Shown here: piece after piece, positions 1 through 64,000 of the stretch
Layout: every line of letters starts with the position of its first letter
Position numbering within the stretch: position 1 is the stretch's first letter
Assembly (NCBI GenBank): GCA_964517135.1
Contig: CAZFBA010000003.1
Coordinates: forward strand, 140,863-204,862
Direction of reading: 5' to 3'
From: an uncultured Gammaproteobacteria bacterium
GTDB taxonomy: Bacteria; Cyanobacteriota; Vampirovibrionia; JBFMGH01
Length of the DNA: 64,000 nucleotides
Position numbers and translations under genes: made by a program
Notes under the pieces: model-generated
What the model was told of the DNA's origin: nothing
Seen by the model: only the letters and a program-made list of their open reading frames with translations
Database searches by the model: none

Positions 1-140
1 AGATCTACCTGTCTTATATCTACATTACCTGTTAGTTTAATTGTTTTATCATCTTTTTGTTCTGTTTTAAAGTAATGGAACCAGGCTATACCACTAATAA
101 CACCCAGTAATATGATAGTTATTATTAGTTTATGCTTCAT
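1..140 (-). CDS. partial CDS (N-terminus only, continues off the window); probable HlyD-family membrane-fusion/efflux adaptor protein
   Basis: Reverse-strand ATG at 140..138 translates to MKHKLIITIILLGVISGIAWFHYFKTEQKDDKTIKLTGNVDIRQVD..., a TM anchor followed by the L.GnG.ie.r.v motif typical of MFP/HlyD adaptors. Its start overlaps the TetR stop by 11 nt (operon). It is absent from the ORF track because it is truncated by the window edge. Confidence 0.4.
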   Translation of the reverse strand, partial: MKHKLIITIILLGVISGIAWFHYFKTEQKDDKTIKLTGNVDIRQVD

Positions 141-789
141 TGTTTTTCCTTTCAGTTTTATTATATTTTATTCCATCAAAGAAAATTTCCAGTGCATACA
201 CGGCATCAGAGGCCATAAGTTTTTTAATATCATCAATACCTTTGTCCTGATTATTTGAGACAGAATATTTAAACGCATATGGTGGATAAAATGCGACCAG
301 CATTAAATATAGCATATCTGAAATTCTTTTATAGTCAGCATATTCAGACATTTCACCGTTTTCAGCTGAGTTTTTAAGGAGTTTAGCAAGAATTTCTTTT
401 CTTTTTTCTATAAGATATTTGAATTTCTGATTAACTTGATATCTTGTATACATCAACCTGATATGTGTATCCACCTGAGTATTGGCCATTTTAAAGACTT
501 TTAAGATGTCTTCAAGAATTATTTCTTTTATAGCATTTAAATAAGGGGGTGACAGCTGTTCTATTTTCTCTTCAATTTCCTGAATACGTTGTTTGCCAAA
601 CCGCTCAATTATGGCGTGTAATATTTCCTGTTTGCTGCTAAAATCGATGTATACACTGCCTTTTGCAATCCCTGCCTTGTTTGCAATCTGTTCTATAGTG
701 GTTTTTTCAAATCCATTCTGGCTAAAAAGCTTTTGTGCTGCGTTTAGGATATCTTCTTTCCGGGTGATTTGTTCTTTTTTGCGTGCCAT
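130..789 (-). CDS. TetR/AcrR family transcriptional regulator
   Basis: N-terminal HTH signature KEDILNAAQKLFSQNGFEKTTIEQIANKAGIAKGSVYIDF typical of TetR_N; ATG start confirmed; co-directional with the radical SAM gene and the efflux adaptor. Confidence 0.85.
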   Translation of the reverse strand: MARKKEQITRKEDILNAAQKLFSQNGFEKTTIEQIANKAGIAKGSVYIDFSSKQEILHAIIERFGKQRIQEIEEKIEQLSPPYLNAIKEIILEDILKVFKMANTQVDTHIRLMYTRYQVNQKFKYLIEKRKEILAKLLKNSAENGEMSEYADYKRISDMLYLMLVAFYPPYAFKYSVSNNQDKGIDDIKKLMASDAVYALEIFFDGIKYNKTERKNNEA

Positions 790-984
790 TCTGGTATCCT
801 GTTTTTAAAATTCATTTAGAATAGTATGATACAAATTAATGACTGAATACCGTTTCCGGTCATTAATAATAATTGACCAAAATTATTTTCTGGTCAATAA
901 AAAGTTAAAAAATTGTATCAAAACCAATACTAAATGTTTATTGCCTTTAAGCAGTCCATTAAAGAATCCTAATGGGCAATGTCT

Positions 985-2502
985 TTACCCGGCTGTTTGT
1001 TCGGTGTCAGGTTCAATTAATGACTCTGTCAACTCTAGCTGCGGGAAAATCTTACTAAAATGTGCGTAATAAACTGTCATAGTAATTGCTTTTGAGAAGG
1101 CTCCAGGATATTTAAACAAGCTAATAAAAAACAATTTCCAGTAATATTTGCGGTGTTTCTGTATAACACCAAGTACACACATTGATTTAAGCAGTGCCAG
1201 GATGTGATTAAAGGTAATACGTTCTTTGTTATAGGCTTTATAATTACTTAAGAATGTTTGTACCCGCTCATAATATTTCTGAGGAGAATAAACACTTGCA
1301 ATAATGCTCTCATATCCTTTAATGAGAGTATCTACATCAATTTTAGGTAAAAAGTTAATTGAAAAATCAGTATTATTACCAGAACTATCTGATATCAGGC
1401 GATTTTCATTTTTTAGTCGTTCATAAAGCCTTGTGCCGGGCAGAGCCTGAAGCAGACCAACCATAGCAACTACTACGCCAGTTTTCTGTATAAACTCAAT
1501 CTGGCGTGCAAAGATAGTAGTATCATCACTATCAAAACCTACAATGAATCCACCTGATACTTCTATGCCATAATGCTGAATTTTGTTTACTGATGATACC
1601 AGGTCACGATTGCTGTTTTGAAACTTACCACATTCCTTAAGGCTTTCAACTGAAGGTGTTTCAAGGCCTACAAAAACTGAATCAAAGCCTGCATCACGCA
1701 TAAGCTCCATTAATTCTTTATCATCTGCCAGATTTAAAGAAACTTCTGTCATAAAACGCAGTTTCTGGCCAGTCCACTTTCTCCAGCGTATCAATGCTTT
1801 TAAAAGGCTTTTGGTTAGGGCTTTATTACCAATAAAATTATCATCAACGATAAATATGGGGTTTTTCCATCCCAGCCTGATAAGGGCATTGAGTTCTTTT
1901 ATAACCTGAATAGGCTTTTTAGTTCTGGGTATTTTTCCATTAAGTTTAACTATATCGCAGAATTCACAGTCAAAGGGGCACCCTCTGGAGTATTGTACAG
2001 GCATTTTCATATAGTGTTTAAGGTTTATTAAATTCCATTGAGGGACTGGTGAAAGCTTTATGTCAGGTTTAATCTCTGAAGTGTATACTCTTTGTGGATT
2101 ACCATTTTTAAGATCTTCTAAAAAGAGTGGCAGGGTAATTTCTCCTTCATCAAGTATAAAATGATCCACCTCGGGGTATTCTTCATAGAGGCTTGAAAAT
2201 AGTGGCCCGCCTGCAACCACTTTAGCTCCACAGGCTTTACACCTTGCTATAATTTCTTTAACAGATTCTTTCTGTGAAATCATTGCACTGATAAAGACAT
2301 AATCAGCCCATTGAATATTTTTATCCTTAAGTTTAGAGACATTCATATCAATGAGTTTCTTCTCAAATTTTTCTGGCAGGATAGAAGCTATAGTTAATAG
2401 GCCAAGAGGCGGCAATAATGCTTTTTTAGAGATAAATTTGAGTGAATGCTTAAAGCTCCAGAATGTTTCTGGAAAACCGGGATATACTAATAATATTCGC
2501 AT
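985..2502 (-). CDS. B12-binding domain-containing radical SAM protein
   Basis: N-terminal cobalamin-binding-like region (MRILLVYPGF...LPPLGLLTIASIL) followed by the radical SAM CxxxCxxC motif (YSRGCPFDCEFCDI); ATG start confirmed. Confidence 0.85.
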   Translation of the reverse strand: MRILLVYPGFPETFWSFKHSLKFISKKALLPPLGLLTIASILPEKFEKKLIDMNVSKLKDKNIQWADYVFISAMISQKESVKEIIARCKACGAKVVAGGPLFSSLYEEYPEVDHFILDEGEITLPLFLEDLKNGNPQRVYTSEIKPDIKLSPVPQWNLINLKHYMKMPVQYSRGCPFDCEFCDIVKLNGKIPRTKKPIQVIKELNALIRLGWKNPIFIVDDNFIGNKALTKSLLKALIRWRKWTGQKLRFMTEVSLNLADDKELMELMRDAGFDSVFVGLETPSVESLKECGKFQNSNRDLVSSVNKIQHYGIEVSGGFIVGFDSDDTTIFARQIEFIQKTGVVVAMVGLLQALPGTRLYERLKNENRLISDSSGNNTDFSINFLPKIDVDTLIKGYESIIASVYSPQKYYERVQTFLSNYKAYNKERITFNHILALLKSMCVLGVIQKHRKYYWKLFFISLFKYPGAFSKAITMTVYYAHFSKIFPQLELTESLIEPDTEQTAG

Positions 2503-2888
2503 AAATTTCTTTCTTTCTGGTGGGTTAAAAACAATTATAAGTTAATGCACAAATTGAATTTACTTAGTGTCTACAAGTGGGTTAAAATCCTTTAAAAATA
2601 AATATGCATCATATGTATATTATATAGTAAAAAAGGCTATTAACAAGAACAGTATTTTTTAAAGTTTTTATTAATAGGCCAGAATGTCCATTACACAGGC
2701 AAAGCATAATTTTAAAGTTTTATATTCAAAGAAATTTTTTTCAGTATTAAAAAATCATTCATTTAAATGATATTACAATTAGTTTACAAATGCACCTATT
2801 CAACAAATATTTATTATAATATTTGTAATGTATATTCATAATGTTGTTGAAAACTGTAATTCAATCTGAGTAAGGAGTTCAAAGATCT

Positions 2889-3437
2889 ATGGCCATATTC
2901 AATGCACCCGGAGAACAACAAACATCCCTCAAAAAATTAAAAAGATCTCATGCTACAAACCCTTCAAATACTTATTATACAACTATAAACGCAGGTGCCA
3001 ATCATTCAATTAACTCTTTGCCACTGTCAGGTTATCGCAAAGATATCCGAAATCTTCCAATTTATACCCAGTATGATATACCCGAGTCACATAAAAGAAT
3101 TGCAGACAGTTATCTTTTCGTTAGTCGTGTATTTGGTACGCCTGTTGTGCATAGCTCTCTGACAGAAGAAGAGAAGAAACACCTCATGAGATTTGATTTC
3201 TATACTCTTGAATATACAACATCACACCAGATGGAACAGGAACTCACTTTCCTTAAGAAATGGTCAAAAGAGAAAGATAAAGACCTCAGAGAAGCCGCTG
3301 ATAAAGTACTTCAAATACGCTCAAAAGAGCTCAAGCACATTATAGCAACCAATTATGTAACAGTAAAAAAAGATTTCTACGATGGCTACAAAGTTCTTGA
3401 TAGATATTTTAACGCCATATCAAAATACTCAAAGTAA
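2889..3437 (+). CDS. hypothetical protein (182 aa), no recognisable domain
   Basis: ATG with an AAGGAG-like sequence upstream; long ORF in a clear intergenic context; no motifs recognised. Confidence 0.4.
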   Translation: MAIFNAPGEQQTSLKKLKRSHATNPSNTYYTTINAGANHSINSLPLSGYRKDIRNLPIYTQYDIPESHKRIADSYLFVSRVFGTPVVHSSLTEEEKKHLMRFDFYTLEYTTSHQMEQELTFLKKWSKEKDKDLREAADKVLQIRSKELKHIIATNYVTVKKDFYDGYKVLDRYFNAISKYSK

Positions 3438-3674
3438 CAAAGCACTATCAACCTCTAATCGTCAGTGGGCTGATGCTTTTCAGCCCCTTTGCTTTTGCAG
3501 GCTAAATATGTTAAAATATATTACAAACAGGTAAGTATTTTCGTAGTATATCTAAATGTACATTAAAATTCGTCGACAATCCTTGTAGAATAAATAATTA
3601 GTTGAGGAAGAAAAAAGAATATTCTTACATCAAGCACATCAGTCAACCATAGCCCAGATGAGGAAAAGCTTTAA

Positions 3675-6600
3675 ATGATTCCAGCACGCCTGAAACTCGA
3701 AAATTTTATGTGCTTTTCTAATATAGATATAGATTTTAGCGGTCTAAAAACTGTATGCCTTACCGGCAAAAACGGTTCAGGCAAAACTTCTATTCTGGAC
3801 GCTATTACCTGGGCACTGTGGGAAAAAGCACGATCCAAAAGCGAGAAACTCATTAAACTCGGCAGAAATAACATGAAAGTCGAGCTGGAATTTTCAGTAG
3901 AAGGAACTAAATATAAAATAATTCGCTATTTTAGAAAAGGATCCTATAATAAAGGTCGCAAGCAAGCTAAAAACCTGCTGGAATTCTTTATGTATAACAG
4001 CAAAATTAAATCCTGGCAGCCACTGACAGGCAATAAATATGAAGAAACTCAGGAAAAGATAGTCAACACAATTAAAATGGATTTTGATACCTTCATCAAC
4101 AGTATATACATACGTCAGGGCTCACCAGATTCATTTATTACTAAATCTCCTGAAGAAAGAAAGTCTATACTGGCTGATATACTCGGGCTGGGAGAGTATG
4201 AAAAGCTATATAAACTGTCTTTAGAAAAAGCCAACAAACTCGAACAGGATGCTAAAATACTCAAAGAGCAGATCAACGAAGGCGAAGTAAGACAATTTTC
4301 TCTGAAAAAGCTTAAAACCGAAAAAGAAAACATACTGACAAAAATTCATTCTATTCAGGAACAACTGGAAAAAACCCTGAAAGAAAAAAAAGCACTGGAA
4401 GCCAAAAATCGTCACTACAGCGTTTTGCTGGAAAAGAAAAATCTCTATATCAATATTAAAAACCGGTATGAAGATGATATACACATAACAGGCCAGTATG
4501 TCGAGAATTTGCGAAAATCAAAGGTACGCTTTAAAGAGATGACATCACTTGAACACGTTATAGAAAAGCAATATGAGCATTATCTAAATCAAAAACAACT
4601 GCTGAAAGATCTCGATCAAAAAGAAAAAGAATATCACGCACTCAAAGACAGGCTTATAGAATACGGCAGCAAACAGATGATACAGCGCTACAGCGCAGAA
4701 CATGAGTATAAAAAACTCTGTGAAGAACTCGATGAAAAGCAACATCAGATAAATATTTATCGCCAAAGAGTCGAAAAGGCAGGCGAAATACAGCGCCAGT
4801 ATCTTGAATATAAAGATATAAAAGACAAAATTGATAACCTTGATCGATTTAAAGCTGAACGATGTGACCTTGAAGTTAATATTGCACGGCTTGAAACAGC
4901 CGTCAAAGAACAAAGAGAACATTTAAAAGATGAAGTCGCCCGGATAAAAATAACTGTCGATGAAATCGATAAGAAACTTGAAGCCAGAACAGAACTTGAA
5001 GAAAAGATTTCACTTCTCGAACAGGAAATAAAACAATACGATAAATATGAAGCAGAACTTGAGCGTATTCGAGAAAAAGGCCTTGCACAGCGAGAAATAG
5101 TTATTGACAGAGTTAATAAGAACTCTTTTCACGAGCTGAATCTCGATAAACTCAAAGATAAAATTGAATTGCTACAGAAAAACAACGCCAGAATAAACTG
5201 CCCGACCTGCGATGGAAAAGTATTAAAGCCAGATGACCTCATTAGAAAACTTGAATTCGAAATTGATAATATTATGATTCACGTGGAAAACAATGAAAAC
5301 GATATTTCTCTTGCTGAAGATGAAATTAAATTCTATCGTGTAGCCTATAAAGAGAAAAAGAAATACCTTGCGAAACGATCCAGTTTAATGTTTGAGCTTG
5401 CAGAACTCAAAGCACTGCATAAAAATCTGGAAATAGAAGAACAAAATAAAGCTAAACTGCTGGATGAAGTTAATTCCATTAATAATATGCTTGAAACAGA
5501 TATTTTTGCTGAAGAAGAGCGTGTGCAACTGATGGTTCTCTATGACCGCAGAAAACAACTCGAAGACCTTATGGCTAATTATCCTCAAATGAAGGAAAAA
5601 CTGGAAACACTCTCGTTTACTGAAAAAGCCCTTAAGGATATAGAAGAGGCAAGAAAGCAAATCAAACGCATAGAAGCAGAATTGCCCTATTACACCATGT
5701 CTAAACGTACACTGGAAAAAGAAATTAGCTCTAAAAATAATAAACCAGATAATGATGTTGCAAATGATGTCTATAACAAGCTTCTAGCACTCAACTATAA
5801 CCTTGATACTCATATAAACCTCCGGCAAGAACTCGCTAACTCACAGCAAATAGAGTATGATTACATTGAACTCCAATTCGCCAGACAACACCTGCCAGAA
5901 CTGGAAAATAATATTATCAAAATAGAAACCTCTCTCGATAAGTATCTTGAAGAAATAGACCGTCTTAATACAGAAATAAGTAAGCTAAGTCAGGAATTTG
6001 ATGACTCAGAAGACCTGAGAAAAAAACTCGAAGAGATTAATAATACCTGGAACATACTAACAGAAGACCTTCAAAAATATAATATCGAACTGGCTATCTT
6101 AAATGAACGAATTTCTGTTATTGATGAATCGCTTAATACCGTTAAAGCAAAGAAAATTGAACTGGATAAACTAAACAAAGATATCGAAGAATACCATCAA
6201 CTGGCTGTAGCATTCGGCAAAAAAGGTATACAGGACATTATTATAGAAAACTCATTGACTGAAATAGAGACAGAAGCCAACAAATACCTAACTAAATTGA
6301 CTGATAATGATATGAAACTTTCTTTGAACTCATGTAAAAGTAATAAAACCAGCACATATAACGACAAACTGGATATCTATATTGCTGATAACCAGGGCAC
6401 CCGTAGTTATGAGCTTTATAGTGGCGGTGAAACTTACAGAATAAACCTTGCTATACGACTTGCAATGGCTAAACTTCTGGCCAGAAGTCGTAATGTTAAA
6501 TTGCAATCGCTTATTATTGATGATGCATTTAATTCAGTTGATCCGGCTGGTCAAAAAAATGTCATTGATACGATTAACAGTATCAAAGGGGAGTTTGACC

Positions 6601-6704
6601 TTGTATTGCTTGTTGCCAGCCAGAAATTAGCCGAAACCAGCTTCCCGGGAAGAATCGAAATCTCTAAAGAAGCCGGTGAATCTTCAGTTGAAGTTGTTGC
6701 ATAA
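3675..6704 (+). CDS. SbcC/Rad50-family SMC-like ATPase (exonuclease SbcC-like)
   Basis: N-terminal Walker A (LTGKNGSGKTSILDA); very long central coiled coil with a CxxC zinc hook (NCPTCDGK) near the midpoint; C-terminal ABC signature (YSGGETYRINLAIRLA) and Walker B/D-loop (LIIDDAFNSVD). Confidence 0.8.
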   Translation: MIPARLKLENFMCFSNIDIDFSGLKTVCLTGKNGSGKTSILDAITWALWEKARSKSEKLIKLGRNNMKVELEFSVEGTKYKIIRYFRKGSYNKGRKQAKNLLEFFMYNSKIKSWQPLTGNKYEETQEKIVNTIKMDFDTFINSIYIRQGSPDSFITKSPEERKSILADILGLGEYEKLYKLSLEKANKLEQDAKILKEQINEGEVRQFSLKKLKTEKENILTKIHSIQEQLEKTLKEKKALEAKNRHYSVLLEKKNLYINIKNRYEDDIHITGQYVENLRKSKVRFKEMTSLEHVIEKQYEHYLNQKQLLKDLDQKEKEYHALKDRLIEYGSKQMIQRYSAEHEYKKLCEELDEKQHQINIYRQRVEKAGEIQRQYLEYKDIKDKIDNLDRFKAERCDLEVNIARLETAVKEQREHLKDEVARIKITVDEIDKKLEARTELEEKISLLEQEIKQYDKYEAELERIREKGLAQREIVIDRVNKNSFHELNLDKLKDKIELLQKNNARINCPTCDGKVLKPDDLIRKLEFEIDNIMIHVENNENDISLAEDEIKFYRVAYKEKKKYLAKRSSLMFELAELKALHKNLEIEEQNKAKLLDEVNSINNMLETDIFAEEERVQLMVLYDRRKQLEDLMANYPQMKEKLETLSFTEKALKDIEEARKQIKRIEAELPYYTMSKRTLEKEISSKNNKPDNDVANDVYNKLLALNYNLDTHINLRQELANSQQIEYDYIELQFARQHLPELENNIIKIETSLDKYLEEIDRLNTEISKLSQEFDDSEDLRKKLEEINNTWNILTEDLQKYNIELAILNERISVIDESLNTVKAKKIELDKLNKDIEEYHQLAVAFGKKGIQDIIIENSLTEIETEANKYLTKLTDNDMKLSLNSCKSNKTSTYNDKLDIYIADNQGTRSYELYSGGETYRINLAIRLAMAKLLARSRNVKLQSLIIDDAFNSVDPAGQKNVIDTINSIKGEFDLVLLVASQKLAETSFPGRIEISKEAGESSVEVVA

Positions 6705-6997
6705 AACACTATTCAGATGAAATAAATAAGCAAATAAACCATTTATAAAAATTTTAAAAGTGAAGATATGGATTAAACGAGCCGATTGGCCTGAGCTTTC
6801 AAGGCATAACTTTTCACCGGAATAAATCCACTTCGATAGCTCTGAATTCAGTTGCCTTTTGAGGGCAATCTGATATTATGACGTTTATTATACTAAACGA
6901 CATAAAAAATTAAACAATTCTAAAAGTGCCCTATATTTTCTGAAATCTGATTACTTATGACGTTGATTATATAAGAAAGATCTCTGAATAATTTAAA

Positions 6998-7066
6998 AGT
7001 TCACAGATTCAAGAAATTAGTGTCGATATTGCTGGAATCATTAATTTCTTAATTAATCAGAGGTTC
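6998..7066. repeat. intergenic repeat R1, copy 1 (second copy at 27788..27850)
   Basis: Shared block agttcWcagattcaagaaWttRgtg...gctggaatcattaatNNctt(W)attaatcagaggttc, about 85% identical between the two loci. Confidence 0.7.
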
Positions 7067-7200
7067 CAAGAGCTATTCTGAAAGTTTTTTTAACGTTTTT
7101 GAAAAAATTTAAAATTTATGCTTAAATATTAAAAATGCCATAAAAATAAGCCCATCTTATCTCTTCATCCACTAATACCTTCATCAACGGAGATTTAGCA

Positions 7201-8070
7201 ATGTTTAAAAACAATGTATTTTTAATTGTCGTATTTGTTATAGCCTTTTTAACGTTTTTTTCTCGCTCTAGCGGCTTACTGGCAAGTGCTGAAGAAAGTG
7301 AACCTCACTATCACGAAAACCTGATTGTTGAAACATTTAATATTAATAACTCTGATGAATATATAGACGATAATAGCCTCAAAGGAAAGATTGAAGAAAC
7401 TGATTATGAATTTGTTACCTTTTATTTTATACCTGAAAAACCCTTCAGCAAACTAGAAGACCTTTCAACAAACAGCTCCATAAAAATTTCAGAATTAGAA
7501 GAAATTAAAATAGTTAAATTAGATCAATTAACACCAACAGAAAGGCGATTAAAAAATATCGCAGGGTTTGTAGCTGTAGGAGGCATGGCTGTATCAACAA
7601 GTATTAACCGCTCTATGGGTGAGAAAAAAGCTCTCGGTAGAATAGCTGACAATTTTACCAGACCTATTGCCAGCCTTAAAGATGGATACAGGGCTGACGA
7701 TGGGCAGTTTCTGGTCAATTATGTCGGGCATCCGCTTGAGTTTTATTTGCTATCAAGCTATTTAAAAGCCGATGGGGCATCAGATCTTGAAACATTTTTA
7801 TTATGTCAGGCTGCAAACCTCAGCTGGGAATACCTGGTAGAAGGAACATATGTAAACCCATCACCGAAAGACCTTTTAACAGATACAGCCGGCACTATTG
7901 CAGGTATCATTCTCTATAAAACAGTACTCAGAAAACCAATCGATTATGCCTACAATAAGATTTCAGGCATTAGAGACACCTACGGTATAGAATTAACCCC
8001 GCAAATAAATTATAACGCTAATACAAAAGGGGCTCTTGTTGGCATTAAGCTTAAATTTGCCACGAAATGA
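7201..8070 (+). CDS. hypothetical secreted/membrane-anchored protein
   Basis: ATG with a GGAGA SD; N-terminal signal/TM segment (VFLIVVFVIAFLTFFSRSSGLLASA); no recognised catalytic motif. Confidence 0.5.
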   Translation: MFKNNVFLIVVFVIAFLTFFSRSSGLLASAEESEPHYHENLIVETFNINNSDEYIDDNSLKGKIEETDYEFVTFYFIPEKPFSKLEDLSTNSSIKISELEEIKIVKLDQLTPTERRLKNIAGFVAVGGMAVSTSINRSMGEKKALGRIADNFTRPIASLKDGYRADDGQFLVNYVGHPLEFYLLSSYLKADGASDLETFLLCQAANLSWEYLVEGTYVNPSPKDLLTDTAGTIAGIILYKTVLRKPIDYAYNKISGIRDTYGIELTPQINYNANTKGALVGIKLKFATK

Positions 8071-8122
8071 TAAATTTTTTAAACTAAAATAGGGCTTTTT
8101 AGCCCAATTTTATCAAATCTGT

Positions 8123-8506
8123 TTACTTAAGAAGTGCTCTAAGACGATTTTGCAACTCTGGTGATTGTTGTACAGCTGCTGCAAGCTGGTTAAATTCTTC
8201 CAGAGTAAATGTTGAATTTTTAACAACTTTTACCATTTCATCCTGCATTTGCTGCCTTAGAGGTTGCATTGATTCCCCTTTTTCCTGTGCGTTTTTAAGG
8301 GCGTTTGCATAAGAATTTTGAATTTTAATCAAATCATGTTGAACTTCAAGATAGTCTTTAAGTGTTTGATTTGATACTTCCTGTGCAGGTGTTTGTTGCT
8401 GAACTGGTGCTTGTTCAATGTTTTGAGGCTGGGGAGACTGTGCACTGACTTTAGATACTGATGCTACAATAAGTGCTAGTAATAATAACAGTGAAAATTT
8501 TCTCAT
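8123..8506 (-). CDS. hypothetical secreted Gln-rich protein
   Basis: Classic signal peptide (MRKFSLLLLLALIVASVSKVSA), then a Q/P-rich region and a helical C-terminus; convergent with the upstream gene across a shared weak hairpin at about 8088..8104. Confidence 0.5.
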   Translation of the reverse strand: MRKFSLLLLLALIVASVSKVSAQSPQPQNIEQAPVQQQTPAQEVSNQTLKDYLEVQHDLIKIQNSYANALKNAQEKGESMQPLRQQMQDEMVKVVKNSTFTLEEFNQLAAAVQQSPELQNRLRALLK

Positions 8507-8723
8507 AAGAACCTTCTTGTGTTATAGATAAACAACTTGACTAGTAAATCATATCTTCTGGGCGTTGTCAAACATGATTATAAATAAAGTTGGTATATTT
8601 AGCCTGTATTGCTCTGTGTAACACTTCAATAAAAACTATTTTCAAATATACACAGTAAAATTTTACAATAAACAAAGGCTTAAGAAATATTTATATAATC
8701 CATAAACTTGACTTTATAAGCAT

Positions 8724-9146
8724 TTATGACGCATTCTTGTTTCGTTCTTCTTTAATCTTACGGCTTATTTTCACAAGAAAAATCAGAAAGAATAGCAAGA
8801 TGACTCCCTGCCCGAGATAAAACACAAGGGTTAGCGGTGAACGCTTGCAATATTTGACTATTTTATCGTTTTTTGACCCTGTTTCAGCCAGCAGATAATA
8901 CAACGGATCTTCTTTATATTGCTCACAGATATATTCACTGGCTTTAAGCTCTTTTAACTTCTTTATTAGTGCAGAATCAGGCGATTTGGCACAAAAAATT
9001 TGTTCTTCAAACGCTTTGCATTTTTTATTGATAAAATCAGTATTCAGCTCATCAGCAAAAGATTTTAGCCCGGCAAAAGACAAAAATATGCCAGAAAAAA
9101 TGAAAATAATTATTATTTTCAAGTATCTGAATCTGTTGAGTTTCAC
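8724..9146 (-). CDS. hypothetical membrane protein
   Basis: GTG start preceded by AGGAGG at 9-nt spacing; N-terminal and C-terminal hydrophobic segments; Cys-containing soluble middle. Confidence 0.45.
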   Translation of the reverse strand: MKLNRFRYLKIIIIFIFSGIFLSFAGLKSFADELNTDFINKKCKAFEEQIFCAKSPDSALIKKLKELKASEYICEQYKEDPLYYLLAETGSKNDKIVKYCKRSPLTLVFYLGQGVILLFFLIFLVKISRKIKEERNKNAS

Positions 9147-9254
9147 CTGATAAATCCTCCTTTTGCAATATAATAATTGCTCAGAGATAAAATTTCCAGC
9201 TTCTGATAGAATCAGTCTTTGCAGTTACCACTCAGCTGTTGTAGCTATAATATC

Positions 9255-10547
9255 CTAGCCAGTCAAAATGCCGGCGATAGTAGCAGACATATAAGATGCC
9301 AGCGTGCCGCAGATAAGGGCTCTTATACCGAGTATAGCCAGGTCTCTTTTTCTTGATGGGGCAATTTCTCCTATACCGCCTATCTGAATAGCTATAGAGC
9401 CAAAATTAGCAAATCCACAAAGGGCAAAAGTAGCTATTACAATGGCTTTATGAGAAAGCACAATATCGGCAGTACCTTCAAGTATGCTGGAAAGTTGCAG
9501 GTAGGCAACAAATTCAGTTGCCACCATCTTTGTGCCCATAAGTCCTGCTACTGCAAGAATATCGCCCTGAGGTACTCCCATAACAAAGGCCATCGGTGCA
9601 AAGATAACCCCTAAAAGTTTATCCAGCTTCAGGTTATTGAGGTCAAGCCCAATAGCGGTAAGATTAAGGCCCATTCCAGCAAGCCCTGATCCGACCAGGC
9701 CCAGAGCCCAGTCAATCATAGCAATAATAGCCAGAAAGCCAATCAGCATAGCAATGACGTTAATAGCAATACGCATACCGTCAGAGCAACCGTGAGCAGC
9801 AGCATCTATTATATTGGATCCTGATTTTTCAACGTGAATTTTAACTTCGCCTTTTGTTTCAGATTCTTTCGTTTCGGGGTAAACAATTTTAGATATAACA
9901 AGAGCCCCGGGGGCAGCCATCAAGCTTGCTGCCAGCAGATATTCTGCCGGTATTCCCATAGAGATATAAACAGCCATAACTCCACCGGCGATACAGGCCA
10001 TTGACCCTGACATAGAAGCAAGCAATTCAGACATAGTCATACCCGGCACATATGGTCTGATCATAATTTGTGCTTCAACCTGCCCTACAAAAATACTTGC
10101 CGCATTGGATAACGCCTCAGACCCGCTAACACCCATCAGCTTAAAGACTATTTTAGCCACTACAGCAACCACTCTTTGCATTATACCCAGATAATATAAA
10201 ATATTTACCAGAGAACATACAAATATAATGGTAGGGGCAATCTTAAAGGCAAATATAAGTCCATTATCAGGACCAAATACCTCGGCCAGAAATTGTGGCT
10301 TGGCCAGTACACCAAAAACAAACTCTGCACCCTGATCAGAGAAGTTCAATAGCATAGATATAAACTGCCCCAGCTTTAAGAAAAGCCACTGACCAATATA
10401 ACTTTTGAGTATAAACAGCGCCAGACACCACTGCAATATCAATCCTACAATGACTAAACGTGGATTTATTGCTTTACGATTATTTGAAAGTGCATAGGCT
10501 ATGCCAAGTATAACTGCTATGCCTATTAAACCCATAAACCTTTCCAA
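9255..10547 (-). CDS. nupC: NupC/CNT-family concentrative nucleoside transporter
   Basis: Polytopic membrane protein with typical NupC N-terminus (MERFMGLIGIAVILGIAYALS...) and conserved core; TTG start with an AGGAG SD. An alternative ATG start lies at 10535. Confidence 0.85.
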   Translation of the reverse strand: MERFMGLIGIAVILGIAYALSNNRKAINPRLVIVGLILQWCLALFILKSYIGQWLFLKLGQFISMLLNFSDQGAEFVFGVLAKPQFLAEVFGPDNGLIFAFKIAPTIIFVCSLVNILYYLGIMQRVVAVVAKIVFKLMGVSGSEALSNAASIFVGQVEAQIMIRPYVPGMTMSELLASMSGSMACIAGGVMAVYISMGIPAEYLLAASLMAAPGALVISKIVYPETKESETKGEVKIHVEKSGSNIIDAAAHGCSDGMRIAINVIAMLIGFLAIIAMIDWALGLVGSGLAGMGLNLTAIGLDLNNLKLDKLLGVIFAPMAFVMGVPQGDILAVAGLMGTKMVATEFVAYLQLSSILEGTADIVLSHKAIVIATFALCGFANFGSIAIQIGGIGEIAPSRKRDLAILGIRALICGTLASYMSATIAGILTG

Positions 10548-11093
10548 TTTTAATACTCCTAGAAGTTATGTTCCCCGTTAATATGACACATTGAAGATTT
10601 TAGAGTACTATATAATCTATGTTGTGTCAGAATAAAAAAATAATTTCCATTATTATCTTAAAAGCATCCCTTTGGTGTCAGCAAAAATTTATCTTTCTGT
10701 CATAAATATTTAACGTTGTAAATAATGTAGTTTCATTTTTAACACAACTTCAAACCGGCCTCGGCCTATTAAAAGTTAAATATACTGACCGAAAGAACGA
10801 TTTTTAATATTCTTTCTTAAAAACAGTGGGTAGTTTTCTTTTTTTTAAGTATTATGTAAGTAATAAGGCTTTAATAGTATCCTGCATAACCTTTCATAAA
10901 TTCTAACAGGATATAAATATTTGAATCAATAATGCGTGAGCACAGCTGCGAAGCAGCAGGTGAACCCGCCAAAGGCAACCCACCTCATCCCCTCTTTGAA
11001 AGTGTAAGGTGGATTATATAGATGTAAAGGACATAACTAATTATATGAAGTTGTATGATTTAATGTTAATAAGAGATTCAGGAGAAAATATAA

Positions 11094-14000
11094 ATGAAAA
11101 TGATTAAGTTTTTATATGTATTGGTTATATTAACCCTTGTCATAATAACCGGAACCACAGCTTCTTTCTCTCAAAGCGCCCGAAAAATACTTGAAGTACC
11201 ATACTATATGCAGGATAACGGCCCGGATTGCTGGGCTGCATCGCTATTAATGATAACCAGTGCTGTAAGTCCGAAAACAGACAACAACATACTCAAAGTA
11301 GTCCAGAACGCAGGCGAACAGGACGGTATCGCAACAAGATCTATAGAAGGACACAGTGGTTTCATAGCAGAGGCTACCAGAAGAACCGGTATAGCACCAA
11401 GAACGACAACATACTGGTCAGGTACCAATACTGTATCTTCAATAGCAGGCCATATTAAAAGAATCATAGACAATAACAGGCCGGTTATGTTCTGTTCAAC
11501 TAATGCACTGGGAAGCTCAACAAGTGGACACTGCCTTGTCATAGTTGGCTATGACGGAGATAACACCTTTTATGTTAACGACCCGATAGGCTATGCTAAC
11601 AATATCAATCAGAGAAGGCCATACAGTAAAATATTTACTTCTAATGCCAGCTATGCCGTGGTAGAAATACCTAAAGATATGTCTGCCAACAGAAATCTTG
11701 TTTCTGCCAGAATTATAAACGATGCAATAACTTTTATTAAACCTAAAACCAGTTCATCAAATACTACTTCTATTTCTTACAAACTACATCGTACAAACCC
11801 TGATACATATGTATTTATTGACGATTCAGGAAGCCCTGTAAAGTCAATAGCTTCCGGTTATGACGTTTTATCACTGGAAGAAGGCAGTGCATTTCTTCTT
11901 GCTAACTCTTCAAACAGTTCTAAAACAGTCAAAATAACTGTGGAGATTCAACGAAAAGATAAATCAAAAAAGCTTAAAACTATTACTATGTTTAAAACAT
12001 TGCTGTCCAGTACCAATACTAACCTTGGTAACAGGCTTTCAGACAAGCTGTCAATCTATGAGTTAAGAGATAAGAATAATACTGTTGATTGTGAAATGGT
12101 ATTTACCTTCTCTGATACAGATACAAATAAAATCTATCATAAAGATACCTTCAATTTTAAGCTGGAACCAGATACCACAGAGGTAAAACTCAAAGCAGAA
12201 CAGAAGCAAGATAACCTCTATAAACTGGAAGTTACTTCTGATAACCTGCCAGATCAAATCAAACTCTGTTATACTGTTAAACACAGCAATATAAAGCCTG
12301 ATGAACCTCCATGCACCACTGATAACCCTTTTGAGTATAGATTTGTCAGAGAAGGTTACTACAGTGTAAGCGTTAAGGTCTATCAGCTTGTGCGAACACG
12401 CCTTCTGGAAAAACAGTACGAAACAAAAGAGTTCCTCTTTGGAGAAGCTGAAACCCGTTTAAGGGTAGATAAAGAAGTAAACATCAAATATTCTGAAAAA
12501 GACGGAGAATACTCATTTGAAGCAACGTCTAATATTCCTTTTAATACTGCTGAATGGAAGATTAAAGACTTTAATACCGGACAGATAACAGCATTAAATG
12601 ATAATACTGCCACTATAACACATAAATTTACTGCCGACGGATATTACGATATTACTGTACTTACAAAAGATCCTAAAGATAAGCCTCTTGCAGAATGTAC
12701 AGAAAGAATAGAAGTTAAAGGAGCACAAACAACTGATCAGATTGACGAAGCCTTTAAAAATCGTGATTATAAAACAATTCTCAAATTGATAAGCGGTAAT
12801 AAAAATGCCGAACAGGTGAAAAAAGGTGTTGAATATCTTCATACCATTGCAGATGAATTTCTGACAAAAGATAAAGCCCTGCTGGAAAAGTTTGTTAAAC
12901 TCCAAAGAGAAGATTATCATACATTTCAACAGACTTATGAGAAATATGATCTTGAAAAGAAACAACTGTCACTGGATAATAAAAACGGTAAAAATAATGA
13001 AGCTATAGCCAGTTTAAATAAATGCCTTGATTCACTCTATAAGGCACGTGAAGAGCAGAAAACAAAGATTGAAGATTCTATAAAAGCTATCAATGAAGCG
13101 ATTAATGCCCTTGATGAATATTATTCAAAAATTAATCCTGATGATGACATTACAAAAGAACTGCCACAGGTTTACAGGTTCGATTTAAGCAAAAATATTA
13201 AGTCAAAGCTGGAGTTTGATCCTGATAAAACACTGGAAGCCTATGATTATAAAGCTCTGTGTATTGATGATAGCGCTACCGACGATGATAATGATGTTAA
13301 AGTAACTCTTAAAGCCACTAAAAAGAATGCAAAAGCAAATGAACGTGTTTCATTAACAGCTAAAATAGAAAATGCACCCTGCTCAGGAAATGCCCTCAAG
13401 CTCAGCTGGAGCAATAATGCTGCCGGTATCAGTGGTTTTGACGGAGTATTTGTTGCCAGCACACCCGGTAGCTATTCACCTGCTGTCAGTGCAAGCTGTA
13501 ACGGAAAATCAATTGGGTCAAGTTCCATATCAATAAAAGTCACCGGAGGGGCTACAGGTCAAATAATCGGCCTTGAGGAGAATCAAGTATTTTTTGGCTC
13601 TGAAAAGCTCATTAAACTTCAAACAGATCTAATTAAACCGGCTGAAGTTGATAATAGCTGTAAAAACAATCCTGATAACCCTTTTTGTGTTGATACTACG
13701 CATTCAGGTACAATTAAACCTGTAAATACTGGCAATACAGAGAAAATATTTATACCGGATCCTGATAATGAAGATATAGTGGAACCAGAAGAATTTCCAT
13801 ATCTTGTACGCTGGGATTCAAACAGAAACCTAACCTTTGACCCCCAGGAAATTCAAGGATATTACAATGCTAATTTCAACACCAGAGTGACATTTGACAG
13901 AATTGAAAACCCTGTAAAGATCTGGGCTGAGATACTTCAATATAAAGATGGTAGCTATGAAACAATAGGAGAGTCTGATCTCATAGAAATAGAGGTGATA

Positions 14001-17000
14001 CCACCACAGTTTTCAATGATATTTGATCCCACACAAGATAGAGTTCTTGTAGGAGAGGATGTTACTGTTGCTGTAACAGCAAATCCGCACGTTAAAGATA
14101 GTCTTATCGATTATCGCTGGGTAGAACCCACCAGCAGAAAAGAAATCAGTAATGGCAAAATTTCTTTTAATCCAAAAGATACTAAAACAGTCAATCTACA
14201 CGTCATAGCACGTGTTCCGCACTACGGAGATGTAATAGATGACAATATAAAAGATCAGTTTACTCCTGGAGAACACCTGGTAACAGCACGCCTCATAGGT
14301 CCCAAGTTTGATCAAGACTCTCAAGAATGGAGTACAGCAGACAGAGGACTGGTTACGAAGAAACCAAAACTCGTGACAGGGCAGGCTATACTGGCAGATG
14401 TTACGACACAGGGTATTGAGAAAGAAAATATCAACTACGAATGGAGCTCTAATGAAGGATGCAGCATAGACTCAGTTAGATCAAGTGATGTTGTTACTGT
14501 CAGCAGAAGCACACCGGGTGTATGTACCCTGTCTGTTATAGCCAGAAATAAAGATAAAAACAAACTCGGAAGTGACGAAATTAGTTTCAGTATAGAAGAA
14601 CAAGATTCAGGATTAATAACTCCGCCTGATGACAAAACAAAAGAAGATGACTCCAGGCAAAAACAGGAGCAGGAAGAAGAAAAGCAACGTCAAAATGAAC
14701 AAAAACAACAGGAAGAAAAGAAAAAAGAAGCAAATGAAGCTATAAAAGCCGCTGAAGAAGAGGCAGCTAAAGGCAATTTTGAAGAAGCTGTCAGGCAGGC
14801 TGATAAAGCTGCCGAACTGGATCCTGATAATACTACAATAACAGAAACATTAATTGCTATAAAAGAAAAACAGAAAGAAACTTCTATTAGGATAGAAGAA
14901 ATTGAGGATCACATCAAAAACGAAGATTTTGAAGAGGCAAAAAAAGAAATTGCACAAGTAGAAAGCAATTTGCCGGGCAGCTCTGTTTCAAAAGACCTGA
15001 AAGAAAAGCTCTCAACGGCAAAAAATAGCTTTATACAGAAATCAACTGAAAATTCAAAAGCTAATATTAAAAAAGGTCAGCTAGAAGAAGCTATTAAAAG
15101 TCTGGAAAAAGCAAGCCAGCTTGACCCTGATAATAAGGAACTTAAAGACCTTTTAACCAAAACCAGGCAGGATAAACAGAAAATTTCCGGGTTAAATGAG
15201 CAGTTCCAAAAAGCTATGAACGAAGGAGATTATGTTAAGGCTGATAAAATACTAAAGGAAATGAAGACAATCAGTCATTATGATCCTGAAGTTCAGTCAG
15301 CAAATACTTCTTTAAGCAAACAATCATTCACTAAGCGTGCTGAATTGACCAATGAACTAAATAATATTAATAAGCTGGCTGGCCAAGGTAATATAGAACA
15401 GGCTATATCGAAGGCAGAAACACTTCTTACAGAAGCTCAAAAAGTAAACTATGGTGAAGGAATTACGGCTGATGCCAGAAGCCTGTTAAATGATCTTAAA
15501 AATAAAAAATCTATGTGCGATAGATACATAGCTGAAGCTGAAAGACTAATAGCAGAAGGCTATTATGATAATGCTAAAACATATTTAGACAGTGCAAGAA
15601 CAGCTTTACCAAAATATAAACCTGTTTTAGACCTGGAAGCAAAACTGAACGAGATATTTAATAAGAGAAATGCAATATTAGCAAAGCAAAAAGAGCTGAT
15701 TCAACAGGCCAATGATGAAATTCGTATCTGCAACTATGATCAGGCTGCAGACCTTGCAAATCAAGCTAAAGCCCTGAACCCTGATAATAAGGATATTGAA
15801 ATAGCAGCCTATAATGTTAATAATAAGCACACAATTTTCATGCAGGATGTAGACAGGGCAAGATTATTATTTGATAGAGGTGATATTGATCTTGCCAAAA
15901 AGGAATTGACCAAGCATGCTTCTTATTGTTCTGATAACAGTGCTTATATTGCTGTCAACGATATGATAGATAACTATTATCAGTCTAAAAATAATGAGTT
16001 AGCAGCTAAAATAGCTGAACTTAAAGCATTATTGAATGCCAGAGAGTATACAAAAGTTTCTGATCTCGCAAAAGAGGTCAGAAGTCAATATTCTCCTATC
16101 GGGCAGCAGCAACTGGATATAAATGAACTGGAATCTCAGGCAATTAAGAAACTAAGCAATAAAAAAGGAGCCATAAATTACTTTAATATAGCTCAGACAC
16201 ACTTTATACAGTATAACTATGAAGGCTGCCTCAAGCAATTAGACATACTTGATAACCAGTATCCTGATTGCTGGGAACCTTCAGATGAATGGCCTGACCG
16301 TATAGCTGCTCTGAGAGCTGATGCCAGAGAAAAATTAAACAGGGTTAACATTTTGACCCCACAGGTTAAAAAAGCTGTTGAAAGCAGCAATTTAACCCTA
16401 AATGACCTTAAAAAAGCCTATGAGCAAAGTTTAGAACTATGTAGTTTAAGCCCAAATGATCTTAACTATAGTTCATACAGAAATACACTTCAACTTAAAC
16501 TTTCTCAGGCAGAGCAAAGATCCAGTCAGGAAATTGCTAAAGCCTACAGTGAATTTAAAAAAGCTGAGGATGCTTACAATCTGAATAAATTAGGTGAGGC
16601 TGTCAGGATATTCGGAGAAACTTTTGAGAAATATGACAGCATTCTGGATAAAAATGACCCTCAATATAAGCATTATAAAGCAGCAGCACAAAATGCTCTA
16701 TCTGCTTATGATTCTTATGAAAAGTTTACACGTGATTACAATGATGTATTGAGTTCTTTTGAGGGAGAATTTGATATTAAAAAACTGAATAAAAACTTTC
16801 TGAAAAGGTTACGAGAAGCCATATACACTATAATAACTATCTCACCGAATAAACAGCTTGCCAGACAAACTTTTGGAAATCAATTAGAAACAAGTGCAAA
16901 TCAGTTTGAAAATCTGATGAAACAACAGATTGATCAGTGTAAAATAGCACCGCTAAGCAAAACAAAGAATGAGATTATTGATATATGTACGCTGGCAAAC

Positions 17001-18248
17001 CAGTTTGACCCGGATGACAATGAAGTACAAAACATCTTAAAACGAGCACGCTCAACAACAGATAGTTACACAACATCAGCTACTTCAAAGCCTTCAACAC
17101 CTTCTGTATATTCTCCACCATCAGAAACAAAAATATCTGATAATGGAAATATTGCAGGCTGCGGATTTACAGATACAGCCAGGTTTGCAATACAAAGACC
17201 AAGTGCTGTAAACAAAATAGAAGTATGGTATAAATGGGAGGAGAATCAAACCTCTCTACCATACCTGTTTCACGAACCTTCAGGGAATGTGGTTCGAGGA
17301 GTATTCACCAGAACAGGCTGTGACCCTTACCAGAAGAGCTGGTGCACAGGTTCTGACAACTTGAATAAAGTGCTTCAACCCGGCAATTATGCTGTTACAG
17401 TTCAACCAGGAAGGATCTGTCAGAATTCAGGTACCGGGGGCAACGGCACCATAAGAGTATACGCAGGGCCATTTACGCAGAAAAAACCTGATAGTTATGT
17501 TCCTCCTGTTGCTTCATCTCAAGCAAAAGCTTCTACCCCCTATACTCAAACTTCTGGCGCACCTTTTGATGGTCATTACAGGGGTACATGTAGAATTTAC
17601 AGCGCAACAGGAAACTGTACTATAACCCTTGACATCAAAAACAATTCTGTAAGTGGCGCTATCAACGCTACCATTGAAGGTGATAACGTAACAGGAAGAT
17701 TTTCAGGTAAAGTAACTCCGCCCGGTCCTCAGTACAGCCAGGCATCAGCTCCTGTTAATGCAACTATTACCAGTGGTACAATAAAGGACAATACACTTAA
17801 TACTACGGTAAGCTTTACAGGTAAACTTAAAGGTACTGTCTATACCAAAATTAATAAGGCCAGTGGAGATATAAGCATAATTGTTAGCGGGTCATCAGGT
17901 GGGCCTAAAGGAGAATGGCAGGTATTTAAACAGGGAACTTCTGTATCCACTGCTACAAGTAAACCTGTTCAATCTGCACCAAAGCAAATATCAGTTATTT
18001 TTCAAAATTATTCATCAATGCCGGTTCATTTCTACGCTGCAAACGGAAGCTGTGCACCTAACAACAAAGTATTATCAGGAGGAAGAAAACAGCTTAACCT
18101 TAAAGCATCTTCTATGGCAACATCTTTACACATAGGCAGAAATGGTCAAACAATAGGCACAATTAATTTACCGTTAACCGGTCTGTCTAATGGCCAGCAA
18201 GTCTATTTAATACTGGATAAAAACGGCAGGTTTTACCGATCGAGGTAG
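11094..18248 (+). CDS. giant (2384 aa) secreted multidomain protein: N-terminal papain-like/C39-like cysteine peptidase domain, central spaced TPR-like and coiled-coil region, Ser/Thr/Gly-rich beta-type C-terminal region
   Basis: AGGAG SD and signal peptide (MKMIKFLYVLVILTLVIITGTTASFSQSA). Peptidase_C39-like catalytic motifs (YYMQDNGPDCWAASLLM with Cys; SGHCLVIVGYDGDNTFYVNDP with His). Repeated TPR-type A..LDPDN/LNPDN/FDPDD signatures at roughly regular spacing between residues 1250 and 1990. Lys/Glu/Gln low-complexity tract around 14.64-14.76 kb. Confidence 0.85.
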   Translation: MKMIKFLYVLVILTLVIITGTTASFSQSARKILEVPYYMQDNGPDCWAASLLMITSAVSPKTDNNILKVVQNAGEQDGIATRSIEGHSGFIAEATRRTGIAPRTTTYWSGTNTVSSIAGHIKRIIDNNRPVMFCSTNALGSSTSGHCLVIVGYDGDNTFYVNDPIGYANNINQRRPYSKIFTSNASYAVVEIPKDMSANRNLVSARIINDAITFIKPKTSSSNTTSISYKLHRTNPDTYVFIDDSGSPVKSIASGYDVLSLEEGSAFLLANSSNSSKTVKITVEIQRKDKSKKLKTITMFKTLLSSTNTNLGNRLSDKLSIYELRDKNNTVDCEMVFTFSDTDTNKIYHKDTFNFKLEPDTTEVKLKAEQKQDNLYKLEVTSDNLPDQIKLCYTVKHSNIKPDEPPCTTDNPFEYRFVREGYYSVSVKVYQLVRTRLLEKQYETKEFLFGEAETRLRVDKEVNIKYSEKDGEYSFEATSNIPFNTAEWKIKDFNTGQITALNDNTATITHKFTADGYYDITVLTKDPKDKPLAECTERIEVKGAQTTDQIDEAFKNRDYKTILKLISGNKNAEQVKKGVEYLHTIADEFLTKDKALLEKFVKLQREDYHTFQQTYEKYDLEKKQLSLDNKNGKNNEAIASLNKCLDSLYKAREEQKTKIEDSIKAINEAINALDEYYSKINPDDDITKELPQVYRFDLSKNIKSKLEFDPDKTLEAYDYKALCIDDSATDDDNDVKVTLKATKKNAKANERVSLTAKIENAPCSGNALKLSWSNNAAGISGFDGVFVASTPGSYSPAVSASCNGKSIGSSSISIKVTGGATGQIIGLEENQVFFGSEKLIKLQTDLIKPAEVDNSCKNNPDNPFCVDTTHSGTIKPVNTGNTEKIFIPDPDNEDIVEPEEFPYLVRWDSNRNLTFDPQEIQGYYNANFNTRVTFDRIENPVKIWAEILQYKDGSYETIGESDLIEIEVIPPQFSMIFDPTQDRVLVGEDVTVAVTANPHVKDSLIDYRWVEPTSRKEISNGKISFNPKDTKTVNLHVIARVPHYGDVIDDNIKDQFTPGEHLVTARLIGPKFDQDSQEWSTADRGLVTKKPKLVTGQAILADVTTQGIEKENINYEWSSNEGCSIDSVRSSDVVTVSRSTPGVCTLSVIARNKDKNKLGSDEISFSIEEQDSGLITPPDDKTKEDDSRQKQEQEEEKQRQNEQKQQEEKKKEANEAIKAAEEEAAKGNFEEAVRQADKAAELDPDNTTITETLIAIKEKQKETSIRIEEIEDHIKNEDFEEAKKEIAQVESNLPGSSVSKDLKEKLSTAKNSFIQKSTENSKANIKKGQLEEAIKSLEKASQLDPDNKELKDLLTKTRQDKQKISGLNEQFQKAMNEGDYVKADKILKEMKTISHYDPEVQSANTSLSKQSFTKRAELTNELNNINKLAGQGNIEQAISKAETLLTEAQKVNYGEGITADARSLLNDLKNKKSMCDRYIAEAERLIAEGYYDNAKTYLDSARTALPKYKPVLDLEAKLNEIFNKRNAILAKQKELIQQANDEIRICNYDQAADLANQAKALNPDNKDIEIAAYNVNNKHTIFMQDVDRARLLFDRGDIDLAKKELTKHASYCSDNSAYIAVNDMIDNYYQSKNNELAAKIAELKALLNAREYTKVSDLAKEVRSQYSPIGQQQLDINELESQAIKKLSNKKGAINYFNIAQTHFIQYNYEGCLKQLDILDNQYPDCWEPSDEWPDRIAALRADAREKLNRVNILTPQVKKAVESSNLTLNDLKKAYEQSLELCSLSPNDLNYSSYRNTLQLKLSQAEQRSSQEIAKAYSEFKKAEDAYNLNKLGEAVRIFGETFEKYDSILDKNDPQYKHYKAAAQNALSAYDSYEKFTRDYNDVLSSFEGEFDIKKLNKNFLKRLREAIYTIITISPNKQLARQTFGNQLETSANQFENLMKQQIDQCKIAPLSKTKNEIIDICTLANQFDPDDNEVQNILKRARSTTDSYTTSATSKPSTPSVYSPPSETKISDNGNIAGCGFTDTARFAIQRPSAVNKIEVWYKWEENQTSLPYLFHEPSGNVVRGVFTRTGCDPYQKSWCTGSDNLNKVLQPGNYAVTVQPGRICQNSGTGGNGTIRVYAGPFTQKKPDSYVPPVASSQAKASTPYTQTSGAPFDGHYRGTCRIYSATGNCTITLDIKNNSVSGAINATIEGDNVTGRFSGKVTPPGPQYSQASAPVNATITSGTIKDNTLNTTVSFTGKLKGTVYTKINKASGDISIIVSGSSGGPKGEWQVFKQGTSVSTATSKPVQSAPKQISVIFQNYSSMPVHFYAANGSCAPNNKVLSGGRKQLNLKASSMATSLHIGRNGQTIGTINLPLTGLSNGQQVYLILDKNGRFYRSR

Positions 18249-18600
18249 GCTACAAATACGTTACTCATATATATGTTTACTAATCACAATTATGGCTGAA
18301 TTGATATTTGTAACTTCAGAGGGGCCTGCAAGAATGCTTTCAAAGAGAGATTGTTCTATTGTAATACCAGCGCAGTAATATCAGGGGCAAGGCTCAACGG
18401 CAATAAAAGTGATCTGATTTGCCAGACGACTTCTCTCAACTTCCAATATAAAAACGCCAAAAGGTGCATGAAATAAGGAAAGTTTATTTTTTTAGGGCAC
18501 TTCATTTGCCTCAAAAAAAATTTTCCAGCTATTATTGATTCTTAGCGATCTACTACATTTGTCTTATCGTAAGTCAGGAGAAACCTCCGCTGGCAGCCAT

Positions 18601-18637
18601 CCCCTAAGCCCCCTGTGAGGGGGTTGGGGGTTGATCT
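18601..18637. repeat. GC-rich nested hairpin in an AT-rich spacer (REP-like)
   Basis: cccctaa gccccc tgtga ggggg tt gggg: inner 5-bp G/C stem with an outer C4/G4 stem; it stands out against the surrounding AT-rich sequence. Confidence 0.4.
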
Positions 18638-18945
18638 CAATATGAGATGATATTTTTATCTACCTTTCTTTAAAATACAATTGTTAAAAATACGCCAGAT
18701 TTCTTAATATAAGTTTATTTCTGATTACCAGAAACGTAAAATTTTATTACTTCGATTTTCCAAAAAAAAATATGTTTTTAATGCATCTTTTTGTGATAAA
18801 TAGTAATAATATAATAAATTTCTCTTATTGCTATTATATTTTTACTATTAAATCGATTATAAACTCTTTATAAGGTTACCATTGAAATTGTCTATAATAT
18901 ATTGTACAGGTAATAATAAGAAAGATTATTTTCGGGCGTTTTAAT

Positions 18946-19422
18946 TTGAAAAATACTGATATCAGAAGAATTTTACACTTATCGGGTCTGAGCCTGATAG
19001 AAGTACTAATATCATTGCTGTTACTATCGGTTGTAGCAGCATTCGTTGCTCTTTCTATCCCTACATCTGCGGGTCTTTCAACTGCTACTGATGATATGGA
19101 AATTACTACGGCACTGGCACAGAAATACATTGAAGATGTCAAAGTTGCTTATACTAACGATACACAAAAGTTTAAAGATCTTCAAAATGGTACTATTAGT
19201 TCGACTGAGCCTATAACAATTGAATCAAAACATACTAATAACAATGAATATTCTTTAACGGCAAACACACAACAACTGGGCTTCGTTGACATAAATGGAG
19301 AAACTGTTTTAAGCCTTTTTGAGCTCACTGTTACCGTTGCCCCTATTGCAAATGGTTCTCCTGATTTAGACTCTAGCCAGGCGGTCACTATAACAGCAAC
19401 CGTCAGAAGAGGTAGTAATTGA
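18946..19422 (+). CDS. prepilin-type N-terminal cleavage/methylation domain protein (minor pilin/pseudopilin)
   Basis: Leader ending in G followed by LSLIEVLISLLLLSVVAAF, the canonical G|xxxxE prepilin peptidase site with Glu at +5. TTG start downstream of a TATAAT box. Overlaps the next gene by 4 nt. Confidence 0.7.
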   Translation: MKNTDIRRILHLSGLSLIEVLISLLLLSVVAAFVALSIPTSAGLSTATDDMEITTALAQKYIEDVKVAYTNDTQKFKDLQNGTISSTEPITIESKHTNNNEYSLTANTQQLGFVDINGETVLSLFELTVTVAPIANGSPDLDSSQAVTITATVRRGSN

Positions 19423-20138
19423 GAAACAACAATGGTTTAAACCTTCTTGAGATATTGATAACAATGGTAATTGTTGCTGTCATCTTTTTACCTATGATTG
19501 ACATGCTTAATACTGCATTTGTGGCTGAATATAAAAACCGTATGAACGTTCAGGCTAAAGAAGCAAGAGAAAATGCTTTGAGCAGAATGACTTCAATACT
19601 TAAAGAAGCTTCTCGCATTGCTGATGGGCCTGTTACCATTAAAACTGAAAAAGGAACCCATTCTATTTCTTCTGGAAATATGGCTGTCATTGCTTATGTA
19701 CCGGTCTATGATAAATATACTCACGAGGTCAGCCAGAGCGGAGGACAAACTGAGTTTAATGGCTTCGCTTATGCCCTTATTCCTGAAACTGATTACTTTG
19801 ATAACGGTACTAGCGGAAAATACGTTATGGTTGAAGCCAGTATCAATACTTATTGCACACCTTCAGAAACTTCTGATTTTAAACCTGATAGTGATTGCGT
19901 TACAGACTGGTCTTCAGGGCAGACAAATGTTTTGTTTGAAGGGGCTATGCCTGCACTGATGCCTGTTTATGACTCTCCTTTTTCACTAAGCTCTTCTAAT
20001 GATGTTGATTATGACAATATTGAAGTAGCTTTTGGTGTTAAAGATGGTATTGTATATTACCCATCAACAAGTGGAACCAGCTTAACAGAAGATAAAATTC
20101 AATCTATAAATATATTTTGCAGAAGTGTAACTTTTTAA
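19419..20138 (+). CDS. prepilin-type N-terminal cleavage/methylation domain protein (minor pilin/pseudopilin)
   Basis: MRNNNG|LNLLEILITMVIVAVIF: short basic leader, Gly at -1, Glu at +5; TTG start with a GAGGT SD; translationally coupled to the previous gene. Confidence 0.75.
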   Translation: MRNNNGLNLLEILITMVIVAVIFLPMIDMLNTAFVAEYKNRMNVQAKEARENALSRMTSILKEASRIADGPVTIKTEKGTHSISSGNMAVIAYVPVYDKYTHEVSQSGGQTEFNGFAYALIPETDYFDNGTSGKYVMVEASINTYCTPSETSDFKPDSDCVTDWSSGQTNVLFEGAMPALMPVYDSPFSLSSSNDVDYDNIEVAFGVKDGIVYYPSTSGTSLTEDKIQSINIFCRSVTF

Positions 20139-20158
20139 TCATAAAGAGAGGAAAGAGT

Positions 20159-21997
20159 ATGAACAAAAACATGGGTTCAACGCTTTTAATCGTCTTGTTT
20201 ATAGCACTTGTTGCTCTGGCAATATCTATTTCAATGATGCAATTGACGACTTCAAAAACCACTATGGCAGTCAATAACAAATATGCACTGCAAGCTTATT
20301 ATGCTGCTGAAGCAGGCATGAATAAAGCTATACTTGAACTTACTAATTATGCAGGTAATCTTCAAACTGTTACAAATGCTGACCTCAATAACCTTGCTGA
20401 CGAAAACACAAAAGCTGCAATGGGTTCCAGTAACGATATTGAGTATTATGTTGAGCTTCAGAATCAATCTGCTGACCAGATTACTGTTAGTGCTACGGGA
20501 GAATATAAAGGCTTTCGCAAGCGACTGATAAGCCGCCTGGAACGTGATACTTCATCTGCTTTTGATTATGGCCTTTTATCTGATAAGTATATTGATATTT
20601 CTACTGGCAAAATAACTTTCCAGATGGATATTCACACCAACTGTGAGATTTTCTCTAACGGTAATGCTGATAACTATGATCGACTGGGTACAACTTCTAC
20701 TGCTACAGCTAGTGCTCTTAACAATTGTCCATCATTTAGCAGCAAAGGTAATAGTCAGGGCAGTGGAGGAAAGGGAAATACAAGGACTAACGAATTCTGG
20801 GGTGTTTATGGTGATGAAGTTGACGTACCGGACGTTAATTTTACCTATTTTTACCAGGAAGCACTTACTGATGGCTGGATCTTTACAGCTCAAGACTTTT
20901 CATCAACTCCCAATCTTCGTGTTCAAACAACAGGTACAACTCTTTCAGCTCTTCCGTTTGAAAGAAAAGAAACTTATATTGCTAATACAAACCTGCCCGC
21001 TAACTATGTTATGAGTATGGCTTCATTAAATATTAATACTAAAACAGCAGGGTTGGCTTCAGTTAATATGCCGGCTAAACCATTTGAAAACATTATTGGT
21101 CTTGCTATCAGACAGTTTGGCCTTTTTGATATAAATAATTATGCATCTCTATATTTTAATAATAACTATGCTAAATATGTTATTGCAGGCGGTCAGGGAA
21201 AAGCAGTAGGCCATGAAGATGATCCCGATCCAACACCTGAGCCTACACCAGAACCCACACCTGATGACAGTATTTTTGAAGACCCGGATGATGTTGATTT
21301 TCCTGATGAAGAAGCTGGAAATGAAGATGATAGCTCGTTTTCTGACGAAAGCAGTGATGATAGCGGCAATAAGGGCAAAGGCGGTGGTAATGATAATAGC
21401 AACAGCGGCAACAATAATGCTTCAGGTGGCCCTGGTGATTATGTTATAACTATTGATGCCGGTGATTATGGTGGAAAAGTTCTCTATATAGACAACCCGG
21501 GAGATGCCAGCAGTATAGAAGTCAACTTTAACGGTATTGTTAAAAATCTTGCTATTATTGTTGAAGGAGATGGTGCACTTATGTTTCATGGTGCAGACCT
21601 TGGCAGTGGAAACCCACATGATGTACCTGATGATCTTGATACTGACGGTAATTTCAAAAGTGGTCACGATCACAGGGGCATAGAAGACTTTATTATTGCA
21701 GCTAATGGCAATATAGAACATTATGGGCGACTGGTTGCCAAATCTGGTCTTTACTGGACCAATGGAGCATACTCTCAAAATGGTCGTGATACATATTTTA
21801 ACTCCAGAATTATTGCTAAAGGCAATATTAGTTCTACCGGTCGTTTTACCATGCTTACTGATGGTAATCTTACCAGCTATGATTTTGCACCTACAATTAT
21901 AAAAGTTATTTCCTGGCGTGAGGTTCCGATTAGTTCAACAAGCAGCTACGGTGCTGGCACTGGCTATTCAGCCGGTGAGAACCAAACAACACAATAA
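20159..21997 (+). CDS. PilX_N-domain type IV pilus minor pilin-like protein with an acidic/Thr-Pro low-complexity linker
   Basis: ATG at 20159 with SD AGAGAGGAAAGAG (the track ORF starting at 20117 is probably over-extended). N-terminus MNKNMGSTLLIVLFIALVALAISISMMQ ... AYYAAEAGMNKAILEL matches the PilX_N pattern. Internal DPDPTPEPTPEPTPDD...SDESSDDSGNKGKGGGNDNSNSGNNN linker. Confidence 0.65.
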   Translation: MNKNMGSTLLIVLFIALVALAISISMMQLTTSKTTMAVNNKYALQAYYAAEAGMNKAILELTNYAGNLQTVTNADLNNLADENTKAAMGSSNDIEYYVELQNQSADQITVSATGEYKGFRKRLISRLERDTSSAFDYGLLSDKYIDISTGKITFQMDIHTNCEIFSNGNADNYDRLGTTSTATASALNNCPSFSSKGNSQGSGGKGNTRTNEFWGVYGDEVDVPDVNFTYFYQEALTDGWIFTAQDFSSTPNLRVQTTGTTLSALPFERKETYIANTNLPANYVMSMASLNINTKTAGLASVNMPAKPFENIIGLAIRQFGLFDINNYASLYFNNNYAKYVIAGGQGKAVGHEDDPDPTPEPTPEPTPDDSIFEDPDDVDFPDEEAGNEDDSSFSDESSDDSGNKGKGGGNDNSNSGNNNASGGPGDYVITIDAGDYGGKVLYIDNPGDASSIEVNFNGIVKNLAIIVEGDGALMFHGADLGSGNPHDVPDDLDTDGNFKSGHDHRGIEDFIIAANGNIEHYGRLVAKSGLYWTNGAYSQNGRDTYFNSRIIAKGNISSTGRFTMLTDGNLTSYDFAPTIIKVISWREVPISSTSSYGAGTGYSAGENQTTQ

Positions 21998-22023
21998 TTT
22001 TACTGGATACATTATAGAAAAAT

Positions 22024-22050
22024 AGCTCCTTTTTTGGGGCTATTTTTTAG
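22024..22050. terminator. possible bidirectional hairpin terminator between convergent genes
   Basis: atagctcc-tttttt-ggggctat followed by a T-run; imperfect stem (one mismatch); lies between the + gene ending at 21997 and the - gene ending at 22040. Confidence 0.35.
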
Positions 22051-22558
22051 TGGCTTGTGGCCTTGGGGTAAAGCATTCATAGAACTCTTTGCGGTGCTGA
22101 TCCTCTGATTCCCAACTTAGGTTGTAAAGTTTAAGCTGGTTTTCCTCATTTATAAAGTATAGATTGAGCAAAACAGTTTGATGTTCATATATAATCGGCT
22201 GAATAGCCTGATAGAAATAGTCTTTTCCTGTGAAAGTATACACAAAGAGACCTTTAAAACCCCGTTTCTCTTTAGGAATAGACTTAACTTCTCCGAGATA
22301 TAGTTCAAGGCAAGAAGGATACTGAAGTAGTTCCCTCTGAATATTCTTATTTTCTGTTATAGCCTTACTGGTCAGGTTTTCATCGGTGAGAAGTTCATAA
22401 AAAGGCTTTTTTTGAAAGTGTTCAAGAGCAAGGTCTGTTTTATGGTCTAAGAGAGCCTTTTGGGGGCTTGTAAGAGTAAATTCCTCACTAATATTAGGGT
22501 TGGGGCAGCAAGCCCCTGTTAAACCTGCAAGCATGAGAGCCAGAAGTAATTTTCTCAA
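22040..22558 (-). CDS. hypothetical lipoprotein
   Basis: TTG start; signal peptide with lipobox (MRKLLLALMLAGLTGAC). Confidence 0.5.
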   Translation of the reverse strand: MRKLLLALMLAGLTGACCPNPNISEEFTLTSPQKALLDHKTDLALEHFQKKPFYELLTDENLTSKAITENKNIQRELLQYPSCLELYLGEVKSIPKEKRGFKGLFVYTFTGKDYFYQAIQPIIYEHQTVLLNLYFINEENQLKLYNLSWESEDQHRKEFYECFTPRPQATKK

Positions 22559-22685
22559 AAAATTTCATCCCTCCTAATTATTCATTAAAGTATAACTAAA
22601 TTGACCGGTCAATATTAATATAAACCTGCTAATTAACCATGTGGTAGATTTAAAAAGAATAATTGTATGAAACTATCAAATAGTA

Positions 22686-22886
22686 ATGTCAAAAAAGGCA
22701 GAATTAAATATGATGAAAGAGCAAAGTTACACTAATATTAATGAAGAATGCCTACTGAAATATTTAAATAATCCTGATAACCTTGGCTTATCTGTTGAAG
22801 TATTAAAAGAGTTATTAAAAGATACTGAAATTAAAGACAAAAAATCCTGTGGTTTATTAGCAAAATACCTGTGGCGTAAAAAATAG
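22686..22886 (+). CDS. hypothetical small protein (66 aa)
   Basis: ATG start; ORF lies in an intergenic context; no motif recognised. Confidence 0.3.
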   Translation: MSKKAELNMMKEQSYTNINEECLLKYLNNPDNLGLSVEVLKELLKDTEIKDKKSCGLLAKYLWRKK

Positions 22887-22960
22887 ATAGTTAATTACAT
22901 ATGTAGGATCAGTGCATAACTTAAAATTTTTTCGATTTTCAAAACCCTTGCCATGGCTAG

Positions 22961-23185
22961 CACTTAATCACAATTGCCCTGCTAGCTTCGTACGCTCACT
23001 CAAGTTTTCGTTCGCTTGAGCTTTTCTGGAGTCATGTTTGCAGAGGTTATAACCCCTTGCTCCCTCGCTAAAGGAGGGTTTCAGTGCGCCGGGGTGCGTG
23101 ACCGCACTGGACTACAATTGCCCTGAAACCTGACCCCTGAGGGTGGGTGGGCGGGCCCTGAGCTGGCGAAGCCAGCCTCCTGCTT
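22961..23185 (+). repeat. GC-rich hairpin-dense element, copy A (candidate structured ncRNA or repeat family); diverged, shortened copy B at 41148..41278 in reverse orientation
   Basis: Roughly 55% GC island in an AT-rich genome. Multiple perfect hairpins (ctcaag/cttgag; ccctc-gctaaag-gaggg; cagtgcg...cgcactg; ctggc-gaa-gccag). Internal direct repeat acaattgccctg (22971 and 23115). Copy B shares the 5' block caattgccctg...gctcactcaagt...agtcatgtttgcagaggt and the 3' block acccctgRgggtgggcggg. Confidence 0.6.
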
Positions 23186-23460
23186 TTAATACATGTTCAG
23201 ACAGCACCAGAAAAATTAGCTCTCCTGCAATACCCTCAAAACTATCAGGCCCAGCAGCAATCTGCTAAATAAACCTTTCCCCCAAAATATTGAAATCTAT
23301 TACTCTGCATAGCAAACACAAACACCAGCCATATACCCTAAAAAAAATTAACCTGTAATGATATGTTTATCTATTTACATTGTGATAATATTATTTAAGA
23401 CAAGTGAATAAACTATTGAGCAAAAAGACTTATTATGAATGCAGGCGAGGTATATAACCG

Positions 23461-24114
23461 GTGAAAAACATTAGAGTAATTCTGGCTGATGATCATACAG
23501 TGTTTCGTCAGGGTTTAAAAAGCCTTTTATCTCTTGAAGAGGATATCAAAGTCGTTAGCGAAGCTGCTAACGGCAAAGAAGCCATTGATTATGCTAAACA
23601 AATGCACCCTGACATAATCATTATGGATATCAATATGCCCATTCTTAATGGCCTTGAAGCAACAAAAAAAATTAAAGAAGAACTACCTAAAACAAAAATT
23701 ATTATTCTCACCAGTCAGGGTGATGATAAAAGCATTTTTAATCTTATAGAAGCTGGCGCAGAGGGCTATTTGCTTAAAGATGTTGCTGCTGAAAACCTCG
23801 TAAGCGCTATTCGTGACGTTCAACAGGGTAAATCTATCTTGCACCCTGAAGTAACTCAAAAATTATTAACACGTTTTGTAAAAAAAGACGATCCTTCTAA
23901 ATCTAAACCCCAGGATCTCCTAACTGATAGAGAAGTAGAAGTTCTTAAAGCTCTTGCAAAAGGATACACCAACCAGCAGATTGCCGAGGAACTCTATATT
24001 TCTCAAAGAACAGTACAAAATCACCTGCATAACATATATAATAAATTAGGTATTAACGGAAGAACTGAAGCTGTTATTTATGCCATTCAGGAAGGTATTA
24101 TTACTAAAGAATAG
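23461..24114 (+). CDS. NarL/FixJ (LuxR-type) family two-component response regulator
   Basis: Receiver domain (VILADDHTVFRQGLKSLL...IIMDINMP) plus C-terminal LuxR HTH (EVLKALAKGYTNQQIAEELYISQRTVQNHLHNIYNKLGI); GTG start with a GAGGT SD. Confidence 0.85.
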   Translation: MKNIRVILADDHTVFRQGLKSLLSLEEDIKVVSEAANGKEAIDYAKQMHPDIIIMDINMPILNGLEATKKIKEELPKTKIIILTSQGDDKSIFNLIEAGAEGYLLKDVAAENLVSAIRDVQQGKSILHPEVTQKLLTRFVKKDDPSKSKPQDLLTDREVEVLKALAKGYTNQQIAEELYISQRTVQNHLHNIYNKLGINGRTEAVIYAIQEGIITKE

Positions 24115-25708
24115 CGTGCTATTGCTAACTATAGCACTTCTTGTAGCAGTTATTTTTACGGGATGTATCAGTTCTAAAAAACAGCCTGAGAAACCCGATA
24201 AGATTGCTAATGCTGAATTTAACCCTCAACCCTTTGTCAGAGAAGATAAATCTGTTGTTAAAGTCTGTCAGAGTGAAACCAGGCCAAAAAGTCTTGACCC
24301 GATAAGCTTTGATAATAAGCTTGATGAGATAACATTCCACATCTTTGATCGTCTGGTCAAGTGGGATGAAAACGGCAAGATCATAAAAGACCTCGCTGAA
24401 GACTTTGAACGACTTGATGATAGAACATTTCTCTTTAAACTGCGTAAAGGCATTAAATTTCATAACGGTGAGCCCTTCGATGCCCGTTCTGTCAGGTTTT
24501 CTATTGAACGTTTAATTGACCCCGCTACAAAATCACCGGGCTATTCACTATTGAGTACTATAAGCAAAGTGGAAATCATTGATCCTTATACTGTTAAAAT
24601 AATTACCTCACAGCCTGATTATCTCTTTATCAGGAAACTGGCACTGGTTCAAATATTACCTGAAAAGTATTTTAAAGAAGCAGGCCCTGAAAAATTCGGA
24701 CAGCACCCCATTGGCACATCTGCTTACAAGTTTAAAGCCTGGAAAGAAGATGGTTCTCTTGTGCTTACAAAAAATGAAAACTACTGGGGCCGAAAAAAAC
24801 CTCGTATACCATCAATAATTTTTAAATTTATTAAAGTCAATAAACTTTCACGGAAAGAACAGCTCGACGCTCTTTTTAATGGCGAAGTGGATCTTATTAC
24901 TGAATTGCCAGGCATACACAGCCTGAAAGTATCCAAAAACCCCCGCACTAAAGTTATTAAAATGCCCAATCAAACAAAAGTACACAAAATGCTCTTTAAC
25001 TCTTCAAGGCCCCCTTTCTCAAACATTAACGCCAGAAAAGCTGTTAATCTAGCCCTGAACAGAGATATATTAATTAAAGTACTGGCTAAAGGCAATGGGC
25101 GCAAGATTGCTACTAATTCTATCAGGCTTGAATTTGGGCACAATCCAGATTTGAAACCTTATCCCTATGATCTGGATCAGGCTAAAGACCTGCTTAAAGA
25201 TATTCCACCTGAACAGCTCAATATTAAAATTGCTGTAACACAGGAAACAGAACTAATTGCACAGGCCGTCAAAAAAGACCTTGAAAGAGTGGGTATAACC
25301 TCAAACTATACGGTTATGAGTGTTAATGAAATGGCTAAAAAACTTTCTACGGCCAAGCATGATGATAATATTACCTGGGATTATGACCTGACAATATACT
25401 CTGGCGTGGATCCATTTATGCATGTAGGCTTTCTATATGGCCTGGCTATCTATTCTAAAGGGCCGTGGTCTACCACTGAAAATGAAGAGGTCGATAGAAT
25501 CTATGAAGAGCTTAAAGTAACTCTGGATAAAGAAAAACAGCTAGAACTTTGCCATAAACTTGAAGAACTTGCATACTATAATTACTGGTATACACCTGTG
25601 TTTCAGGTCATAAGCACTTATGGTGCTGCCAGAGATCTGCACCTGAAAAGCTCTGCAACTTCTTTTATTAATCTGAAAGATGCATACTTCGAGGATGTTG
25701 AAGAATAA
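24080..25708 (+). CDS. ABC transporter substrate-binding protein, family 5 (peptide/nickel type), lipoprotein
   Basis: SBP_bac_5-like core (FHIFDRLVKWDENGKIIKDLAEDFERLDDRTFLFKLRKGIKFHNGEPFDARSVRFS); signal peptide with lipobox (IFTGC); the 5' end overlaps the response-regulator gene by 35 nt. Confidence 0.8.
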   Translation: MPFRKVLLLKNSVLLLTIALLVAVIFTGCISSKKQPEKPDKIANAEFNPQPFVREDKSVVKVCQSETRPKSLDPISFDNKLDEITFHIFDRLVKWDENGKIIKDLAEDFERLDDRTFLFKLRKGIKFHNGEPFDARSVRFSIERLIDPATKSPGYSLLSTISKVEIIDPYTVKIITSQPDYLFIRKLALVQILPEKYFKEAGPEKFGQHPIGTSAYKFKAWKEDGSLVLTKNENYWGRKKPRIPSIIFKFIKVNKLSRKEQLDALFNGEVDLITELPGIHSLKVSKNPRTKVIKMPNQTKVHKMLFNSSRPPFSNINARKAVNLALNRDILIKVLAKGNGRKIATNSIRLEFGHNPDLKPYPYDLDQAKDLLKDIPPEQLNIKIAVTQETELIAQAVKKDLERVGITSNYTVMSVNEMAKKLSTAKHDDNITWDYDLTIYSGVDPFMHVGFLYGLAIYSKGPWSTTENEEVDRIYEELKVTLDKEKQLELCHKLEELAYYNYWYTPVFQVISTYGAARDLHLKSSATSFINLKDAYFEDVEE

Positions 25709-25913
25709 GATTGTTTTTACCCTCCTCACCCACTGTCCGGTTAAATTTTTTCTGAGGGTCTGGGTTTAGGTTCTGCATTGGCCAAAACCCTAAAAATAAT
25801 CTGGAGTTACGCTTTTAAAGCAAAATGGTATAATAATCTACAAATAATAAACAATAATAATAATGAAAATTATTTATTCTTTGATTATTATATCCCTATA
25901 ATAGGAGAAATAT

Positions 25914-26246
25914 ATGACACAGATAGATATAATAAAATTAGATCAGGAAAGGCTTGACTTTTCAACTATAGTTAATCTGGAAAAAGAAGTCTTTAAGGTT
26001 CTTAAAACCGGAGCTAGAGGCATTATTATAGATTTTAGCAATGTAAGCTACCTTGATAGCAGAGCAGTAGGCATGATGGTTAGTATGAAAATGTTGTGTA
26101 ACAACAAAAAAGTAGCACTGGCAATATGCAACTTGACCCCTGATGTCAGGTATATCTTTAAAGTTACTGCCGTTGATACGGCTATACCAGTATTTGAAAC
26201 CGAAAAAGAAGCTTCTGAGGCACTTATTGAGGAAATAGATGAGTGA
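25914..26246 (+). CDS. STAS-domain protein (anti-sigma-factor antagonist, SpoIIAA-like)
   Basis: 110 aa; STAS fold signature GARGIIIDFSNVSYLDSRAVGMMVSMKML...; AGGAG SD; overlaps the next gene by 8 nt. Confidence 0.8.
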   Translation: MTQIDIIKLDQERLDFSTIVNLEKEVFKVLKTGARGIIIDFSNVSYLDSRAVGMMVSMKMLCNNKKVALAICNLTPDVRYIFKVTAVDTAIPVFETEKEASEALIEEIDE

Positions 26247-27762
26247 GAGCAAGTTTTCATTACTGAAAAATCTCTTAACACCATCTATTCTGGATTCTAT
26301 ATTTGTTGTTCTGCTAATATTTATAATCTTTTATGACCAGGGTGCTCAAATATTAAAGGATGGTGATACTGGTTTTCATATTATGACGGGCCGGTATATA
26401 CTTGATAATCTTCAATTTCCTTCTCATGATGTTTTTTCTTATACCTCTTATGGCAAAGAATGGGTGGCTTTTTCATGGGCTACTGGCGTTCTTTTTGCCC
26501 TGATGGATAACCTAGCTGGCCTTAATGGCGTGGTTTTATTAAACCTGCTTGTTTTACTGGCTACCTTTTATATCATCTATCGACTGTTAATGCGCTGTAA
26601 TATTAACTTTTATCTCATGGTCTTTTCGATGGTTTGCCTGATTAGCCTGACTTCTATACACTGGCTCGCCAGACCGCACCTTTTTACAATACTTTTTATG
26701 GCGTTGCTATTTTATATGCTTGAAATCGCAAGAGAAAACAAGAAGATTTATTACTTTATACCTTTAATCATACTGCTATGGGTTAATTTTCATCCTGGTT
26801 TTATTTCGGGATTCTTTCTTTTAGGTGCATATATTGCAGGAAATATCATAGAATACCTGATTGCTAAAGCTGAAGATAGAAAAAGACATCTCCATACAGC
26901 ACGTATTATAAGTATGACAATGCTGGCATCTGTTTTTGTGACAATACTTAACCCATATGGATTTAAGTTATATGCTTATATATATAATACTCTAACTTCC
27001 TACTGGATTGTAAATGCAACAAGAGAATATCTTTCACCAAATTTTCATAATAACTTCTCTGTTATTGTCTACGGTCTGGTTGCTGGAATACTGATAATGG
27101 CCGGACTCTTATCACAAAGAAGGGTTCTTGACATACCCAAAATTTTAATATTGCTTCTATGGATGCATCTTTCACTATTTGCATCAAGAAATATAGCTCT
27201 CTTTGGTATTGTTGCTATACCCTGTATGGCTCTAATGGTACAAAATGTCATTGATTCTCTGGATCTTCAATCACTGAAAGATAAGTCAGAAAAACTTCTT
27301 GTTTCTGAGCGATCACTAAAATGTCACTTTTGGCCTGCTTTGATCTTTATTATTACTGTTATTATTATCCTTAATAATGGCTATTTTTTAGATAAAAAAA
27401 TTCTGGCCTGTGATTTTTCACCAGAAAAAATGCCTGTTAATGCAATGAAATTCATTGAAAAGAACCCCGTAAAAGGCAATATACTCAACCACGATAACTG
27501 GGGAGGCTATCTTATTTATCGATATCCTGATATAAAGGTTTTTATGGATGGTCGCCTTGATATGTATCAGCAAAAATTTCTTGATGATTATCAGCGGGTG
27601 ATTACTCTAAAGCCTGGCTGGCAGGAAGTTTTAATACAACACAACATTGACTGGGCACTGATAAAAAGAAATACACTTTTACGCAATTTCTTGCTACATC
27701 ACCCGGACTGGTTTAAGGTCTATGAAGATAATGTAACAACCATATTTATTTTGAATAAATAG
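26239..27762 (+). CDS. polytopic membrane protein, putative GT-C-fold glycosyltransferase (GT39/ArnT/PMT-like); family call uncertain
   Basis: Around 12 predicted TM helices; a first periplasmic loop with conserved acidic/aromatic residues, then a large C-terminal soluble domain; distant paralog of 42085..43512. Confidence 0.5.
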   Translation: MSESKFSLLKNLLTPSILDSIFVVLLIFIIFYDQGAQILKDGDTGFHIMTGRYILDNLQFPSHDVFSYTSYGKEWVAFSWATGVLFALMDNLAGLNGVVLLNLLVLLATFYIIYRLLMRCNINFYLMVFSMVCLISLTSIHWLARPHLFTILFMALLFYMLEIARENKKIYYFIPLIILLWVNFHPGFISGFFLLGAYIAGNIIEYLIAKAEDRKRHLHTARIISMTMLASVFVTILNPYGFKLYAYIYNTLTSYWIVNATREYLSPNFHNNFSVIVYGLVAGILIMAGLLSQRRVLDIPKILILLLWMHLSLFASRNIALFGIVAIPCMALMVQNVIDSLDLQSLKDKSEKLLVSERSLKCHFWPALIFIITVIIILNNGYFLDKKILACDFSPEKMPVNAMKFIEKNPVKGNILNHDNWGGYLIYRYPDIKVFMDGRLDMYQQKFLDDYQRVITLKPGWQEVLIQHNIDWALIKRNTLLRNFLLHHPDWFKVYEDNVTTIFILNK

Positions 27763-27787
27763 CTCTTGAGTCTCAGAATAACTTGTA

Positions 27788-27850
27788 AGTTCTCAGATTC
27801 AAGAATTTGGTGCTGCTGGAATCATTAATACCTTTATTAATCAGAGGTTC
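27788..27850. repeat. intergenic repeat R1, copy 2
   Basis: See the 6998..7066 entry; this copy lies between convergent genes. Confidence 0.7.
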
Positions 27851-27855
27851 TTTCT

Positions 27856-28050
27856 CTATTTAGACATTACTTTTACAAAATAATCTATTGACCTGTTATA
27901 AGTCTTTTCTGCCTCTGTCGGGAAATAACATCCTACCATCTGGCCCTGTTTTCTGTGATATTCTATGCATTCACAACATATGCCATGCCTTGAACAGGAT
28001 GTATAAGTACAGGTGCATTTAGGGTTTGATTGAGCATTTTTACATTCCAT
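27856..28050 (-). CDS. small Cys-rich protein (64 aa), probable metal-binding
   Basis: AGGAG SD at 7-nt spacing; 9 Cys arranged CTCTYTSCSRHGICCECIEYHRKQGQMVGC, resembling small Cys-rich proteins conserved in anaerobes. Confidence 0.5.
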   Translation of the reverse strand: MECKNAQSNPKCTCTYTSCSRHGICCECIEYHRKQGQMVGCYFPTEAEKTYNRSIDYFVKVMSK

Positions 28051-28141
28051 AGCTTTTCTCCTGTTTGATTTAACTGTTATTCACATATATGTTGAGTAAA
28101 ATCCGTTTCATGAAAATATTAACCAAAATGACAATGGTTTT

Positions 28142-28354
28142 CAAAGTCTGTTAATTAACCCAAATTATTCATCAATTTATAGTTTATTTATTCTAGAGGG
28201 TTTAAAAGTGCGGCGATGCCACACTTTTAAACCCGACCCACTTACTTCTGTTTCCTGCGATGTTTTAACACTGTGTTAAAAAGATGTATTCACTAGACGT
28301 CAGTTTCTATAACTGTTTAAGGTCAATTTATTAATAGTTTATGAATTAAATGGG
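28142..28354 (+). repeat. intergenic repeat R2, copy 1 (about 210 bp) with a perfect 13-bp palindrome gggtttaaaagtg-N11-cacttttaaaccc (28198..28234)
   Basis: About 90% identical to the reverse complement of 37929..38140; the central hairpin is conserved in both copies. Confidence 0.75.
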
Positions 28355-28633
28355 CTAATTAAAATTTTCAAAATTAGCTATTTTTTACCATAAATCAATT
28401 TTTTTATATTAGTTCTGGCTATAACCTTTTGTCGATAATATTGTTATAATGATTATATCAAGTAGACCCACAGAAATTTGCATAGGACTATTATCCTCTC
28501 AAGGAGAGGATTTTACTTTATATTATATACAAATGATATGCTTTTAATACCTGCAAACCGTCTTAAGAAAATACATACAGATGTTTGCAAACCAGACTCC
28601 TCGGGTTAAAATAATATAGGATAGTGTATAACT

Positions 28634-28675
28634 GGGATTTTGAAAAACGAAAAAGTTTCAAGTTATGCACCAGTC
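28634..28675 (-). repeat. intergenic repeat module R4 (reverse orientation); related copy at 22908..22948 and split remnants at 47077..47098 and 47237..47261
   Basis: The reverse complement gactggtgcataacttgaaactttttcgtttttcaaaatccc aligns to 22908 tcagtgcataacttaaaattttttcgattttcaaaaccc. Confidence 0.6.
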
Positions 28676-28719
28676 TTTAATATTAGTCCCCTGATAATAT
28701 CAGCATAGAAGCATTGAAA

Positions 28720-29259
28720 ATGAATGACCAAATTAACTTAACTTACGACTTTGATACCATTACATTAGAAATAAAACCCCCGAGGAGCTCAAGTTTTACT
28801 CTGTTTTGCGCCACACTGATGGTTTTTATGACCATAGCATTTGTCTTTTCTATAATCCAGAACAGCAATACTAATGCCATTATACCCTTTTTATTATGGG
28901 GTTTAGCAATTTTGCTTACTGGTTATCTCCTTCTATGTAACTTTTTTGCCAGAGTGATTGTTACTGTTGATACTGAAAACCTCTCAATAAAAGATGACGT
29001 TCTCGGTATGGGCTTTTCTAAAAGCTTTAAAATAAAAGAAATTAAAAATTTCAGGGTAGCAAACTTTTTTGATAAAGTGTCAACTCCAACAGCCTCTGGT
29101 TTATTGCATTTCAGGTTTTATGATGGCAAAGTTGCTTTTGAACATAATGACAAAACCTATCGCTTTGGGTCTCAAATCAATCATAATGATGCTATCATTA
29201 TAGCTGAAAAGTTTAAAAACTTTATAAAAAAAATAAACTACGATAAACAAATAGCTTAA
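28720..29259 (+). CDS. hypothetical membrane protein
   Basis: Two N-terminal TM segments then a soluble domain; ATG at 28720 (the track ORF begins at TTG 28714). Confidence 0.45.
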   Translation: MNDQINLTYDFDTITLEIKPPRSSSFTLFCATLMVFMTIAFVFSIIQNSNTNAIIPFLLWGLAILLTGYLLLCNFFARVIVTVDTENLSIKDDVLGMGFSKSFKIKEIKNFRVANFFDKVSTPTASGLLHFRFYDGKVAFEHNDKTYRFGSQINHNDAIIIAEKFKNFIKKINYDKQIA

Positions 29260-29344
29260 AACTGCCGTTCAGAAATTTTTCTTTGCTAAAAAAAGGCTTT
29301 ATAGTATATTTAAGTCTATAACCAGCCTCATAGATGCTATTAAA

Positions 29345-32320
29345 ATGAAAAGTTCGCATAAATTTATTCTTATTGTTCTTTTTATTGCCTTTTTTTTCTC
29401 AGGGGCAAGCGCACTAATCTATCAGGTATTGTGGGTTAAGCATCTGACACTTATTTTTGGCTCTCAGACTCTTGCTATAAGTACTATTCTGGCAAGCTTT
29501 ATGGGTGGGCTTTCTCTGGGAAGCTATTTAATGTCCCGTTATGCCTCTCGAATTAAAAAAGTTGTCTTAACTTACGCTTATATTGAAATATTAATCGGTA
29601 TTTATGCACTGTTAATACCTCTTATATTTGAGTTAATAGATGTTATTTATAAATACATCTGGCCTTTAATAGATGGCAATTATACTATTATTTCTCTGGT
29701 AAGGTTTTTGCTGGTATTTATTGTACTTATTATTCCTACCAGTATGATGGGGGCAACTTTACCCCTGATTGTGAAGTATTATATCGATAAAGATGAAGTT
29801 ATTGTAAGATATACAAGCCTGCTGTACGGTATTAATACTTTTGGAGCAGTTGTAGGTACCTTTATAAGCGGGTTTTACCTTATTGAACACTTTGGAATGA
29901 GAGGCACAAACTTTATTGCGATATCATTTAATATTATAGCTGCAATAGTAGCCATACTAGTTCATATAAAAACATATAAATCTATTAATGTTAAAGATAC
30001 AGCCGATAGTCTGTGTTTAAAATACAAAGATCTTAATACTCATGACAAAATTATTCTATGGTGTATGCTAATATCAGGTTTTACAGCTCTTGCATATGAA
30101 GTTATATGGGCCAGGCAACTGGTTTTAATATTTGGATCTACAACATATTCTTATTCTGCAATGTTATTTATATTTTTAACAGGTGTTGCCTTTGGCAGCA
30201 TAAGTATAAACAGGTTTTTTAATGACAACAATAAAAACAGATACTATTTTGCAGGTATAGAAATATTGACAGGTCTTCTGGTCATAGCAGGAATATATTA
30301 TTATAAAGAACTTATTTATCTTTATAGCAGGCTGGCAACACTTTTGCCTCCGGAATGGTTTATTGTACCTGTTCTGGTAGTTTCAGCCCTCCTTATTTTG
30401 CCGGCAACATTTGCTTTTGGTGTTTTGTTCCCTCTCTCTATCAGGCTGTTTACCCGCAGCTATAAAGAAATTTCAGCCTGTACCGGTACTATTTATTCTT
30501 TTAACACCCTGGGATGTATTATAGGGTCTTTTTCTGCCGGATTTATTTTAATACCTCTGCTGGGTTTAAAAGGATCTATTTTGCTTGTATCTTCTCTTAA
30601 TGTGCTTATTGGTGTTTTATATCTTACCTTTATACTGAGAGAAGCATATTTAAAGATTATTTTATCCAGTATAGTTACTGCAATAGTTTTTGTGCTTATA
30701 GCAGGTACCCCTGAATGGCAGGCAAGGTACATTGCTTCTGGTGCATACCTTAATAGAGTTGTTAATATTAAGTCTGACTATGATGCCTTCTTTAAAAAGC
30801 TTGAAACATACTTACCTGTATTTTATAAAGAAGGGCAGCACTCAACAATAGCAGTATTTAAATGGAAAGTAAAAAAAGGATCTTACTATTCTCTCTATAA
30901 CAACGGAAAAATTGAAGCATCAACGTTTTTTAATGATATGAGAACACAAACTATGCTGGCCTTTTTGCCTGCTATGCTTGTTAAAAACTCTGGATCAGCT
31001 GCTATTATAGGCATGGGATCAGGAATTACTGTTGGTGCGCTCCTTCAATTTCCGTTCCAGGAAGTAGAAGTTATTGAGCTCGAAAAAGCTATTGTAGATG
31101 CAAGAAAATATTTCTCTAAACCTTATGGAGACCCGCTAAAAGATCAGAGAGTTAAACTTATTATTGATGACGCAAGAAATTATCTAAATGTTGTAGATAA
31201 AAAGTATGATCTCATTATCTCTGAACCTTCTAATGTCTGGGTAAGTGGTGTCGCCAGCCTTTTTACGGAAGAATATTATAAAATAATTAAAAAGAGACTT
31301 ACAGATGACGGCATACTATGCCAGTGGATTCAAATTTATGACCTTAAAATGGAAATAATAGCATCTGTTTTAAAGGCAATGAAAAATGAATTTAACTATG
31401 TTTACCTCTTTCACCCTAAAAGTGGAGCTGACTTTCTTTTAATAGCTTCGCAAAAACCTTTAAAAATTGATCTTGATAATTTATCTGAAAAGATAAACCA
31501 GAATAAAAATGTTAAAAATCACTTCAAAAACGGATATGCAATATACAAAAATTATCAAATAGCTAATTTATTTATTGGTAACGATGATGCAATTACTAAA
31601 TATCTCTCTGATAACTTTCATAAGATACCTTCAAACACAGATAATAATTCATACCTTGAGTTTAAAGCCCCCAGAATGTTTTATACCTCGCCCGGTGAAT
31701 ATTTTCAGGAAATTAATATCAATGAACTATTTATGAACTTAAAAGGTATCGACATGAATGATGTTAAAAACCCTACTGATGACTTTTATAAGGAGGTCGT
31801 TCTTGCTATAAAAGACCAGTTCAAGGTTGCAAAAAAGAGAAGCCACCATAGAGTAGCCTCTGATAAAGATCTCTACAGAAAGCAGGCTCTTGTTTATGCA
31901 TTAAAATATAACGATTTTAGAAATAATTCACCTGAAAGCCTTTCACTGCTAGGAAAAGCCTGTATATTCTCTGGTGAAATTAAAAAAGGTATCAACTATC
32001 TTGAACAGGCTGCAAAGAAAAACATTGATGATATAAGTACATACAAAATTCTTGCACGCTATTTTAACAAAATGCTCTATAAAGAACACTATGAAATCAA
32101 CCCGGAAAAAGCTCAGAAATACTCAAATAAGATTATTAAACTGAATGCAGATGACCCGACAGGCTATTTGCTTCTGGCAATTGCCCGCTATCGCCTTAAA
32201 GACTATACCGGAACAGTTAACAGTCTTAATATTTATAAAAAACTTTGCGATAAACAGAATTGCAACTTCAAAGAAAGCTATTATAACTACTATATTAAAG
32301 CAGCAAAAGCCAGAATATAG
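29345..32320 (+). CDS. fused MFS-like membrane domain / spermidine synthase-like domain protein with C-terminal TPR repeats
   Basis: N-terminal polytopic region (about 450 aa); class I methyltransferase/spermidine synthase fold motifs (AIIGMGSGITVGALLQF, EVIELEKAIVDARKYF, LIIDDARNYL, YDLIISEPSNVWVSG); TPR-like C-terminus. Confidence 0.8.
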   Translation: MKSSHKFILIVLFIAFFFSGASALIYQVLWVKHLTLIFGSQTLAISTILASFMGGLSLGSYLMSRYASRIKKVVLTYAYIEILIGIYALLIPLIFELIDVIYKYIWPLIDGNYTIISLVRFLLVFIVLIIPTSMMGATLPLIVKYYIDKDEVIVRYTSLLYGINTFGAVVGTFISGFYLIEHFGMRGTNFIAISFNIIAAIVAILVHIKTYKSINVKDTADSLCLKYKDLNTHDKIILWCMLISGFTALAYEVIWARQLVLIFGSTTYSYSAMLFIFLTGVAFGSISINRFFNDNNKNRYYFAGIEILTGLLVIAGIYYYKELIYLYSRLATLLPPEWFIVPVLVVSALLILPATFAFGVLFPLSIRLFTRSYKEISACTGTIYSFNTLGCIIGSFSAGFILIPLLGLKGSILLVSSLNVLIGVLYLTFILREAYLKIILSSIVTAIVFVLIAGTPEWQARYIASGAYLNRVVNIKSDYDAFFKKLETYLPVFYKEGQHSTIAVFKWKVKKGSYYSLYNNGKIEASTFFNDMRTQTMLAFLPAMLVKNSGSAAIIGMGSGITVGALLQFPFQEVEVIELEKAIVDARKYFSKPYGDPLKDQRVKLIIDDARNYLNVVDKKYDLIISEPSNVWVSGVASLFTEEYYKIIKKRLTDDGILCQWIQIYDLKMEIIASVLKAMKNEFNYVYLFHPKSGADFLLIASQKPLKIDLDNLSEKINQNKNVKNHFKNGYAIYKNYQIANLFIGNDDAITKYLSDNFHKIPSNTDNNSYLEFKAPRMFYTSPGEYFQEININELFMNLKGIDMNDVKNPTDDFYKEVVLAIKDQFKVAKKRSHHRVASDKDLYRKQALVYALKYNDFRNNSPESLSLLGKACIFSGEIKKGINYLEQAAKKNIDDISTYKILARYFNKMLYKEHYEINPEKAQKYSNKIIKLNADDPTGYLLLAIARYRLKDYTGTVNSLNIYKKLCDKQNCNFKESYYNYYIKAAKARI

Positions 32321-32634
32321 AAAAAACAAGACTGAAAACCCCCTCTAAAAATTTTCAGGATGTTTTAAGCACACACTACCCAAAAACTAATTATTTTTAA
32401 ACAGTATAATGGCTTTAAAAGAATATATTGTCTTATATGCTTGCTGAGTAGTATTGTTGCGATAAACAAACTATTAAAACACTAATCATTATTGTTTTTA
32501 AGCCTATTAATAATGGTTGAACTTAATAAATCATAAAAATTTTCTTATCATAAAGAGATTTAACACTCCTACTGTGCTAAAATCTTGAAAAAGTCGTCAA
32601 TAAAATTATCATCGGTTTCAGGAAACACAAAAGA

Positions 32635-35454
32635 ATGATTAATCTTCTGCTAAAAATATTAGGAGACCCCAACGATAGAGAACTCAAGAAGATGCAACCC
32701 ATTGTGGATGCAGTTAATGCCTATGAGCCTGTTTTTTCTGAGATGTCAGACGATAATCTCTCAAGAGTTACTATAGATTTTAAAAATAGACTTGATGCAA
32801 GGCAAAAATCTTCTAACCCTGACAAAGATAGAAAACTTGAAGAAGAAGCACTTGAACTTATATTGCCTGAAGCCTATGCAGCTGTGCGGGAAGTTGGCAA
32901 ACGTGTGTTAAATATGAGGCACTTTGATGTTCAGATACTCGGTGGTTATGTATTACACAAAGGTCGTATCTCAGAAATGCGTACCGGTGAGGGTAAAACC
33001 CTTGTTGCTACTCTGCCGGCTTACCTGAACGCACTTACTGGTAAAGGTGTACATATTGTAACCGTCAATGACTACCTTGCACGCCGAGATAGTGAATGGA
33101 TGGGTGAAATATACAGGTTTCTGGGGCTTAATGTTGGCCTAATTACCCTTGAAAAGGGTTCATGGAGCGAGTTTGAACTTAAAAAAGCAGCCTATGCAGC
33201 TGATATAACTTATGGAACTAACAACGAATACGGCTTTGATTATCTTAGAGATAATATGGCAGGCAGCCTTGAGCAGTGTGTTCAAAGACCTTACCATTAT
33301 GCTATCATCGATGAGGTCGACAGTATACTTATTGATGAAGCCAGAACACCTCTCATAATTAGCGGCAGGGTTGAACAATCAGCTGACCTTTACTATACAA
33401 TGGCTAAACTGGCTCCTAAACTTCAGAAAGATATCGATTATGAGGTTGATGAAAAAACCAAAAACGTTATACTAAACGAAGAAGGCATCGATAAAGCAGT
33501 AGAATATCTCGGATGTGAAGATCTCTATGACCCTTCAAGACAGTATGCACACTATATTATACAGGCATTGAAGGCAAAAGAGCTGTTTAAAAAAGATATA
33601 GATTACGTCATAAAAGACAATCAGATTGTTATAGTAGATGAATTTACTGGCAGGCTTATGGATGGCCGCCGATGGAGTGATGGCCTGCATCAATCTATTG
33701 AAGCAAAGGAAAAATTAAAAATTCAGGATGAGTCTCAAACTCTTGCCAGTATTACATTTCAAAACCTGTTCAGGTTATATCCAAAACTGGCAGGTATGAC
33801 AGGTACTGCTAAAACTGAAGAGCCTGAATTTGAAAAAATATATAAGCTTAAGGTTTTTTGTATAACCACTAACAAAAGAGATATCAGAAAAGATGAACCT
33901 GATGTTGTTTATAAGACAGTAAAACAAAAGTTTCTTGCTGTCGTTGACGATATTATAGAAAAACATAAACAGGGCCGACCGGTGCTTGTTGGCACTATCA
34001 GCATTGAAAACTCTGAAATAATATCTGATATGCTTAAAAAAAAGGGTATCAAGCATAACGTCTTAAACGCAAAATACCACGCACAGGAAGCAGTGATTAT
34101 TGCACAGGCCGGAAGAAAAGGGGCCATTACGATTGCAACTAACATGGCTGGTAGAGGTACTGATATATTGCTGGGCGGTAATCCTGAATTTCTGGCTAAA
34201 GAAATGCTGGAAAAAGACGGCATTAAAGCCGAAGAGATTGACGATAAAGAATATGAAAAAATAGCCCAGGATTATCTGCAAAGAGCCTATAAAATATGTG
34301 ATGATGAGCATAATGAAGTTGTAGAAGCTGGTGGGCTTTATGTTTTGGGTACAGAAAGGCATGAATCCAGGCGTATAGATAATCAGCTCAGAGGTCGTGC
34401 TGCAAGACAGGGTGACCCGGGTAGTACACGCTTTTATCTCTCTCTTGAAGATAGCTTGATGAGACTTTTTGGAGGAGAAAAGATATACAACTTAATGGAT
34501 TCACTTCAGGTTGAAGAATCTATGGCCATTGATCACCCACTCATAAGCGGTACAATAGAACGTGCGCAGAAAAAAGTTGAAGCCTATCACTTTGATATCA
34601 GGAAACACGTCCTTGAATATGATGACGTAATGAATGATCAACGTGAAAAATTCTATAAACAACGCCGCAAAGTTCTTGAAGGCCAGAACCTGAAAGAAGA
34701 TATTCTCTATATGATTGAAAGAGAAGTCGAGCGACTCATTGGAGCCTTCATAAATAAAGACCTTCCCTATGAAGAATGGGAAGCTGGCGCACTGGATGAT
34801 ATTTGTAAGGCAGTCTCATCTCAGATTCCGCCACTGTCACATCTGACACCTATGGATCTCAGAGGCATGAAATATGATCCACTGCTTAATAAGCTTCTAC
34901 AAGAGGCTCATAATGCTTATAATGAACATGAAGAGAACATTGTTAATTTCTTTAATACTGTCATAGCACCTGAAACAGGTCAGAAAAAACAACTGCTGGA
35001 TGATAAAGATAATATCATGAGAGACCTCGAAAGAGACACTCTGTTGAGGATTGTAGATAAAAAATGGGTTGATCACCTTCATAACATAGACGCTTTGAGA
35101 GAAGGTATAGGCCTAAGGGCTTATGGCCAAAAAGACCCGCTTATTGAATATAAACGAGAAGCTTATGAAATGTTTAATGACCTGATACAGGATATTCAGA
35201 GAGAAACAGTATCAACATTATTTAGAACTAAATTCCAGGTTCAGGTAGTTAACCTTCAAGATGAAGAAGAAATTGAAACAGAACTCACTATTGCAGGCCG
35301 TTCTGCGGTTTCATCTTATGATGAAGATGGCTCCGATCAGGAAGAATCTTATTCTTCTTCAGCTCGCAAGGTCGGCCGTAACGAACCATGCCCCTGCGGC
35401 AGTGGGCTTAAATATAAGAAATGCTGCGGTGCAGTTAAGGTCAATCAAAGGTAA
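32635..35454 (+). CDS. secA: preprotein translocase ATPase SecA
   Basis: Full-length SecA: N-terminus [19 protein letters not shown]; DEAD-like motifs ([44 protein letters not shown]); C-terminal zinc-binding tail [14 protein letters not shown]. Confidence 0.95.
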
Positions 35455-35459
35455 TATCT

Positions 35460-36573
35460 ATGTTAACAGACTTTAAAAAAGATATTGAAATCCTAAAAGC
35501 TCAAATAACTAATGCCGGAAACTATCTTTGAGCCAGAAAAGCTTAAAAATAAAGTAGATGAATTGCAACAAAAGCTTAACCAGCCTAATATCTGGAATGA
35601 TCCGATAGAAGGTCAGCTTGTGTCACAGGATCTACACGAAAATCAGGAACTACTTCAGCTTTATAACGACTGGAACTCAAGAATAGAAGAAATTGAAATA
35701 CTTCTTGAGATGGGTATTGAAGAAAATGATACCTCAGTAGAAGCTGAAATAGAGACCAGCATAAAATCTCTAAAAAAAGAACTCGATCAGTGGGAATTCC
35801 AGAAGATGTTGGGCGGAGAATATGATAAATCAGACGCTATAATTACAGTTAATGCCGGTGCAGGCGGGACAGACGCACAAGACTGGGCAGAAATCTTGCT
35901 CCGGATGTATCTCAGATGGTCTGAACAGAATAAATACAAAGTTTTAATTATTGACCAGTCAGACGGTGAAGAAGCAGGTATTAAAAGCGCTACCTGCAAA
36001 GTCTCTGGCAGGTATGCTTACGGATATCTTAAAGCTGAAAAAGGTGTTCACAGGCTTGTAAGGCTATCACCATTTAACGCTAATAACAAAAGACAAACAA
36101 GTTTTGCATCTGTTGAAGTGTCACCAATCATACCTGATATAGATTCAAAAATAGAAATAAACCCTGATGACCTCGATATTTCTACAATGAGAGCCGGGGG
36201 TGCCGGTGGACAGCACGTTAACAAAGTTGAATCAGCTGTTAGAATAACACACATACCCTCTGGTTTAACTGTAAAATGCCAGCAAGAGCGTTCACAAACC
36301 CAGAATAGAGAGCTGGCTCTTGAGTTATTGAAATCTAAATTGCTTGAACGCAAACAACAGGAACATGAACAGAAACTCTCTGCCCTCAAAGGTGATGTTA
36401 TGGACGTCAATTTCGGTAGCCAGATACGTTCTTATGTCTTCCACCCCTACTCAATGGTGAAAGACCATCGCACCAGTTATGAGACTGGCAACGTTGATGG
36501 GGTTCTCAATGGGGATATTGATCCTTTTATAGAGGCTTTTCTACGTAGTGATTATAACATGATAGCTAAATAA
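35460..36573 (+). CDS. prfB: peptide chain release factor 2 with programmed +1 ribosomal frameshift (frame 0 is 35460..35528; +1 shift at CTT TGA G, 35526..35532; continues in the frame of the 35512..36573 track ORF)
   Basis: Frame-0 ORF MLTDFKKDIEILKAQITNAGNYL ends at CTT TGA G, the conserved RF2 autoregulatory frameshift site. The +1 frame continues EPEKLKNK... and carries RF2 signatures (SPF tripeptide in RLSPFNANNKRQTSFASVEV; GGQ in AGGAGGQHVNKVESAVRITHIPSG). Confidence 0.9.
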
Positions 36574-36591
36574 GCTTCCTAACTGAACTGT

Positions 36592-36726
36592 TTATTTGTC
36601 TAACTGAAATTCTGCATAGTTCATGTCTGACTGCTTGTTGATTTCATCAACAGTGACAGAAAGAGGCAGAAAAATCAACACGAGAATACTAACAAAAGAT
36701 ACCAGTGTAGCGATTTTTTTAATCAT
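36592..36726 (-). CDS. candidate small membrane protein (44 aa) not in the ORF track
   Basis: Reverse-strand AGGGAGA SD 9 nt upstream of ATG; encodes MIKKIATLVSFVSILVLIFLPLSVTVDEINKQSDMNYAEFQLDK, a single TM helix plus a charged tail. Confidence 0.3.
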   Translation of the reverse strand: MIKKIATLVSFVSILVLIFLPLSVTVDEINKQSDMNYAEFQLDK

Positions 36727-37137
36727 TTTTAACATTCTCCCTAACTTTTTGACCTGCATAAATGAGATCTTACAATATTATTATGCCATTTTTTTGCAAA
36801 ATCAAAACCCTGTTTTAGATAAAAAGAAACATTTTTTTACACAAATCAGAAATATGTTTTTGTTTTTCCGAAATGGCAAAATATAAGATAAAACCTCTTT
36901 ATAATGCTTAATAAAGGCTAATATAATTCTTCTAATACCGGATTACCGTCAAAAGGCAACTGATTCCAGAGATACTGGGTCTCAAAATAATACGGTGAAA
37001 TGTAATATATTGAAAGCAAACTGGTATAACGTTGTGATTACAGCTATTTCAAAAAATAAAGAGCCTGATGAAGGCTCTTTTAAAAATTCAGGGCAATAGT
37101 ATGTCACGATGACATTGATAAAATCGGAAATCAGAGA

Positions 37138-37617
37138 CTATGACTGTAGTTTTGAAAGAAAATTCTGTATTATCTCGGGGGCTAAGAAGTTTGTATTATA
37201 GCCTCCTTGCTGTTGTTGTTCTTGCTTTGCCTGCTGAATAGCTGCTAAGTCTCCTTGAAGAGATCCTGTTGGTTGCAGGCCCAGAGCCTGAAGCTGCTGT
37301 AATATTTCTGGCGGAGGTCCCGGAGGAGATCCTTTGCCCTTGCCCTGACCGGGTTTGCCATGTTCAGCTTCATAGCTTGCAACTTCTTCATCTGTTATGC
37401 CTTTTTCTTCAAACAGCTGTTGAAACGGATTTTCTCCATTTTTTAGTGCCTGCATAACTTCTTTTGGAGAGTTATAGCCCTGTTCTTGAAGATAAGCCTG
37501 CACTTCCTGCGAGCTTATTCCGTGTTCTTTAAATAAACTTGCGTATGGTGGTTCTTTTTTGGTGCCTTGTGGTGACATGCCACCATTGATAGCTTGAATA
37601 CCGTTTACCATGAACAT
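37138..37617 (-). CDS. hypothetical Gly/Pro/Gln-rich protein
   Basis: ATG start; low-complexity GKPGQGKGKGSPPGPPP and a Q-rich C-terminus; no domain recognised. Confidence 0.45.
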   Translation of the reverse strand: MFMVNGIQAINGGMSPQGTKKEPPYASLFKEHGISSQEVQAYLQEQGYNSPKEVMQALKNGENPFQQLFEEKGITDEEVASYEAEHGKPGQGKGKGSPPGPPPEILQQLQALGLQPTGSLQGDLAAIQQAKQEQQQQGGYNTNFLAPEIIQNFLSKLQS

Positions 37618-37928
37618 CCTCCAGTTGCCTGTCTACAAGATAAATAATGACAACTAATACCGCTTAAGGGCATCAGTACTACTAAGTGTGCTATTGAATC
37701 TATCTTATTTCTAATATAACAAACAATTCTCAGTAATGCCTGATTCTACAGCACTACTTTTTTTTCGGGGGGAAAAATTAAGTGATATTAGTAATTTTCA
37801 GCATTTATGTTTTGAAATGGTTGTAACAAAGCTTAAAAGAATTAACCTTGCTGAACCTGTATTTAAGGGTATTAACAATTCTTGCTATTTATAGTTTGTT
37901 ATTTCTGGCTATTCATCTGCTTTTTTAA

Positions 37929-38140
37929 CCCATTTAATTCATAAACTATTAATAAATTGACCTGAAACAGTTATAGAAATTGATGTTTAGCGAATACATA
38001 TTTTTAACAAAGTGTCAAAACATTGCAGGGAACAGAAGTTAGGGGGTCGGGTTTAAAAGTGCGGCAGCGCCACACTTTTAAACCCTCTAGAATAAATAGA
38101 CTATAAATTGATGAATAATGCGGGTTAATTCTGTTTTGTC
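37929..38140 (-). repeat. intergenic repeat R2, copy 2 (inverted relative to copy 1); palindrome at 38049..38085
   Basis: Reverse complement of 28142..28354 at about 90% identity; the 13-bp arms are identical, the 11-nt loop differs. Confidence 0.75.
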
Positions 38141-38198
38141 TGGCTGAGCAAGCAAAACTATCCTGTAGTAAATTTAAAGCAGATATAGTTTACTTTAG
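38141..38198. repeat. intergenic repeat module R3 (second copy 47150..47207)
   Basis: ctgRNtRagcaagcaaaaNNNNcctgtagtaaatttaaagcNNatagNgtttacttt is shared by the two loci. Confidence 0.65.
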
Positions 38199-38382
38199 TG
38201 TCTTGGTATAACTGTAATTATTAAAATAAGTAATATTCAAATCTCTCTGTATATTTAAATTCAAATAAGAATAAACCCTGAAAACTCCTTAACCATTTGA
38301 TACATACTGGACCTCTTCTCAATGTTACCCTAAAATAAATATGTTCATTATTCATATTAAGCAAAGACAGGTGACATAAGAT

Positions 38383-39198
38383 ATGTTTACACTTCCTCAA
38401 ATAAAAAAAGAGCTTTCCAGACGCTATAAACAGGATATTGCTCTTGATATTCTTGAGAATTACATTCATATCTGGAACATTGAACCGGCTATTAAAGATA
38501 AAATGCTTTATGACGAAAATTCATTGTACAAATTATCAAGAGGTATCAAGCTAACCAATGATGGATTCAACGAAAACGCTATCACAGATATTATTAATAC
38601 CCGAAAGAAAGAAAATGGCAAAACTAAAAAGACCATCGACGAATACGTTTATGAGAAAGTGGAAGAGGCGATAAATATACTCAGGGAAGAAGGCAATAAT
38701 AATGATGCAGAAAAGCTGAAGTCTGTATTAAAATCTAAAAACGAAGAGAAGCAAAGGAAAATTAACTATCAAACTAATCCTTCCAGGCCGGTCAGCAAAG
38801 AAATGCCTGCAACCAATGTAGTTAAGCTTAATAAAGAAAAGCCACATCAATATATAAGTAAAGATACTCAGGAAGATAAAAGCACCGCTGAAAGACCCTC
38901 AGGAGAAGCTAAAGAGAAGGTTAGTGACTCTGTTATCAATAAATTATCTGATAAAATTTCTGAAAAAGTGTCCTTTTCTGTAGTAGAATCATTGCTTGAC
39001 TATTTTAAAGCAGAAGAATTTCTTTACAGGCTGGGCTCTTTTGGATCTCTGAGAAGGGATAATGAAATATTATCAAAGCAAGTCGAAGAGCTTATTAAGG
39101 CAAATTCAATGCTGGAAGATAAACTCTTTGAACTAGAAGTTAAAAACAGAAACTATAAAAGAATCTGGAAAAATTTATACTTTAAAATGAATGGATAA
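38383..39198 (+). CDS. hypothetical charged coiled-coil protein
   Basis: ATG start; Lys/Glu-rich; C-terminal heptad-like region; followed by a clear intrinsic terminator. Confidence 0.5.
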   Translation: MFTLPQIKKELSRRYKQDIALDILENYIHIWNIEPAIKDKMLYDENSLYKLSRGIKLTNDGFNENAITDIINTRKKENGKTKKTIDEYVYEKVEEAINILREEGNNNDAEKLKSVLKSKNEEKQRKINYQTNPSRPVSKEMPATNVVKLNKEKPHQYISKDTQEDKSTAERPSGEAKEKVSDSVINKLSDKISEKVSFSVVESLLDYFKAEEFLYRLGSFGSLRRDNEILSKQVEELIKANSMLEDKLFELEVKNRNYKRIWKNLYFKMNG

Positions 39199-39220
39199 AA
39201 GAGGTTAAGGTAAAGTGAGT

Positions 39221-39250
39221 GGGTGCTTTAATGCACCCTTTTATTTTTAA
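39221..39250 (+). terminator. Rho-independent terminator
   Basis: gggtgc-tttaat-gcaccc followed by ttttattttt, immediately after the stop of the 38383..39198 gene. Confidence 0.65.
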
Positions 39251-39332
39251 GGGACTAACATAGCCTGTTTTTGTAGAAATTTTTAAAAGATATTGCTTAA
39301 TTTTTTAGAGAAAAAGTCTTTATTTCAAGCTT

Positions 39333-40040
39333 TTATGGAGTGTTGTTATAGAGAAACTCTGCAATGCTAATATCTTCTGGTGTTGTAATCTTAAGATTTC
39401 TGTAATCACCTTCTACGACAACCGTATTAACACCGATGTTTTCAACCAGTGCGCAATCATCTGTTGAAGTATACCCTTCATTGATAGCTTTTTCGTGAGC
39501 TTCATAGATGAGGTCAAACTGAAAAGCCTGTGGGGTCTGAATAGCCCATAGGAGTTCTCTTTTGGGAGTACTGACAATAGTCTTAGAGAAAGGAGTATCA
39601 GCCTGTTTTATTGTATCTTTGGGTCTTATGCCCAGGGCAACAGCTTTATGCTTGACAGCTCCTTGAATACATTTATCAATCAATTTAGGATCCAGTAGTG
39701 GTCGGGCTCCATCATGAATGACTACATAAGAACAGCTGATATCATTTTGTTTAAGAAAGTCCAGTGCTTTTTTAACTGATTCCTGTCGTGTTTTGCCTCC
39801 AAAGACGATATTTTTAACTTTATCCAGGTCACTGGTTCTGACCATTTTAGCGACGGAGGTTTTGATGCTTTCTGAGATAACGAGAATAATAGAATGTATA
39901 AAAGCCGAGTCTTGAAATGCCTTAATAGCGTGCAGCAAAACAGGTTTGGTATCAATATTAGCTAATAACTTGTTCTGGCCAAATCTTTTGCTTGAACCTG
40001 CTGCCAGAATGATGCCTGTAGTTGCGTAGTTTTCTGTCAT
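39333..40040 (-). CDS. ispD: 2-C-methyl-D-erythritol 4-phosphate cytidylyltransferase
   Basis: IILAAGSSKRFG P-loop-like motif, VVIHDGARPLL, IRPKDTIK; ATG at 40040 chosen (the track ORF extends to TTG 40052, overlapping the thiL stop by 4 nt). Confidence 0.8.
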   Translation of the reverse strand: MTENYATTGIILAAGSSKRFGQNKLLANIDTKPVLLHAIKAFQDSAFIHSIILVISESIKTSVAKMVRTSDLDKVKNIVFGGKTRQESVKKALDFLKQNDISCSYVVIHDGARPLLDPKLIDKCIQGAVKHKAVALGIRPKDTIKQADTPFSKTIVSTPKRELLWAIQTPQAFQFDLIYEAHEKAINEGYTSTDDCALVENIGVNTVVVEGDYRNLKITTPEDISIAEFLYNNTP

Positions 40041-40048
40041 AATCCCGC

Positions 40049-41053
40049 TCAAAAATGCTTGAAAGTAGCTTCTTCTTCTAATAAATACTCATCGAGTTCT
40101 ATAACAGTATTTTCTGAAATCAAGGAAATACTGCACTTTCCTTCGATTATGTCACCAATACAGGTAAATTGAAAGTCTGTGTTCTTATATAATACCTCAA
40201 GATCTTCTTCATTGCAGGTAAAAATTAATTCAAAATCCTCACCGCCGTATAGAGCAGCCTGGAAAGAGTTTACATTTAGAATTCTATGAATATCAAAGAG
40301 TTCTGGAGCTATTGGTATACGATCCATATAGATATTAAAGCGTTTTTCGCTTTTTGTTGATATCTGATAGAGGGCATCAGCGAGACCATCGCTGGTATCC
40401 ATCATGCAATATTCTTGGTAATCAGTATTGTTAAGGAAATATTGAGCTTCATGTATTCTTGGCCAGGGTTTAGTGTGTCTTGAAATTATATTATGTATTG
40501 TATCATTTTCTTGCAGATTTTTGGATCCTTGGAGCAGTAACAAGCCGGTGTAGCTGGCTCCGTAGTCACCAGTAGTAATTATTTTCTGGCCTATTTTAGC
40601 GAATTTGCGGCCTGTTTTCTTTTTTGTTTTGCCTGTAGCAGTTACTGTTACAACCAGTACATCACATCTGGTAAGGTCTCCTCCGACAATGTTAACTCCG
40701 AACTGTTCTGTGAGGTATATCATTCCGTTATAAAATTCTCTTACGAAGTCTATGTCTATATATTGAGGCATAGCGAGTGATACCAGCAGGTATTCACATA
40801 TTCCCCCGGAAGCTGCAATATCGCTCAGGTTCACAGCTGCGGCTTTATAGCCCAGCTCAAAAGGAGTATGGGTATTCAGTTTAAAGTGTGTATTTTCAAC
40901 GAGGGTATCACAAGTAAGTACGGTGCCGGTTTCGTTTATGACAGCAGTATCATCGCCGATGATATTTAGCTTGCTGTCTGCGATATCTTTTATCGCCTGT
41001 ATCAGCTCAAATTCTTTCATCTGGTTACTTTCGGAGTTAATAGCATTTTGCAT
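40049..41053 (-). CDS. thiL: thiamine-monophosphate kinase
   Basis: AIR-synthase-related fold with ThiL signatures: EFELIQAI, IGDDTAVI, TCDTLVENTHF, GYKAAAVNLSDIAASGG. Confidence 0.85.
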   Translation of the reverse strand: MQNAINSESNQMKEFELIQAIKDIADSKLNIIGDDTAVINETGTVLTCDTLVENTHFKLNTHTPFELGYKAAAVNLSDIAASGGICEYLLVSLAMPQYIDIDFVREFYNGMIYLTEQFGVNIVGGDLTRCDVLVVTVTATGKTKKKTGRKFAKIGQKIITTGDYGASYTGLLLLQGSKNLQENDTIHNIISRHTKPWPRIHEAQYFLNNTDYQEYCMMDTSDGLADALYQISTKSEKRFNIYMDRIPIAPELFDIHRILNVNSFQAALYGGEDFELIFTCNEEDLEVLYKNTDFQFTCIGDIIEGKCSISLISENTVIELDEYLLEEEATFKHF

Positions 41054-41147
41054 TCAACAAATAACTTTATTACATTGAAGATTTTATCAGTTAAGCGAAA
41101 AATATAAAAGAAGGTGGTTTAAAATGATATTTCTTTTCAGCCTATCA

Positions 41148-41278
41148 GTAGCCCTCCCGCCCACCCCAGGGGTTAGTTTTACAGGTAAATTGGTATAATA
41201 CCTCTGCAAACATGACTTCATACCAGCCTGAGCGTGTGAAGACTTGAGTGAGTGCAGGCAGCTGTCAGGGCAATTGAA
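41148..41278 (-). repeat. GC-rich element, copy B (shortened homolog of 22961..23185)
   Basis: The reverse complement aligns to copy A: tcaattgccctgacagctgcctgcactcactcaagtcttc...gaagtcatgtttgcagaggtattatacc...acccctggggtgggcgggaggg. Confidence 0.6.
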
Positions 41279-41287
41279 AAAAACGGC

Positions 41288-41320
41288 AAAAAAAAACGGC
41301 TTTTTGCCGTTAAATGAGCC
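41288..41320 (-). terminator. Rho-independent terminator (minus strand) downstream of the 109-aa gene
   Basis: Read on the minus strand: cggc-aaaaa-gccg followed by ttttttttt, plus a second gccg/T-run. Confidence 0.5.
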
Positions 41321-41377
41321 ACACAAGAGATTTGCAAGGTTTTATTAATTTTCTGAAACTGGAGAAAGTTAGTAAAA

Positions 41378-41707
41378 TTAAGCGAATGTTTTGAATGACA
41401 TATCGATGTTCTTGTCGATAACTTTTTGAACTGCTGATATTTCGGTTTGAAGAGCTTGTTGCTGAGTGTCAACCCTTCTTAACTGAAGTTCAAGAGCTTT
41501 GTCAATCTGCTGAAGAGCTTCTACTCTGGTTTGAAGAGTTGCTGCGTCCTGTGAATCGGGGTCTAAATTTGTTTGAGCGTTGAAAAGCATTCCGACGGCG
41601 TTGGCTATTTTAAGCCTTTCCTGGTTAATTCTTTGTCCTTGCATTTCAACATCTGATTTTCTGGCGGTTAAAACTAAGAATCTTGCTTGTGATGCTGCTA
41701 AACCCAT
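41378..41707 (-). CDS. hypothetical small coiled-coil protein (109 aa)
   Basis: ATG start; helical/heptad character; a faint resemblance to the flagellin N-terminus was considered and not supported. Confidence 0.45.
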   Translation of the reverse strand: MGLAASQARFLVLTARKSDVEMQGQRINQERLKIANAVGMLFNAQTNLDPDSQDAATLQTRVEALQQIDKALELQLRRVDTQQQALQTEISAVQKVIDKNIDMSFKTFA

Positions 41708-42084
41708 ATCGTACTCCTTTTTATCTCTTGTGACTCAAATTTTTTGTATATCTTGCGTATATCTCTTGTATATATAAAAACAAGTTTTTTCTCCGAATTG
41801 CCTGATTTGCTTTAAATATGAAGAAACATTAAGATATCCGTTTTTGACTTTGATAAAAACCTTTTTGGGGCTAACCTCTCTAGAATAATGCTTCTAGCAA
41901 TACATTTGAAGGTCTTTCACTGGAATAGTGCTGACATTAGATTTTTTCCAAAAATACAAATAAATTTGTTCTTAAAGTAAGAAACCATGGCAAATCCTTA
42001 AAATACTCTTCCAGTAAGCATCTTAAGTGATATATACTTTTTGCATCTATTTTAGATTTTTCTTTATAAGTATAAAAAATTACA

Positions 42085-43512
42085 TTATTTGTTGTTATCA
42101 GAGATAAGTTTATGTTCTGAGGATATTGAAGGTTTTTTAGCAGCGATCGTGACAATATAAGCAAGGATTACAGGCAATATACCCAGAAATACTCTGTCAG
42201 CACTGCTATAAAGGTGTAACAAAACTTCATGCGGGCTGATCAGGTAAACTGCAATAATAGCCGAGAAATTCAGCAGAAAAAGCCCGCCAAAAAAGGTTAG
42301 TTCCCTGTAGCATCTGCCTGTAATGCCTGCAATTAAAAAGATTGTAAATACATAATAGAGTAAACCCCAATTATTCAGGTTAAACATATTCTTCATAAAT
42401 AGAAAATCGACAATATCTGGTAATCTATTAAGGTTCTGAGCTGGCTCAAAAGCTACCAGGCCTGAAAGTGAGACGATATCATTAGTGATTCCTGCCAGTT
42501 TAACACTAAGAAGCCAGGGTAAATTTAACAAAATTGCTACAAGAAAGGCCACCAGAAGCGATTTTGCCCGTGTTTTAAATTGATCACAATACTTTAAACA
42601 AAAAACTGTCGAAATAATAAAAAGTGTCAGACTAAAGAGCATACCTTCATTTTTGGTCATTATCATTGCTGCAAATCCTGCTCCTGCTGGTATAAGGTAT
42701 TCAACCTGTACCTTTTCTGAAAAAAGATATTGATAAAGAAAATATAGTGCCAGCATATGATAAGTTGAAAGTACACCATCGGCATAAGCTCCCATAAAAT
42801 TAAGAGCTATAACTGGCATGGCAATAAATGATATTAGTAGAAGCCACGAAAGCAGGTTATTTATATGCTTTTTTGTAAAACTGTAAATAAGTATTGCATA
42901 GCTTATAAACGTCATACTAAAAAAGACCTGGGTTGTCTGAGGGCTAAAGACGCCTTTAAAACCTGCAATGACTGCCTGCACAAGAGGTACCAGCAAAGGA
43001 TAATCCATATGAATATAGCCCGAATGTCTTAAGAGGTCATAATCAAAAGCATTCAGGCTAATTAATTTGGCCTTTATACTCCATATCATCCAGGCATCCC
43101 AGGCCCATACAGGCTTTACATAGTTAAAGAAAACAATTTCAGCAAAAAAGACCACAACAACTATAAATAAAATATCTGTTATAAATCTGTGTTTAGTTTT
43201 CTCAGAAGTTCTTTCAGAGATAGAATGCCTCAATGATTCCAGTCTGGTAGCAATTTTGCCAGAAAGACCCAGAAAAACAAGCAAAGGAATAAGCAGGACA
43301 AATAATACGTTGATCTGTATACCTGCAAAGCTAATAAGCAAAAAGATAAGAGATATAAAGGATATTATCAGGCAGCCAGTGAGCCATGAAGAAGCAATAA
43401 TTACAGGCATTTCCAGCTTCTCAAGAAGGTTTTTGAAGAGAGCCAGCATTAAAAAACCTGTCAAACAGATAAGAAAAACAATCGATATCATAAATATAAA
43501 GTCATAGATCAT
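42085..43512 (-). CDS. polytopic membrane protein, putative GT-C-fold glycosyltransferase (GT39-like); family call uncertain
   Basis: Around 12 TM helices; organisation similar to the 26239..27762 protein; 4-nt overlap with the upstream gene (operon with mutS2). Confidence 0.5.
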   Translation of the reverse strand: MIYDFIFMISIVFLICLTGFLMLALFKNLLEKLEMPVIIASSWLTGCLIISFISLIFLLISFAGIQINVLFVLLIPLLVFLGLSGKIATRLESLRHSISERTSEKTKHRFITDILFIVVVVFFAEIVFFNYVKPVWAWDAWMIWSIKAKLISLNAFDYDLLRHSGYIHMDYPLLVPLVQAVIAGFKGVFSPQTTQVFFSMTFISYAILIYSFTKKHINNLLSWLLLISFIAMPVIALNFMGAYADGVLSTYHMLALYFLYQYLFSEKVQVEYLIPAGAGFAAMIMTKNEGMLFSLTLFIISTVFCLKYCDQFKTRAKSLLVAFLVAILLNLPWLLSVKLAGITNDIVSLSGLVAFEPAQNLNRLPDIVDFLFMKNMFNLNNWGLLYYVFTIFLIAGITGRCYRELTFFGGLFLLNFSAIIAVYLISPHEVLLHLYSSADRVFLGILPVILAYIVTIAAKKPSISSEHKLISDNNK

Positions 43513-44090
43513 TTTTCTGGATCCTCAAGCTTCAATAAGATCAACTGATCAGATATTTTTTCCATATCTCTGATTCTATCGTGCGGTATTTCAATATTTA
43601 TACGGGGTTTATTACTCATATTCACTATTATAATGTAATTTGATTCTTCTGGCCCTGCTGCAATCTTTCGTGGAGCCAGATAATAGGATAATTGAAACTT
43701 AGTCATAACGTTTTCATAAGCACTATCCCAGGGTTCAGCAAAATAAAATGTTTCACCGGGTTTAATGGTTTTATCCAGCAACTGATAAAACCTGAAAATA
43801 TTTTCTGGTAAAAGTTTTTGCATGGCTTCAGCCTGAGATAGCCCTGTAAAACGCTGGTTTTCAAGAAACATTCTTTGCATAAAAACTGGCAAATAAACAG
43901 AATTTATTACTATTAAAGCTCCAAGAACAATAAAATTAAATTTATGTATCTTATCTTTATGCATCCTGTAGCAGTAAACCAGCAAAACAAATATTAACAG
44001 GGCAAATAAAATAACAAACAGGTTATATTCTACAGGTTTAAAGAGTAAAAAGACATCATTAACTGTTATATAAGAGTTACCGGAAGTCAT
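43509..44090 (-). CDS. hypothetical membrane protein (193 aa)
   Basis: Two TM segments then a soluble domain; start overlaps the mutS2 stop and its stop overlaps the next gene start (4 nt each). Confidence 0.5.
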   Translation of the reverse strand: MTSGNSYITVNDVFLLFKPVEYNLFVILFALLIFVLLVYCYRMHKDKIHKFNFIVLGALIVINSVYLPVFMQRMFLENQRFTGLSQAEAMQKLLPENIFRFYQLLDKTIKPGETFYFAEPWDSAYENVMTKFQLSYYLAPRKIAAGPEESNYIIIVNMSNKPRINIEIPHDRIRDMEKISDQLILLKLEDPEK

Positions 44091-46474
44091 ACGAGATCCA
44101 CCACACTAATACCATCGCCCCCTTCGTTTTCTTTGCCGGGTCTGAATTCTTTAACATATGGAGAAGACTTTAAATATTCCCTAACAGCCTTACGTAAAGC
44201 GCCTGTACCGTGCCCGTGTATCACATAAACTGACGGCATTCCAGTAAGAGAAGCTTTATCCAGATATATTTCAAGTTCTTGCAGTCCATCTTCGACTGTT
44301 TTACCTCTCAAATCACAGGTATTGTTTATATTTCTGTGACCAGAAGATTTTGTTACAGAGTCTTTTACCTTAAATGAAGGTCTGTAGTCATCCGTCTTCT
44401 TTTTATCTGCCTGATACAGATCTTCTGCTCTTACAGTTGTCTTAATTAGCCCCATCTGTACAACGACTTTATTGTTTTTGTCGGGCAGAGAAACGATTGT
44501 TGCAGTCTGTCCAATATCTTTCAACAGTACTGTATCACCTGTTTTTGCTTTTTGCCAGTTGACAGGCTGTGGACCCTCTTTCTTTTCTAGTTTCTGACGA
44601 TAATAATCTATTTTTTTTCTGGCCCTGTGATCTACGCCGGCAAGCTCTGAATGAGCCCTTTTTGCAGTTTTTTCTGTACGCTCAGCCCTGAGTTCACTAA
44701 GTATTTCAAGCACTTCAGCTCTGGCTTTGCTTAGTTCAGAATTCAGATTACGTCTGAAAGTATGAAGAGCCTGTGAACGTGTAGCATTAAATTTTTCAAG
44801 ATACTTTTCATACTGTGCTTTTAGTTCTTCAGCGTATTCATGCTTTGATTTTGCTTTATTATACTCACTATTTACCTCTTTTTGAACCTTCTGAAGCTCA
44901 TCAAGCATTAATGAAAAATCGTCTTCGGTTGAGGTATATATTTCACGTGCTCTTTCAACAATATCTTTTTTAAGACCAAGGTTTTTAGCTATTGTTGTAG
45001 CATTAGACTTTCCAGGAATGCCCATCAGCAGCTTAAAAGTAGGCGTAAGTGTTTCCAGATCAAACTCTACGCTGGCATTATAGAAGCCTTTATGAGAAAA
45101 GGCCAGTGTTTTCAATCCCCCATAATGGGTTGTAACAACAGTATTAGCTTCTTTATTGTTTAGATGTTCCAGCAGGGCTTGAGCCAGAGCAGTACCTTCT
45201 GCCGGGTCTGTGCCAGCTCCCAGCTCATCTATCAGTATCAATGAATCTTGATCAGCCCTGTTGACAATGTTAATGATACCCTTCATATGAGCTGAAAAGG
45301 TTGATAGGTTTTGTTCGATACTTTGATGTTCTCCTATTTCACAGAATACAGAGGAATACAGATAAATGCTAGAGTCTGATTCAGCTGGTATGTGCATCCC
45401 TGATGCTGCCATAAGAAGGCAAAGCCCTATAGTTTTTAGCATTACTGTCTTGCCACCAGCATTAGCCCCTGTAACAATAAGGGTATTATACTCTTCACCA
45501 AGTGTTACAGTGTTAGCAACTACCTTTTTGATGGTTCTAATGAGTATTGGATGTCTGGCCATCCTCAGGAGGATAACTTTATTTGTGTTAATTTCAGGTT
45601 CACCGGCATCTAAAAGCTTACTGTATCTTGCTTTTGCAAATATACTATCTATTCTGGCCATAATATCCATATTAATATAGATTATTTCAGCTTCCTGTGC
45701 GACTTTGTGCGTGAGATCAGCCAGAATTCTATGTATTTCATGCTCTATGTTGAGTTCTGTTTCTTTTATCCGGTTGTTGATTTCTACGAGTTCACGGGGT
45801 TCTATGTAAATTGTTGCACCGCTTGCGGAGCTATCATGAACAATACCGGGTATATGAGATTTGTGTTCTGCTTTTACAGGAAGCACATAGCGTTCATTTC
45901 TCATTGTATAAACTGGTTCCTGAAGATATTTCAGTATAGCCTGAGAGTGCATGATTGAATTGAAACGATCTTTCAGGTTAGAAGTTTGATCTCTCAGACT
46001 GTCTTTGAGTTGTTTTAGTGCCGGGCTTGCTGTATCTTTAAGAATACCAGAAGGTTCAAAACATCTGAATATTTGATCAAGCAATTTTGATGGGTCAATT
46101 AAAAAAGAGGCCGTGTGAGATATTTGTGGATAGGTTTCTTCCTGTTTTTCAAAAAAGGCTTTAAGCTTTTGTGCAGCAGTAAGGGTTGATCCGATATTTT
46201 TAAAATCTTCAGCTTCAAGAGTGATACCTTTACAGGCGTTTTGAACTGCCTCTCTTATATCATATATTGATGATAGAGGTGGGTCTATTGCCTGCTGCAA
46301 CATAGATTTTGCTTCAGTAGTCAGGGTCAATTCGTGCCTGACCTCTTCAATATCTGATTGAGGGTTAAGTGAGAGACAAAGTTCTTTACCCGGTTTGCTG
46401 GATGCCTGACCGGCAAGGTCTTCGAGTATTACGTACCACTCAAGGTCTTTCAGAGTTTTTTCTTCTACAAACAT
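44087..46474 (-). CDS. mutS2: endonuclease MutS2 (MutS domain ATPase with C-terminal Smr domain)
   Basis: Walker A (TGANAGGKT); MutS family signature (SHYGGLK-type, DELGAGTDP); C-terminal Smr domain (DLRGKTVEDGLQELEIYLDKASLTGMPSVYVIHGHGTGALRKAV). Confidence 0.9.
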   Translation of the reverse strand: MFVEEKTLKDLEWYVILEDLAGQASSKPGKELCLSLNPQSDIEEVRHELTLTTEAKSMLQQAIDPPLSSIYDIREAVQNACKGITLEAEDFKNIGSTLTAAQKLKAFFEKQEETYPQISHTASFLIDPSKLLDQIFRCFEPSGILKDTASPALKQLKDSLRDQTSNLKDRFNSIMHSQAILKYLQEPVYTMRNERYVLPVKAEHKSHIPGIVHDSSASGATIYIEPRELVEINNRIKETELNIEHEIHRILADLTHKVAQEAEIIYINMDIMARIDSIFAKARYSKLLDAGEPEINTNKVILLRMARHPILIRTIKKVVANTVTLGEEYNTLIVTGANAGGKTVMLKTIGLCLLMAASGMHIPAESDSSIYLYSSVFCEIGEHQSIEQNLSTFSAHMKGIINIVNRADQDSLILIDELGAGTDPAEGTALAQALLEHLNNKEANTVVTTHYGGLKTLAFSHKGFYNASVEFDLETLTPTFKLLMGIPGKSNATTIAKNLGLKKDIVERAREIYTSTEDDFSLMLDELQKVQKEVNSEYNKAKSKHEYAEELKAQYEKYLEKFNATRSQALHTFRRNLNSELSKARAEVLEILSELRAERTEKTAKRAHSELAGVDHRARKKIDYYRQKLEKKEGPQPVNWQKAKTGDTVLLKDIGQTATIVSLPDKNNKVVVQMGLIKTTVRAEDLYQADKKKTDDYRPSFKVKDSVTKSSGHRNINNTCDLRGKTVEDGLQELEIYLDKASLTGMPSVYVIHGHGTGALRKAVREYLKSSPYVKEFRPGKENEGGDGISVVDLV

Positions 46475-46508
46475 TAATTTCTATAACTTTACTGCTGATG
46501 TTTCTCAT

Positions 46509-47024
46509 TTATTGTTCTAGCTGCTTTAAAATAAACTTTTCAAGAGAGTGATTTGCAGCCTGAATAATACTGACATCTTTAACTTCACCTTCCATGTGAT
46601 AGTTATTGCAAAGTGTCCAGGTTATCTGGCTTTCTGGTACCCTTGGAATCCAGTAGTATTCTTCGATTTTAGAACTTAACGCTTCTTCTATCCCAGTTTT
46701 TTTAGCAACTGTAACAATTATCTGGGTTCCTTCAGGCTCATTTTTATATATATAATCAAAATTAAAAGTTATATAAAGGTTACCATAATCTATTTTCAAA
46801 AGCCTTTCACCCTGTGTATACTTTAATTCTTCGGCATTGAGATCTTTATTGATTCTGTTAGCTCTTTCTATTAGATATTGAACCATTTTCAGAAACTCAT
46901 CAGCCCTGTTATCAAGGATAAGTTTTTTTCTTTTCTGAACTTTTTCTATCTCTTCAAGCCTTTTGCGTTCCTCTGTTTCTTTTTTCTTCTTTATTTCCAG
47001 TATTTTTTCTGCCAGTGGATCCAT
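46509..47024 (-). CDS. hypothetical protein (171 aa)
   Basis: ATG start; charged N-terminal helix; no recognised domain. Confidence 0.5.
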   Translation of the reverse strand: MDPLAEKILEIKKKKETEERKRLEEIEKVQKRKKLILDNRADEFLKMVQYLIERANRINKDLNAEELKYTQGERLLKIDYGNLYITFNFDYIYKNEPEGTQIIVTVAKKTGIEEALSSKIEEYYWIPRVPESQITWTLCNNYHMEGEVKDVSIIQAANHSLEKFILKQLEQ

Positions 47025-47138
47025 AAAAATTAACCCTATTTTTTACCTTACCCAGCTTTATTTTAACAATAAAATAGACCAGTGCATAATTAATACTGTT
47101 CCTTGAATGAAATGAAATATTCCAGCAACTTGGTTACA

Positions 47139-47171
47139 GGTGTTTTTGCCTGAATAGCAAGCAAAAACACC
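47139..47171. repeat. REP-like hairpin ggtgtttttgc-N11-gcaaaaacacc (family members at 63911..63943, 28198..28234, 38049..38085, 57554..57593)
   Basis: Perfect 11-bp inverted arms with an 11-nt loop; identical arms recur at 63911..63943 with a different loop. Confidence 0.65.
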
Positions 47172-47401
47172 CTGTAGTAAATTTAAAGCTAATAGAGTTT
47201 ACTTTCCTGGATTGGTAAAGATGACAGGTTTTTCTCTTTTCGATTTTCAAAAAATATAAATTTAAAATATGTTGAACGAGCAGACTTAACCCGGGAGTGA
47301 GCCCCATTCTTGATTGACTGGAAATTATTATAAATAGTGAAGATAGAGGTTTCTAACAAGAAGAACCTTTTATAATATGACATTTTAGCTTTTAATGGTC
47401 T

Positions 47402-49123
47402 TCAGGACTGTATATTTAGTTTTTTGATAGTGTCTTCAGAAATAAAGACGTGGTTATTCTTTCTTCTGTCACCTTTTCTTCTGCCTGCAACATCGTTTCT
47501 GCTTTCGTTGTTTGTATCCTGAGTTTCTGCCTGGGCTACTGTCCTTCTGTCTATGCTGTTTCTTCTATCTCCATCACGTTTGTCAATTACTACTCTGGTG
47601 CCCATTGTTTCTGTTAGATATTCGTGGAGCATAGCAAGAGATTTATCCAGAACAACTTTTGTTTCGCTGTCATTATCTTTATTTTCATTGACAAAATCAG
47701 TAATTTTATTGACCAGGTTTGACTTTTGTTCAGGGTGAAGATTGACAATATTCCTCAGATAAAGAGCTTCTTTTTGGGTAATTTCTTTTTTATGTTCTTT
47801 TTGTTTGTCGATCTGGTTGAGTTTATTTTTATCTTCTTGAATTTGTCTGGATATAAGGTCAATATTTCTTTGATTGTTCTGAATTTTGCTTTCAGCCATT
47901 TCTTTAGATTTAATAAGATTTGATACCTGTTCACTTGAGGATGATTTAACCCTTTCAAAGTTGTTTATATAGTCAATATCCATCATTTTAGCAACTCTCA
48001 ACTGTGATAAATCAACATCTTCAGCAAGTTTTTCCAGCTGTCTTGTAACTTCCCGGTTAACACCATCAAGTTCTGCCATTTGCTGGTTTACCTGTTGCTG
48101 CATAGCCTGGACCTGTTCGTTTATTTTATTAACACCTTCTCCCACCTGTGAAATGTTATTCTGAGAGTCTTTAAAACCTTCAACCGCTTTCTGGTCGTCG
48201 CTCATTTGTATTTCTTGCTGGGTTTCCAGAACAGTAAGTGCAGCATTAGCACCAGTGCTTACAACACCTAGAACACTGGGTAAGTTCAACCGGCTCATAG
48301 ACTGTAACATTCTTACGTGAGTCTGGTTTTCAAATGCTAATTTTCTATCTTCAAGGTGAAGATCCCAGATGCCTATGAGAGCGTTAAAATAACCAATAAC
48401 TGAATCATCAGCAGGCATTGTAGATGCGAGCCTTTGGGTCATTTGTTCTTCAGTCATATCTTTTCTGGGGTTTGACACCATATATAATTGCTGGGCAAAT
48501 TGATAAAATTCTTTCATAGCCTTTTGATCGTCTTTTATCTGATTTATTCTTGCAGCTTCTCTGATCATTTGATTCATTACAAGCATTTTCTTTTCAGCTT
48601 CTTCTTTTTGCTGGATCAATAAAGCTTTTTGTTCAGGATCTTCTGTGCTTTCAATTCTAGCATCAAGTTGTTCAATTGATTTTTCAAGTTTTTCAGTGCC
48701 ATCTGTAAGTTTATTCATACACCAATTAAGCATTTTAAAAGATTCTGCCCTAACTTGAGAGTTCATTTGGGCTTCATAGCGATCTTTATATTCTTGAAAA
48801 GTTGCCATTTGTTCTCGAAGCTGTTGAACTTTCTCGCTCATGCGTGCCATAAAGGCTTCAATTTTTGAATATCTAAAAATTGACTGCACAGCAATAAGCT
48901 GGGCTTTTAAATTGCTTATTTTGAATGAATTCATCTTGGTTTGTTCCATACCAGCAATAGCAGATTCAAGCTCAAACGCCCTGTATTCAGCTTTTTTAGA
49001 AGACATATCAGCAAAAATCGCATCTGTTTCTGCATCTGCGATTTCCTGCATAGCATTATTAAATGTAGCCATTTTAGCGGCTATCATTGATTTTATCTGA
49101 TCTCTAATAGCATAATCTGTCAT
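47402..49123 (-). CDS. hypothetical long coiled-coil protein with an Arg/Asp-rich C-terminal tail
   Basis: 573 aa, predominantly heptad-like; C-terminus RDGDRRNSIDRRTVAQ...GRRKGDRRKNN; no catalytic motif. Confidence 0.55.
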   Translation of the reverse strand: MTDYAIRDQIKSMIAAKMATFNNAMQEIADAETDAIFADMSSKKAEYRAFELESAIAGMEQTKMNSFKISNLKAQLIAVQSIFRYSKIEAFMARMSEKVQQLREQMATFQEYKDRYEAQMNSQVRAESFKMLNWCMNKLTDGTEKLEKSIEQLDARIESTEDPEQKALLIQQKEEAEKKMLVMNQMIREAARINQIKDDQKAMKEFYQFAQQLYMVSNPRKDMTEEQMTQRLASTMPADDSVIGYFNALIGIWDLHLEDRKLAFENQTHVRMLQSMSRLNLPSVLGVVSTGANAALTVLETQQEIQMSDDQKAVEGFKDSQNNISQVGEGVNKINEQVQAMQQQVNQQMAELDGVNREVTRQLEKLAEDVDLSQLRVAKMMDIDYINNFERVKSSSSEQVSNLIKSKEMAESKIQNNQRNIDLISRQIQEDKNKLNQIDKQKEHKKEITQKEALYLRNIVNLHPEQKSNLVNKITDFVNENKDNDSETKVVLDKSLAMLHEYLTETMGTRVVIDKRDGDRRNSIDRRTVAQAETQDTNNESRNDVAGRRKGDRRKNNHVFISEDTIKKLNIQS

Positions 49124-49291
49124 AACTTTTTCTTTGGCACTGCCTGTTTTTCAAGTAAACCACCCTACTATTATAAAAACAAAAAATGTAACGAAATTGT
49201 TATTTTTGTATTGAAAAGTGTTAAATTTGTAATAAAAATTCATCTATTAAGCCTCTGCGAATCAGTATTTATTAATTGCAAAGATTTAGAC

Positions 49292-49321
49292 TTGACATTA
49301 ACGTAAATGTCTGGTTATAAT
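49292..49321 (+). promoter_or_regulatory. consensus sigma70-type promoter (TTGACA-18-TATAAT)
   Basis: TTGACA at 49292..49297 and a perfect TATAAT at 49316..49321 with an 18-bp spacer; about 370 bp upstream of the SPFH gene. Confidence 0.5.
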
Positions 49322-49583
49322 ATATTTGAGAATATTTCTCAATTGCTCGGCATCTTATTTAATACAGATTGATAATTACTATTATTAAGGAGGTGATCTT
49401 ACCAGGTAAAAAGCTAAAAGTTACTATATGTACTGCATAAGAAAAATCACAGGTTGATAACCTGACAAAATTGAAACAAATAGACCAACTGCAACAGGCA
49501 AATTAGCCTGTTGTAGTATATTATAAAGATAAATATTGCTCTATTTTAATTTATTACGATATAACACAAAAATAAAACTTTTT

Positions 49584-49622
49584 TGTGACCGTCATCACAA
49601 AATTTTTGTGATTTTGATCACA
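49584..49622. promoter_or_regulatory. two tandem perfect CRP/FNR-family-type palindromes TGTGA-N6-TCACA
   Basis: TGTGACCGTCATCACA (49584..49599) and TGTGATTTTGATCACA (49607..49622), centres 23 bp apart, about 70-100 bp upstream of the 49690 start. Confidence 0.55.
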
Positions 49623-49689
49623 GAATGAATCTATCAAAAATGAGATTATGGAAACATGAATCGGTAAAAACCTGAAATCGAGGGAGAGT

Positions 49690-50910
49690 ATGAATAGCAA
49701 TAAAAGCTTTGGCATCGTAACAGTTGCCCCGAACGAGTATGTCGTTCACACAAGACTGGGCAAGATTAAAAATGAGGGGCTTGGTCAAACATTTTTCCTT
49801 GTCCCGATGATAGATAGCTACATTAAGTTTTCTATAACCCCCCACAAGATTAACTTCTATGCTGACAATATCACCAAAGAGCGTCAGGGAGTTGGCATAG
49901 ACGGCTTTCTTATCTGGTCAATCGATGACGGTAACAGGGCCTACAAAAAAATTGATTCTTCTGATCTTGAATCTATTGATAATCTGTCACTTCAGCTTAT
50001 TGATATTTCTGTATCCATTGCAAGACACACCATTTCAAATATGACACTGGATGAAGTATTAACCAACAGGGAAATTCTGGTAGAAAAATTAACTCATCAG
50101 CTTGAAAAAATTATTGGAGACTGGGGGCTCAAGATTGAAGCCATAGAAATTAAAGAAGTAAGGGTTCTGTCAGAGACTCTTTTTGAAAGCCTTCAGGCTC
50201 CTTATAGAAATGAACAGTTAAAAATTGCTGAACACTCAAGGTTAGAGGTTAAAAAATCAATTGAAAATACTAGCATTGAAACTGAATCAGCAATACGTAT
50301 AAGAAAATCTGAACAAGAATTAATGGCTAAAGAAATCGAAATTGATAATACTGATAAACAAAGCCTCATGGAACATAACGCCCGACTGAAAGAAGAAGAG
50401 AGACAACTTAAACAAAAACTGACCTCTCTTGAATATCAAAGTCAGTCTGAGATAAAACAAAAAGAACTTACCAGACAACAGGCAGAAAAAGATAAAGAGC
50501 TTATTACATCTATTGAAGAATCAAAACGTGCCGTCATCAAAGAACAATATGAAACCGAAAAATATTCAGTAAAAGAAGAAGCCAGCAAAAATTTACTGTC
50601 AAAAGAAAGCGAACTCAACCTTAAGGATAGAGATTTAGAATACATTCAAAAAGAAAGAGAAGCTGAGGTTGGCTATAAAAGAGCCTTAAACGATATTAAT
50701 AATGACCTGAGCCACGAAGCAATGATGAAAACACTTTTTATAGAAATGGGTCATTCATTGAAAAATATGAACTTTGAAAAAGCACAATGGTACTCTATGG
50801 GAGACACAAGCCCGCTCGGAACTCTACCAAAAACAATCGTAGAAATAGCCACAACACTTCAGGGAATGGGCTTTATCAACCCGGACAAACCACAACAAGA
50901 AGCCGGTTAG
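49690..50910 (+). CDS. SPFH/band-7 (flotillin-like) domain protein with a C-terminal coiled coil
   Basis: AGGGAGAG SD; N-terminus FGIVTVAPNEYVVHTRLGKIKNEGLGQTFFLVPMIDSY typical of SPFH; long Glu/Lys-rich helical C-terminus. Confidence 0.8.
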   Translation: MNSNKSFGIVTVAPNEYVVHTRLGKIKNEGLGQTFFLVPMIDSYIKFSITPHKINFYADNITKERQGVGIDGFLIWSIDDGNRAYKKIDSSDLESIDNLSLQLIDISVSIARHTISNMTLDEVLTNREILVEKLTHQLEKIIGDWGLKIEAIEIKEVRVLSETLFESLQAPYRNEQLKIAEHSRLEVKKSIENTSIETESAIRIRKSEQELMAKEIEIDNTDKQSLMEHNARLKEEERQLKQKLTSLEYQSQSEIKQKELTRQQAEKDKELITSIEESKRAVIKEQYETEKYSVKEEASKNLLSKESELNLKDRDLEYIQKEREAEVGYKRALNDINNDLSHEAMMKTLFIEMGHSLKNMNFEKAQWYSMGDTSPLGTLPKTIVEIATTLQGMGFINPDKPQQEAG

Positions 50911-50950
50911 AATAAAATTCTTTTATCAGCTACAATAGCCTTTTATCATA

Positions 50951-50977
50951 CCCCGCACAGACGGGGTTTTTTATTTT
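50951..50977 (+). terminator. Rho-independent terminator
   Basis: ccccg-cacaga-cgggg followed by ttttttatttt, 40 nt after the stop at 50910. Confidence 0.65.
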
Positions 50978-51443
50978 CAGAATTTATTTTTAATCTTCTT
51001 AATAACAGAAATAAAATTAAGATTAATTATAATTTAAAATTTTCAGGTTTACTCTTCTATTAAAATGGGAATATTTATCAATAAGGTTACTCTTGGGTCG
51101 TGAACTTAATAACGCTAAATTATGCTATTACCAGTAGGAATAAATGTGAATGCGGTCAGGGCCGGGTCTCCAACTGCTAATGACTACAGGCCAAAAGCAA
51201 ATAAATCAATCAATCAACACCTGTACGAGGCCCGCATACCGCAAACAACCATTGTGGATATCGGATATAAAGCCGGTACTCTGCCAGATTATTCTATAAA
51301 CACATATTCACCAAGAATTCCAAAACCAACAGCTAAAATACATTATAACCCTCCCAGAATTTCTTTACCGGCATCAAGTTTTCCGTCATCTACCGCATTG
51401 TTAATGCAGCAGGCTCAAGCTCTGACCAATTATCTGCGTTAAT

Positions 51444-52091
51444 TTATTGAATGGGTTTTCCATTCTTGTAATAATCGCTATAGATTTCTATAGTGCTTAT
51501 TATAGTGCTTTCAGGATAATTTTTTAGAAGCTGTAATTCAGCTTTCTCATTCATTGTGCCGGTATATTTAAACAGATCTGCTAATCCAGGGTTATAAACT
51601 CCTACTATTAGGTTTATAGAGTATTTATCGTGAACACTGGTTTCTTTTACCGGCCATTTGTCGAAGCTTACAATGTATCCATTTGGGCCACCCAGATATT
51701 CAGGCTCACCATATTTATCTATCAGCTCTGAAATCTTTAAATCAACGCTTATATCATCCTTATAAAAAGTATAAATAGGATTGGAAGTCATTATATAACG
51801 GATAGGTGCCATTTCATCATCAAGCTCTCTTTTGGTTGAAAATTCAAGTAAGAAGTTGCCTGTTTCGTCAAACACGTAGTATCCCGTCTGGCTGTCATTG
51901 ATTTTCAAAATATAGTCAGACAAATTTTCTTTTACTGTTTTCAATGAATCCCCTATGCAAACCTTTCCAATACAATATTCGTTTATTTCAAGGTCATCGA
52001 GAGGTAAAAGAGACTCTTGAGCAAAGATAACACTGCTTATACTAAAGTAAGTCAGCATAAATACCCCTAATATACTTACTATGTTTTTCAT
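51444..52091 (-). CDS. hypothetical secreted protein
   Basis: Signal peptide MKNIVSILGVFMLTYFSISSVIFAQE; no recognised domain. Confidence 0.5.
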   Translation of the reverse strand: MKNIVSILGVFMLTYFSISSVIFAQESLLPLDDLEINEYCIGKVCIGDSLKTVKENLSDYILKINDSQTGYYVFDETGNFLLEFSTKRELDDEMAPIRYIMTSNPIYTFYKDDISVDLKISELIDKYGEPEYLGGPNGYIVSFDKWPVKETSVHDKYSINLIVGVYNPGLADLFKYTGTMNEKAELQLLKNYPESTIISTIEIYSDYYKNGKPIQ

Positions 52092-52346
52092 TCTGTTTTT
52101 TTCCTATCTGTTATTTTAAATTGAAAATTTTTATTAAACATTGCATTCTTATTATCCAATTTTTTATTTAAAACAAAAAGCAAAAAATCTTAAGAATTAC
52201 AAAATATTTCATATTTTTTTTAAAACTTCTTGCCAAAACCTGTTGAATTCAGTCAGAAAAATAAATTTTGGATAGAAAAAGCCTCACTTATGTGAGGCAT
52301 CAGGTAAGACAATTAAATTATCTGGTTTTTCTCTCTCTCCTCAATA

Positions 52347-54281
52347 CTAGACGTTTTGTCTATAGACTTCTTTTACATTACCGAGAATATTTGGTGTATC
52401 AATTTCAAACATATGTACTCTACCAGGAGCTAAATCTACTGCAACTGATCCTTTTTGTACAGCAAATCTTGATTTAGCACCATATGGCGGAATAAGATCA
52501 TTTAGTGCCTGATTTTCTGGTAATGTTGGCAATTCTATTTTACCTATTTGTCTTGCGTTTATATCTTTGTTGGCAACAACAAGAAGGGTTTTGCCGTTAT
52601 AATGTCTGAGGAATGCCATAATCTGGTCATTATTATTGTTTGCTTTTACCTTCAGAGGTATATAGTAACCAAGGCCAATCACATCTTCATACTGTTCTCT
52701 AATGTTGTTAATATTTTTAACGAAGTGATACAGTTGCGGTTCTTCACCACCTGGAGGTTTAACATAGTTAAAGATATCCATCTGTCTGGTGTCGCCTGTT
52801 TCAAAACCATTGATGTAATATGGATTTACCATTGGTAAAGTGGCAAGTAATGTTGCTGCAAACTGACTGTATAAAGCTCCACCGTGATTCATAACACTTC
52901 TATCATCGTGAGTATAGAATGAACCTATCATAGATTTACCAGGAGGTAACCTGTGTGTCATATTCAGATTATCAACAACATACTTATGTACTTCACTAGC
53001 ATCTTTCATATTTTGAAGGATATGATACTGACCGTAGAATGAATCAAAACCTGACTCTAAAAGTTCTTCAGGTCTATCTGCAGGTATGTTTGCCATAGGT
53101 GATGCATCTTCATGTATGTAACTTTCAGCCAACCAGGCAAAACCAGGGTCTAACTGGTGTGAATACTCAATAAGAGGCTTCCAGAAATGAGCAGGTTTTG
53201 CTCTGGCAACATCAGCCCTGATGCCGTCTACACCAATATCAATAAGGTTTTTAACAAAATCTTTATGCATGTCATACAGGCTTTGTCTTAGTTCACCAGT
53301 ATCACGGTTTACATACGGGTCAAACATTCTAATATCATGCCAGCTGCCAGGAACCTTTAAGTTGCCATCACGGTCTCTTAAGAACCAGTCAGGATTTGTT
53401 TCTGTCATATCTATAGCACCACAGCTAGGTAAGTCTACCATAACTCTGATACCACGTTTGTGACACTCATTTACAAAAATCTTAAATTCATCTGTCACAC
53501 TAAGACCATTATTTGGTGTATCAAGCTCACTGGCAATCTTTAGATAATCAGACGGAGCATAAATACTGCCAGCTTCACCTAGTTTTTGTATTTGACCAAT
53601 TTCAAACACTGGCAACACATGCAGAGTATTAATGCCTCTATTCTTTATCTCATCAAGCCTGTTAATAGCATTCAGGAAGGTTCCGCTTTCATTCTTATTG
53701 TGTTCAATGATACCATCATTGTTTTTGTCTTCTGCGCCAAGTGTTCTAATAACAACGCCTTCAATAACAGCTTTATTCTCTTGCATAAGAGATCTTAAAT
53801 CATTTTTAAAAGGATATTTAGGAACTCTGGAACCATCAGGGCCCGGCACAGGAAGAATTTGAGAGGCTACAAGATCACTGTTGATGGGTGCAGATGAAAT
53901 TGATGAGCCTGTTTGAACCTTTGGTGAATCATATATATTAACCCTGGGCATCTCATAAACTGATTTTACCGGCCTTGAAAGCCAATTATACTGAGCTGGA
54001 AGATTTGAAGGGTTAAAAGTACTTGGTTTAAAGGGACTTTTCTGAGCAGGCTGAGGAGTAGAATCCGGTCTGTTAACTGTTACATTTTGAGCCACAGGCT
54101 GAACATTGGCATTTTGTTGAACTTGTGGCAACTGCTGTTGTTGATAATGCTGCTGCATTTGTTGTTGCTGGAGTAAGGCCTGCTGTCTCTGATGTTGCAA
54201 AGCTTGTTGCTGCATCAGTTGCTGGTTATAGTACCACTGTTGAGGATTTAAATATGATTGTGTATTGTAAAATCCTGCCAT
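52347..54281 (-). CDS. glycoside hydrolase family 13 (alpha-amylase family) enzyme with a Gln-rich N-terminal extension
   Basis: All four GH13 conserved regions: I GIRVMVDLPSCGAID; II GVDGIRADVARAKP (nucleophile Asp); III AWLAESYIHE (acid/base Glu); IV FYTHDDRS. Preceded by a roughly 130-aa QQ-rich low-complexity N-terminus. Confidence 0.7.
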   Translation of the reverse strand: MAGFYNTQSYLNPQQWYYNQQLMQQQALQHQRQQALLQQQQMQQHYQQQQLPQVQQNANVQPVAQNVTVNRPDSTPQPAQKSPFKPSTFNPSNLPAQYNWLSRPVKSVYEMPRVNIYDSPKVQTGSSISSAPINSDLVASQILPVPGPDGSRVPKYPFKNDLRSLMQENKAVIEGVVIRTLGAEDKNNDGIIEHNKNESGTFLNAINRLDEIKNRGINTLHVLPVFEIGQIQKLGEAGSIYAPSDYLKIASELDTPNNGLSVTDEFKIFVNECHKRGIRVMVDLPSCGAIDMTETNPDWFLRDRDGNLKVPGSWHDIRMFDPYVNRDTGELRQSLYDMHKDFVKNLIDIGVDGIRADVARAKPAHFWKPLIEYSHQLDPGFAWLAESYIHEDASPMANIPADRPEELLESGFDSFYGQYHILQNMKDASEVHKYVVDNLNMTHRLPPGKSMIGSFYTHDDRSVMNHGGALYSQFAATLLATLPMVNPYYINGFETGDTRQMDIFNYVKPPGGEEPQLYHFVKNINNIREQYEDVIGLGYYIPLKVKANNNNDQIMAFLRHYNGKTLLVVANKDINARQIGKIELPTLPENQALNDLIPPYGAKSRFAVQKGSVAVDLAPGRVHMFEIDTPNILGNVKEVYRQNV

Positions 54282-54302
54282 CTTTTGTCTTACCCCTTAA
54301 CT

Positions 54303-55886
54303 CTAATGATTGTTAGCCTGATCGGTTTTAATTTTTGGATTATATTTGTTTGCCTTACCCATTACGAAGAACGTATAGATAGCTGTGGCAGCAAGAAGCC
54401 CGAGACCAATACCGCCAATTCGCTTGAGCCATCTGCGGTGTAACAGTGTATCTTTAACAGCATCGTCAATAAATTTAATTGGTCTCTTGCTCAGCAGGGC
54501 TACTGCATCATCTGTTTGGCCACTCTTGAAGAGTTTTTCCAGTTGTTTTACGAGTTCTTGATTTTCTTTTGTCTTACCGAGGTACTGTAAAACAGCATCT
54601 TGATTGCCTTTTTCAAGAAGAAGCTTTCTAGCACCAGCATCAGGTAAACCTTTGATTAATTTTGATAAAGTTGAAGCATCAGCTGTACCTGATTGACTCA
54701 GAGCGTTAAGCATGTTGCCAAAGCCTGATTGAAGGTTTCGAGCTCTGAGTTTTACAAATTGCTCCATAGCGTTATCTTGAAGTTCAGGATGTTGTTTCAT
54801 AATCCTTAGAATAGCATCTCTCCAGCCATTAACCTGTGAAATACTTCCTTTTAAAGCCTCTGCTCCTGCCTGAGCCTGTGATGGATTAGCCTGCAGGTGG
54901 CTTGCAATAGCTTTTATTTTCATACTTTCAGTAGCTGGAGAAGCTTTACCGGCAACTTTCGGTATCCAGGCCTGTTTGCCAGTGATGACACGCTTAGCGT
55001 TCTGGAAGAATTCACCAACTTTTTGAACAGCACCATCAATGATACCTGTTTTCTTGACAACTTTTGACGGTGTATCCTGCCACATACGGGCGATGGCTGA
55101 ACCTTCTTTCATACCGAAGGTGTTGTCAACAGCCTGTTGTAAAAGTTTTTTCGCTTTATTAATATTACCAGATTGAACAGCATTTTCAATTCTTTGCTCG
55201 AGTGAAGAGAGTCCTCTCTTATGGAAGAGGTTCATAATAGGGCTTTTCAGCTGGTTAATGCCGTCAGCCATTAAGCTGGCAAAAACTGGTGTAGCAACGC
55301 CGGCTGAAATCATCATCCAGGTTTTGGATTGAACTACTACCTGTTGAATTTTTTCCTGTATAGCTTCTTTTCTGTTGATGATATTTTTGGGTACTCCCAT
55401 TTTGTCGCCAATTTTATAGAGTTCTGCATCCGGCACTAAATCCCACGGTATAAAACCAGGATCATCGAATAATTTCTTTCTTCTGCCGTAAGAGTCCATA
55501 TACTCTTTATCAAGGTCAAGGCCGAATCTGGCTTTAACCATCTTATTAATAATCTTGGGAGATAAGCCCATTGAGGCAAACCAGCAGGCGAACCCTATAA
55601 ACTCATTGATACCTGAAACTTTAGAATATGCAAGTGAGCTTGCCAGAGTAGCAATACCTAGAGAACCCATTCTAATGGTGGTATCGTTCATACGTCCCAG
55701 AGTATAGTCACTGCCTTCTGCTTTAGCAATTGCTTTGCCAAGGTTTCTGGCATTTTCAGCATGTGTATTGACTGATGATGCTACTTTCTGGAACGGATTT
55801 TCTTTTATCAGGTGAGCATACTGATGTTGCTGATTTTTATTGTTAGCTGTGAAGCTGTAAATATTTGTGTTATTAATACCTACCAT
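54303..55886 (-). CDS. hypothetical protein, paralog of the adjacent upstream gene (unknown family)
   Basis: Shares a roughly 90-aa conserved core with 55890..57104 (VKARFGLDLDKEYMDSYGRRKKLFDDPGFIPWDLVPDAELYKIGDKMGVP... versus VKHKYGVDLDMKYKNDQGEIHKVFESLDFTRWDLLTDDDWNRIGDKLGIP...); hydrophobic segments; ATG start. Confidence 0.55.
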   Translation of the reverse strand: MVGINNTNIYSFTANNKNQQHQYAHLIKENPFQKVASSVNTHAENARNLGKAIAKAEGSDYTLGRMNDTTIRMGSLGIATLASSLAYSKVSGINEFIGFACWFASMGLSPKIINKMVKARFGLDLDKEYMDSYGRRKKLFDDPGFIPWDLVPDAELYKIGDKMGVPKNIINRKEAIQEKIQQVVVQSKTWMMISAGVATPVFASLMADGINQLKSPIMNLFHKRGLSSLEQRIENAVQSGNINKAKKLLQQAVDNTFGMKEGSAIARMWQDTPSKVVKKTGIIDGAVQKVGEFFQNAKRVITGKQAWIPKVAGKASPATESMKIKAIASHLQANPSQAQAGAEALKGSISQVNGWRDAILRIMKQHPELQDNAMEQFVKLRARNLQSGFGNMLNALSQSGTADASTLSKLIKGLPDAGARKLLLEKGNQDAVLQYLGKTKENQELVKQLEKLFKSGQTDDAVALLSKRPIKFIDDAVKDTLLHRRWLKRIGGIGLGLLAATAIYTFFVMGKANKYNPKIKTDQANNH

Positions 55887-55889
55887 ATG

Positions 55890-57104
55890 CTATACCCCCC
55901 TCATAAAAGCTTCAAACACAGCAAATGGAGAATGAGGGTCAATTTGAGCCTGTCTTGTCTGAATAGCAGCCGGTGAATTAAGCTGACTGGTTGCAATCTG
56001 TGTATAAAGCTGCTCATAATCTACTTTATTAGGATTAATTTTGCTAGCTATTTGGTCTCTTAAAGCCGGGTCATTTTGAATCTTAGTAGAAAACGGCATT
56101 GCTTCAGACTTGCTCAAGTAGATTTTATCTTTGTTCGGGGTTCTAATTAAGCTAACAAGAGCCATAATTGGCAGTGCAATAAGGGCTCCGATAGCCAGTT
56201 TACCAACAGGAACACTGCCGAGCTTTTTCGCTGGCAGTTCTTTAAAAGCATTAACAAAGGGTTTAACTATTTCAGACTTAAAAGCACCTGCTACAGAGGT
56301 TTTTAATTCTCCAAGGCGCTTCATGAGCGGTTTAGTATTATTTTTGTTCATAAGGGCATTAAAACTTGTTCTGACTGCACCCTGTTTGCCGAGGCTCTGG
56401 AAGAGGTTCTCCCAGCCTTTATTTCTGGCTATAAAGCCAGCACCTGTAGCAGCAAACAATGCACCCAGAACGAGTTTCCATGCTCTAGCTTTAACCAGTA
56501 TCTTTTGAACTTCGGCTTTAACAGCAGTATCTCTATCAACTACATCCTGTGGAATGCCAAGTTTATCGCCGATACGGTTCCAGTCATCATCTGTTAAGAG
56601 ATCCCAGCGGGTGAAGTCTAAGCTTTCAAATACTTTATGAATTTCGCCCTGATCGTTTTTGTATTTCATATCAAGGTCTACGCCATATTTATGCTTGACA
56701 AAACTGTTTATAAAGTTGTTTCCGAGCCCCATGCCAAGGTAATAAAGGCCAACACCCACACCCTGTTTCTTGGCAAGTTTAATGTCTCCGCCTGCCCTGA
56801 AAGAGTTAAACAGCATTGCACCACCTAAGTAGTAAGGTACGGCAGCCATTTGTAGAAATTCATGAAAGCTTACTGATTTATCCCCTTGCAGACCACGCAC
56901 TATAGACCCCGGAATATCAACCGTGACCTTTTTTACACCCAGTTTAAATTTTTGAAGGGGGTTGAGTTTTAATACTTCGCAGGTTGGCGCATGGGCATCT
57001 TCCATCAAGAGAACTTCATTTTTTGGTTGAAATGCCGCACCGCCAATAGCTTTTGGCTCTGCTTTAAAACTCACGTATGGAGAATTAAGATTTGTTGAAA
57101 TCAT
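55890..57104 (-). CDS. hypothetical protein, paralog of 54303..55886
   Basis: See the 54303..55886 entry; 3-nt intergenic gap (operon); ATG start. Confidence 0.55.
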   Translation of the reverse strand: MISTNLNSPYVSFKAEPKAIGGAAFQPKNEVLLMEDAHAPTCEVLKLNPLQKFKLGVKKVTVDIPGSIVRGLQGDKSVSFHEFLQMAAVPYYLGGAMLFNSFRAGGDIKLAKKQGVGVGLYYLGMGLGNNFINSFVKHKYGVDLDMKYKNDQGEIHKVFESLDFTRWDLLTDDDWNRIGDKLGIPQDVVDRDTAVKAEVQKILVKARAWKLVLGALFAATGAGFIARNKGWENLFQSLGKQGAVRTSFNALMNKNNTKPLMKRLGELKTSVAGAFKSEIVKPFVNAFKELPAKKLGSVPVGKLAIGALIALPIMALVSLIRTPNKDKIYLSKSEAMPFSTKIQNDPALRDQIASKINPNKVDYEQLYTQIATSQLNSPAAIQTRQAQIDPHSPFAVFEAFMRGV

Positions 57105-58725
57105 CTTTGTTAAAAGACCTCATCGGGGGTACTTTAAAAATTGTTGACCATGTGATCCGCATATTTACCTGATGCTGAATTAACAACCCTAAACAATAAA
57201 AAATGCTAAAAATGTTAAACAATTTTACAACTGTTTACAAGAACTTCAAATAAATTGCTTTCAGCTATTTCGCTGATCAGGCCTGTTTAAAAAACACTGT
57301 TTCTGATAGTTCTTTTTTGTTGCAACTTTCGAAAAATATAAATGTTCTAACCTTTACCCTGTAGAGTATTCGAAAAACGACTATTATTAATACATTTAGT
57401 TTTATAAAGTTTATCACTGGTGTCCGGTAAAAGATTATATTTCGATGTATAAAACCTGTCATAATCTTTGTTTTAGATTAGAAAATTTTACAGGAAGTTA
57501 AATTTTAGAAACGGGCAAAAATTATTAAACAGGGTTCAGTGAAGAGATGGTTCGGGTTTGTTTTTTTGGCCCGCAGGCCCAAAAAACAAACCCTCAGAAA
57601 AAAATTAACCGGACAATAATGAAAGTTTATTAGAAAATTTAAATATCTTTGAGTTATGCAATGATCATAACTTCGTATTAGATACCCCTTTTTTTCAGTT
57701 AAGCAGTAATTTTTTCATTGTTCCTTGTTCTGAATATTTTCAAAATTGTTTTCAAAAAAAAAATCACCCTGTTACGGATGATAATTCTTTATTTGGTAGT
57801 ATACAGAACTTAAAACGTGGTAAATAGTAATATGTAAATGAAACATAAACTTAATGACATTAATGTAAACCAGAGGAACATTAAAGGATGCTGGTTATGC
57901 CATGGTGTAATAATGCTATTCTTTTTAAATGAATCTAAAGTGTTAACGAGTTTCCTCATATTTCCCCCTATTTAAATAAATATTCCTCATCTACATTATG
58001 GCTTTTACTAAAATAATAACGTACAATTTAAAAGATTTGATCATCCAGATAGCCTACCTACAGGGTTTACAAAAGTTAACAAACGCAAATTTCAGTCTTT
58101 ATCCTCATTCCCTAACTCTAGTTGAAAAACAATCAGCCGAAAAGTTAATTAATAGTTAACAATCATCCACCTAATCACAAACTTTTCTTATTAATAGTCT
58201 AAAACAGTTAATCAGTCTTTGTTAATCCCTTGCTTGATGGCTAATTCAAGAAAATTGAATTACATAATTTGATTTTGGTAGCCTTATTATAAAACGAAGT
58301 TATAAATAATCATACCGTTTGACCAATATATCTTTGTATAATTTTACAATGTAAATAAGTTTGCTGATTTGAATATAGAAAATGGCTTTACATTCGTTGT
58401 ATATTTAGATTTTAGAGTTTCTTTGAAGTTTAAATTCGTTAAATATTGCAGCTTGAAGACTATTAATACAAAACAACTATTTTAAATATGGATGAATTTA
58501 TGTTTTACGCCCGAAAAAAAACGAAAAAACATATGTATTTTTTATATTTCTATAAAAAAATCTTCAAACTGCAGGTATTTTTTGAATTGTATTTATACCT
58601 TATATAATAATATAATTTATAGATTTATTAACAACCAGAGGTGTAATTTATAGATTGTTTTATTAAGCTTTGTTAAGATAAATCATTAAAAACCTTATGG
58701 TAAAGGAGATGCAATACAGAATAAA

Positions 58726-59283
58726 TCATTGTTTTTTCCAGAAAGTGAGGCCTGTTTTACCGTATTTTTTATATTTATAGAGCGTTAAGCTTTCAATATT
58801 TATCATATCATAATCAAATTTTGCCTTAAATTGTAAAACCAGCATATTTGATTCATTAAGTAATTGAGAATCAACAATAAGTTTAAACAGTGACTGAATA
58901 CTGTCTGAATCCATTTCATGGTAGGGTGGGTCAAGAAATATGATATCCAGATTCTCTTGTTTAAGGGCAAAAAGAGCCTTTTCAACATCTCTTTTAATAA
59001 TTATACAATGCTTTTCAATAGCGGTCTTCTTGATATTATCAGCAAGCAACTTTAGTGCCTGCCGGTTATTTTCAACAAACAAAACCTTTTCAGCCCCCCG
59101 TGAAATAGCTTCAATACCTACAGAGCCACTACCAGCAAACAGGTCTGCAAAAACACTTCTTGAAACTCTTTCTTGAAGGATATTAAAAAGGCTCTCACGA
59201 ATAACCCCTGATGTTGGTCTTAAACAACTATCAGCTGGTGTTTTAAGGGTTCTGCCCTTTAGTCTTCCGCCTGTTATCTTCAT
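58726..59283 (-). CDS. rsmD: 16S rRNA (guanine966-N2)-methyltransferase RsmD
   Basis: MKITGGRLKGRTLKTP... RPTSGVIRESLFNIL, SAM-binding DLFAGSGSVGIEAISRGA, DIIFLDPPY motif. Confidence 0.85.
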   Translation of the reverse strand: MKITGGRLKGRTLKTPADSCLRPTSGVIRESLFNILQERVSRSVFADLFAGSGSVGIEAISRGAEKVLFVENNRQALKLLADNIKKTAIEKHCIIIKRDVEKALFALKQENLDIIFLDPPYHEMDSDSIQSLFKLIVDSQLLNESNMLVLQFKAKFDYDMINIESLTLYKYKKYGKTGLTFWKKQ

Positions 59284-59303
59284 TGACAGTCCGATAAAAT
59301 TTG

Positions 59304-60674
59304 CTATGAAGACTTTTGAGTATTGTTAACCACTGCCGGAGAAAAGTATGCCGGTATAAAGTCTGTGTAGACCTCACCTTTGATGAACGCTTCATGTTCC
59401 AGAATTTTTTGATGGAAAGGTATAGTTGTCTCTATGCCTGTGATAGCATATTCATCAAGGGCTCTCAGCATACGTTTACGGGCCTCTTCTCTGTCTTTGC
59501 CTTTTGTGATCAGCTTACCAACAAGAGAATCATAAAAAGGCGGTATTTTATAACCGTGATAAACGTGACTGTCTACCCGAACGCCCGGCCCGCCTGGTGC
59601 AATATAGCCTTCAATGACTCCGGGGCATGGTGCAAAGTTTCTGGTTGTATCTTCAGCATTAATCCGGCATTCTATTGAATGCCCGTCAATACAAATATCT
59701 TCCTGAGAAATAGAGAGTTTTTCACCGGCAGCAACGAGAATTTGCTCTTTAACAAGGTCTAAATTAGTAATCATCTCTGTAACAGGGTGTTCTACCTGTA
59801 TTCTTGTATTCATTTCCATAAAATAGAACTTCTGATCTATGTCATACAGAAATTCTACAGTTCCAGCACCGACATAGTTTATTTCTTTTGCTGCTATTGC
59901 TGCATATTGACCCATCTGATGCCTTATTTCTTCAGTAAGAGCAGGCGACGGTGATTCTTCAAGAAGCTTTTGGTGCCGTCTCTGAATAGAACAATCTCTT
60001 TCAGGAAGGTATATAACATTTCCATATTGATCTGCAACGATCTGAATTTCAATATGACGTGGTTTTTGCAGGTATTTTTCAACATAAATACCATCATTAC
60101 CAAAGCAGGCAGCAGCTTCTGCTTTAGCCATGTTAGCCATTTCAACAAGTTTATCAGGAGATTCAACTATTCTCATCCCTCTTCCACCGCCACCGGCAGT
60201 AGCTTTAATAAGTACAGGATACCCTACTTCTCCTGCCCAGGATCTTATACTATCTATATCTTCAATAATGCCTGTCCCTGGTGTAGTAGGAACACCGCAA
60301 CGCTGCATGGTGCTTCTGGCTGTGGCCTTATCACCCATCATTCTAATGTTATCAGGTGATGAGCCTATAAAAACGATTTTGTGATCAGAACATGTCTGTG
60401 AAAATTCAGCATTTTCAGCCAGAAAGCCATAACCGGGGTGAATAGCATCAGCACCTGTATTCAGCGCTACACTAAGTATATTGGTTACATTAAGATAGCT
60501 TTTGGTCGGATGTGGTGGGCCAACACAATAGGCTTCATCTGCTAACTGAACGTGTAATGAGTCTTCGTCAGCTTCTGAATATATAGCTACAGTTTCTATA
60601 CCCAGTTCCACGCAGGCTCTTATGATTCTTAAAGCTATTTCGCCTCTGTTGGCTATCAGCACCTTGTTAAACAT
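59304..60674 (-). CDS. accC: acetyl-CoA carboxylase biotin carboxylase subunit
   Basis: MFNKVLIANRGEIALRIIRACVELGIETVAIYSEAD; ATP-grasp motifs; full length 456 aa. Confidence 0.95.
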   Translation of the reverse strand: MFNKVLIANRGEIALRIIRACVELGIETVAIYSEADEDSLHVQLADEAYCVGPPHPTKSYLNVTNILSVALNTGADAIHPGYGFLAENAEFSQTCSDHKIVFIGSSPDNIRMMGDKATARSTMQRCGVPTTPGTGIIEDIDSIRSWAGEVGYPVLIKATAGGGGRGMRIVESPDKLVEMANMAKAEAAACFGNDGIYVEKYLQKPRHIEIQIVADQYGNVIYLPERDCSIQRRHQKLLEESPSPALTEEIRHQMGQYAAIAAKEINYVGAGTVEFLYDIDQKFYFMEMNTRIQVEHPVTEMITNLDLVKEQILVAAGEKLSISQEDICIDGHSIECRINAEDTTRNFAPCPGVIEGYIAPGGPGVRVDSHVYHGYKIPPFYDSLVGKLITKGKDREEARKRMLRALDEYAITGIETTIPFHQKILEHEAFIKGEVYTDFIPAYFSPAVVNNTQKSS

Positions 60675-60692
60675 TGTTATTCTCCTGATGGG

Positions 60693-61181
60693 TTATTCAA
60701 TATACATTAAAACAGTACCTGCTTCAACAGGTTCTGCATTTTCAATACAGATTTCAGTTACTGTGCCAGCAACTTCGGATTCGATTTCATTCATTAACTT
60801 CATAGACTCTATGATACACAGCACCTGACCCACTTCAACCTCACTGCCAACCTCAACAAAGGATGGAGACCCGGGTGCAGGAGATTTATAATAAGTACCT
60901 ACCATAGGTGACACAACAGGTATTCCTTTTTTAGCAGGGCCGGCGGGTTTTTCTGTTTCTCCGGTAACAGGTTCTTTTGCTTCTAATTCTTCTGCACCGG
61001 CTACAGGCATTACCGTTTGTGCTGCTGTAAAAGGTGTTACAGACTGAGTAGCTGCTACATGAATTTCTTTTTCCTTTTTTATGACGATTTTGTCATCTTT
61101 AGATTCAACTTTTAACTCTGTCAGGCCATTTTCAGTAGCCAGAGAAACAAGAGATTTAATATATTCCAGATCTATACTCAA
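60693..61181 (-). CDS. accB: acetyl-CoA carboxylase biotin carboxyl carrier protein
   Basis: Biotinyl-lysine motif EVGQVLCIIESMKLMNEIE. Start placed at TTG 61181 with an AAGGAG SD at 6-nt spacing; the track ORF extends to TTG 61208 and overlaps the efp stop. Confidence 0.8.
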   Translation of the reverse strand: MSIDLEYIKSLVSLATENGLTELKVESKDDKIVIKKEKEIHVAATQSVTPFTAAQTVMPVAGAEELEAKEPVTGETEKPAGPAKKGIPVVSPMVGTYYKSPAPGSPSFVEVGSEVEVGQVLCIIESMKLMNEIESEVAGTVTEICIENAEPVEAGTVLMYIE

Positions 61182-61191
61182 GGCAAACTCC

Positions 61192-61755
61192 TTATTTGAC
61201 TCTATCAAGGTATGTATTGCTTCTGGTATCTATACGTATGAAATCACCGATATTGATAAAGAATGGAACCTGAACTATAGCACCAGTTTCAGTAGTAGCA
61301 GGTTTGGTTCCACCAGAAGCAGTGTTTCCTTTTTCTCCCGGAGGAGTATCTGTAACTTCTAATTCAACAAACAACGGTATATCAATACCGATTATACGGT
61401 TGTCATACTTTAATACACTAATAGTAGCATTCTCTTTAAGGTATTTTACTTTATCTTCACCTATTTGATCTACTGTTAATGCAATCTGATCGTAGCTTTC
61501 CATATCCATTACATTAAGGTCATCACCGGTTCTATAGAGAAATTGCATTTCTCTTCTATCTACAATGGCCTGAGGCACTTTTTCTCCGGCACGGAATGTT
61601 TTCTCTATAACTCCACCTGTTTCAACATTTCTAAGTTTTGTTCTTACAAATGCTGATCCTTTGCCCGGTTTAACGTGTAAAAACTCTACAATGCTGTAAA
61701 CGCTACCGTCTACTTCGATTGTCATGCCGTTTTTAAAGTTATTTGTTGGTATCAT
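61192..61755 (-). CDS. efp: elongation factor P
   Basis: [48 protein letters not shown] with the conserved KPGKG loop; 187 aa. Confidence 0.95.
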
Positions 61756-61826
61756 AAACGAATCCTACATAATCATAATTACAGAGATAATATTATCTAA
61801 ACCAATATTTGCTGACAAGTTTAAGC

Positions 61827-62276
61827 TTAAATTGAGTTAGTGTTATGAATGTAGTTCACAAGACCTCGAAGGCCAAGCAGATAGCTTTCAATGCCAAAAC
61901 CAGCTATTTGGCCAATACAAACCGCAGCAGTATAAGAAAGATGACGAAATTCTTCACGTGCTTTAACGTTAGAAAGGTGCACTTCTACGGCTGGAAGGTC
62001 TGTACTTGCTATGGCATCTCGAATAGCAACACTCGTGTGAGTATAACCGGCAGGGTTGATGACAATACCATCAAAGATATCAATTGATTCCTGTATTTTG
62101 TCGACAATATCACCTTCACTATTCGATTGAAATATTTCAAGCATAACGTTAAGTTCTTTTGCAAGACTCTGAAGCTGGCTGTTAATGTAAGACAGAGATT
62201 GTGTTCCATAGATAGATTTCTCACGCCTGCCAAGCAGGTTGAGGTTTGGGCCGTGAATGACAAGAATTTTATACAT
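61827..62276 (-). CDS. aroQ: type II 3-dehydroquinate dehydratase
   Basis: [16 protein letters not shown]...[16 protein letters not shown]...[16 protein letters not shown] signatures. Confidence 0.9.
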
Positions 62277-62576
62277 ATTGATAACCTGTTAAAAACTTTT
62301 ACTTTTCAATTTTACCAGAGCATGAGGTATGAATAAAGGTTTGCTGTAAGTGTGGCAATAAGAGGTAATTGCCCTTGTGGTAATGTGTGGTGGATGTCGC
62401 AGGAAAAAAATTCCACGACTCAATAAATCTTAAATGAAACCTGATAAGCATTTCCCCACAAAAAGGCCAGCCAGAATTTCTCCAGGAGGCCTGTCGTTTT
62501 CCACAAAGAGTTAAAGATCTCTTACAGCAAGGGTTTTGTCGTGTCGCTTTTTGCTTTTCTTTTGACCTGTAGTAAT

Positions 62577-63230
62577 CTATCTAAAAAATATCAGTTTTGC
62601 AAGCAGGGCAATAATTACAAAGATTAAAACAAATATAAACGTCATAAAATAGCCGGCAAACAACCGTGAATAATTAAAATAATCAGGCATTTTGTCTTTA
62701 TTGAACCTGTCTTTATTGAACCTGTCTTTATTGATAACAATAGACTTAAATAAACTATCATGTATACCCTGCCGGTATGGATGAAAAGCCATAAAAACTG
62801 TTGTTCCGAAATAAAGGAGGCCAAGAATAACACTAATAATTATCCAGACGACAAAATCAAGAAGGTTGGGCTTTAAGAGGTCATACATTAAGATTACGTA
62901 GTGGTAATTAAAGTATACCAGGCTTATAATAAAAGCCCTCCCCAGAGATATAACACTGTTGACAGGCATTCCGTCAAAGTCAACCAGCTGTATACCAATT
63001 TTTTTCTTGCCGGGTGTTTGCCCTTTAATTAATAAACTATCAAAAACAGCAAAATAAAGTATAAATATAACCTGAAACATCAACCAGGGCTCAATATATG
63101 AATACCCGCTGAAGTGAAGAATTATAAATAAAAGCAAGAATATAACATTTAATATTATCAAATCAATGGTATAAGCCATTAACCTGCTAACAGTTCCTGC
63201 AAACATTTTTTCAGCCGGCGGTATAGACAT
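62577..63230 (-). CDS. RDD-family membrane protein; contains an in-frame 15-bp triple tandem repeat
   Basis: RDD pattern (R..A..iD, GQTPGKKKIGIQLVDFDG, final HD). ATG at 63230 with an AGGT SD preferred over the upstream GTG of the track. DNA tandem tgtctttattgaNcc three times (62693..62737) encodes DRFNK-DRFNK-DKM. Confidence 0.55.
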   Translation of the reverse strand: MSIPPAEKMFAGTVSRLMAYTIDLIILNVIFLLLFIILHFSGYSYIEPWLMFQVIFILYFAVFDSLLIKGQTPGKKKIGIQLVDFDGMPVNSVISLGRAFIISLVYFNYHYVILMYDLLKPNLLDFVVWIIISVILGLLYFGTTVFMAFHPYRQGIHDSLFKSIVINKDRFNKDRFNKDKMPDYFNYSRLFAGYFMTFIFVLIFVIIALLAKLIFFR

Positions 63231-63359
63231 TAAATACCTGTATTTGTTCACTAATTGACGTATTTAATACGGGGTTAAATTTATCTTGGAATTGTATCAT
63301 TTTATTTATAATATAGTTTTTAGACAAGTTAGATTAATAAAATTAACAGGGAGAGTGAA

Positions 63360-63776
63360 ATGAATAAATATAAGCTGGTTTTGTTGCTTGCAGGCGTTTA
63401 TATGCTGGGGTTTTATTCAGGAATGCATATACAGAAAGTAGATGCACTTGTGAGGGCTCCCGGTGAAAATAGCCAGCCACAGGTTAGCCAGGCTGCTCAA
63501 AACACTCAACCTTCTAACACCAATCCTGAAAGGGTTCCAGCGCAGACAAACCCACAGGCCAGACCTTTAACTCAATCTGATATTCTTGATAGAGAAATAT
63601 TAAAGAATGAAGACAGGCGTCCGGTCTCGCCTGCAGCTGCAACAAGAGACGGAGTTACGCTTTATAGTCTCTCAAGTGCAATGCGGGTAGATATTGAACG
63701 ACTCGAAGAGGATGTAGCATCGCTAAAAAACAAGGTTAGCATACTTGAAAATATGCGTCTGAACTGCCCTGAATAG
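63360..63776 (+). CDS. hypothetical secreted/membrane-anchored protein
   Basis: GGGAGAG SD; N-terminal hydrophobic segment; Pro/Gln-rich middle; C-terminal coiled coil. Confidence 0.45.
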   Translation: MNKYKLVLLLAGVYMLGFYSGMHIQKVDALVRAPGENSQPQVSQAAQNTQPSNTNPERVPAQTNPQARPLTQSDILDREILKNEDRRPVSPAAATRDGVTLYSLSSAMRVDIERLEEDVASLKNKVSILENMRLNCPE

Positions 63777-63910
63777 CAAATATATCTATGATAGTTTAAA
63801 ATAATTTCAATAGAAATTATTTTACCCGGTACCTGAAAGTGATAATGGGCTGTTTAACCTTTTATACTGATCCTTGAAAGTAATGTATAGATTCCAGATT
63901 ATAGAGGCCG

Positions 63911-63943
63911 GGTGTTTTTGCCCGCTGTGCGGGCAAAAACACC
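63911..63943. terminator. REP-like hairpin, possible terminator, downstream of the 63360..63776 gene
   Basis: ggtgtttttgc-ccgctgtgcgg-gcaaaaacacc, a perfect 11-bp stem; there is no T-run, so terminator function is uncertain. Confidence 0.4.
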
Positions 63944-64000
63944 CTACTGAATTCCATCAGCATATATTAATTATTTACGTGGAATGGTATAAATCATTTG

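What the first reader, a model, noticed from the sequence alone, without database searches (positions are those of the whole stretch)
22961..23185. GC-rich, hairpin-dense element of about 220 bp in two diverged copies (22961..23185 on + and 41148..41278 on -): candidate structured ncRNA family or novel mobile or regulatory element
In this AT-rich genome the 22.96-23.19 kb spacer is strikingly GC-rich. It is packed with perfect stems: ctcaag/cttgag, ccctc-N7-gaggg, cagtgcg-N14-cgcactg, ctggc-gaa-gccag and gggccc. It also contains an internal 12-nt direct repeat, acaattgccctg, at 22971 and 23115. A second copy in reverse orientation between thiL and a small gene (41148..41278) retains the 5' third (caattgccctg...gctcactcaagt...agtcatgtttgcagaggt) and the 3' G-rich block (acccctgRgggtgggcggg), but lacks the central roughly 80 nt. 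It is conserved, structured and multi-copy. It is GC-rich against the genome trend and non-coding. Its two copies sit upstream of different gene types: a LuxR-type response regulator, and thiL in antisense. This profile fits a small RNA or retro-element-like ncRNA family, not a cis-riboswitch. I could not match it to tmRNA, RNase P, SRP RNA, or the TPP or cobalamin riboswitch consensus sequences.
Basis: seen in the sequence. Interest (0 to 1): 0.75.

Follow-up and report, generated by a model that had tools for sequence, protein, structure and literature searches.

The report
Mosaic GC-rich intergenic repeat with G-quadruplex
The two "copies" are real, but they are two members of a species-specific family of patchwork intergenic repeats that always end in a perfect G-quadruplex motif; this is a new member of a known kind of bacterial repeat, and nothing shows a discrete structured RNA gene.

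Summary
22971-23047(+) and 41200-41276(-) are 78% identical over 77 nt. Both are followed by ACCCCTG(R)GGGTGGGNGGGNGGG, and GC reaches 0.5-0.6 against 0.36 for the window.

The roughly 220-nt unit is not one element. It is a patchwork of short modules, here called A, B, C, D and hairpins. These modules recur in the same orientation but in different orders and combinations. There are at least six GC-rich islands in about 110 kb of the same genome. Five islands carry module A, and all five end in the same G-rich block.

That block is a canonical G-quadruplex motif, G3N1G3N1G3N1G3. The two copies hold the only two such motifs in the 64-kb window (0.05 expected). The G-tracts never vary, while two of the three loop positions do.

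Evidence against a structured RNA family:
- No Rfam family matches.
- Folding energies are no better than shuffled sequence.
- There is no conserved promoter or terminator.
- Only one small hairpin shows compensatory changes.
- Copy 2 is sense-upstream of thiL, not antisense, and lies between the upstream terminator and a promoter-like site.
- Relatives with 64-68% identical ThiL keep thiL-ispD synteny but lack the element.

Best reading: a lineage-specific dispersed mosaic repeat, like BOX or BIME elements, with a G-quadruplex/hairpin module. A strand-specific regulatory role is possible but unproven.

The parts
22907..22947 (-). Module P. This is a truncated right arm of a separate 'P-G4-P' element in reverse orientation (GGGTTTTGAAAATCGAAAAAATTTTAAGTTATGCACTGATC). 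It abuts the island on its 5' side.
   Evidence: It matches window 28638-28670, L100 19030-19069 and L008 5250-5289 at about 90% (I3, 32, 57). The full element was read in L100 and L111.
22970..22981 (+). C-tail, ACAATTGCCCTG. This is the 3' end of module C. It lies 12 nt upstream of module A, with the same spacing in copy 2 and in L106.
   Evidence: alignment of the five A copies.
22992..23056 (+). Module A: GCTCACTCAAG-N10-CTTGAGC hairpin followed by the invariant AGTCATGTTTGCAGAGG block.
   Evidence: 92-97% identical to L007 2009-2066, L008 2513-2455 and L106 13003-13092; 78% to copy 2.
23057..23084 (+). Module B: CCCTC-GCTAAAG-GAGGG hairpin containing a Shine-Dalgarno-like AAAGGAGGG.
   Evidence: It recurs in L008 (twice), in L009/L106 (at least three times) and in island I6a.
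23078..23110 (+). Hairpin GGTTTCAGTGCG...CGCACTG. L106 has the same hairpin with a longer stem (CAGTGCGCCGGGC-GCA-GCCCGGCGCACTG).
   Evidence: (L106 13224-13250 is 100% identical over 27 nt).
23089..23126 (+). Module C: GGTGCGTGACCGCACTGGACTACAATTGCCCTG. In L106 the same module lies upstream of module A, not downstream of it.
   Evidence: (L009 13404-13432, 97%).
23126..23157 (+). Module D core: AAACCTGACCCCTGA followed by the G-quadruplex motif GGGTGGGTGGGCGGG (23141-23155) and CC.
23158..23182 (+). GAA-loop hairpin GCTGGC-GAA-GCCAGC. In L007 and L106 it reads GCGGCC-GAA-GGCCGC, which gives two compensatory pairs.
23183..23289 (+). D-long tail, rich in C and A and poor in G (GC skew down to -0.6). 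It is shared with L007 up to 23268.
   Evidence: (L007 2079-2215, 91% over 137 nt). It does not look coding.
41266..41276 (-). Copy 2 C-tail, CAATTGCCCTG. It starts directly after the T-run of the upstream gene's terminator.
41189..41253 (-). Copy 2 module A'. It is diverged: the CTCAAG/CTTGAG hairpin is lost, but AGTCATGTTTGCAGAGGT is intact.
   Evidence: (I2).
41134..41180 (-). Copy 2 module D core: AACCCCTG plus the G-quadruplex motif GGGGTGGGCGGGAGGG (41152-41167). It is followed by CTACTGATAGGCTGAAAAGAAA, which resembles the start of module F as seen in L008.
41282..41311 (-). Flank, not part of the repeat: intrinsic terminator of the 109-aa gene (41378-41707, -). The island begins at the end of its T-run.
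41081..41108 (-). Flank, not part of the repeat: sigma-70-like site (TTTATA-16-TAAAAT with an upstream TG) between the island and the thiL start.
   Evidence: This is a consensus match only.

Best explanation
Both copies belong to a lineage-specific family of dispersed, modular (mosaic) extragenic repeats. The family is comparable to pneumococcal BOX elements or enterobacterial BIMEs.

**Anatomy.** An island has a 5' module A: a hairpin plus the invariant AGTCATGTTTGCAGAGG. Then comes a variable set of small GC-rich hairpin modules (B, C, E and others). The 3' module D has the form CTGAAA-N4-ACCCCTG(R)-G3N1G3N1G3N1G3. It is followed either by a GAA-loop hairpin or by module F.

**Shown:**
- The islands are multi-copy.
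- The modules are always co-oriented, but their order and content are shuffled.
- The copies are young (91-97% identical).
- They lie in true intergenic gaps. Two islands start exactly at a terminator T-run, and both window copies lie upstream of promoter-like sites.
- The element is absent at the orthologous thiL site in relatives.
- The G-tracts are invariant while the loops vary.

**Inferred:**
- The islands spread and are reshuffled by recombination or template switching between short shared junction sequences. Alternatively, an unidentified enzyme acting in trans moves them.
- They persist because terminator-to-promoter gaps tolerate them.
- The G-quadruplex/hairpin module is the part under selection. 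It may be the structure recognised during spread. It may instead be a strand-specific punctuation element on the non-template strand upstream of genes.
For: **Copies and mosaic structure**
- Statistics for the two window copies.
- More copies were found in loci assigned to the same genome. L008 overlaps L100, which comes from the window's own contig ERZ27252303:k141_174454. L106 comes from the same assembly. L007 shares a 79-nt stretch that is 98.7% identical to window 63916-63994.
- There are six GC-rich repeat islands in about 110 kb.
- Every inter-island match is plus/plus, but the modules occur in different orders.
- All five islands with module A end in the D core on the same strand. The distance from A to the G-quadruplex motif is 20-230 nt.
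- Independent assemblies break inside the element. Five Logan contigs end at window 23133-23148, and L003 and L004 end inside copy 2.

**G-quadruplex motif**
- The window holds only two canonical motifs, both inside the copies. Order-1 Markov simulations gave a mean of 0.05, and 0 of 300 had two or more.
- All 12 G positions are invariant in the five copies, while two of the three loop positions vary.
- With the quadruplex term switched on, the motif is part of the minimum-energy fold of all five copies, under both RNA and DNA parameters.

**Context**
- Relatives with 68% and 64% identical ThiL keep thiL-ispD but have no module and no G-quadruplex motif upstream.
- Profiles of A and D find nothing in four relatives' loci.
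- Nothing was found in viral contigs, plasmids or phages, and nothing in GTDB genomes for the A pattern.
- Precedents exist: modular BOX repeats confined to one species and judged parasitic (PMC3049150), and multi-copy intergenic quadruplex/hairpin motifs in E. coli (PMC5100583).
Against: - No terminal inverted repeats, target-site duplications or empty sites were found, so mobility is inferred and not shown.
- No transposase or RAYT-like family appeared among the window ORFs scanned or among the precomputed Pfam hits in the flanks. Less than 5% of a typical genome was examined.
- There is an orientation bias. Four of five A-D islands, and 10 of 11 G-quadruplex motifs in this lineage's loci, point toward the start of a co-oriented gene. 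That hints at function or at selection on strand, which a purely neutral repeat would not predict.
- The sample is small: five copies, apparently from one species.
Confidence: 0.62

Rival explanations
1. The module is a cis-acting, strand-specific regulatory or insulator element. The G-quadruplex, which competes with the ACCCCT/GGGG and GGGCCC hairpin alternatives, sits on the non-template strand between an upstream terminator and the downstream promoter. It could modulate transcription of the next gene through supercoiling or R-loop-dependent folding, or by blocking read-through. If transcribed, it could act as an RNA quadruplex in the leader. The repeat family would then be a vehicle that distributes this module.
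For: - Ten of 11 canonical G-quadruplex motifs found in this genome and in relative L111 lie on the sense strand 100-560 nt upstream of a gene start. Motif positions come; gene tables come.
- In the L007 island, two motifs on opposite strands each point toward one of two divergent genes.
- The G-tracts are invariant while the loops vary.
- A hairpin-versus-quadruplex alternative is predicted in every copy.
- A published survey reports bacterial G-quadruplex motifs enriched in intergenic regions near gene starts (PMC12563890, abstract). The E. coli HPG motifs were proposed to act as a quadruplex-hairpin-duplex switch (PMC5100583).
Against: - The downstream genes are unrelated: a response regulator, thiL, a 362-aa and a 457-aa protein.
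- The distance to the start codon varies from 99 to 561 nt.
- The element is absent at the orthologous thiL site in relatives.
- One copy faces the 3' end of a convergent gene.
- The motif counts are not independent, because several share one island.
- The bias could simply follow gene strand or replication strand.
- There are no expression data.
Confidence: 0.2
2. The islands are genes for a family of small trans-acting RNAs. Module F might supply a promoter (TATAAAT), with transcripts running through C-A-B to the G-quadruplex and GAA hairpin. The two window copies would then be 5'-truncated paralogues.
For: - The modules are co-oriented, and A-to-D polarity is conserved in all five copies.
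- The GAA hairpin has two compensatory pairs.
- Module F contains a TATAAAT about 45 nt upstream of module C in L007, L008 and L106.
Against: - No Rfam match, even at permissive thresholds.
- MFE z-scores are not significant on either strand.
- Neither window copy has module F or any promoter-like site on its own strand within or just upstream of the element.
- The sequence 3' of the GAA hairpin differs between copies, and L106 has no U-tract there.
- The first hairpin is lost in copy 2.
- Internal content varies by more than 200 nt between copies.
Confidence: 0.08
3. The islands are decayed ends or non-autonomous derivatives of a larger mobile element. Candidates are IS200/IS605-type elements with subterminal hairpins, a terminator-targeting group II intron, or a nested pile of several miniature inverted-repeat elements.
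For: - Two islands begin exactly at the T-run of an intrinsic terminator.
- GTGCGTGA, which resembles a group II intron 5' end, recurs at module junctions.
- There are hairpins near both ends.
- Island W1 abuts a truncated arm of another small element that has clear 14-16-nt inverted ends.
Against: - Rfam's group II intron and other ribozyme models give nothing at E<=10 in the window or E<=0.1 in L007-L009.
- No reverse transcriptase or transposase appears nearby.
- No shared tetranucleotide precedes module A, and no common 3' end exists.
- The only end-to-end complementarity is the 5-bp GCTCA/TGAGC, seen in three copies.
Confidence: 0.1

Closest known systems
BOX elements of Streptococcus pneumoniae (boxA-boxB(n)-boxC; Croucher et al. 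2011, PMC3049150)
   Same: - Both are small interspersed intergenic repeats built from modules, with constant terminal modules and a variable middle.
- The size ranges overlap (67-637 bp for BOX; about 140-600 nt here).
- Both fold into stem-loops.
- Both are confined to one species or its closest kin and absent from relatives.
   Different: - There is no sequence relationship.
- BOX elements have terminal inverted repeats and target-site duplications; neither was found here.
- Here the internal modules are several different units, not repeats of one boxB.
- The islands here are GC-rich in an AT-rich genome.
- They carry a G-quadruplex motif.
REP sequences and BIMEs of enterobacteria and pseudomonads (PMC2817692, PMC3116915)
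   Same: Both are extragenic, GC-rich, hairpin-forming, multi-copy and arranged in mosaic composites. Both often lie just downstream of genes or terminators.
   Different: - REPs are single palindromes of about 20-40 nt with a conserved GTAG-type head. In BIMEs they alternate in orientation and are linked to RAYT transposases.
- Here every module is co-oriented, no GTAG head is present, and no RAYT was seen in the sequence available.
E. coli HPG1/HPG2 conserved G-quadruplex-hairpin-duplex motifs (Kaplan et al. 2016, PMC5100583)
   Same: Both are multi-copy (16 and 7 copies in E. coli), conserved and strictly intergenic G-quadruplex motifs. In both, C-rich flanks allow an alternative hairpin, and most copies lie between tandem genes.
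   Different: - The sequence and loop lengths differ. Here all three loops are 1 nt.
- The motif here is the 3' module of a larger mosaic repeat.
- The host genome is AT-rich, so the motif is far less expected by chance.
Neisseria gonorrhoeae pilE G-quadruplex with its cis-acting small RNA (Cahoon and Seifert 2013, PMC3547852; PMC13463697)
   Same: The quadruplex has very short loops (G3TG3TTG3TG3 in Neisseria, from my own knowledge). It lies upstream of a gene on a defined strand. Copy 1 lies about 400 nt from a cluster of N-methyl-motif, pilin-like genes.
   Different: - The Neisseria element is a single locus tied to pilE/pilS gene conversion.
- Here the motif occurs at many unrelated loci (thiL, a response regulator, toxin-antitoxin cassettes).
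- No silent pilin copies or adjacent small-RNA promoter were identified.
Miniature inverted-repeat transposable elements of bacteria (reviewed in PMC3184786)
   Same: Both are small, non-coding, multi-copy, intergenic, structured and lineage-restricted.
   Different: The defining terminal inverted repeats and target-site duplications were not found for the A-D islands. The neighbouring P-G4-P element does have such inverted ends.

Membership tests
Any Rfam RNA family (tmRNA, RNase P, SRP, riboswitches, group II intron, HEARO and others) | Covariance-model match at or near the family's gathering score | tested here: not met
   No hit at gathering thresholds in the whole window. Only chance-level hits at E<=10 around both copies, for example snoR16 at 16.9 bits against a threshold of 45. 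Nothing at E<=0.1 in L007-L009. No tRNA or tmRNA was found.
Structured ncRNA (generic) | Folding energy better than composition-matched shuffles | tested here: not met
   z = -0.15 and -1.34 for copy 1 (+ and - strands); z = +0.86 and -0.13 for copy 2.
Structured ncRNA (generic) | Compensatory base changes supporting a shared structure across copies | tested here: inconclusive
   Only the 6-bp GAA-loop hairpin shows two compensatory pairs, between W1 and L007/L106. It is absent from copy 2 and L008. The CTCAAG/CTTGAG hairpin is broken in copy 2. There are only five copies, four of them 91-97% identical.
Modular interspersed repeat of the BOX type | Constant terminal modules with a variable number or kind of internal modules, in many copies per genome | tested here: met
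   Module A at the 5' side and the D core at the 3' side occur in all five copies. The internal content spans 20-230 nt and uses different modules. There are six islands in about 110 kb.
Modular interspersed repeat of the BOX type | Terminal inverted repeats and target-site duplication | tested here: inconclusive
   The only complementarity is the 5-bp GCTCA/TGAGC in three copies, extending to 11 of 14 nt in W1 alone. No empty site is available to show a duplication, because all same-species contigs carry the element.
Modular interspersed repeat of the BOX type | Restricted to one species or its close kin, and absent from orthologous sites in relatives | tested here: met
   The thiL upstream regions of L112 and L113 lack it. 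Profiles of A and D find nothing in L110-L113. The A pattern has no match in GTDB representative genomes.
REP/BIME | REP palindromes in alternating orientation with a conserved head tetranucleotide | tested here: not met
   All module matches between islands are plus/plus, apart from self-palindromes. No shared GTAG-type head was seen on reading the copies.
REP/BIME | Associated RAYT (Y1 transposase) gene in the genome | not testable with these tools
   Only about 110 kb of the genome could be reached. No transposase family appeared among the proteins scanned or the precomputed Pfam hits.
Canonical intramolecular G-quadruplex motif | Four runs of at least three G separated by loops of 1-7 nt, more frequent than chance, with the G-runs conserved | tested here: met
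   The motifs are 23141-23155 GGGTGGGTGGGCGGG and 41152-41167(-) GGGGTGGGCGGGAGGG. They are the only two in the window, with 0.05 expected and 0 of 300 simulations reaching two. All 12 G positions are invariant in the five copies, and two of three loop positions vary. The quadruplex is in the predicted minimum-energy fold for both RNA and DNA. Physical folding was not tested.
Group II intron (including ORF-less or truncated copies) | 5' GUGYG, domains V/VI, and an intron-encoded reverse transcriptase | tested here: not met
   GTGCGTGA occurs at some module junctions. However, no Rfam intron model matches, and no reverse transcriptase is present in the flanks.
Neisseria-type pilE G-quadruplex recombination initiator | A single quadruplex upstream of the expressed pilin gene, with an adjacent small-RNA promoter and silent donor copies | tested here: not met
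   The motif occurs at five or more unrelated loci. Only weak N_methyl and PilX_N hits lie near copy 1. No pilin-like repeats were found in the window.
Small protein gene | An open frame conserved with a purifying-selection pattern, and homologues in protein databases | tested here: not met
   ORF 23143-23268 has 6 amino-acid changes from 11 nucleotide changes against L007, with no strong third-position excess. The translated element has no hit among 5.8 billion proteins.

The most novel reading that the evidence does not exclude
The conserved part of the family is a G-quadruplex/hairpin switch, ACCCCTG(R)-G3N1G3N1G3N1G3 flanked by strong GC hairpins. A dispersed repeat would place this switch, strand-specifically, on the non-template strand between terminators and promoters. 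In an AT-rich, uncultured bacterium, possibly related to Melainabacteria, it could act as a genome-wide transcriptional punctuation or insulator. Alternatively, it could be the structure recognised by an unknown mobilisation or recombination machinery. A second, unrelated small element in this genome (P-G4-P) also carries a G-quadruplex core. A relative of roughly genus-level distance carries that element and its own G-quadruplex repeats. This suggests the lineage uses or tolerates quadruplexes in an unusual way.
Probability: 0.15. Interest if true: 0.7.

Novelty: new member of a known kind. Interest (0 to 1): 0.35.

Why it matters
**If it is a selfish or neutral mosaic repeat**
- It mainly explains why assemblies of this organism break at these points.
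- It explains why gene callers produce spurious ORFs there. One example is the 145-aa "gene" called across an island in L106.
- It adds an uncultured, AT-rich lineage to the bacteria known to carry BOX- or BIME-like modular repeats.

**The more interesting aspect is the G-quadruplex**
- A perfect three-tetrad, single-nucleotide-loop motif is kept intact in every copy while its loops drift, in a genome where such motifs are otherwise almost absent.
- It is nearly always on the sense strand upstream of a gene.
- This would be a clean natural system for testing whether bacterial G-quadruplexes are selected structures, and whether they act on transcription or on repeat mobility.
- That question is still largely argued from genome statistics.

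Tried and rejected
**Known RNA families.** Rfam at gathering thresholds on the whole window, and at E<=10 on both copies, gave nothing real. L007-L009 gave nothing either. ARAGORN found no tRNA or tmRNA.

**Well-folded RNA.** The shuffle controls reject this.

**Searches for more copies**
- The A pattern had 0 matches in GTDB genomes.
- In JGI metagenomes it had 3 real matches and 1 chance match; the chance match, L006, lies inside a ribosomal protein L10 gene.
- IMG/VR had 0 matches for the D pattern. The 13 hits to the 16-mer covered the seed only.
- Plasmid and phage blastn found no match.

**Finding copies through spurious ORFs.** Searching 5.8 billion proteins with the translated element found nothing.

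**Small protein gene.** Rejected.

**Other systems considered and rejected**
- Group II intron, retron, diversity-generating retroelement, integron attC and CRISPR readings. No reverse transcriptase, integrase or Cas gene lies next to the copies. There is no Rfam hit and no periodic array. The copies flank ordinary housekeeping genes.
- A TPP riboswitch upstream of thiL: none is present.
- A thiL-specific cis-regulator: the element is absent in relatives that keep the same synteny.

**Sample identifiers.** A literature search for the sample accessions found nothing.

**Taxonomy.** It could not be fixed. SecA is at most 52% identical to any GTDB hit returned (Nitrospirota). ThiL is 53% identical to a "Cyanobacteriota bacterium" MAG and 41-42% to Gastranaerophilales.
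Full report

Yes, with corrections. ACAATTGCCCTG occurs at 22970 and 23114, and its 11-mer core occurs a third time at 41266-41276(-). GC reaches 0.47-0.61 across 22950-23250, against a window mean of 0.36.

The two copies are more than chance. The repeat finder reports 22971-23047 against 41200-41276 as 77 nt at 78% complementarity (I2). The 18-mer AGTCATGTTTGCAGAGGT occurs exactly twice, and 0 of 100 shuffles gave two matches. The G-rich block occurs twice, with 0 expected.

"Hairpin-dense" does not exceed what the composition gives. MFE z-scores against dinucleotide shuffles are -0.15 and -1.34 for the two strands of copy 1, and +0.86 and -0.13 for copy 2.

Copy 2 lies on the minus strand, and so does thiL (40049-41053). 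It is therefore sense-upstream of thiL, not antisense.

**2. Anatomy: a mosaic, not one element**

A pattern scan of JGI metagenomes returned three real relatives (L007, L008, L009) and one chance hit. Look-ups of window proteins show that the window is part of ENA contig ERZ27252303:k141_174454, 274 kb long.

- L008 overlaps the extension of that contig. Its copy therefore lies about 12 kb beyond the window start in the same genome.
- L009 lies in contig k141_245840 of the same assembly, held as L106.
- L007 shares a 79-nt stretch that is 98.7% identical to window 63916-63994. I infer the same species.

BLAST among these loci splits copy 1 into independent modules:

| Module | Window coordinates | Notes |
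|---|---|---|
| P | 22907-22947 | truncated arm of another element |
| C-tail | 22970-22981 | 3' end of module C |
| A | 22992-23056 | hairpin plus invariant block |
| B | 23057-23084 | CCCTC/GAGGG hairpin with a Shine-Dalgarno-like core |
| hairpin | 23078-23110 | longer stem in L106 |
| C | 23089-23126 | in L106 it lies upstream of A |
| D | 23126-23289 | L007 matches 23132-23268 at 91% |

Other islands add modules E, F, G, H and J. Every match between islands is plus/plus, but order and content differ.

In about 110 kb of non-redundant sequence from this genome there are six GC-rich repeat islands (GC 0.47-0.55). There are also several AT-rich repeat families.

Independent assemblies break inside the element. 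Five Logan contigs end at window positions 23133-23148. Two JGI contigs end inside copy 2. That is the behaviour expected of a genomic repeat.

**3. The constant parts**

All five islands with module A end, on the same strand, in a D core of the form (C)TGAAA-N4-AC(C/T)CCTG(R)-GGGTGGGNGGGNGGG-C. The core lies 20 to 230 nt after module A. After it comes one of two things:

- CCTGAGC plus a GAA-loop hairpin, in W1, L007 and L106.
- The start of module F, in copy 2 and L008.

Three islands (W1, copy 2, L106) also share CAATTGC(C/T)CTG exactly 12 variable nucleotides before module A.

**4. The G-quadruplex motif**

The G-rich block is a canonical G-quadruplex motif whose three loops are each a single nucleotide.

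- Scanning both strands of the 64-kb window finds exactly two such motifs, at 23141-23155(+) and 41152-41167(-). They are the two copies.
- Order-1 Markov simulations give a mean of 0.05. None of 300 reached two.
- Across the five copies, all 12 G positions are invariant. The second loop is T, C, T, A, T and the third is C, A, C, C, C.
- With ViennaRNA's quadruplex term switched on, the motif is part of the minimum-energy fold in all five copies, under both RNA and DNA parameters. Without that term, the flanking CCCC and GGGCCC pair with the G-runs, so a hairpin alternative exists. These are predictions, not measurements.

**5. Tests of the RNA-gene reading**

- Rfam has no match at any reasonable threshold.
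- No promoter-like site lies on the element's strand within or just upstream of either window copy. The one sigma-70-like site near copy 2 (41108-41081, minus strand) lies between the element and thiL.
- Copy 2 begins at the last T of the upstream gene's intrinsic terminator. Island I6a in L106 likewise begins at a terminator T-run.
- The sequence after the GAA hairpin differs between copies, and L106 has no U-tract there.
- The GAA hairpin is the only helix with compensatory changes: two pairs between W1 and L007/L106.
- The CTCAAG/CTTGAG hairpin is lost in copy 2.
- The 41-codon ORF at 23143-23268 shows no coding signature. The translated element has no protein homologue.

**6. Context and phylogenetic spread**

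Four of the five A-D islands point toward the start of a co-oriented gene: the response regulator, thiL, a 362-aa gene in L007 and a 457-aa gene in L008. The fifth faces the 3' end of a convergent methyltransferase gene.

I counted every canonical G-quadruplex motif in this genome's loci and in relative L111. Ten of 11 lie on the sense strand 100-560 nt upstream of a gene start (with gene tables). These counts are not independent.

Relatives were reached through ThiL and an aminotransferase. The thiL-ispD pair is conserved in L112 and L113 (68% and 64% ThiL identity), but their thiL upstream regions are AT-rich and carry no module and no G-quadruplex motif. Profiles of A and D find nothing in L110-L113. 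Viral, plasmid and phage collections are negative.

The organism is uncultured. SecA is at most 52% identical to any GTDB hit returned. ThiL is closest to a "Cyanobacteriota bacterium" MAG (53%) and to Gastranaerophilales (41-42%). This is a hint, not an assignment.

**7. What it most likely is and how it works**

The best-supported reading is a young, lineage-specific family of dispersed modular repeats. The islands occupy terminator-to-promoter gaps.

- *Shown:* multi-copy, mosaic, co-oriented modules, absence from relatives, invariant G-tracts.
- *Inferred:* spread and reshuffling happen by recombination or template switching at short shared junctions such as CAATTGCCCTG, GTGCGTGA, GGAGGGTTT and GCACTG. 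Alternatively, an unidentified enzyme acts in trans.
- *Inferred:* the G-quadruplex/hairpin module is the selected part.

I put 0.62 on this. A strand-specific cis-regulatory or insulator role gets 0.2. Derivation from a larger mobile element gets 0.1, and a trans-acting small-RNA family gets 0.08. These readings partly overlap.

**8. Comparison with known systems**

In function, the closest analogues are three:

- Pneumococcal BOX elements. They have constant end modules and a variable middle, are species-restricted, and were judged parasitic although sometimes transcribed (PMC3049150).
- REP/BIME composites (PMC2817692).
- The E. coli HPG1/HPG2 intergenic G-quadruplex-hairpin motifs (PMC5100583).

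Membership fails or is untestable for each family:

- For BOX and miniature inverted-repeat elements, no terminal inverted repeats or target duplications were found.
- For BIMEs, there are no alternating REP orientations and no GTAG head.
- There is no sequence similarity to any of them.
- The Neisseria pilE G-quadruplex (PMC3547852) shares only the short-loop motif and an upstream position.

**9. Verdict**

The feature is real and was correctly noticed. It is a new family of a known kind of bacterial repeat, not a structured RNA family. Interest is moderate.

The conserved, perfectly formed G-quadruplex is the part worth following up. Such motifs are otherwise almost absent from this AT-rich genome, and this one is nearly always on the sense strand upstream of a gene.

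Noticed in passing
L100 18920-19045 (same contig as the window, about 6.5 kb beyond its start; equals L008 5250-5400) and L111 9766-9884; remnant at window 22907-22947: A second small element, 'P-G4-P'. Inverted ends TTCGATTTTCAAAA / TTTTGAAAATCGAA enclose about 85 nt that finish in a G-quadruplex motif: GGGTGGGTGGGATCTGGG in this genome and GGGAGGGTGGGCTGGG in L111. L111 comes from a relative with about 65% amino-acid identity. In both genomes it sits 110-180 nt upstream of a different gene. It has no Rfam match. Window 22907-22947 is a truncated right arm of such an element in reverse orientation, cut at its first CCC where the GC-rich island begins.
   Followed up: partly
window 28153-28358 and 37925-38130: A 206-nt inverted repeat, 91% complementary. 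Its arms lie 9.6 kb apart and bracket the spermidine-synthase-like gene, secA and a release-factor gene. Each arm contains a 37-nt near-perfect hairpin, GGGTTTAAAAGTGCGGC..GCCACACTTTTAAACCC. The right arm continues into an 86-nt direct repeat shared with 47132-47217.
   Followed up: no
window 6795-7069, 27754-27850, 63861-63996; L106 4988-5079, 6624-6870, 8440-8569, 19322-19670: Several AT-rich interspersed repeat families (GC 0.28-0.38) with up to 7 copies in about 110 kb. One is the hairpin GGTGTTTTTGCCCGC..GCGGGCAAAAACACC (window 47139, 63911; L007 2300). The genome is unusually rich in intergenic repeats of several kinds.
   Followed up: no
L007 275-390 and 1862-2010; L008 2520-2660: Module H contains GTCATTCTGAGGGCAAAGCCCGAAGAATC...TCGCTGCGCTCAGGATGAC. 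It yields spurious ORFs such as 'CHPERSEGS...' and 'VILSAAKDL...'. It is absent from the window. From memory, similar sequences turn up as hypothetical proteins in many metagenomes; I did not verify this.
   Followed up: no
L106 11170-11468 and 12812-13318; L007 280-389 and 1539-2330: Small toxin-antitoxin-like cassettes sit between GC-rich repeat islands: HigB with an HTH protein in L106, and a RelE-like 99-aa protein with a MerR-like 190-aa protein in L007. A 145-aa 'gene' called in public annotations (L106 12733-13170) lies entirely on an island and is probably spurious.
   Followed up: no
L111 20215-20700: A relative carries a tandem duplication of a 249-nt unit. The unit contains a terminator-like hairpin, then the hairpin GCTAAGGGCC-TT-GGCCCTTAGC, then 8 nt, then GGGGTGGGCGGGCGGG. 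That G-quadruplex core differs from window copy 2's by one loop base, in otherwise unrelated sequence.
   Followed up: no
window 18946-22558: A cluster of genes with weak N-terminal methylation (pilin-like) and PilX_N signals: 158, 239 and 626 aa on the plus strand, and an unannotated 172-aa gene on the minus strand. It lies just upstream of copy 1. A small 66-aa ORF with no known family (22686-22886) sits between the cluster and the island.
   Followed up: partly
window 11094-18248: A 2384-aa ORF. Its product carries Peptidase_C39_2 and weak Peptidase_C70, PKD and TPR hits in the precomputed annotation of L100.
   Followed up: no

Follow-up and report, generated by a model that had tools for sequence, protein, structure and literature searches.

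In class II CRP promoters, such as E. coli galP1 and the targets of SYCRP1 and AnCrp, a 16-bp palindrome overlaps the −35 position and the −35 element itself is weak or missing. The spacing of the site relative to the −10 hexamer is a hallmark of the class (PMC10187061), and in cyanobacterial CRP-activated promoters TAN3T lies ~22 bp past the site (PMC2633013). Such sites may also occur in tandem. The whiB1 promoter of M. tuberculosis (PwhiB1) has CRP(Mt) sites at −58.5 and −37.5, and occupation of one aids that of the other (PMC2844151). At the level of RNA, cry3A of Bacillus thuringiensis has a STAB-SD in its mRNA leader, which shields this translated message from RNase J1 (PMC4113751).

Here we compare these systems with a locus from an uncultured Melainabacteria-like bacterium. 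The complete stretch of DNA analyzed, termed the window, is 64 kb in length, and the interval studied is the DNA upstream of a gene encoding an SPFH protein. The host belongs to a lineage of non-photosynthetic cyanobacterial relatives that, to our knowledge, has no genetics and is known from metagenomes only. Homologous SPFH loci from 11 lineages were compared, including those labeled L007, L008, L010, L015 and L059. On balance we favor a joint reading of the interval as an SPFH promoter with sites for a Crp/Fnr-family regulator, plus a separate element that is likely a small RNA.

The SPFH gene and its upstream region

The SPFH/Band 7 gene (49690..50910, plus strand) encodes a protein of 406 aa, with an SPFH domain and a long charged C-terminal half. 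The match to Pfam Band_7 has E = 2e-23, and no NCBIfam model matches the protein. Its ATG is preceded by the Shine-Dalgarno (SD) sequence GAGGGAGAG (49680..49688, plus strand), the AGAGGG core of which is kept in the orthologs. Both SD and start codon were correctly placed in an earlier prediction made on this DNA, which also called the gene a flotillin. That label is not established; Band_7 alone matches in Pfam, and the closest solved relatives are stomatin and QmcA. The orthologs in the 11 lineages have 62–79% protein identity. A metagenome scan using the SPFH protein alignment gave zero relatives, and a scan of a genome collection returned one short contig.

The interval appears to consist of two separable and independently conserved units. 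Module 1 (49584-49649) holds the elements of the SPFH promoter, and Module 2, which we term element A, extends over 49292-49516. The original prediction had treated the whole as one integrated region. This view is not supported, since element A is missing from six of the 11 lineages that keep the palindromes described below, and the two units are separated by 70–430 nt of unconserved DNA. A pairing between element A and the SPFH-promoter module (element B) was considered and dropped, since 5 bp at most can pair.

Conservation of the twin palindromes

Module 1 begins with two perfect palindromes of the form TGTGA-N6-TCACA, which are strandless. Site 1 is TGTGA-ccgtca-TCACA (TGTGACCGTCATCACA, 49584..49599) and site 2 is TGTGA-ttttga-TCACA (TGTGATTTTGATCACA, 49607..49622). 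The distance between their centers is 23 bp in the window, and 22 bp in two lineages. Both ideal CRP-type sites are found where they had been predicted and there is no third perfect site in the window, where 0.05 would be expected; just one of 100 shuffles reached two. No other site with up to one mismatch was found in the intergenic regions of 137 kb of clade sequence, nor in those of 33 kb of extra loci (~16 kb of which is new flank).

Conservation upstream of the orthologs had been named beforehand as a point on which the prediction could fail. Both sites are perfect in all 11 lineages, lying 83–85 and 105–108 nt 5′ of the ATG in ten of them, and in the same alignment columns in L059. The phylogenetic footprint is sharp. 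Pairwise identity is 1.00 in the half-sites vs 0.36–0.46 in the flanks and 0.49 in the spacer of site 1 (0.82 in that of site 2, which is T-rich). The 20 half-site positions contain zero substitutions and zero compensatory changes over the 11 lineages, while loops and flanks are free to vary, which points to base-specific recognition rather than structure. The specificities of NtcA (GTA-N8-TAC) and FNR (TTGAT-N4-ATCAA) were rejected, as they disagree with both the invariant GTG/CAC and the half-site sequence.

This pattern bears on the idea that the palindromes work as RNA, forming hairpins in the 5′ leader or a weak terminator of element A, instead of protein-binding DNA. Each could form a hairpin of 5–6 bp, they could pair with one another (giving microRNA-precursor-like noise in Rfam), and AAAATTTTT comes right after site 1. 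Yet the stems would be weak, with two G-C pairs, and the predicted start of SPFH transcription is downstream of both palindromes. Together with the lack of any substitution or compensation in the half-sites, this leaves an RNA-level role highly improbable.

Predicted geometry of the SPFH promoter

Site 2 is directly followed by GAAT (49623..49626, plus strand), which has an identity of 1.00 in the 11 lineages. With the preceding CA it forms CAGAAT (49621-49626), which would fill the position of the −35 hexamer if placed from the predicted −10. The latter is an extended −10 element, TGaGATTAT (49641..49649, plus strand), with TG at −15/−14, A at −11 and T at −7. As TGnGAnnAT its pairwise identity is 0.89; TG, GA and AT are invariant in the 11 lineages, and the middle pair of bases is variable. 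A constant 21 nt, with no indel in 11 lineages in spite of its changing sequence, separates site 2 from the −10 hexamer. The −10 element predicts a transcription start at ~49656. With an invariant extended −10 at a fixed 21 nt, site 2 would be centered at about −41.5 and site 1 at about −64.5, the arrangement of a class II CRP/FNR-type promoter. The distance from site 2 to this predicted −10 equals that of the cyanobacterial promoters (PMC2633013) and of class II promoters generally (PMC10187061), and we have counted it in favor of the class II reading.

Some features of the promoter are less regular. The proposed −10 starts with G rather than T. A possible alternative, TAAAAT, lies 6 nt further downstream in 10 of the 11 lineages, the window having GGAAAC there; were this the true −10, the center of site 2 would be at −47.5. 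The position of site 1 at −64.5 is no canonical class I position.

The likeness to class II CRP promoters extends to the identical 16-bp palindrome, its overlap with the predicted −35 position, the weak or missing −35 element and the 21 nt from site to putative −10 hexamer (22 nt to the second base). Unlike natural E. coli sites, both sites here are perfect consensus (PMC10187061). The promoter differs further in its GAnnAT −10 with TG extension, in the second site 23 bp upstream and in having an SPFH gene as its target. With PwhiB1 it shares two directly adjoining CRP-type sites 5′ of an extended −10 (predicted here), with no room for α-CTD between them (PMC2844151). However, the sites of PwhiB1 are 21 bp apart and on the same face, compared with 23 bp here (22 in two lineages), and are located at −58.5/−37.5 rather than at the predicted −64.5/−41.5. 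They are also imperfect and unequal in affinity, resulting in activation followed by repression. Since both sites are perfect here, graded occupancy is less obvious than at PwhiB1.

A proposed regulator and its probable mode of action

CRP/FNR-family control of the SPFH gene was among the readings first proposed. It is strongly supported at the level of sequence, by sites invariant in 11/11 lineages and by class II spacing to a conserved putative −10. We envisage that a dimeric regulator of the Crp/Fnr family binds the DNA of both 16-bp palindromes, with a CRP-type specificity given by the TGTGA half-sites. Site 2 would stand in for the −35 region, and the regulator bound there would most likely be a class II activator. 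A second dimer could bind at site 1, 23 bp upstream and directly beside the first, where it might help occupancy cooperatively or, like the tandem sites of PwhiB1 in M. tuberculosis, modulate activation when the regulator is highly active.

We searched for such a protein, defined by a cNMP-binding-like domain together with HTH_Crp_2 containing an RE..R recognition helix. None was found among 44 ORFs of the 64-kb window using Pfam, nor in ~16 kb of extra flank beyond the two window ends. A phmmer search of ORFs of at least 100 aa in the window and loci, with E. coli CRP as query, gave no homologue, and nothing relevant was found in the literature on Crp or cAMP in Melainabacteria.

The lack of a Crp gene in the window, loci and flank would be expected if the palindromes were adjacent operators, in the style of phage lambda, for a helix-turn-helix repressor outside the Crp family. 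Two dimers binding cooperatively at 23 bp would cover the −35 region, and so silence a promoter whose extended −10 makes an activator unnecessary; the TG extension can let a promoter function without a −35. The center-to-center spacing of OR1-OR2-OR3 in lambda is the same 22–23 bp, which leaves no room for α-CTD between dimers. We also found 42 phage contigs with the same tandem perfect motif at 22–23 bp, resembling repressor operators, and in the largest of these phage families the sites lie over the −10/+1 of a TTGACA promoter. The motif is therefore no proof of a CRP-type activator.

The comparison with temperate-phage operators (lambda OR1-OR2 and the phage tandem sites) nevertheless shows differences. 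The two palindromes are 22–24 bp apart and overlap core promoter elements in both. But the phage sites lie over −10/+1, while those at the SPFH gene are 5′ of the predicted −10 at activator distance, in a locus that is chromosomal, syntenic in 11 lineages and not mobile. None of the 11 loci has a repressor gene adjoining the sites. The distance from site to −10 is held at the class II value throughout the 11 lineages despite the freely varying sequence between. A fixed distance of this kind is needed by activators, not by repressors, and so weighs against repression. Moreover the half-site matches the CRP consensus exactly, and the lineage is cyanobacterial, where class II promoters of the Crp/NtcA type are the norm (PMC2633013). 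We consider repression by such a protein unlikely, and infer that the sites most likely serve an activator.

Promoter and 5′ palindrome of element A

Element A begins with the promoter TTGACA-18-TATAAT (49292..49321, plus strand), the consensus σ70 promoter that had been predicted there. It scores 12/12, a value reached nowhere else on the two strands of the window, where first-order Markov simulations give an expectation of 0.12. The spacer has a conserved core TnACGTnA. The promoter is found in three relatives, scoring 11/12 in L008 and L010 and 12/12 in L015, with a block ACTTGACAnTnACGT that is invariant across the four lineages; nhmmer detects exactly one copy per locus. Just 3′ of the −10 is an invariant palindrome TTGAGAA-tat-TTCTCAA (49326..49342, plus strand); TGAGAAT..TTCTCAA is unchanged in the four lineages. 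It folds as a 5′ hairpin in both MFE and centroid structures. As transcription is predicted to start at ~49328, the palindrome could be either a 5′-terminal RNA hairpin or an operator. A minus-strand TTGAGA-18-TATAAT overlaps the promoter in L008 and L015. The decay of its hexamer to TATAAC in the window and L010 suggests that it probably arises incidentally from the palindrome.

The features of element A are common to the window, L008, L010 and L015, and absent from six lineages with covered upstream DNA. A seventh lineage, L007, offers just 294 nt of upstream DNA for such a judgment. The promoter-plus-palindrome pattern had no match in public metagenome collections or viral contigs; the clade seems to be absent from these collections, so that covariation in element A rests on four sequences.

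An SD-like sequence in element A

The 12-mer AAGGAGGTGATC (49387..49398, plus strand) is the longest complement of the canonical 16S 3′ end in the window, where all others are of 8 nt or less. The complementarity was scored on the canonical 3′ end, that of the organism itself lying outside the window. With that proviso the anti-SD complement of 12 nt is present and unique, as originally described. The genuine genes of the window have SD matches of only 4–5 nt. The literal pattern GGAGGTGA misses the conservation of the motif and MAFFT misaligns it, but anchored alignment recovers a shared core GGrGGTGrT, which is GGGGGTGGT in L008 and GGAGGTGGT in both L010 and L015. The A-to-G changes at two positions keep pairing with the CCUCCACUA partner via G·U. 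The 12-mer is largely unpaired in the centroid fold. Unlike the promoter, palindrome and SD-like core, the interior of element A is not conserved, and the DNA 3′ of the motif has no conservation at all across the four lineages.

Such a strong SD might be expected to serve a short leader peptide whose start codon is non-canonical, another of the readings first put forward. Near-cognate ATC, ATA or ATT triplets lie 2–5 nt past GGAGG in the four lineages. Yet the nearest candidate starts are too close to the motif, and the near-cognate frames run for 14, 6, 1 and 4 codons with no residue in common. Frames from the GTG within the motif are of 15, 2, 18 and 6 codons, so that frames past the motif span 1–18 codons in all and are mutually unrelated. 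The sole nearby ATG, at 49428, gives 9 aa (MYCIRKITG), and the earlier statement that the 12-mer has no usable start codon thus holds. No ORF of at least 30 aa is contained wholly within 49307-49535 on either strand, shorter ORFs having been judged by reading the sequence. With no conserved reading frame after the motif we have rejected the leader peptide, which we regard as barely credible.

Hairpins and folding of element A

Element A ends at a terminal hairpin CAACAGGC-aaatta-GCCTGTTG (plus strand), the core of which (49492..49513) is as predicted and can be extended to 49489..49516. In its homologues in L008, L010 and L015, 97% of cells are paired and 3/9 pairs are compensatory, and two G·U pairs are valid on the plus strand alone. 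In a plus-strand terminator scan the L008 copy passes while that of the window fails, a consequence of its tail TAGTATAT. Over the four sequences the U-tract after the hairpin is good in L008 and moderate in L010; those of the window and L015 are poor. The hairpin is probably an intrinsic terminator with a weak U-tail. Upstream of it a second hairpin, CAGGTT-gat-AACCTG (49450..49464, plus strand), is present as expected, with its start corrected by one base from 49451. It is lineage-specific, with no counterpart in L008, L010 or L015, and scores as terminator-like on the minus strand.

The fold of element A compares with shuffles at z = −3.25 for the plus strand and −1.68 for the minus strand. 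A minus-strand RNA in 49440-49513 had been suggested by a promoter-like sequence at 49549..49520 and the terminator-like 49464..49450. It was rejected; neither feature is conserved, the minus-strand fold is no better than shuffles and the G·U pairs fit the plus strand only.

The nature of element A

No match to Rfam was obtained at the gathering threshold in the window and nine related loci. With E up to 10 there were sub-threshold matches only, to terminator-like or palindromic parts, and no tRNA or tmRNA was found. A small RNA with an SD mimic had been among the original suggestions. It gains support as a candidate from the recurrence of promoter, 5′ palindrome, SD-like motif and hairpin in three other lineages. 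Element A is best read as a putative small non-coding RNA, or a leader, with a non-translational SD-like motif resembling a STAB-SD. Located 260 bp upstream, its consensus promoter would drive a transcript of ~190 nt that opens with the 5′ hairpin, exposes a 9–12-nt complement of the 16S 3′ end ~60 nt from its start and ends at the conserved hairpin. The SD-like motif would be the functional core, either by recruiting 30S subunits that protect the RNA, as in a STAB-SD, or as a seed for CU-rich targets.

The similarity to cry3A lies in a complement of the 16S 3′ end, near the 5′ end of the transcript, that does not initiate translation (PMC4113751), here predicted from sequence. The difference is that the motif at this locus belongs to a short unit with a hairpin at its end, and the next gene lies ~300 nt further on. 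This is relevant to the possibility that element A provides the SPFH mRNA with a distal promoter and a long leader, the 12-mer being a STAB-SD that blocks 5′-to-3′ decay and the hairpin a leaky or regulated attenuator. Transcription of SPFH would then be constitutive from the distal promoter and regulated at the proximal one. Element A is directly 5′ of the SPFH gene and points at it in 4/4 lineages that have element A, while the neighbor on the other side varies, being uvrC in L008 and L010 and a gene for a 573-aa coiled-coil protein in the window. The poor U-tail of the window hairpin may permit read-through into SPFH, and cry3A provides a precedent, its mRNA starting as far away as −558 and having the STAB-SD where processing leaves the 5′ end (PMC4113751). 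Against this, six of the 11 lineages keep the SPFH promoter without element A upstream (with L007 too short to judge), the DNA between hairpin and site 1 is unconserved and of variable length, and the hairpin is structurally conserved with a terminator score in L008. A long leader seems to us rather improbable.

The sole conserved internal sequence of element A, of 9–12 nt, is two to three times as long as the genuine SDs of the window. It is conceivable, if quite doubtful, that element A is a small RNA, expressed at a high level, which binds free 30S subunits through their anti-SD and serves as a ribosome-subunit sponge or decoy. If true, this would tune SD-dependent initiation across the cell, beyond mere self-protection.

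DISCUSSION

Neither unit upstream of the SPFH gene overturns present understanding, and both fall into known kinds. The CRP-type promoter represents textbook regulation, and the candidate RNA is modestly novel. We know of no small RNA families described in the host phylum, and element A is a candidate for a new one. It may also be one of the rare cases beyond Firmicutes in which a conserved SD look-alike has a non-translational role.

The promoter offers a clean and testable regulatory link in a lineage without genetics. The sequence suggests that a CRP-type regulator sharing the DNA specificity of the E. coli protein governs a gene for an SPFH membrane scaffold, via two invariant sites. Since the sites are perfect consensus, the promoter is directly testable in E. 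coli or Synechocystis, and complete genomes of Melainabacteria could be searched for a regulon starting from the site model.

Tandem palindromes upstream of the SPFH gene

[quoted passage not shown] The prediction depended on conservation of these palindromes ahead of SPFH orthologs, and both are perfect in 11 out of 11 lineages. In ten lineages they lie 83-85 and 105-108 nt ahead of the ATG, and in the related locus L059 they occupy the same alignment columns. Pairwise identity is 1.00 for all four half-sites and the GAAT that follows site 2, 0.49 and 0.82 for the spacers of site 1 and site 2 (the latter T-rich), 0.61 for the linker and 0.36-0.46 for the flanks. The 20 half-site positions show neither a substitution nor a compensatory change in 11 lineages, while the adjoining loops vary freely. 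This indicates base-specific recognition of DNA and speaks against an RNA stem. On this pattern the palindromes are read as a conserved protein-binding footprint. No other intergenic sequence within one mismatch of the palindrome was found in 137 kb of clade sequence, nor in 33 kb from additional loci, of which about 16 kb was new flank.

Predicted geometry of the SPFH promoter

The sequence TG-n-GA-nn-AT is invariant downstream of site 2 in every lineage (TGaGATTAT at 49641-49649 in the window). Site 2 is separated from the predicted −10 element by exactly 21 nt, with no indel in any lineage, and 14 or more of the intervening nucleotides vary. The invariant bases coincide with the key positions of an extended −10 element (TG at −15/−14, A at −11, A at −8 and T at −7). 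Among lineages, variation is seen at the middle two bases of the −10, which matter least in such promoters. With GATTAT set at −12 to −7, the start would lie at ~49656, centring site 2 at −41.5 and site 1 at −64.5. On this numbering the −35 hexamer position is taken exactly by the invariant CAGAAT, a poor −35, with a 17 nt spacer. With this predicted start the arrangement would be that of a class II promoter, in which the activator site is centred near −41.5 and overlaps the −35 position. CRP-activated promoters of cyanobacteria have a TAN3T box about 22 bp downstream of the site (PMC2633013), and 22 bp between the site and the second −10 base is a hallmark of class II (PMC10187061). An alternative −10, TAAAAT, lies 6 nt further downstream in 10 of the 11 lineages, but the window has GGAAAC there and the invariant motif is therefore preferred.

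A dimer on site 1 would abut that on site 2. The best-documented parallel to such a second site is the whiB1 promoter of M. tuberculosis, with tandem CRP sites 21 bp apart and an extended −10 downstream; occupation of one site helps that of the other, and occupation of both leads to repression because the alpha-CTD has no space between the dimers (PMC2844151). Site 1 could either aid or limit activation.

The palindromes might instead be operators of a repressor unrelated to Crp. In IMG/VR, 42 phage contigs of several families (L017-L058, e.g. L024:4063-4101 and L037:7600-7700) contain two perfect sites 6-7 nt apart, giving pairs 22-23 bp apart, where by an order-of-magnitude estimate fewer than one tandem perfect pair is expected by chance. 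These phage families are unrelated, and arrays of three to four sites are present in L033, L037 and L042. The largest family has a TTGACA box on the opposite strand 17 nt ahead of the first site, so that the sites cover −10/+1 of that promoter, suggestive of repressor operators. Moreover, a centre spacing of 22-24 bp is that of the cooperative operators of lambda. Yet ahead of the SPFH gene the distance to the −10 is fixed at a value typical of activators, the −35 is poor and no repressor gene adjoins the sites. We therefore consider a repressor unlikely.

The preferred reading is activation by a CRP-type protein. Searches of the window, the fetched loci and ~16 kb beyond the window ends yielded no gene for a Crp/Fnr protein, and our literature search gave no publication on Crp in Melainabacteria. 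The window encodes one TetR-family and one LuxR-type response regulator, neither of which is tied to the locus in relatives. Judged by the sequence of its sites, the binding protein would be of CRP type. Short of naming the regulator, the predicted CRP-type control of the SPFH promoter is well supported by the sites and their spacing, and the promoter belongs to a well-known kind of control.

The SPFH gene and its neighbors

All the features listed in the original prediction were located, including the SPFH gene (49690-50910), and they are real and non-random. The product is a Band_7/SPFH protein of 406 aa. The earlier label of flotillin is not established; by sequence, stomatin and QmcA come closest among solved relatives (E about 6e-10). 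The alignment opens at residue 16 of the protein, compared with residue 37-81 in stomatin chains, so the segment N-terminal to the SPFH domain in the latter has no counterpart here. The orthogroup is small (11 clusters, 62-100% identity), and we compared the surroundings of ten clusters plus identical copies from other samples. The nearest named relatives of both the SPFH protein and the release factor 2 of the window belong to MAGs with the labels Cyanobacteriota, Candidatus Melainabacteria and Candidatus Gastranaerophilales. The GC content is 36%.

Most lineages have uvrC as upstream neighbor and one has a carbonic anhydrase; the window has a charged coiled-coil protein of 573 aa without family match (47402-49123, minus strand) in the place of uvrC. 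Comparison with the uvrC-bearing L008 and L010-L013 shows that synteny ends exactly at the SPFH upstream region, with element A, the upstream unit at 49292-49516, remaining on the SPFH side. Downstream, most loci have at the orthologous position a convergent gene for a secreted protein of 212-231 aa (51444-52091, minus strand, in the window) with a signal peptide; it is present in all lineages with enough downstream DNA except L014. The protein belongs to no recognized family, with no match in Pfam or NCBIfam, and may work together with the SPFH protein in place of NfeD. Elsewhere in the window, 11094-18248 encodes a 2384 aa protein whose N-terminal domain is a Peptidase_C39-like/C70 cysteine protease, with a PKD domain and TPR repeats in addition.

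Architecture of element A

The promoter of element A, TTGACA-18-TATAAT (49292-49321), scores 12/12 and is the only such sequence on either strand of the window (0.12 expected). BLAST of intergenic regions found 49290-49355 conserved in L008, L010 and L015. Alignment of the four lineages gives a common promoter ACTTGACAnTnACGT...TTATAnT (11-12 of 12), an invariant palindrome TGAGAATnnTTCTCAA immediately 3′ of the −10, GGrGGTGrT 55-71 nt past the predicted start, and a homologous terminal hairpin with arms CAACAGGC/GCCTGTTG, ACTACGG/CCGTGGT, ACTACAGG/CCTGTAGT and TTACTGCAGG/CCTGCAGTAA. Of the cells in this hairpin 97% are paired, and compensatory changes occur at three of nine pairs, with none in slid controls; its two G.U pairs become A.C on the opposite strand. 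The plus strand folds better than shuffled sequences (z = −3.25), in contrast to the minus strand (z = −1.68). Element A is 160-215 nt long, with an otherwise unconserved interior and one copy per locus. Of the two hairpins originally predicted the second stands as described; the first, in mid-region, exists but starts at 49450, not 49451 (49450-49464), and is confined to this lineage.

Six lineages with upstream DNA covered keep the SPFH promoter and lack element A (L007, with too little upstream DNA, was left out of this count), and the gap between the element A hairpin and site 1 is unconserved at 70-430 nt. Element A thus appears to be a separate unit that happens to adjoin SPFH.

The promoter spacer is also conserved as TnACGTnA (49298-49311 and homologous positions in L008, L010 and L015). 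It reads TAACGTAA in three lineages, and L015 carries the exact reverse complement TTACGTTA, which suggests an additional binding site within the promoter. In two lineages the palindrome past the −10 provides a TTGAGA −35 on the opposite strand, creating an 11/12 promoter-like site (minus strand, L008:3504..3475 and L015:318..289; window equivalent 49343..49315), of which the −10 reads TATAAC in the window and L010. Sequence symmetry probably accounts for this site, with divergent transcription conceivable.

Element B

Element B is a further conserved block of non-coding DNA, present between uvrC and SPFH in seven lineages (L008:3178-3330, L010:3340-3500, L011:3330-3490, L012:3600-3745, L013:3722-3870, L016:1-140, and two tandem copies at L059:105-245 and L059:350-495), and is absent from the SPFH intergenic region of the window. 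Its minus strand carries the conserved boxes TTAGCAACTTTT and TTATATAAGCAG, followed by ATGTGAGGAGAGAGAGATACCAAGTAAG, a GTATAC hairpin and 8-9 T (nine in seven of eight copies); hairpin and T run are predicted to form a strong intrinsic terminator. Element B has no match in Rfam, and looks like another small RNA gene family. In the window (52265-52345, minus strand) TTGAGGAGAGAGAGAAAAACCAG immediately follows the stop codon of an alpha-amylase-like gene, and ~25 nt later come a hairpin CCTCAC-ataa-GTGAGG and CTTTTT. This purine-rich box has an exact 14-mer in common with element B, and may be a 3′-UTR version of its motif.

The SD-like motif of element A

Element A contains AAGGAGGTGATC at 49387-49398; no other sequence of the window is complementary to the canonical 16S 3′ end over more than 8 nt. 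Genuine genes have SD matches of only 4-5 nt, in about half of the 23 checked. The relatives have GGGGGTGGT or GGAGGTGGT, and the two differences from GGAGGTGAT of the window are both A-to-G transitions that keep pairing with the CCUCCACUA partner via G.U. This weak but directional signal suggests that what selection maintains is base pairing with some pyrimidine-rich sequence, for example the 16S tail.

A leader peptide with a non-canonical start had been considered. No reading frame after the motif is conserved in the four lineages; frames from near-cognate starts run for 14, 6, 1 and 4 codons and those from the GTG within the motif for 15, 2, 18 and 6, unrelated and with no shared residues. 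This reading is rejected.

The nearest known device is the STAB-SD of cry3A, an SD-like sequence to which 30S subunits bind with no initiation of translation and which blocks 5′-to-3′ decay by RNase J1 (PMC4113751). Together, the putative 5′-terminal hairpin, SD-like motif and 3′ hairpin have the anatomy of a very stable transcript. The motif might serve in RNA protection only, as a seed for CU-rich targets or in titration of 30S subunits. Conservation of promoter, motif and hairpin in four lineages supports the originally predicted small RNA with an SD mimic as a candidate, and element A is a candidate for a new, narrowly distributed RNA family.
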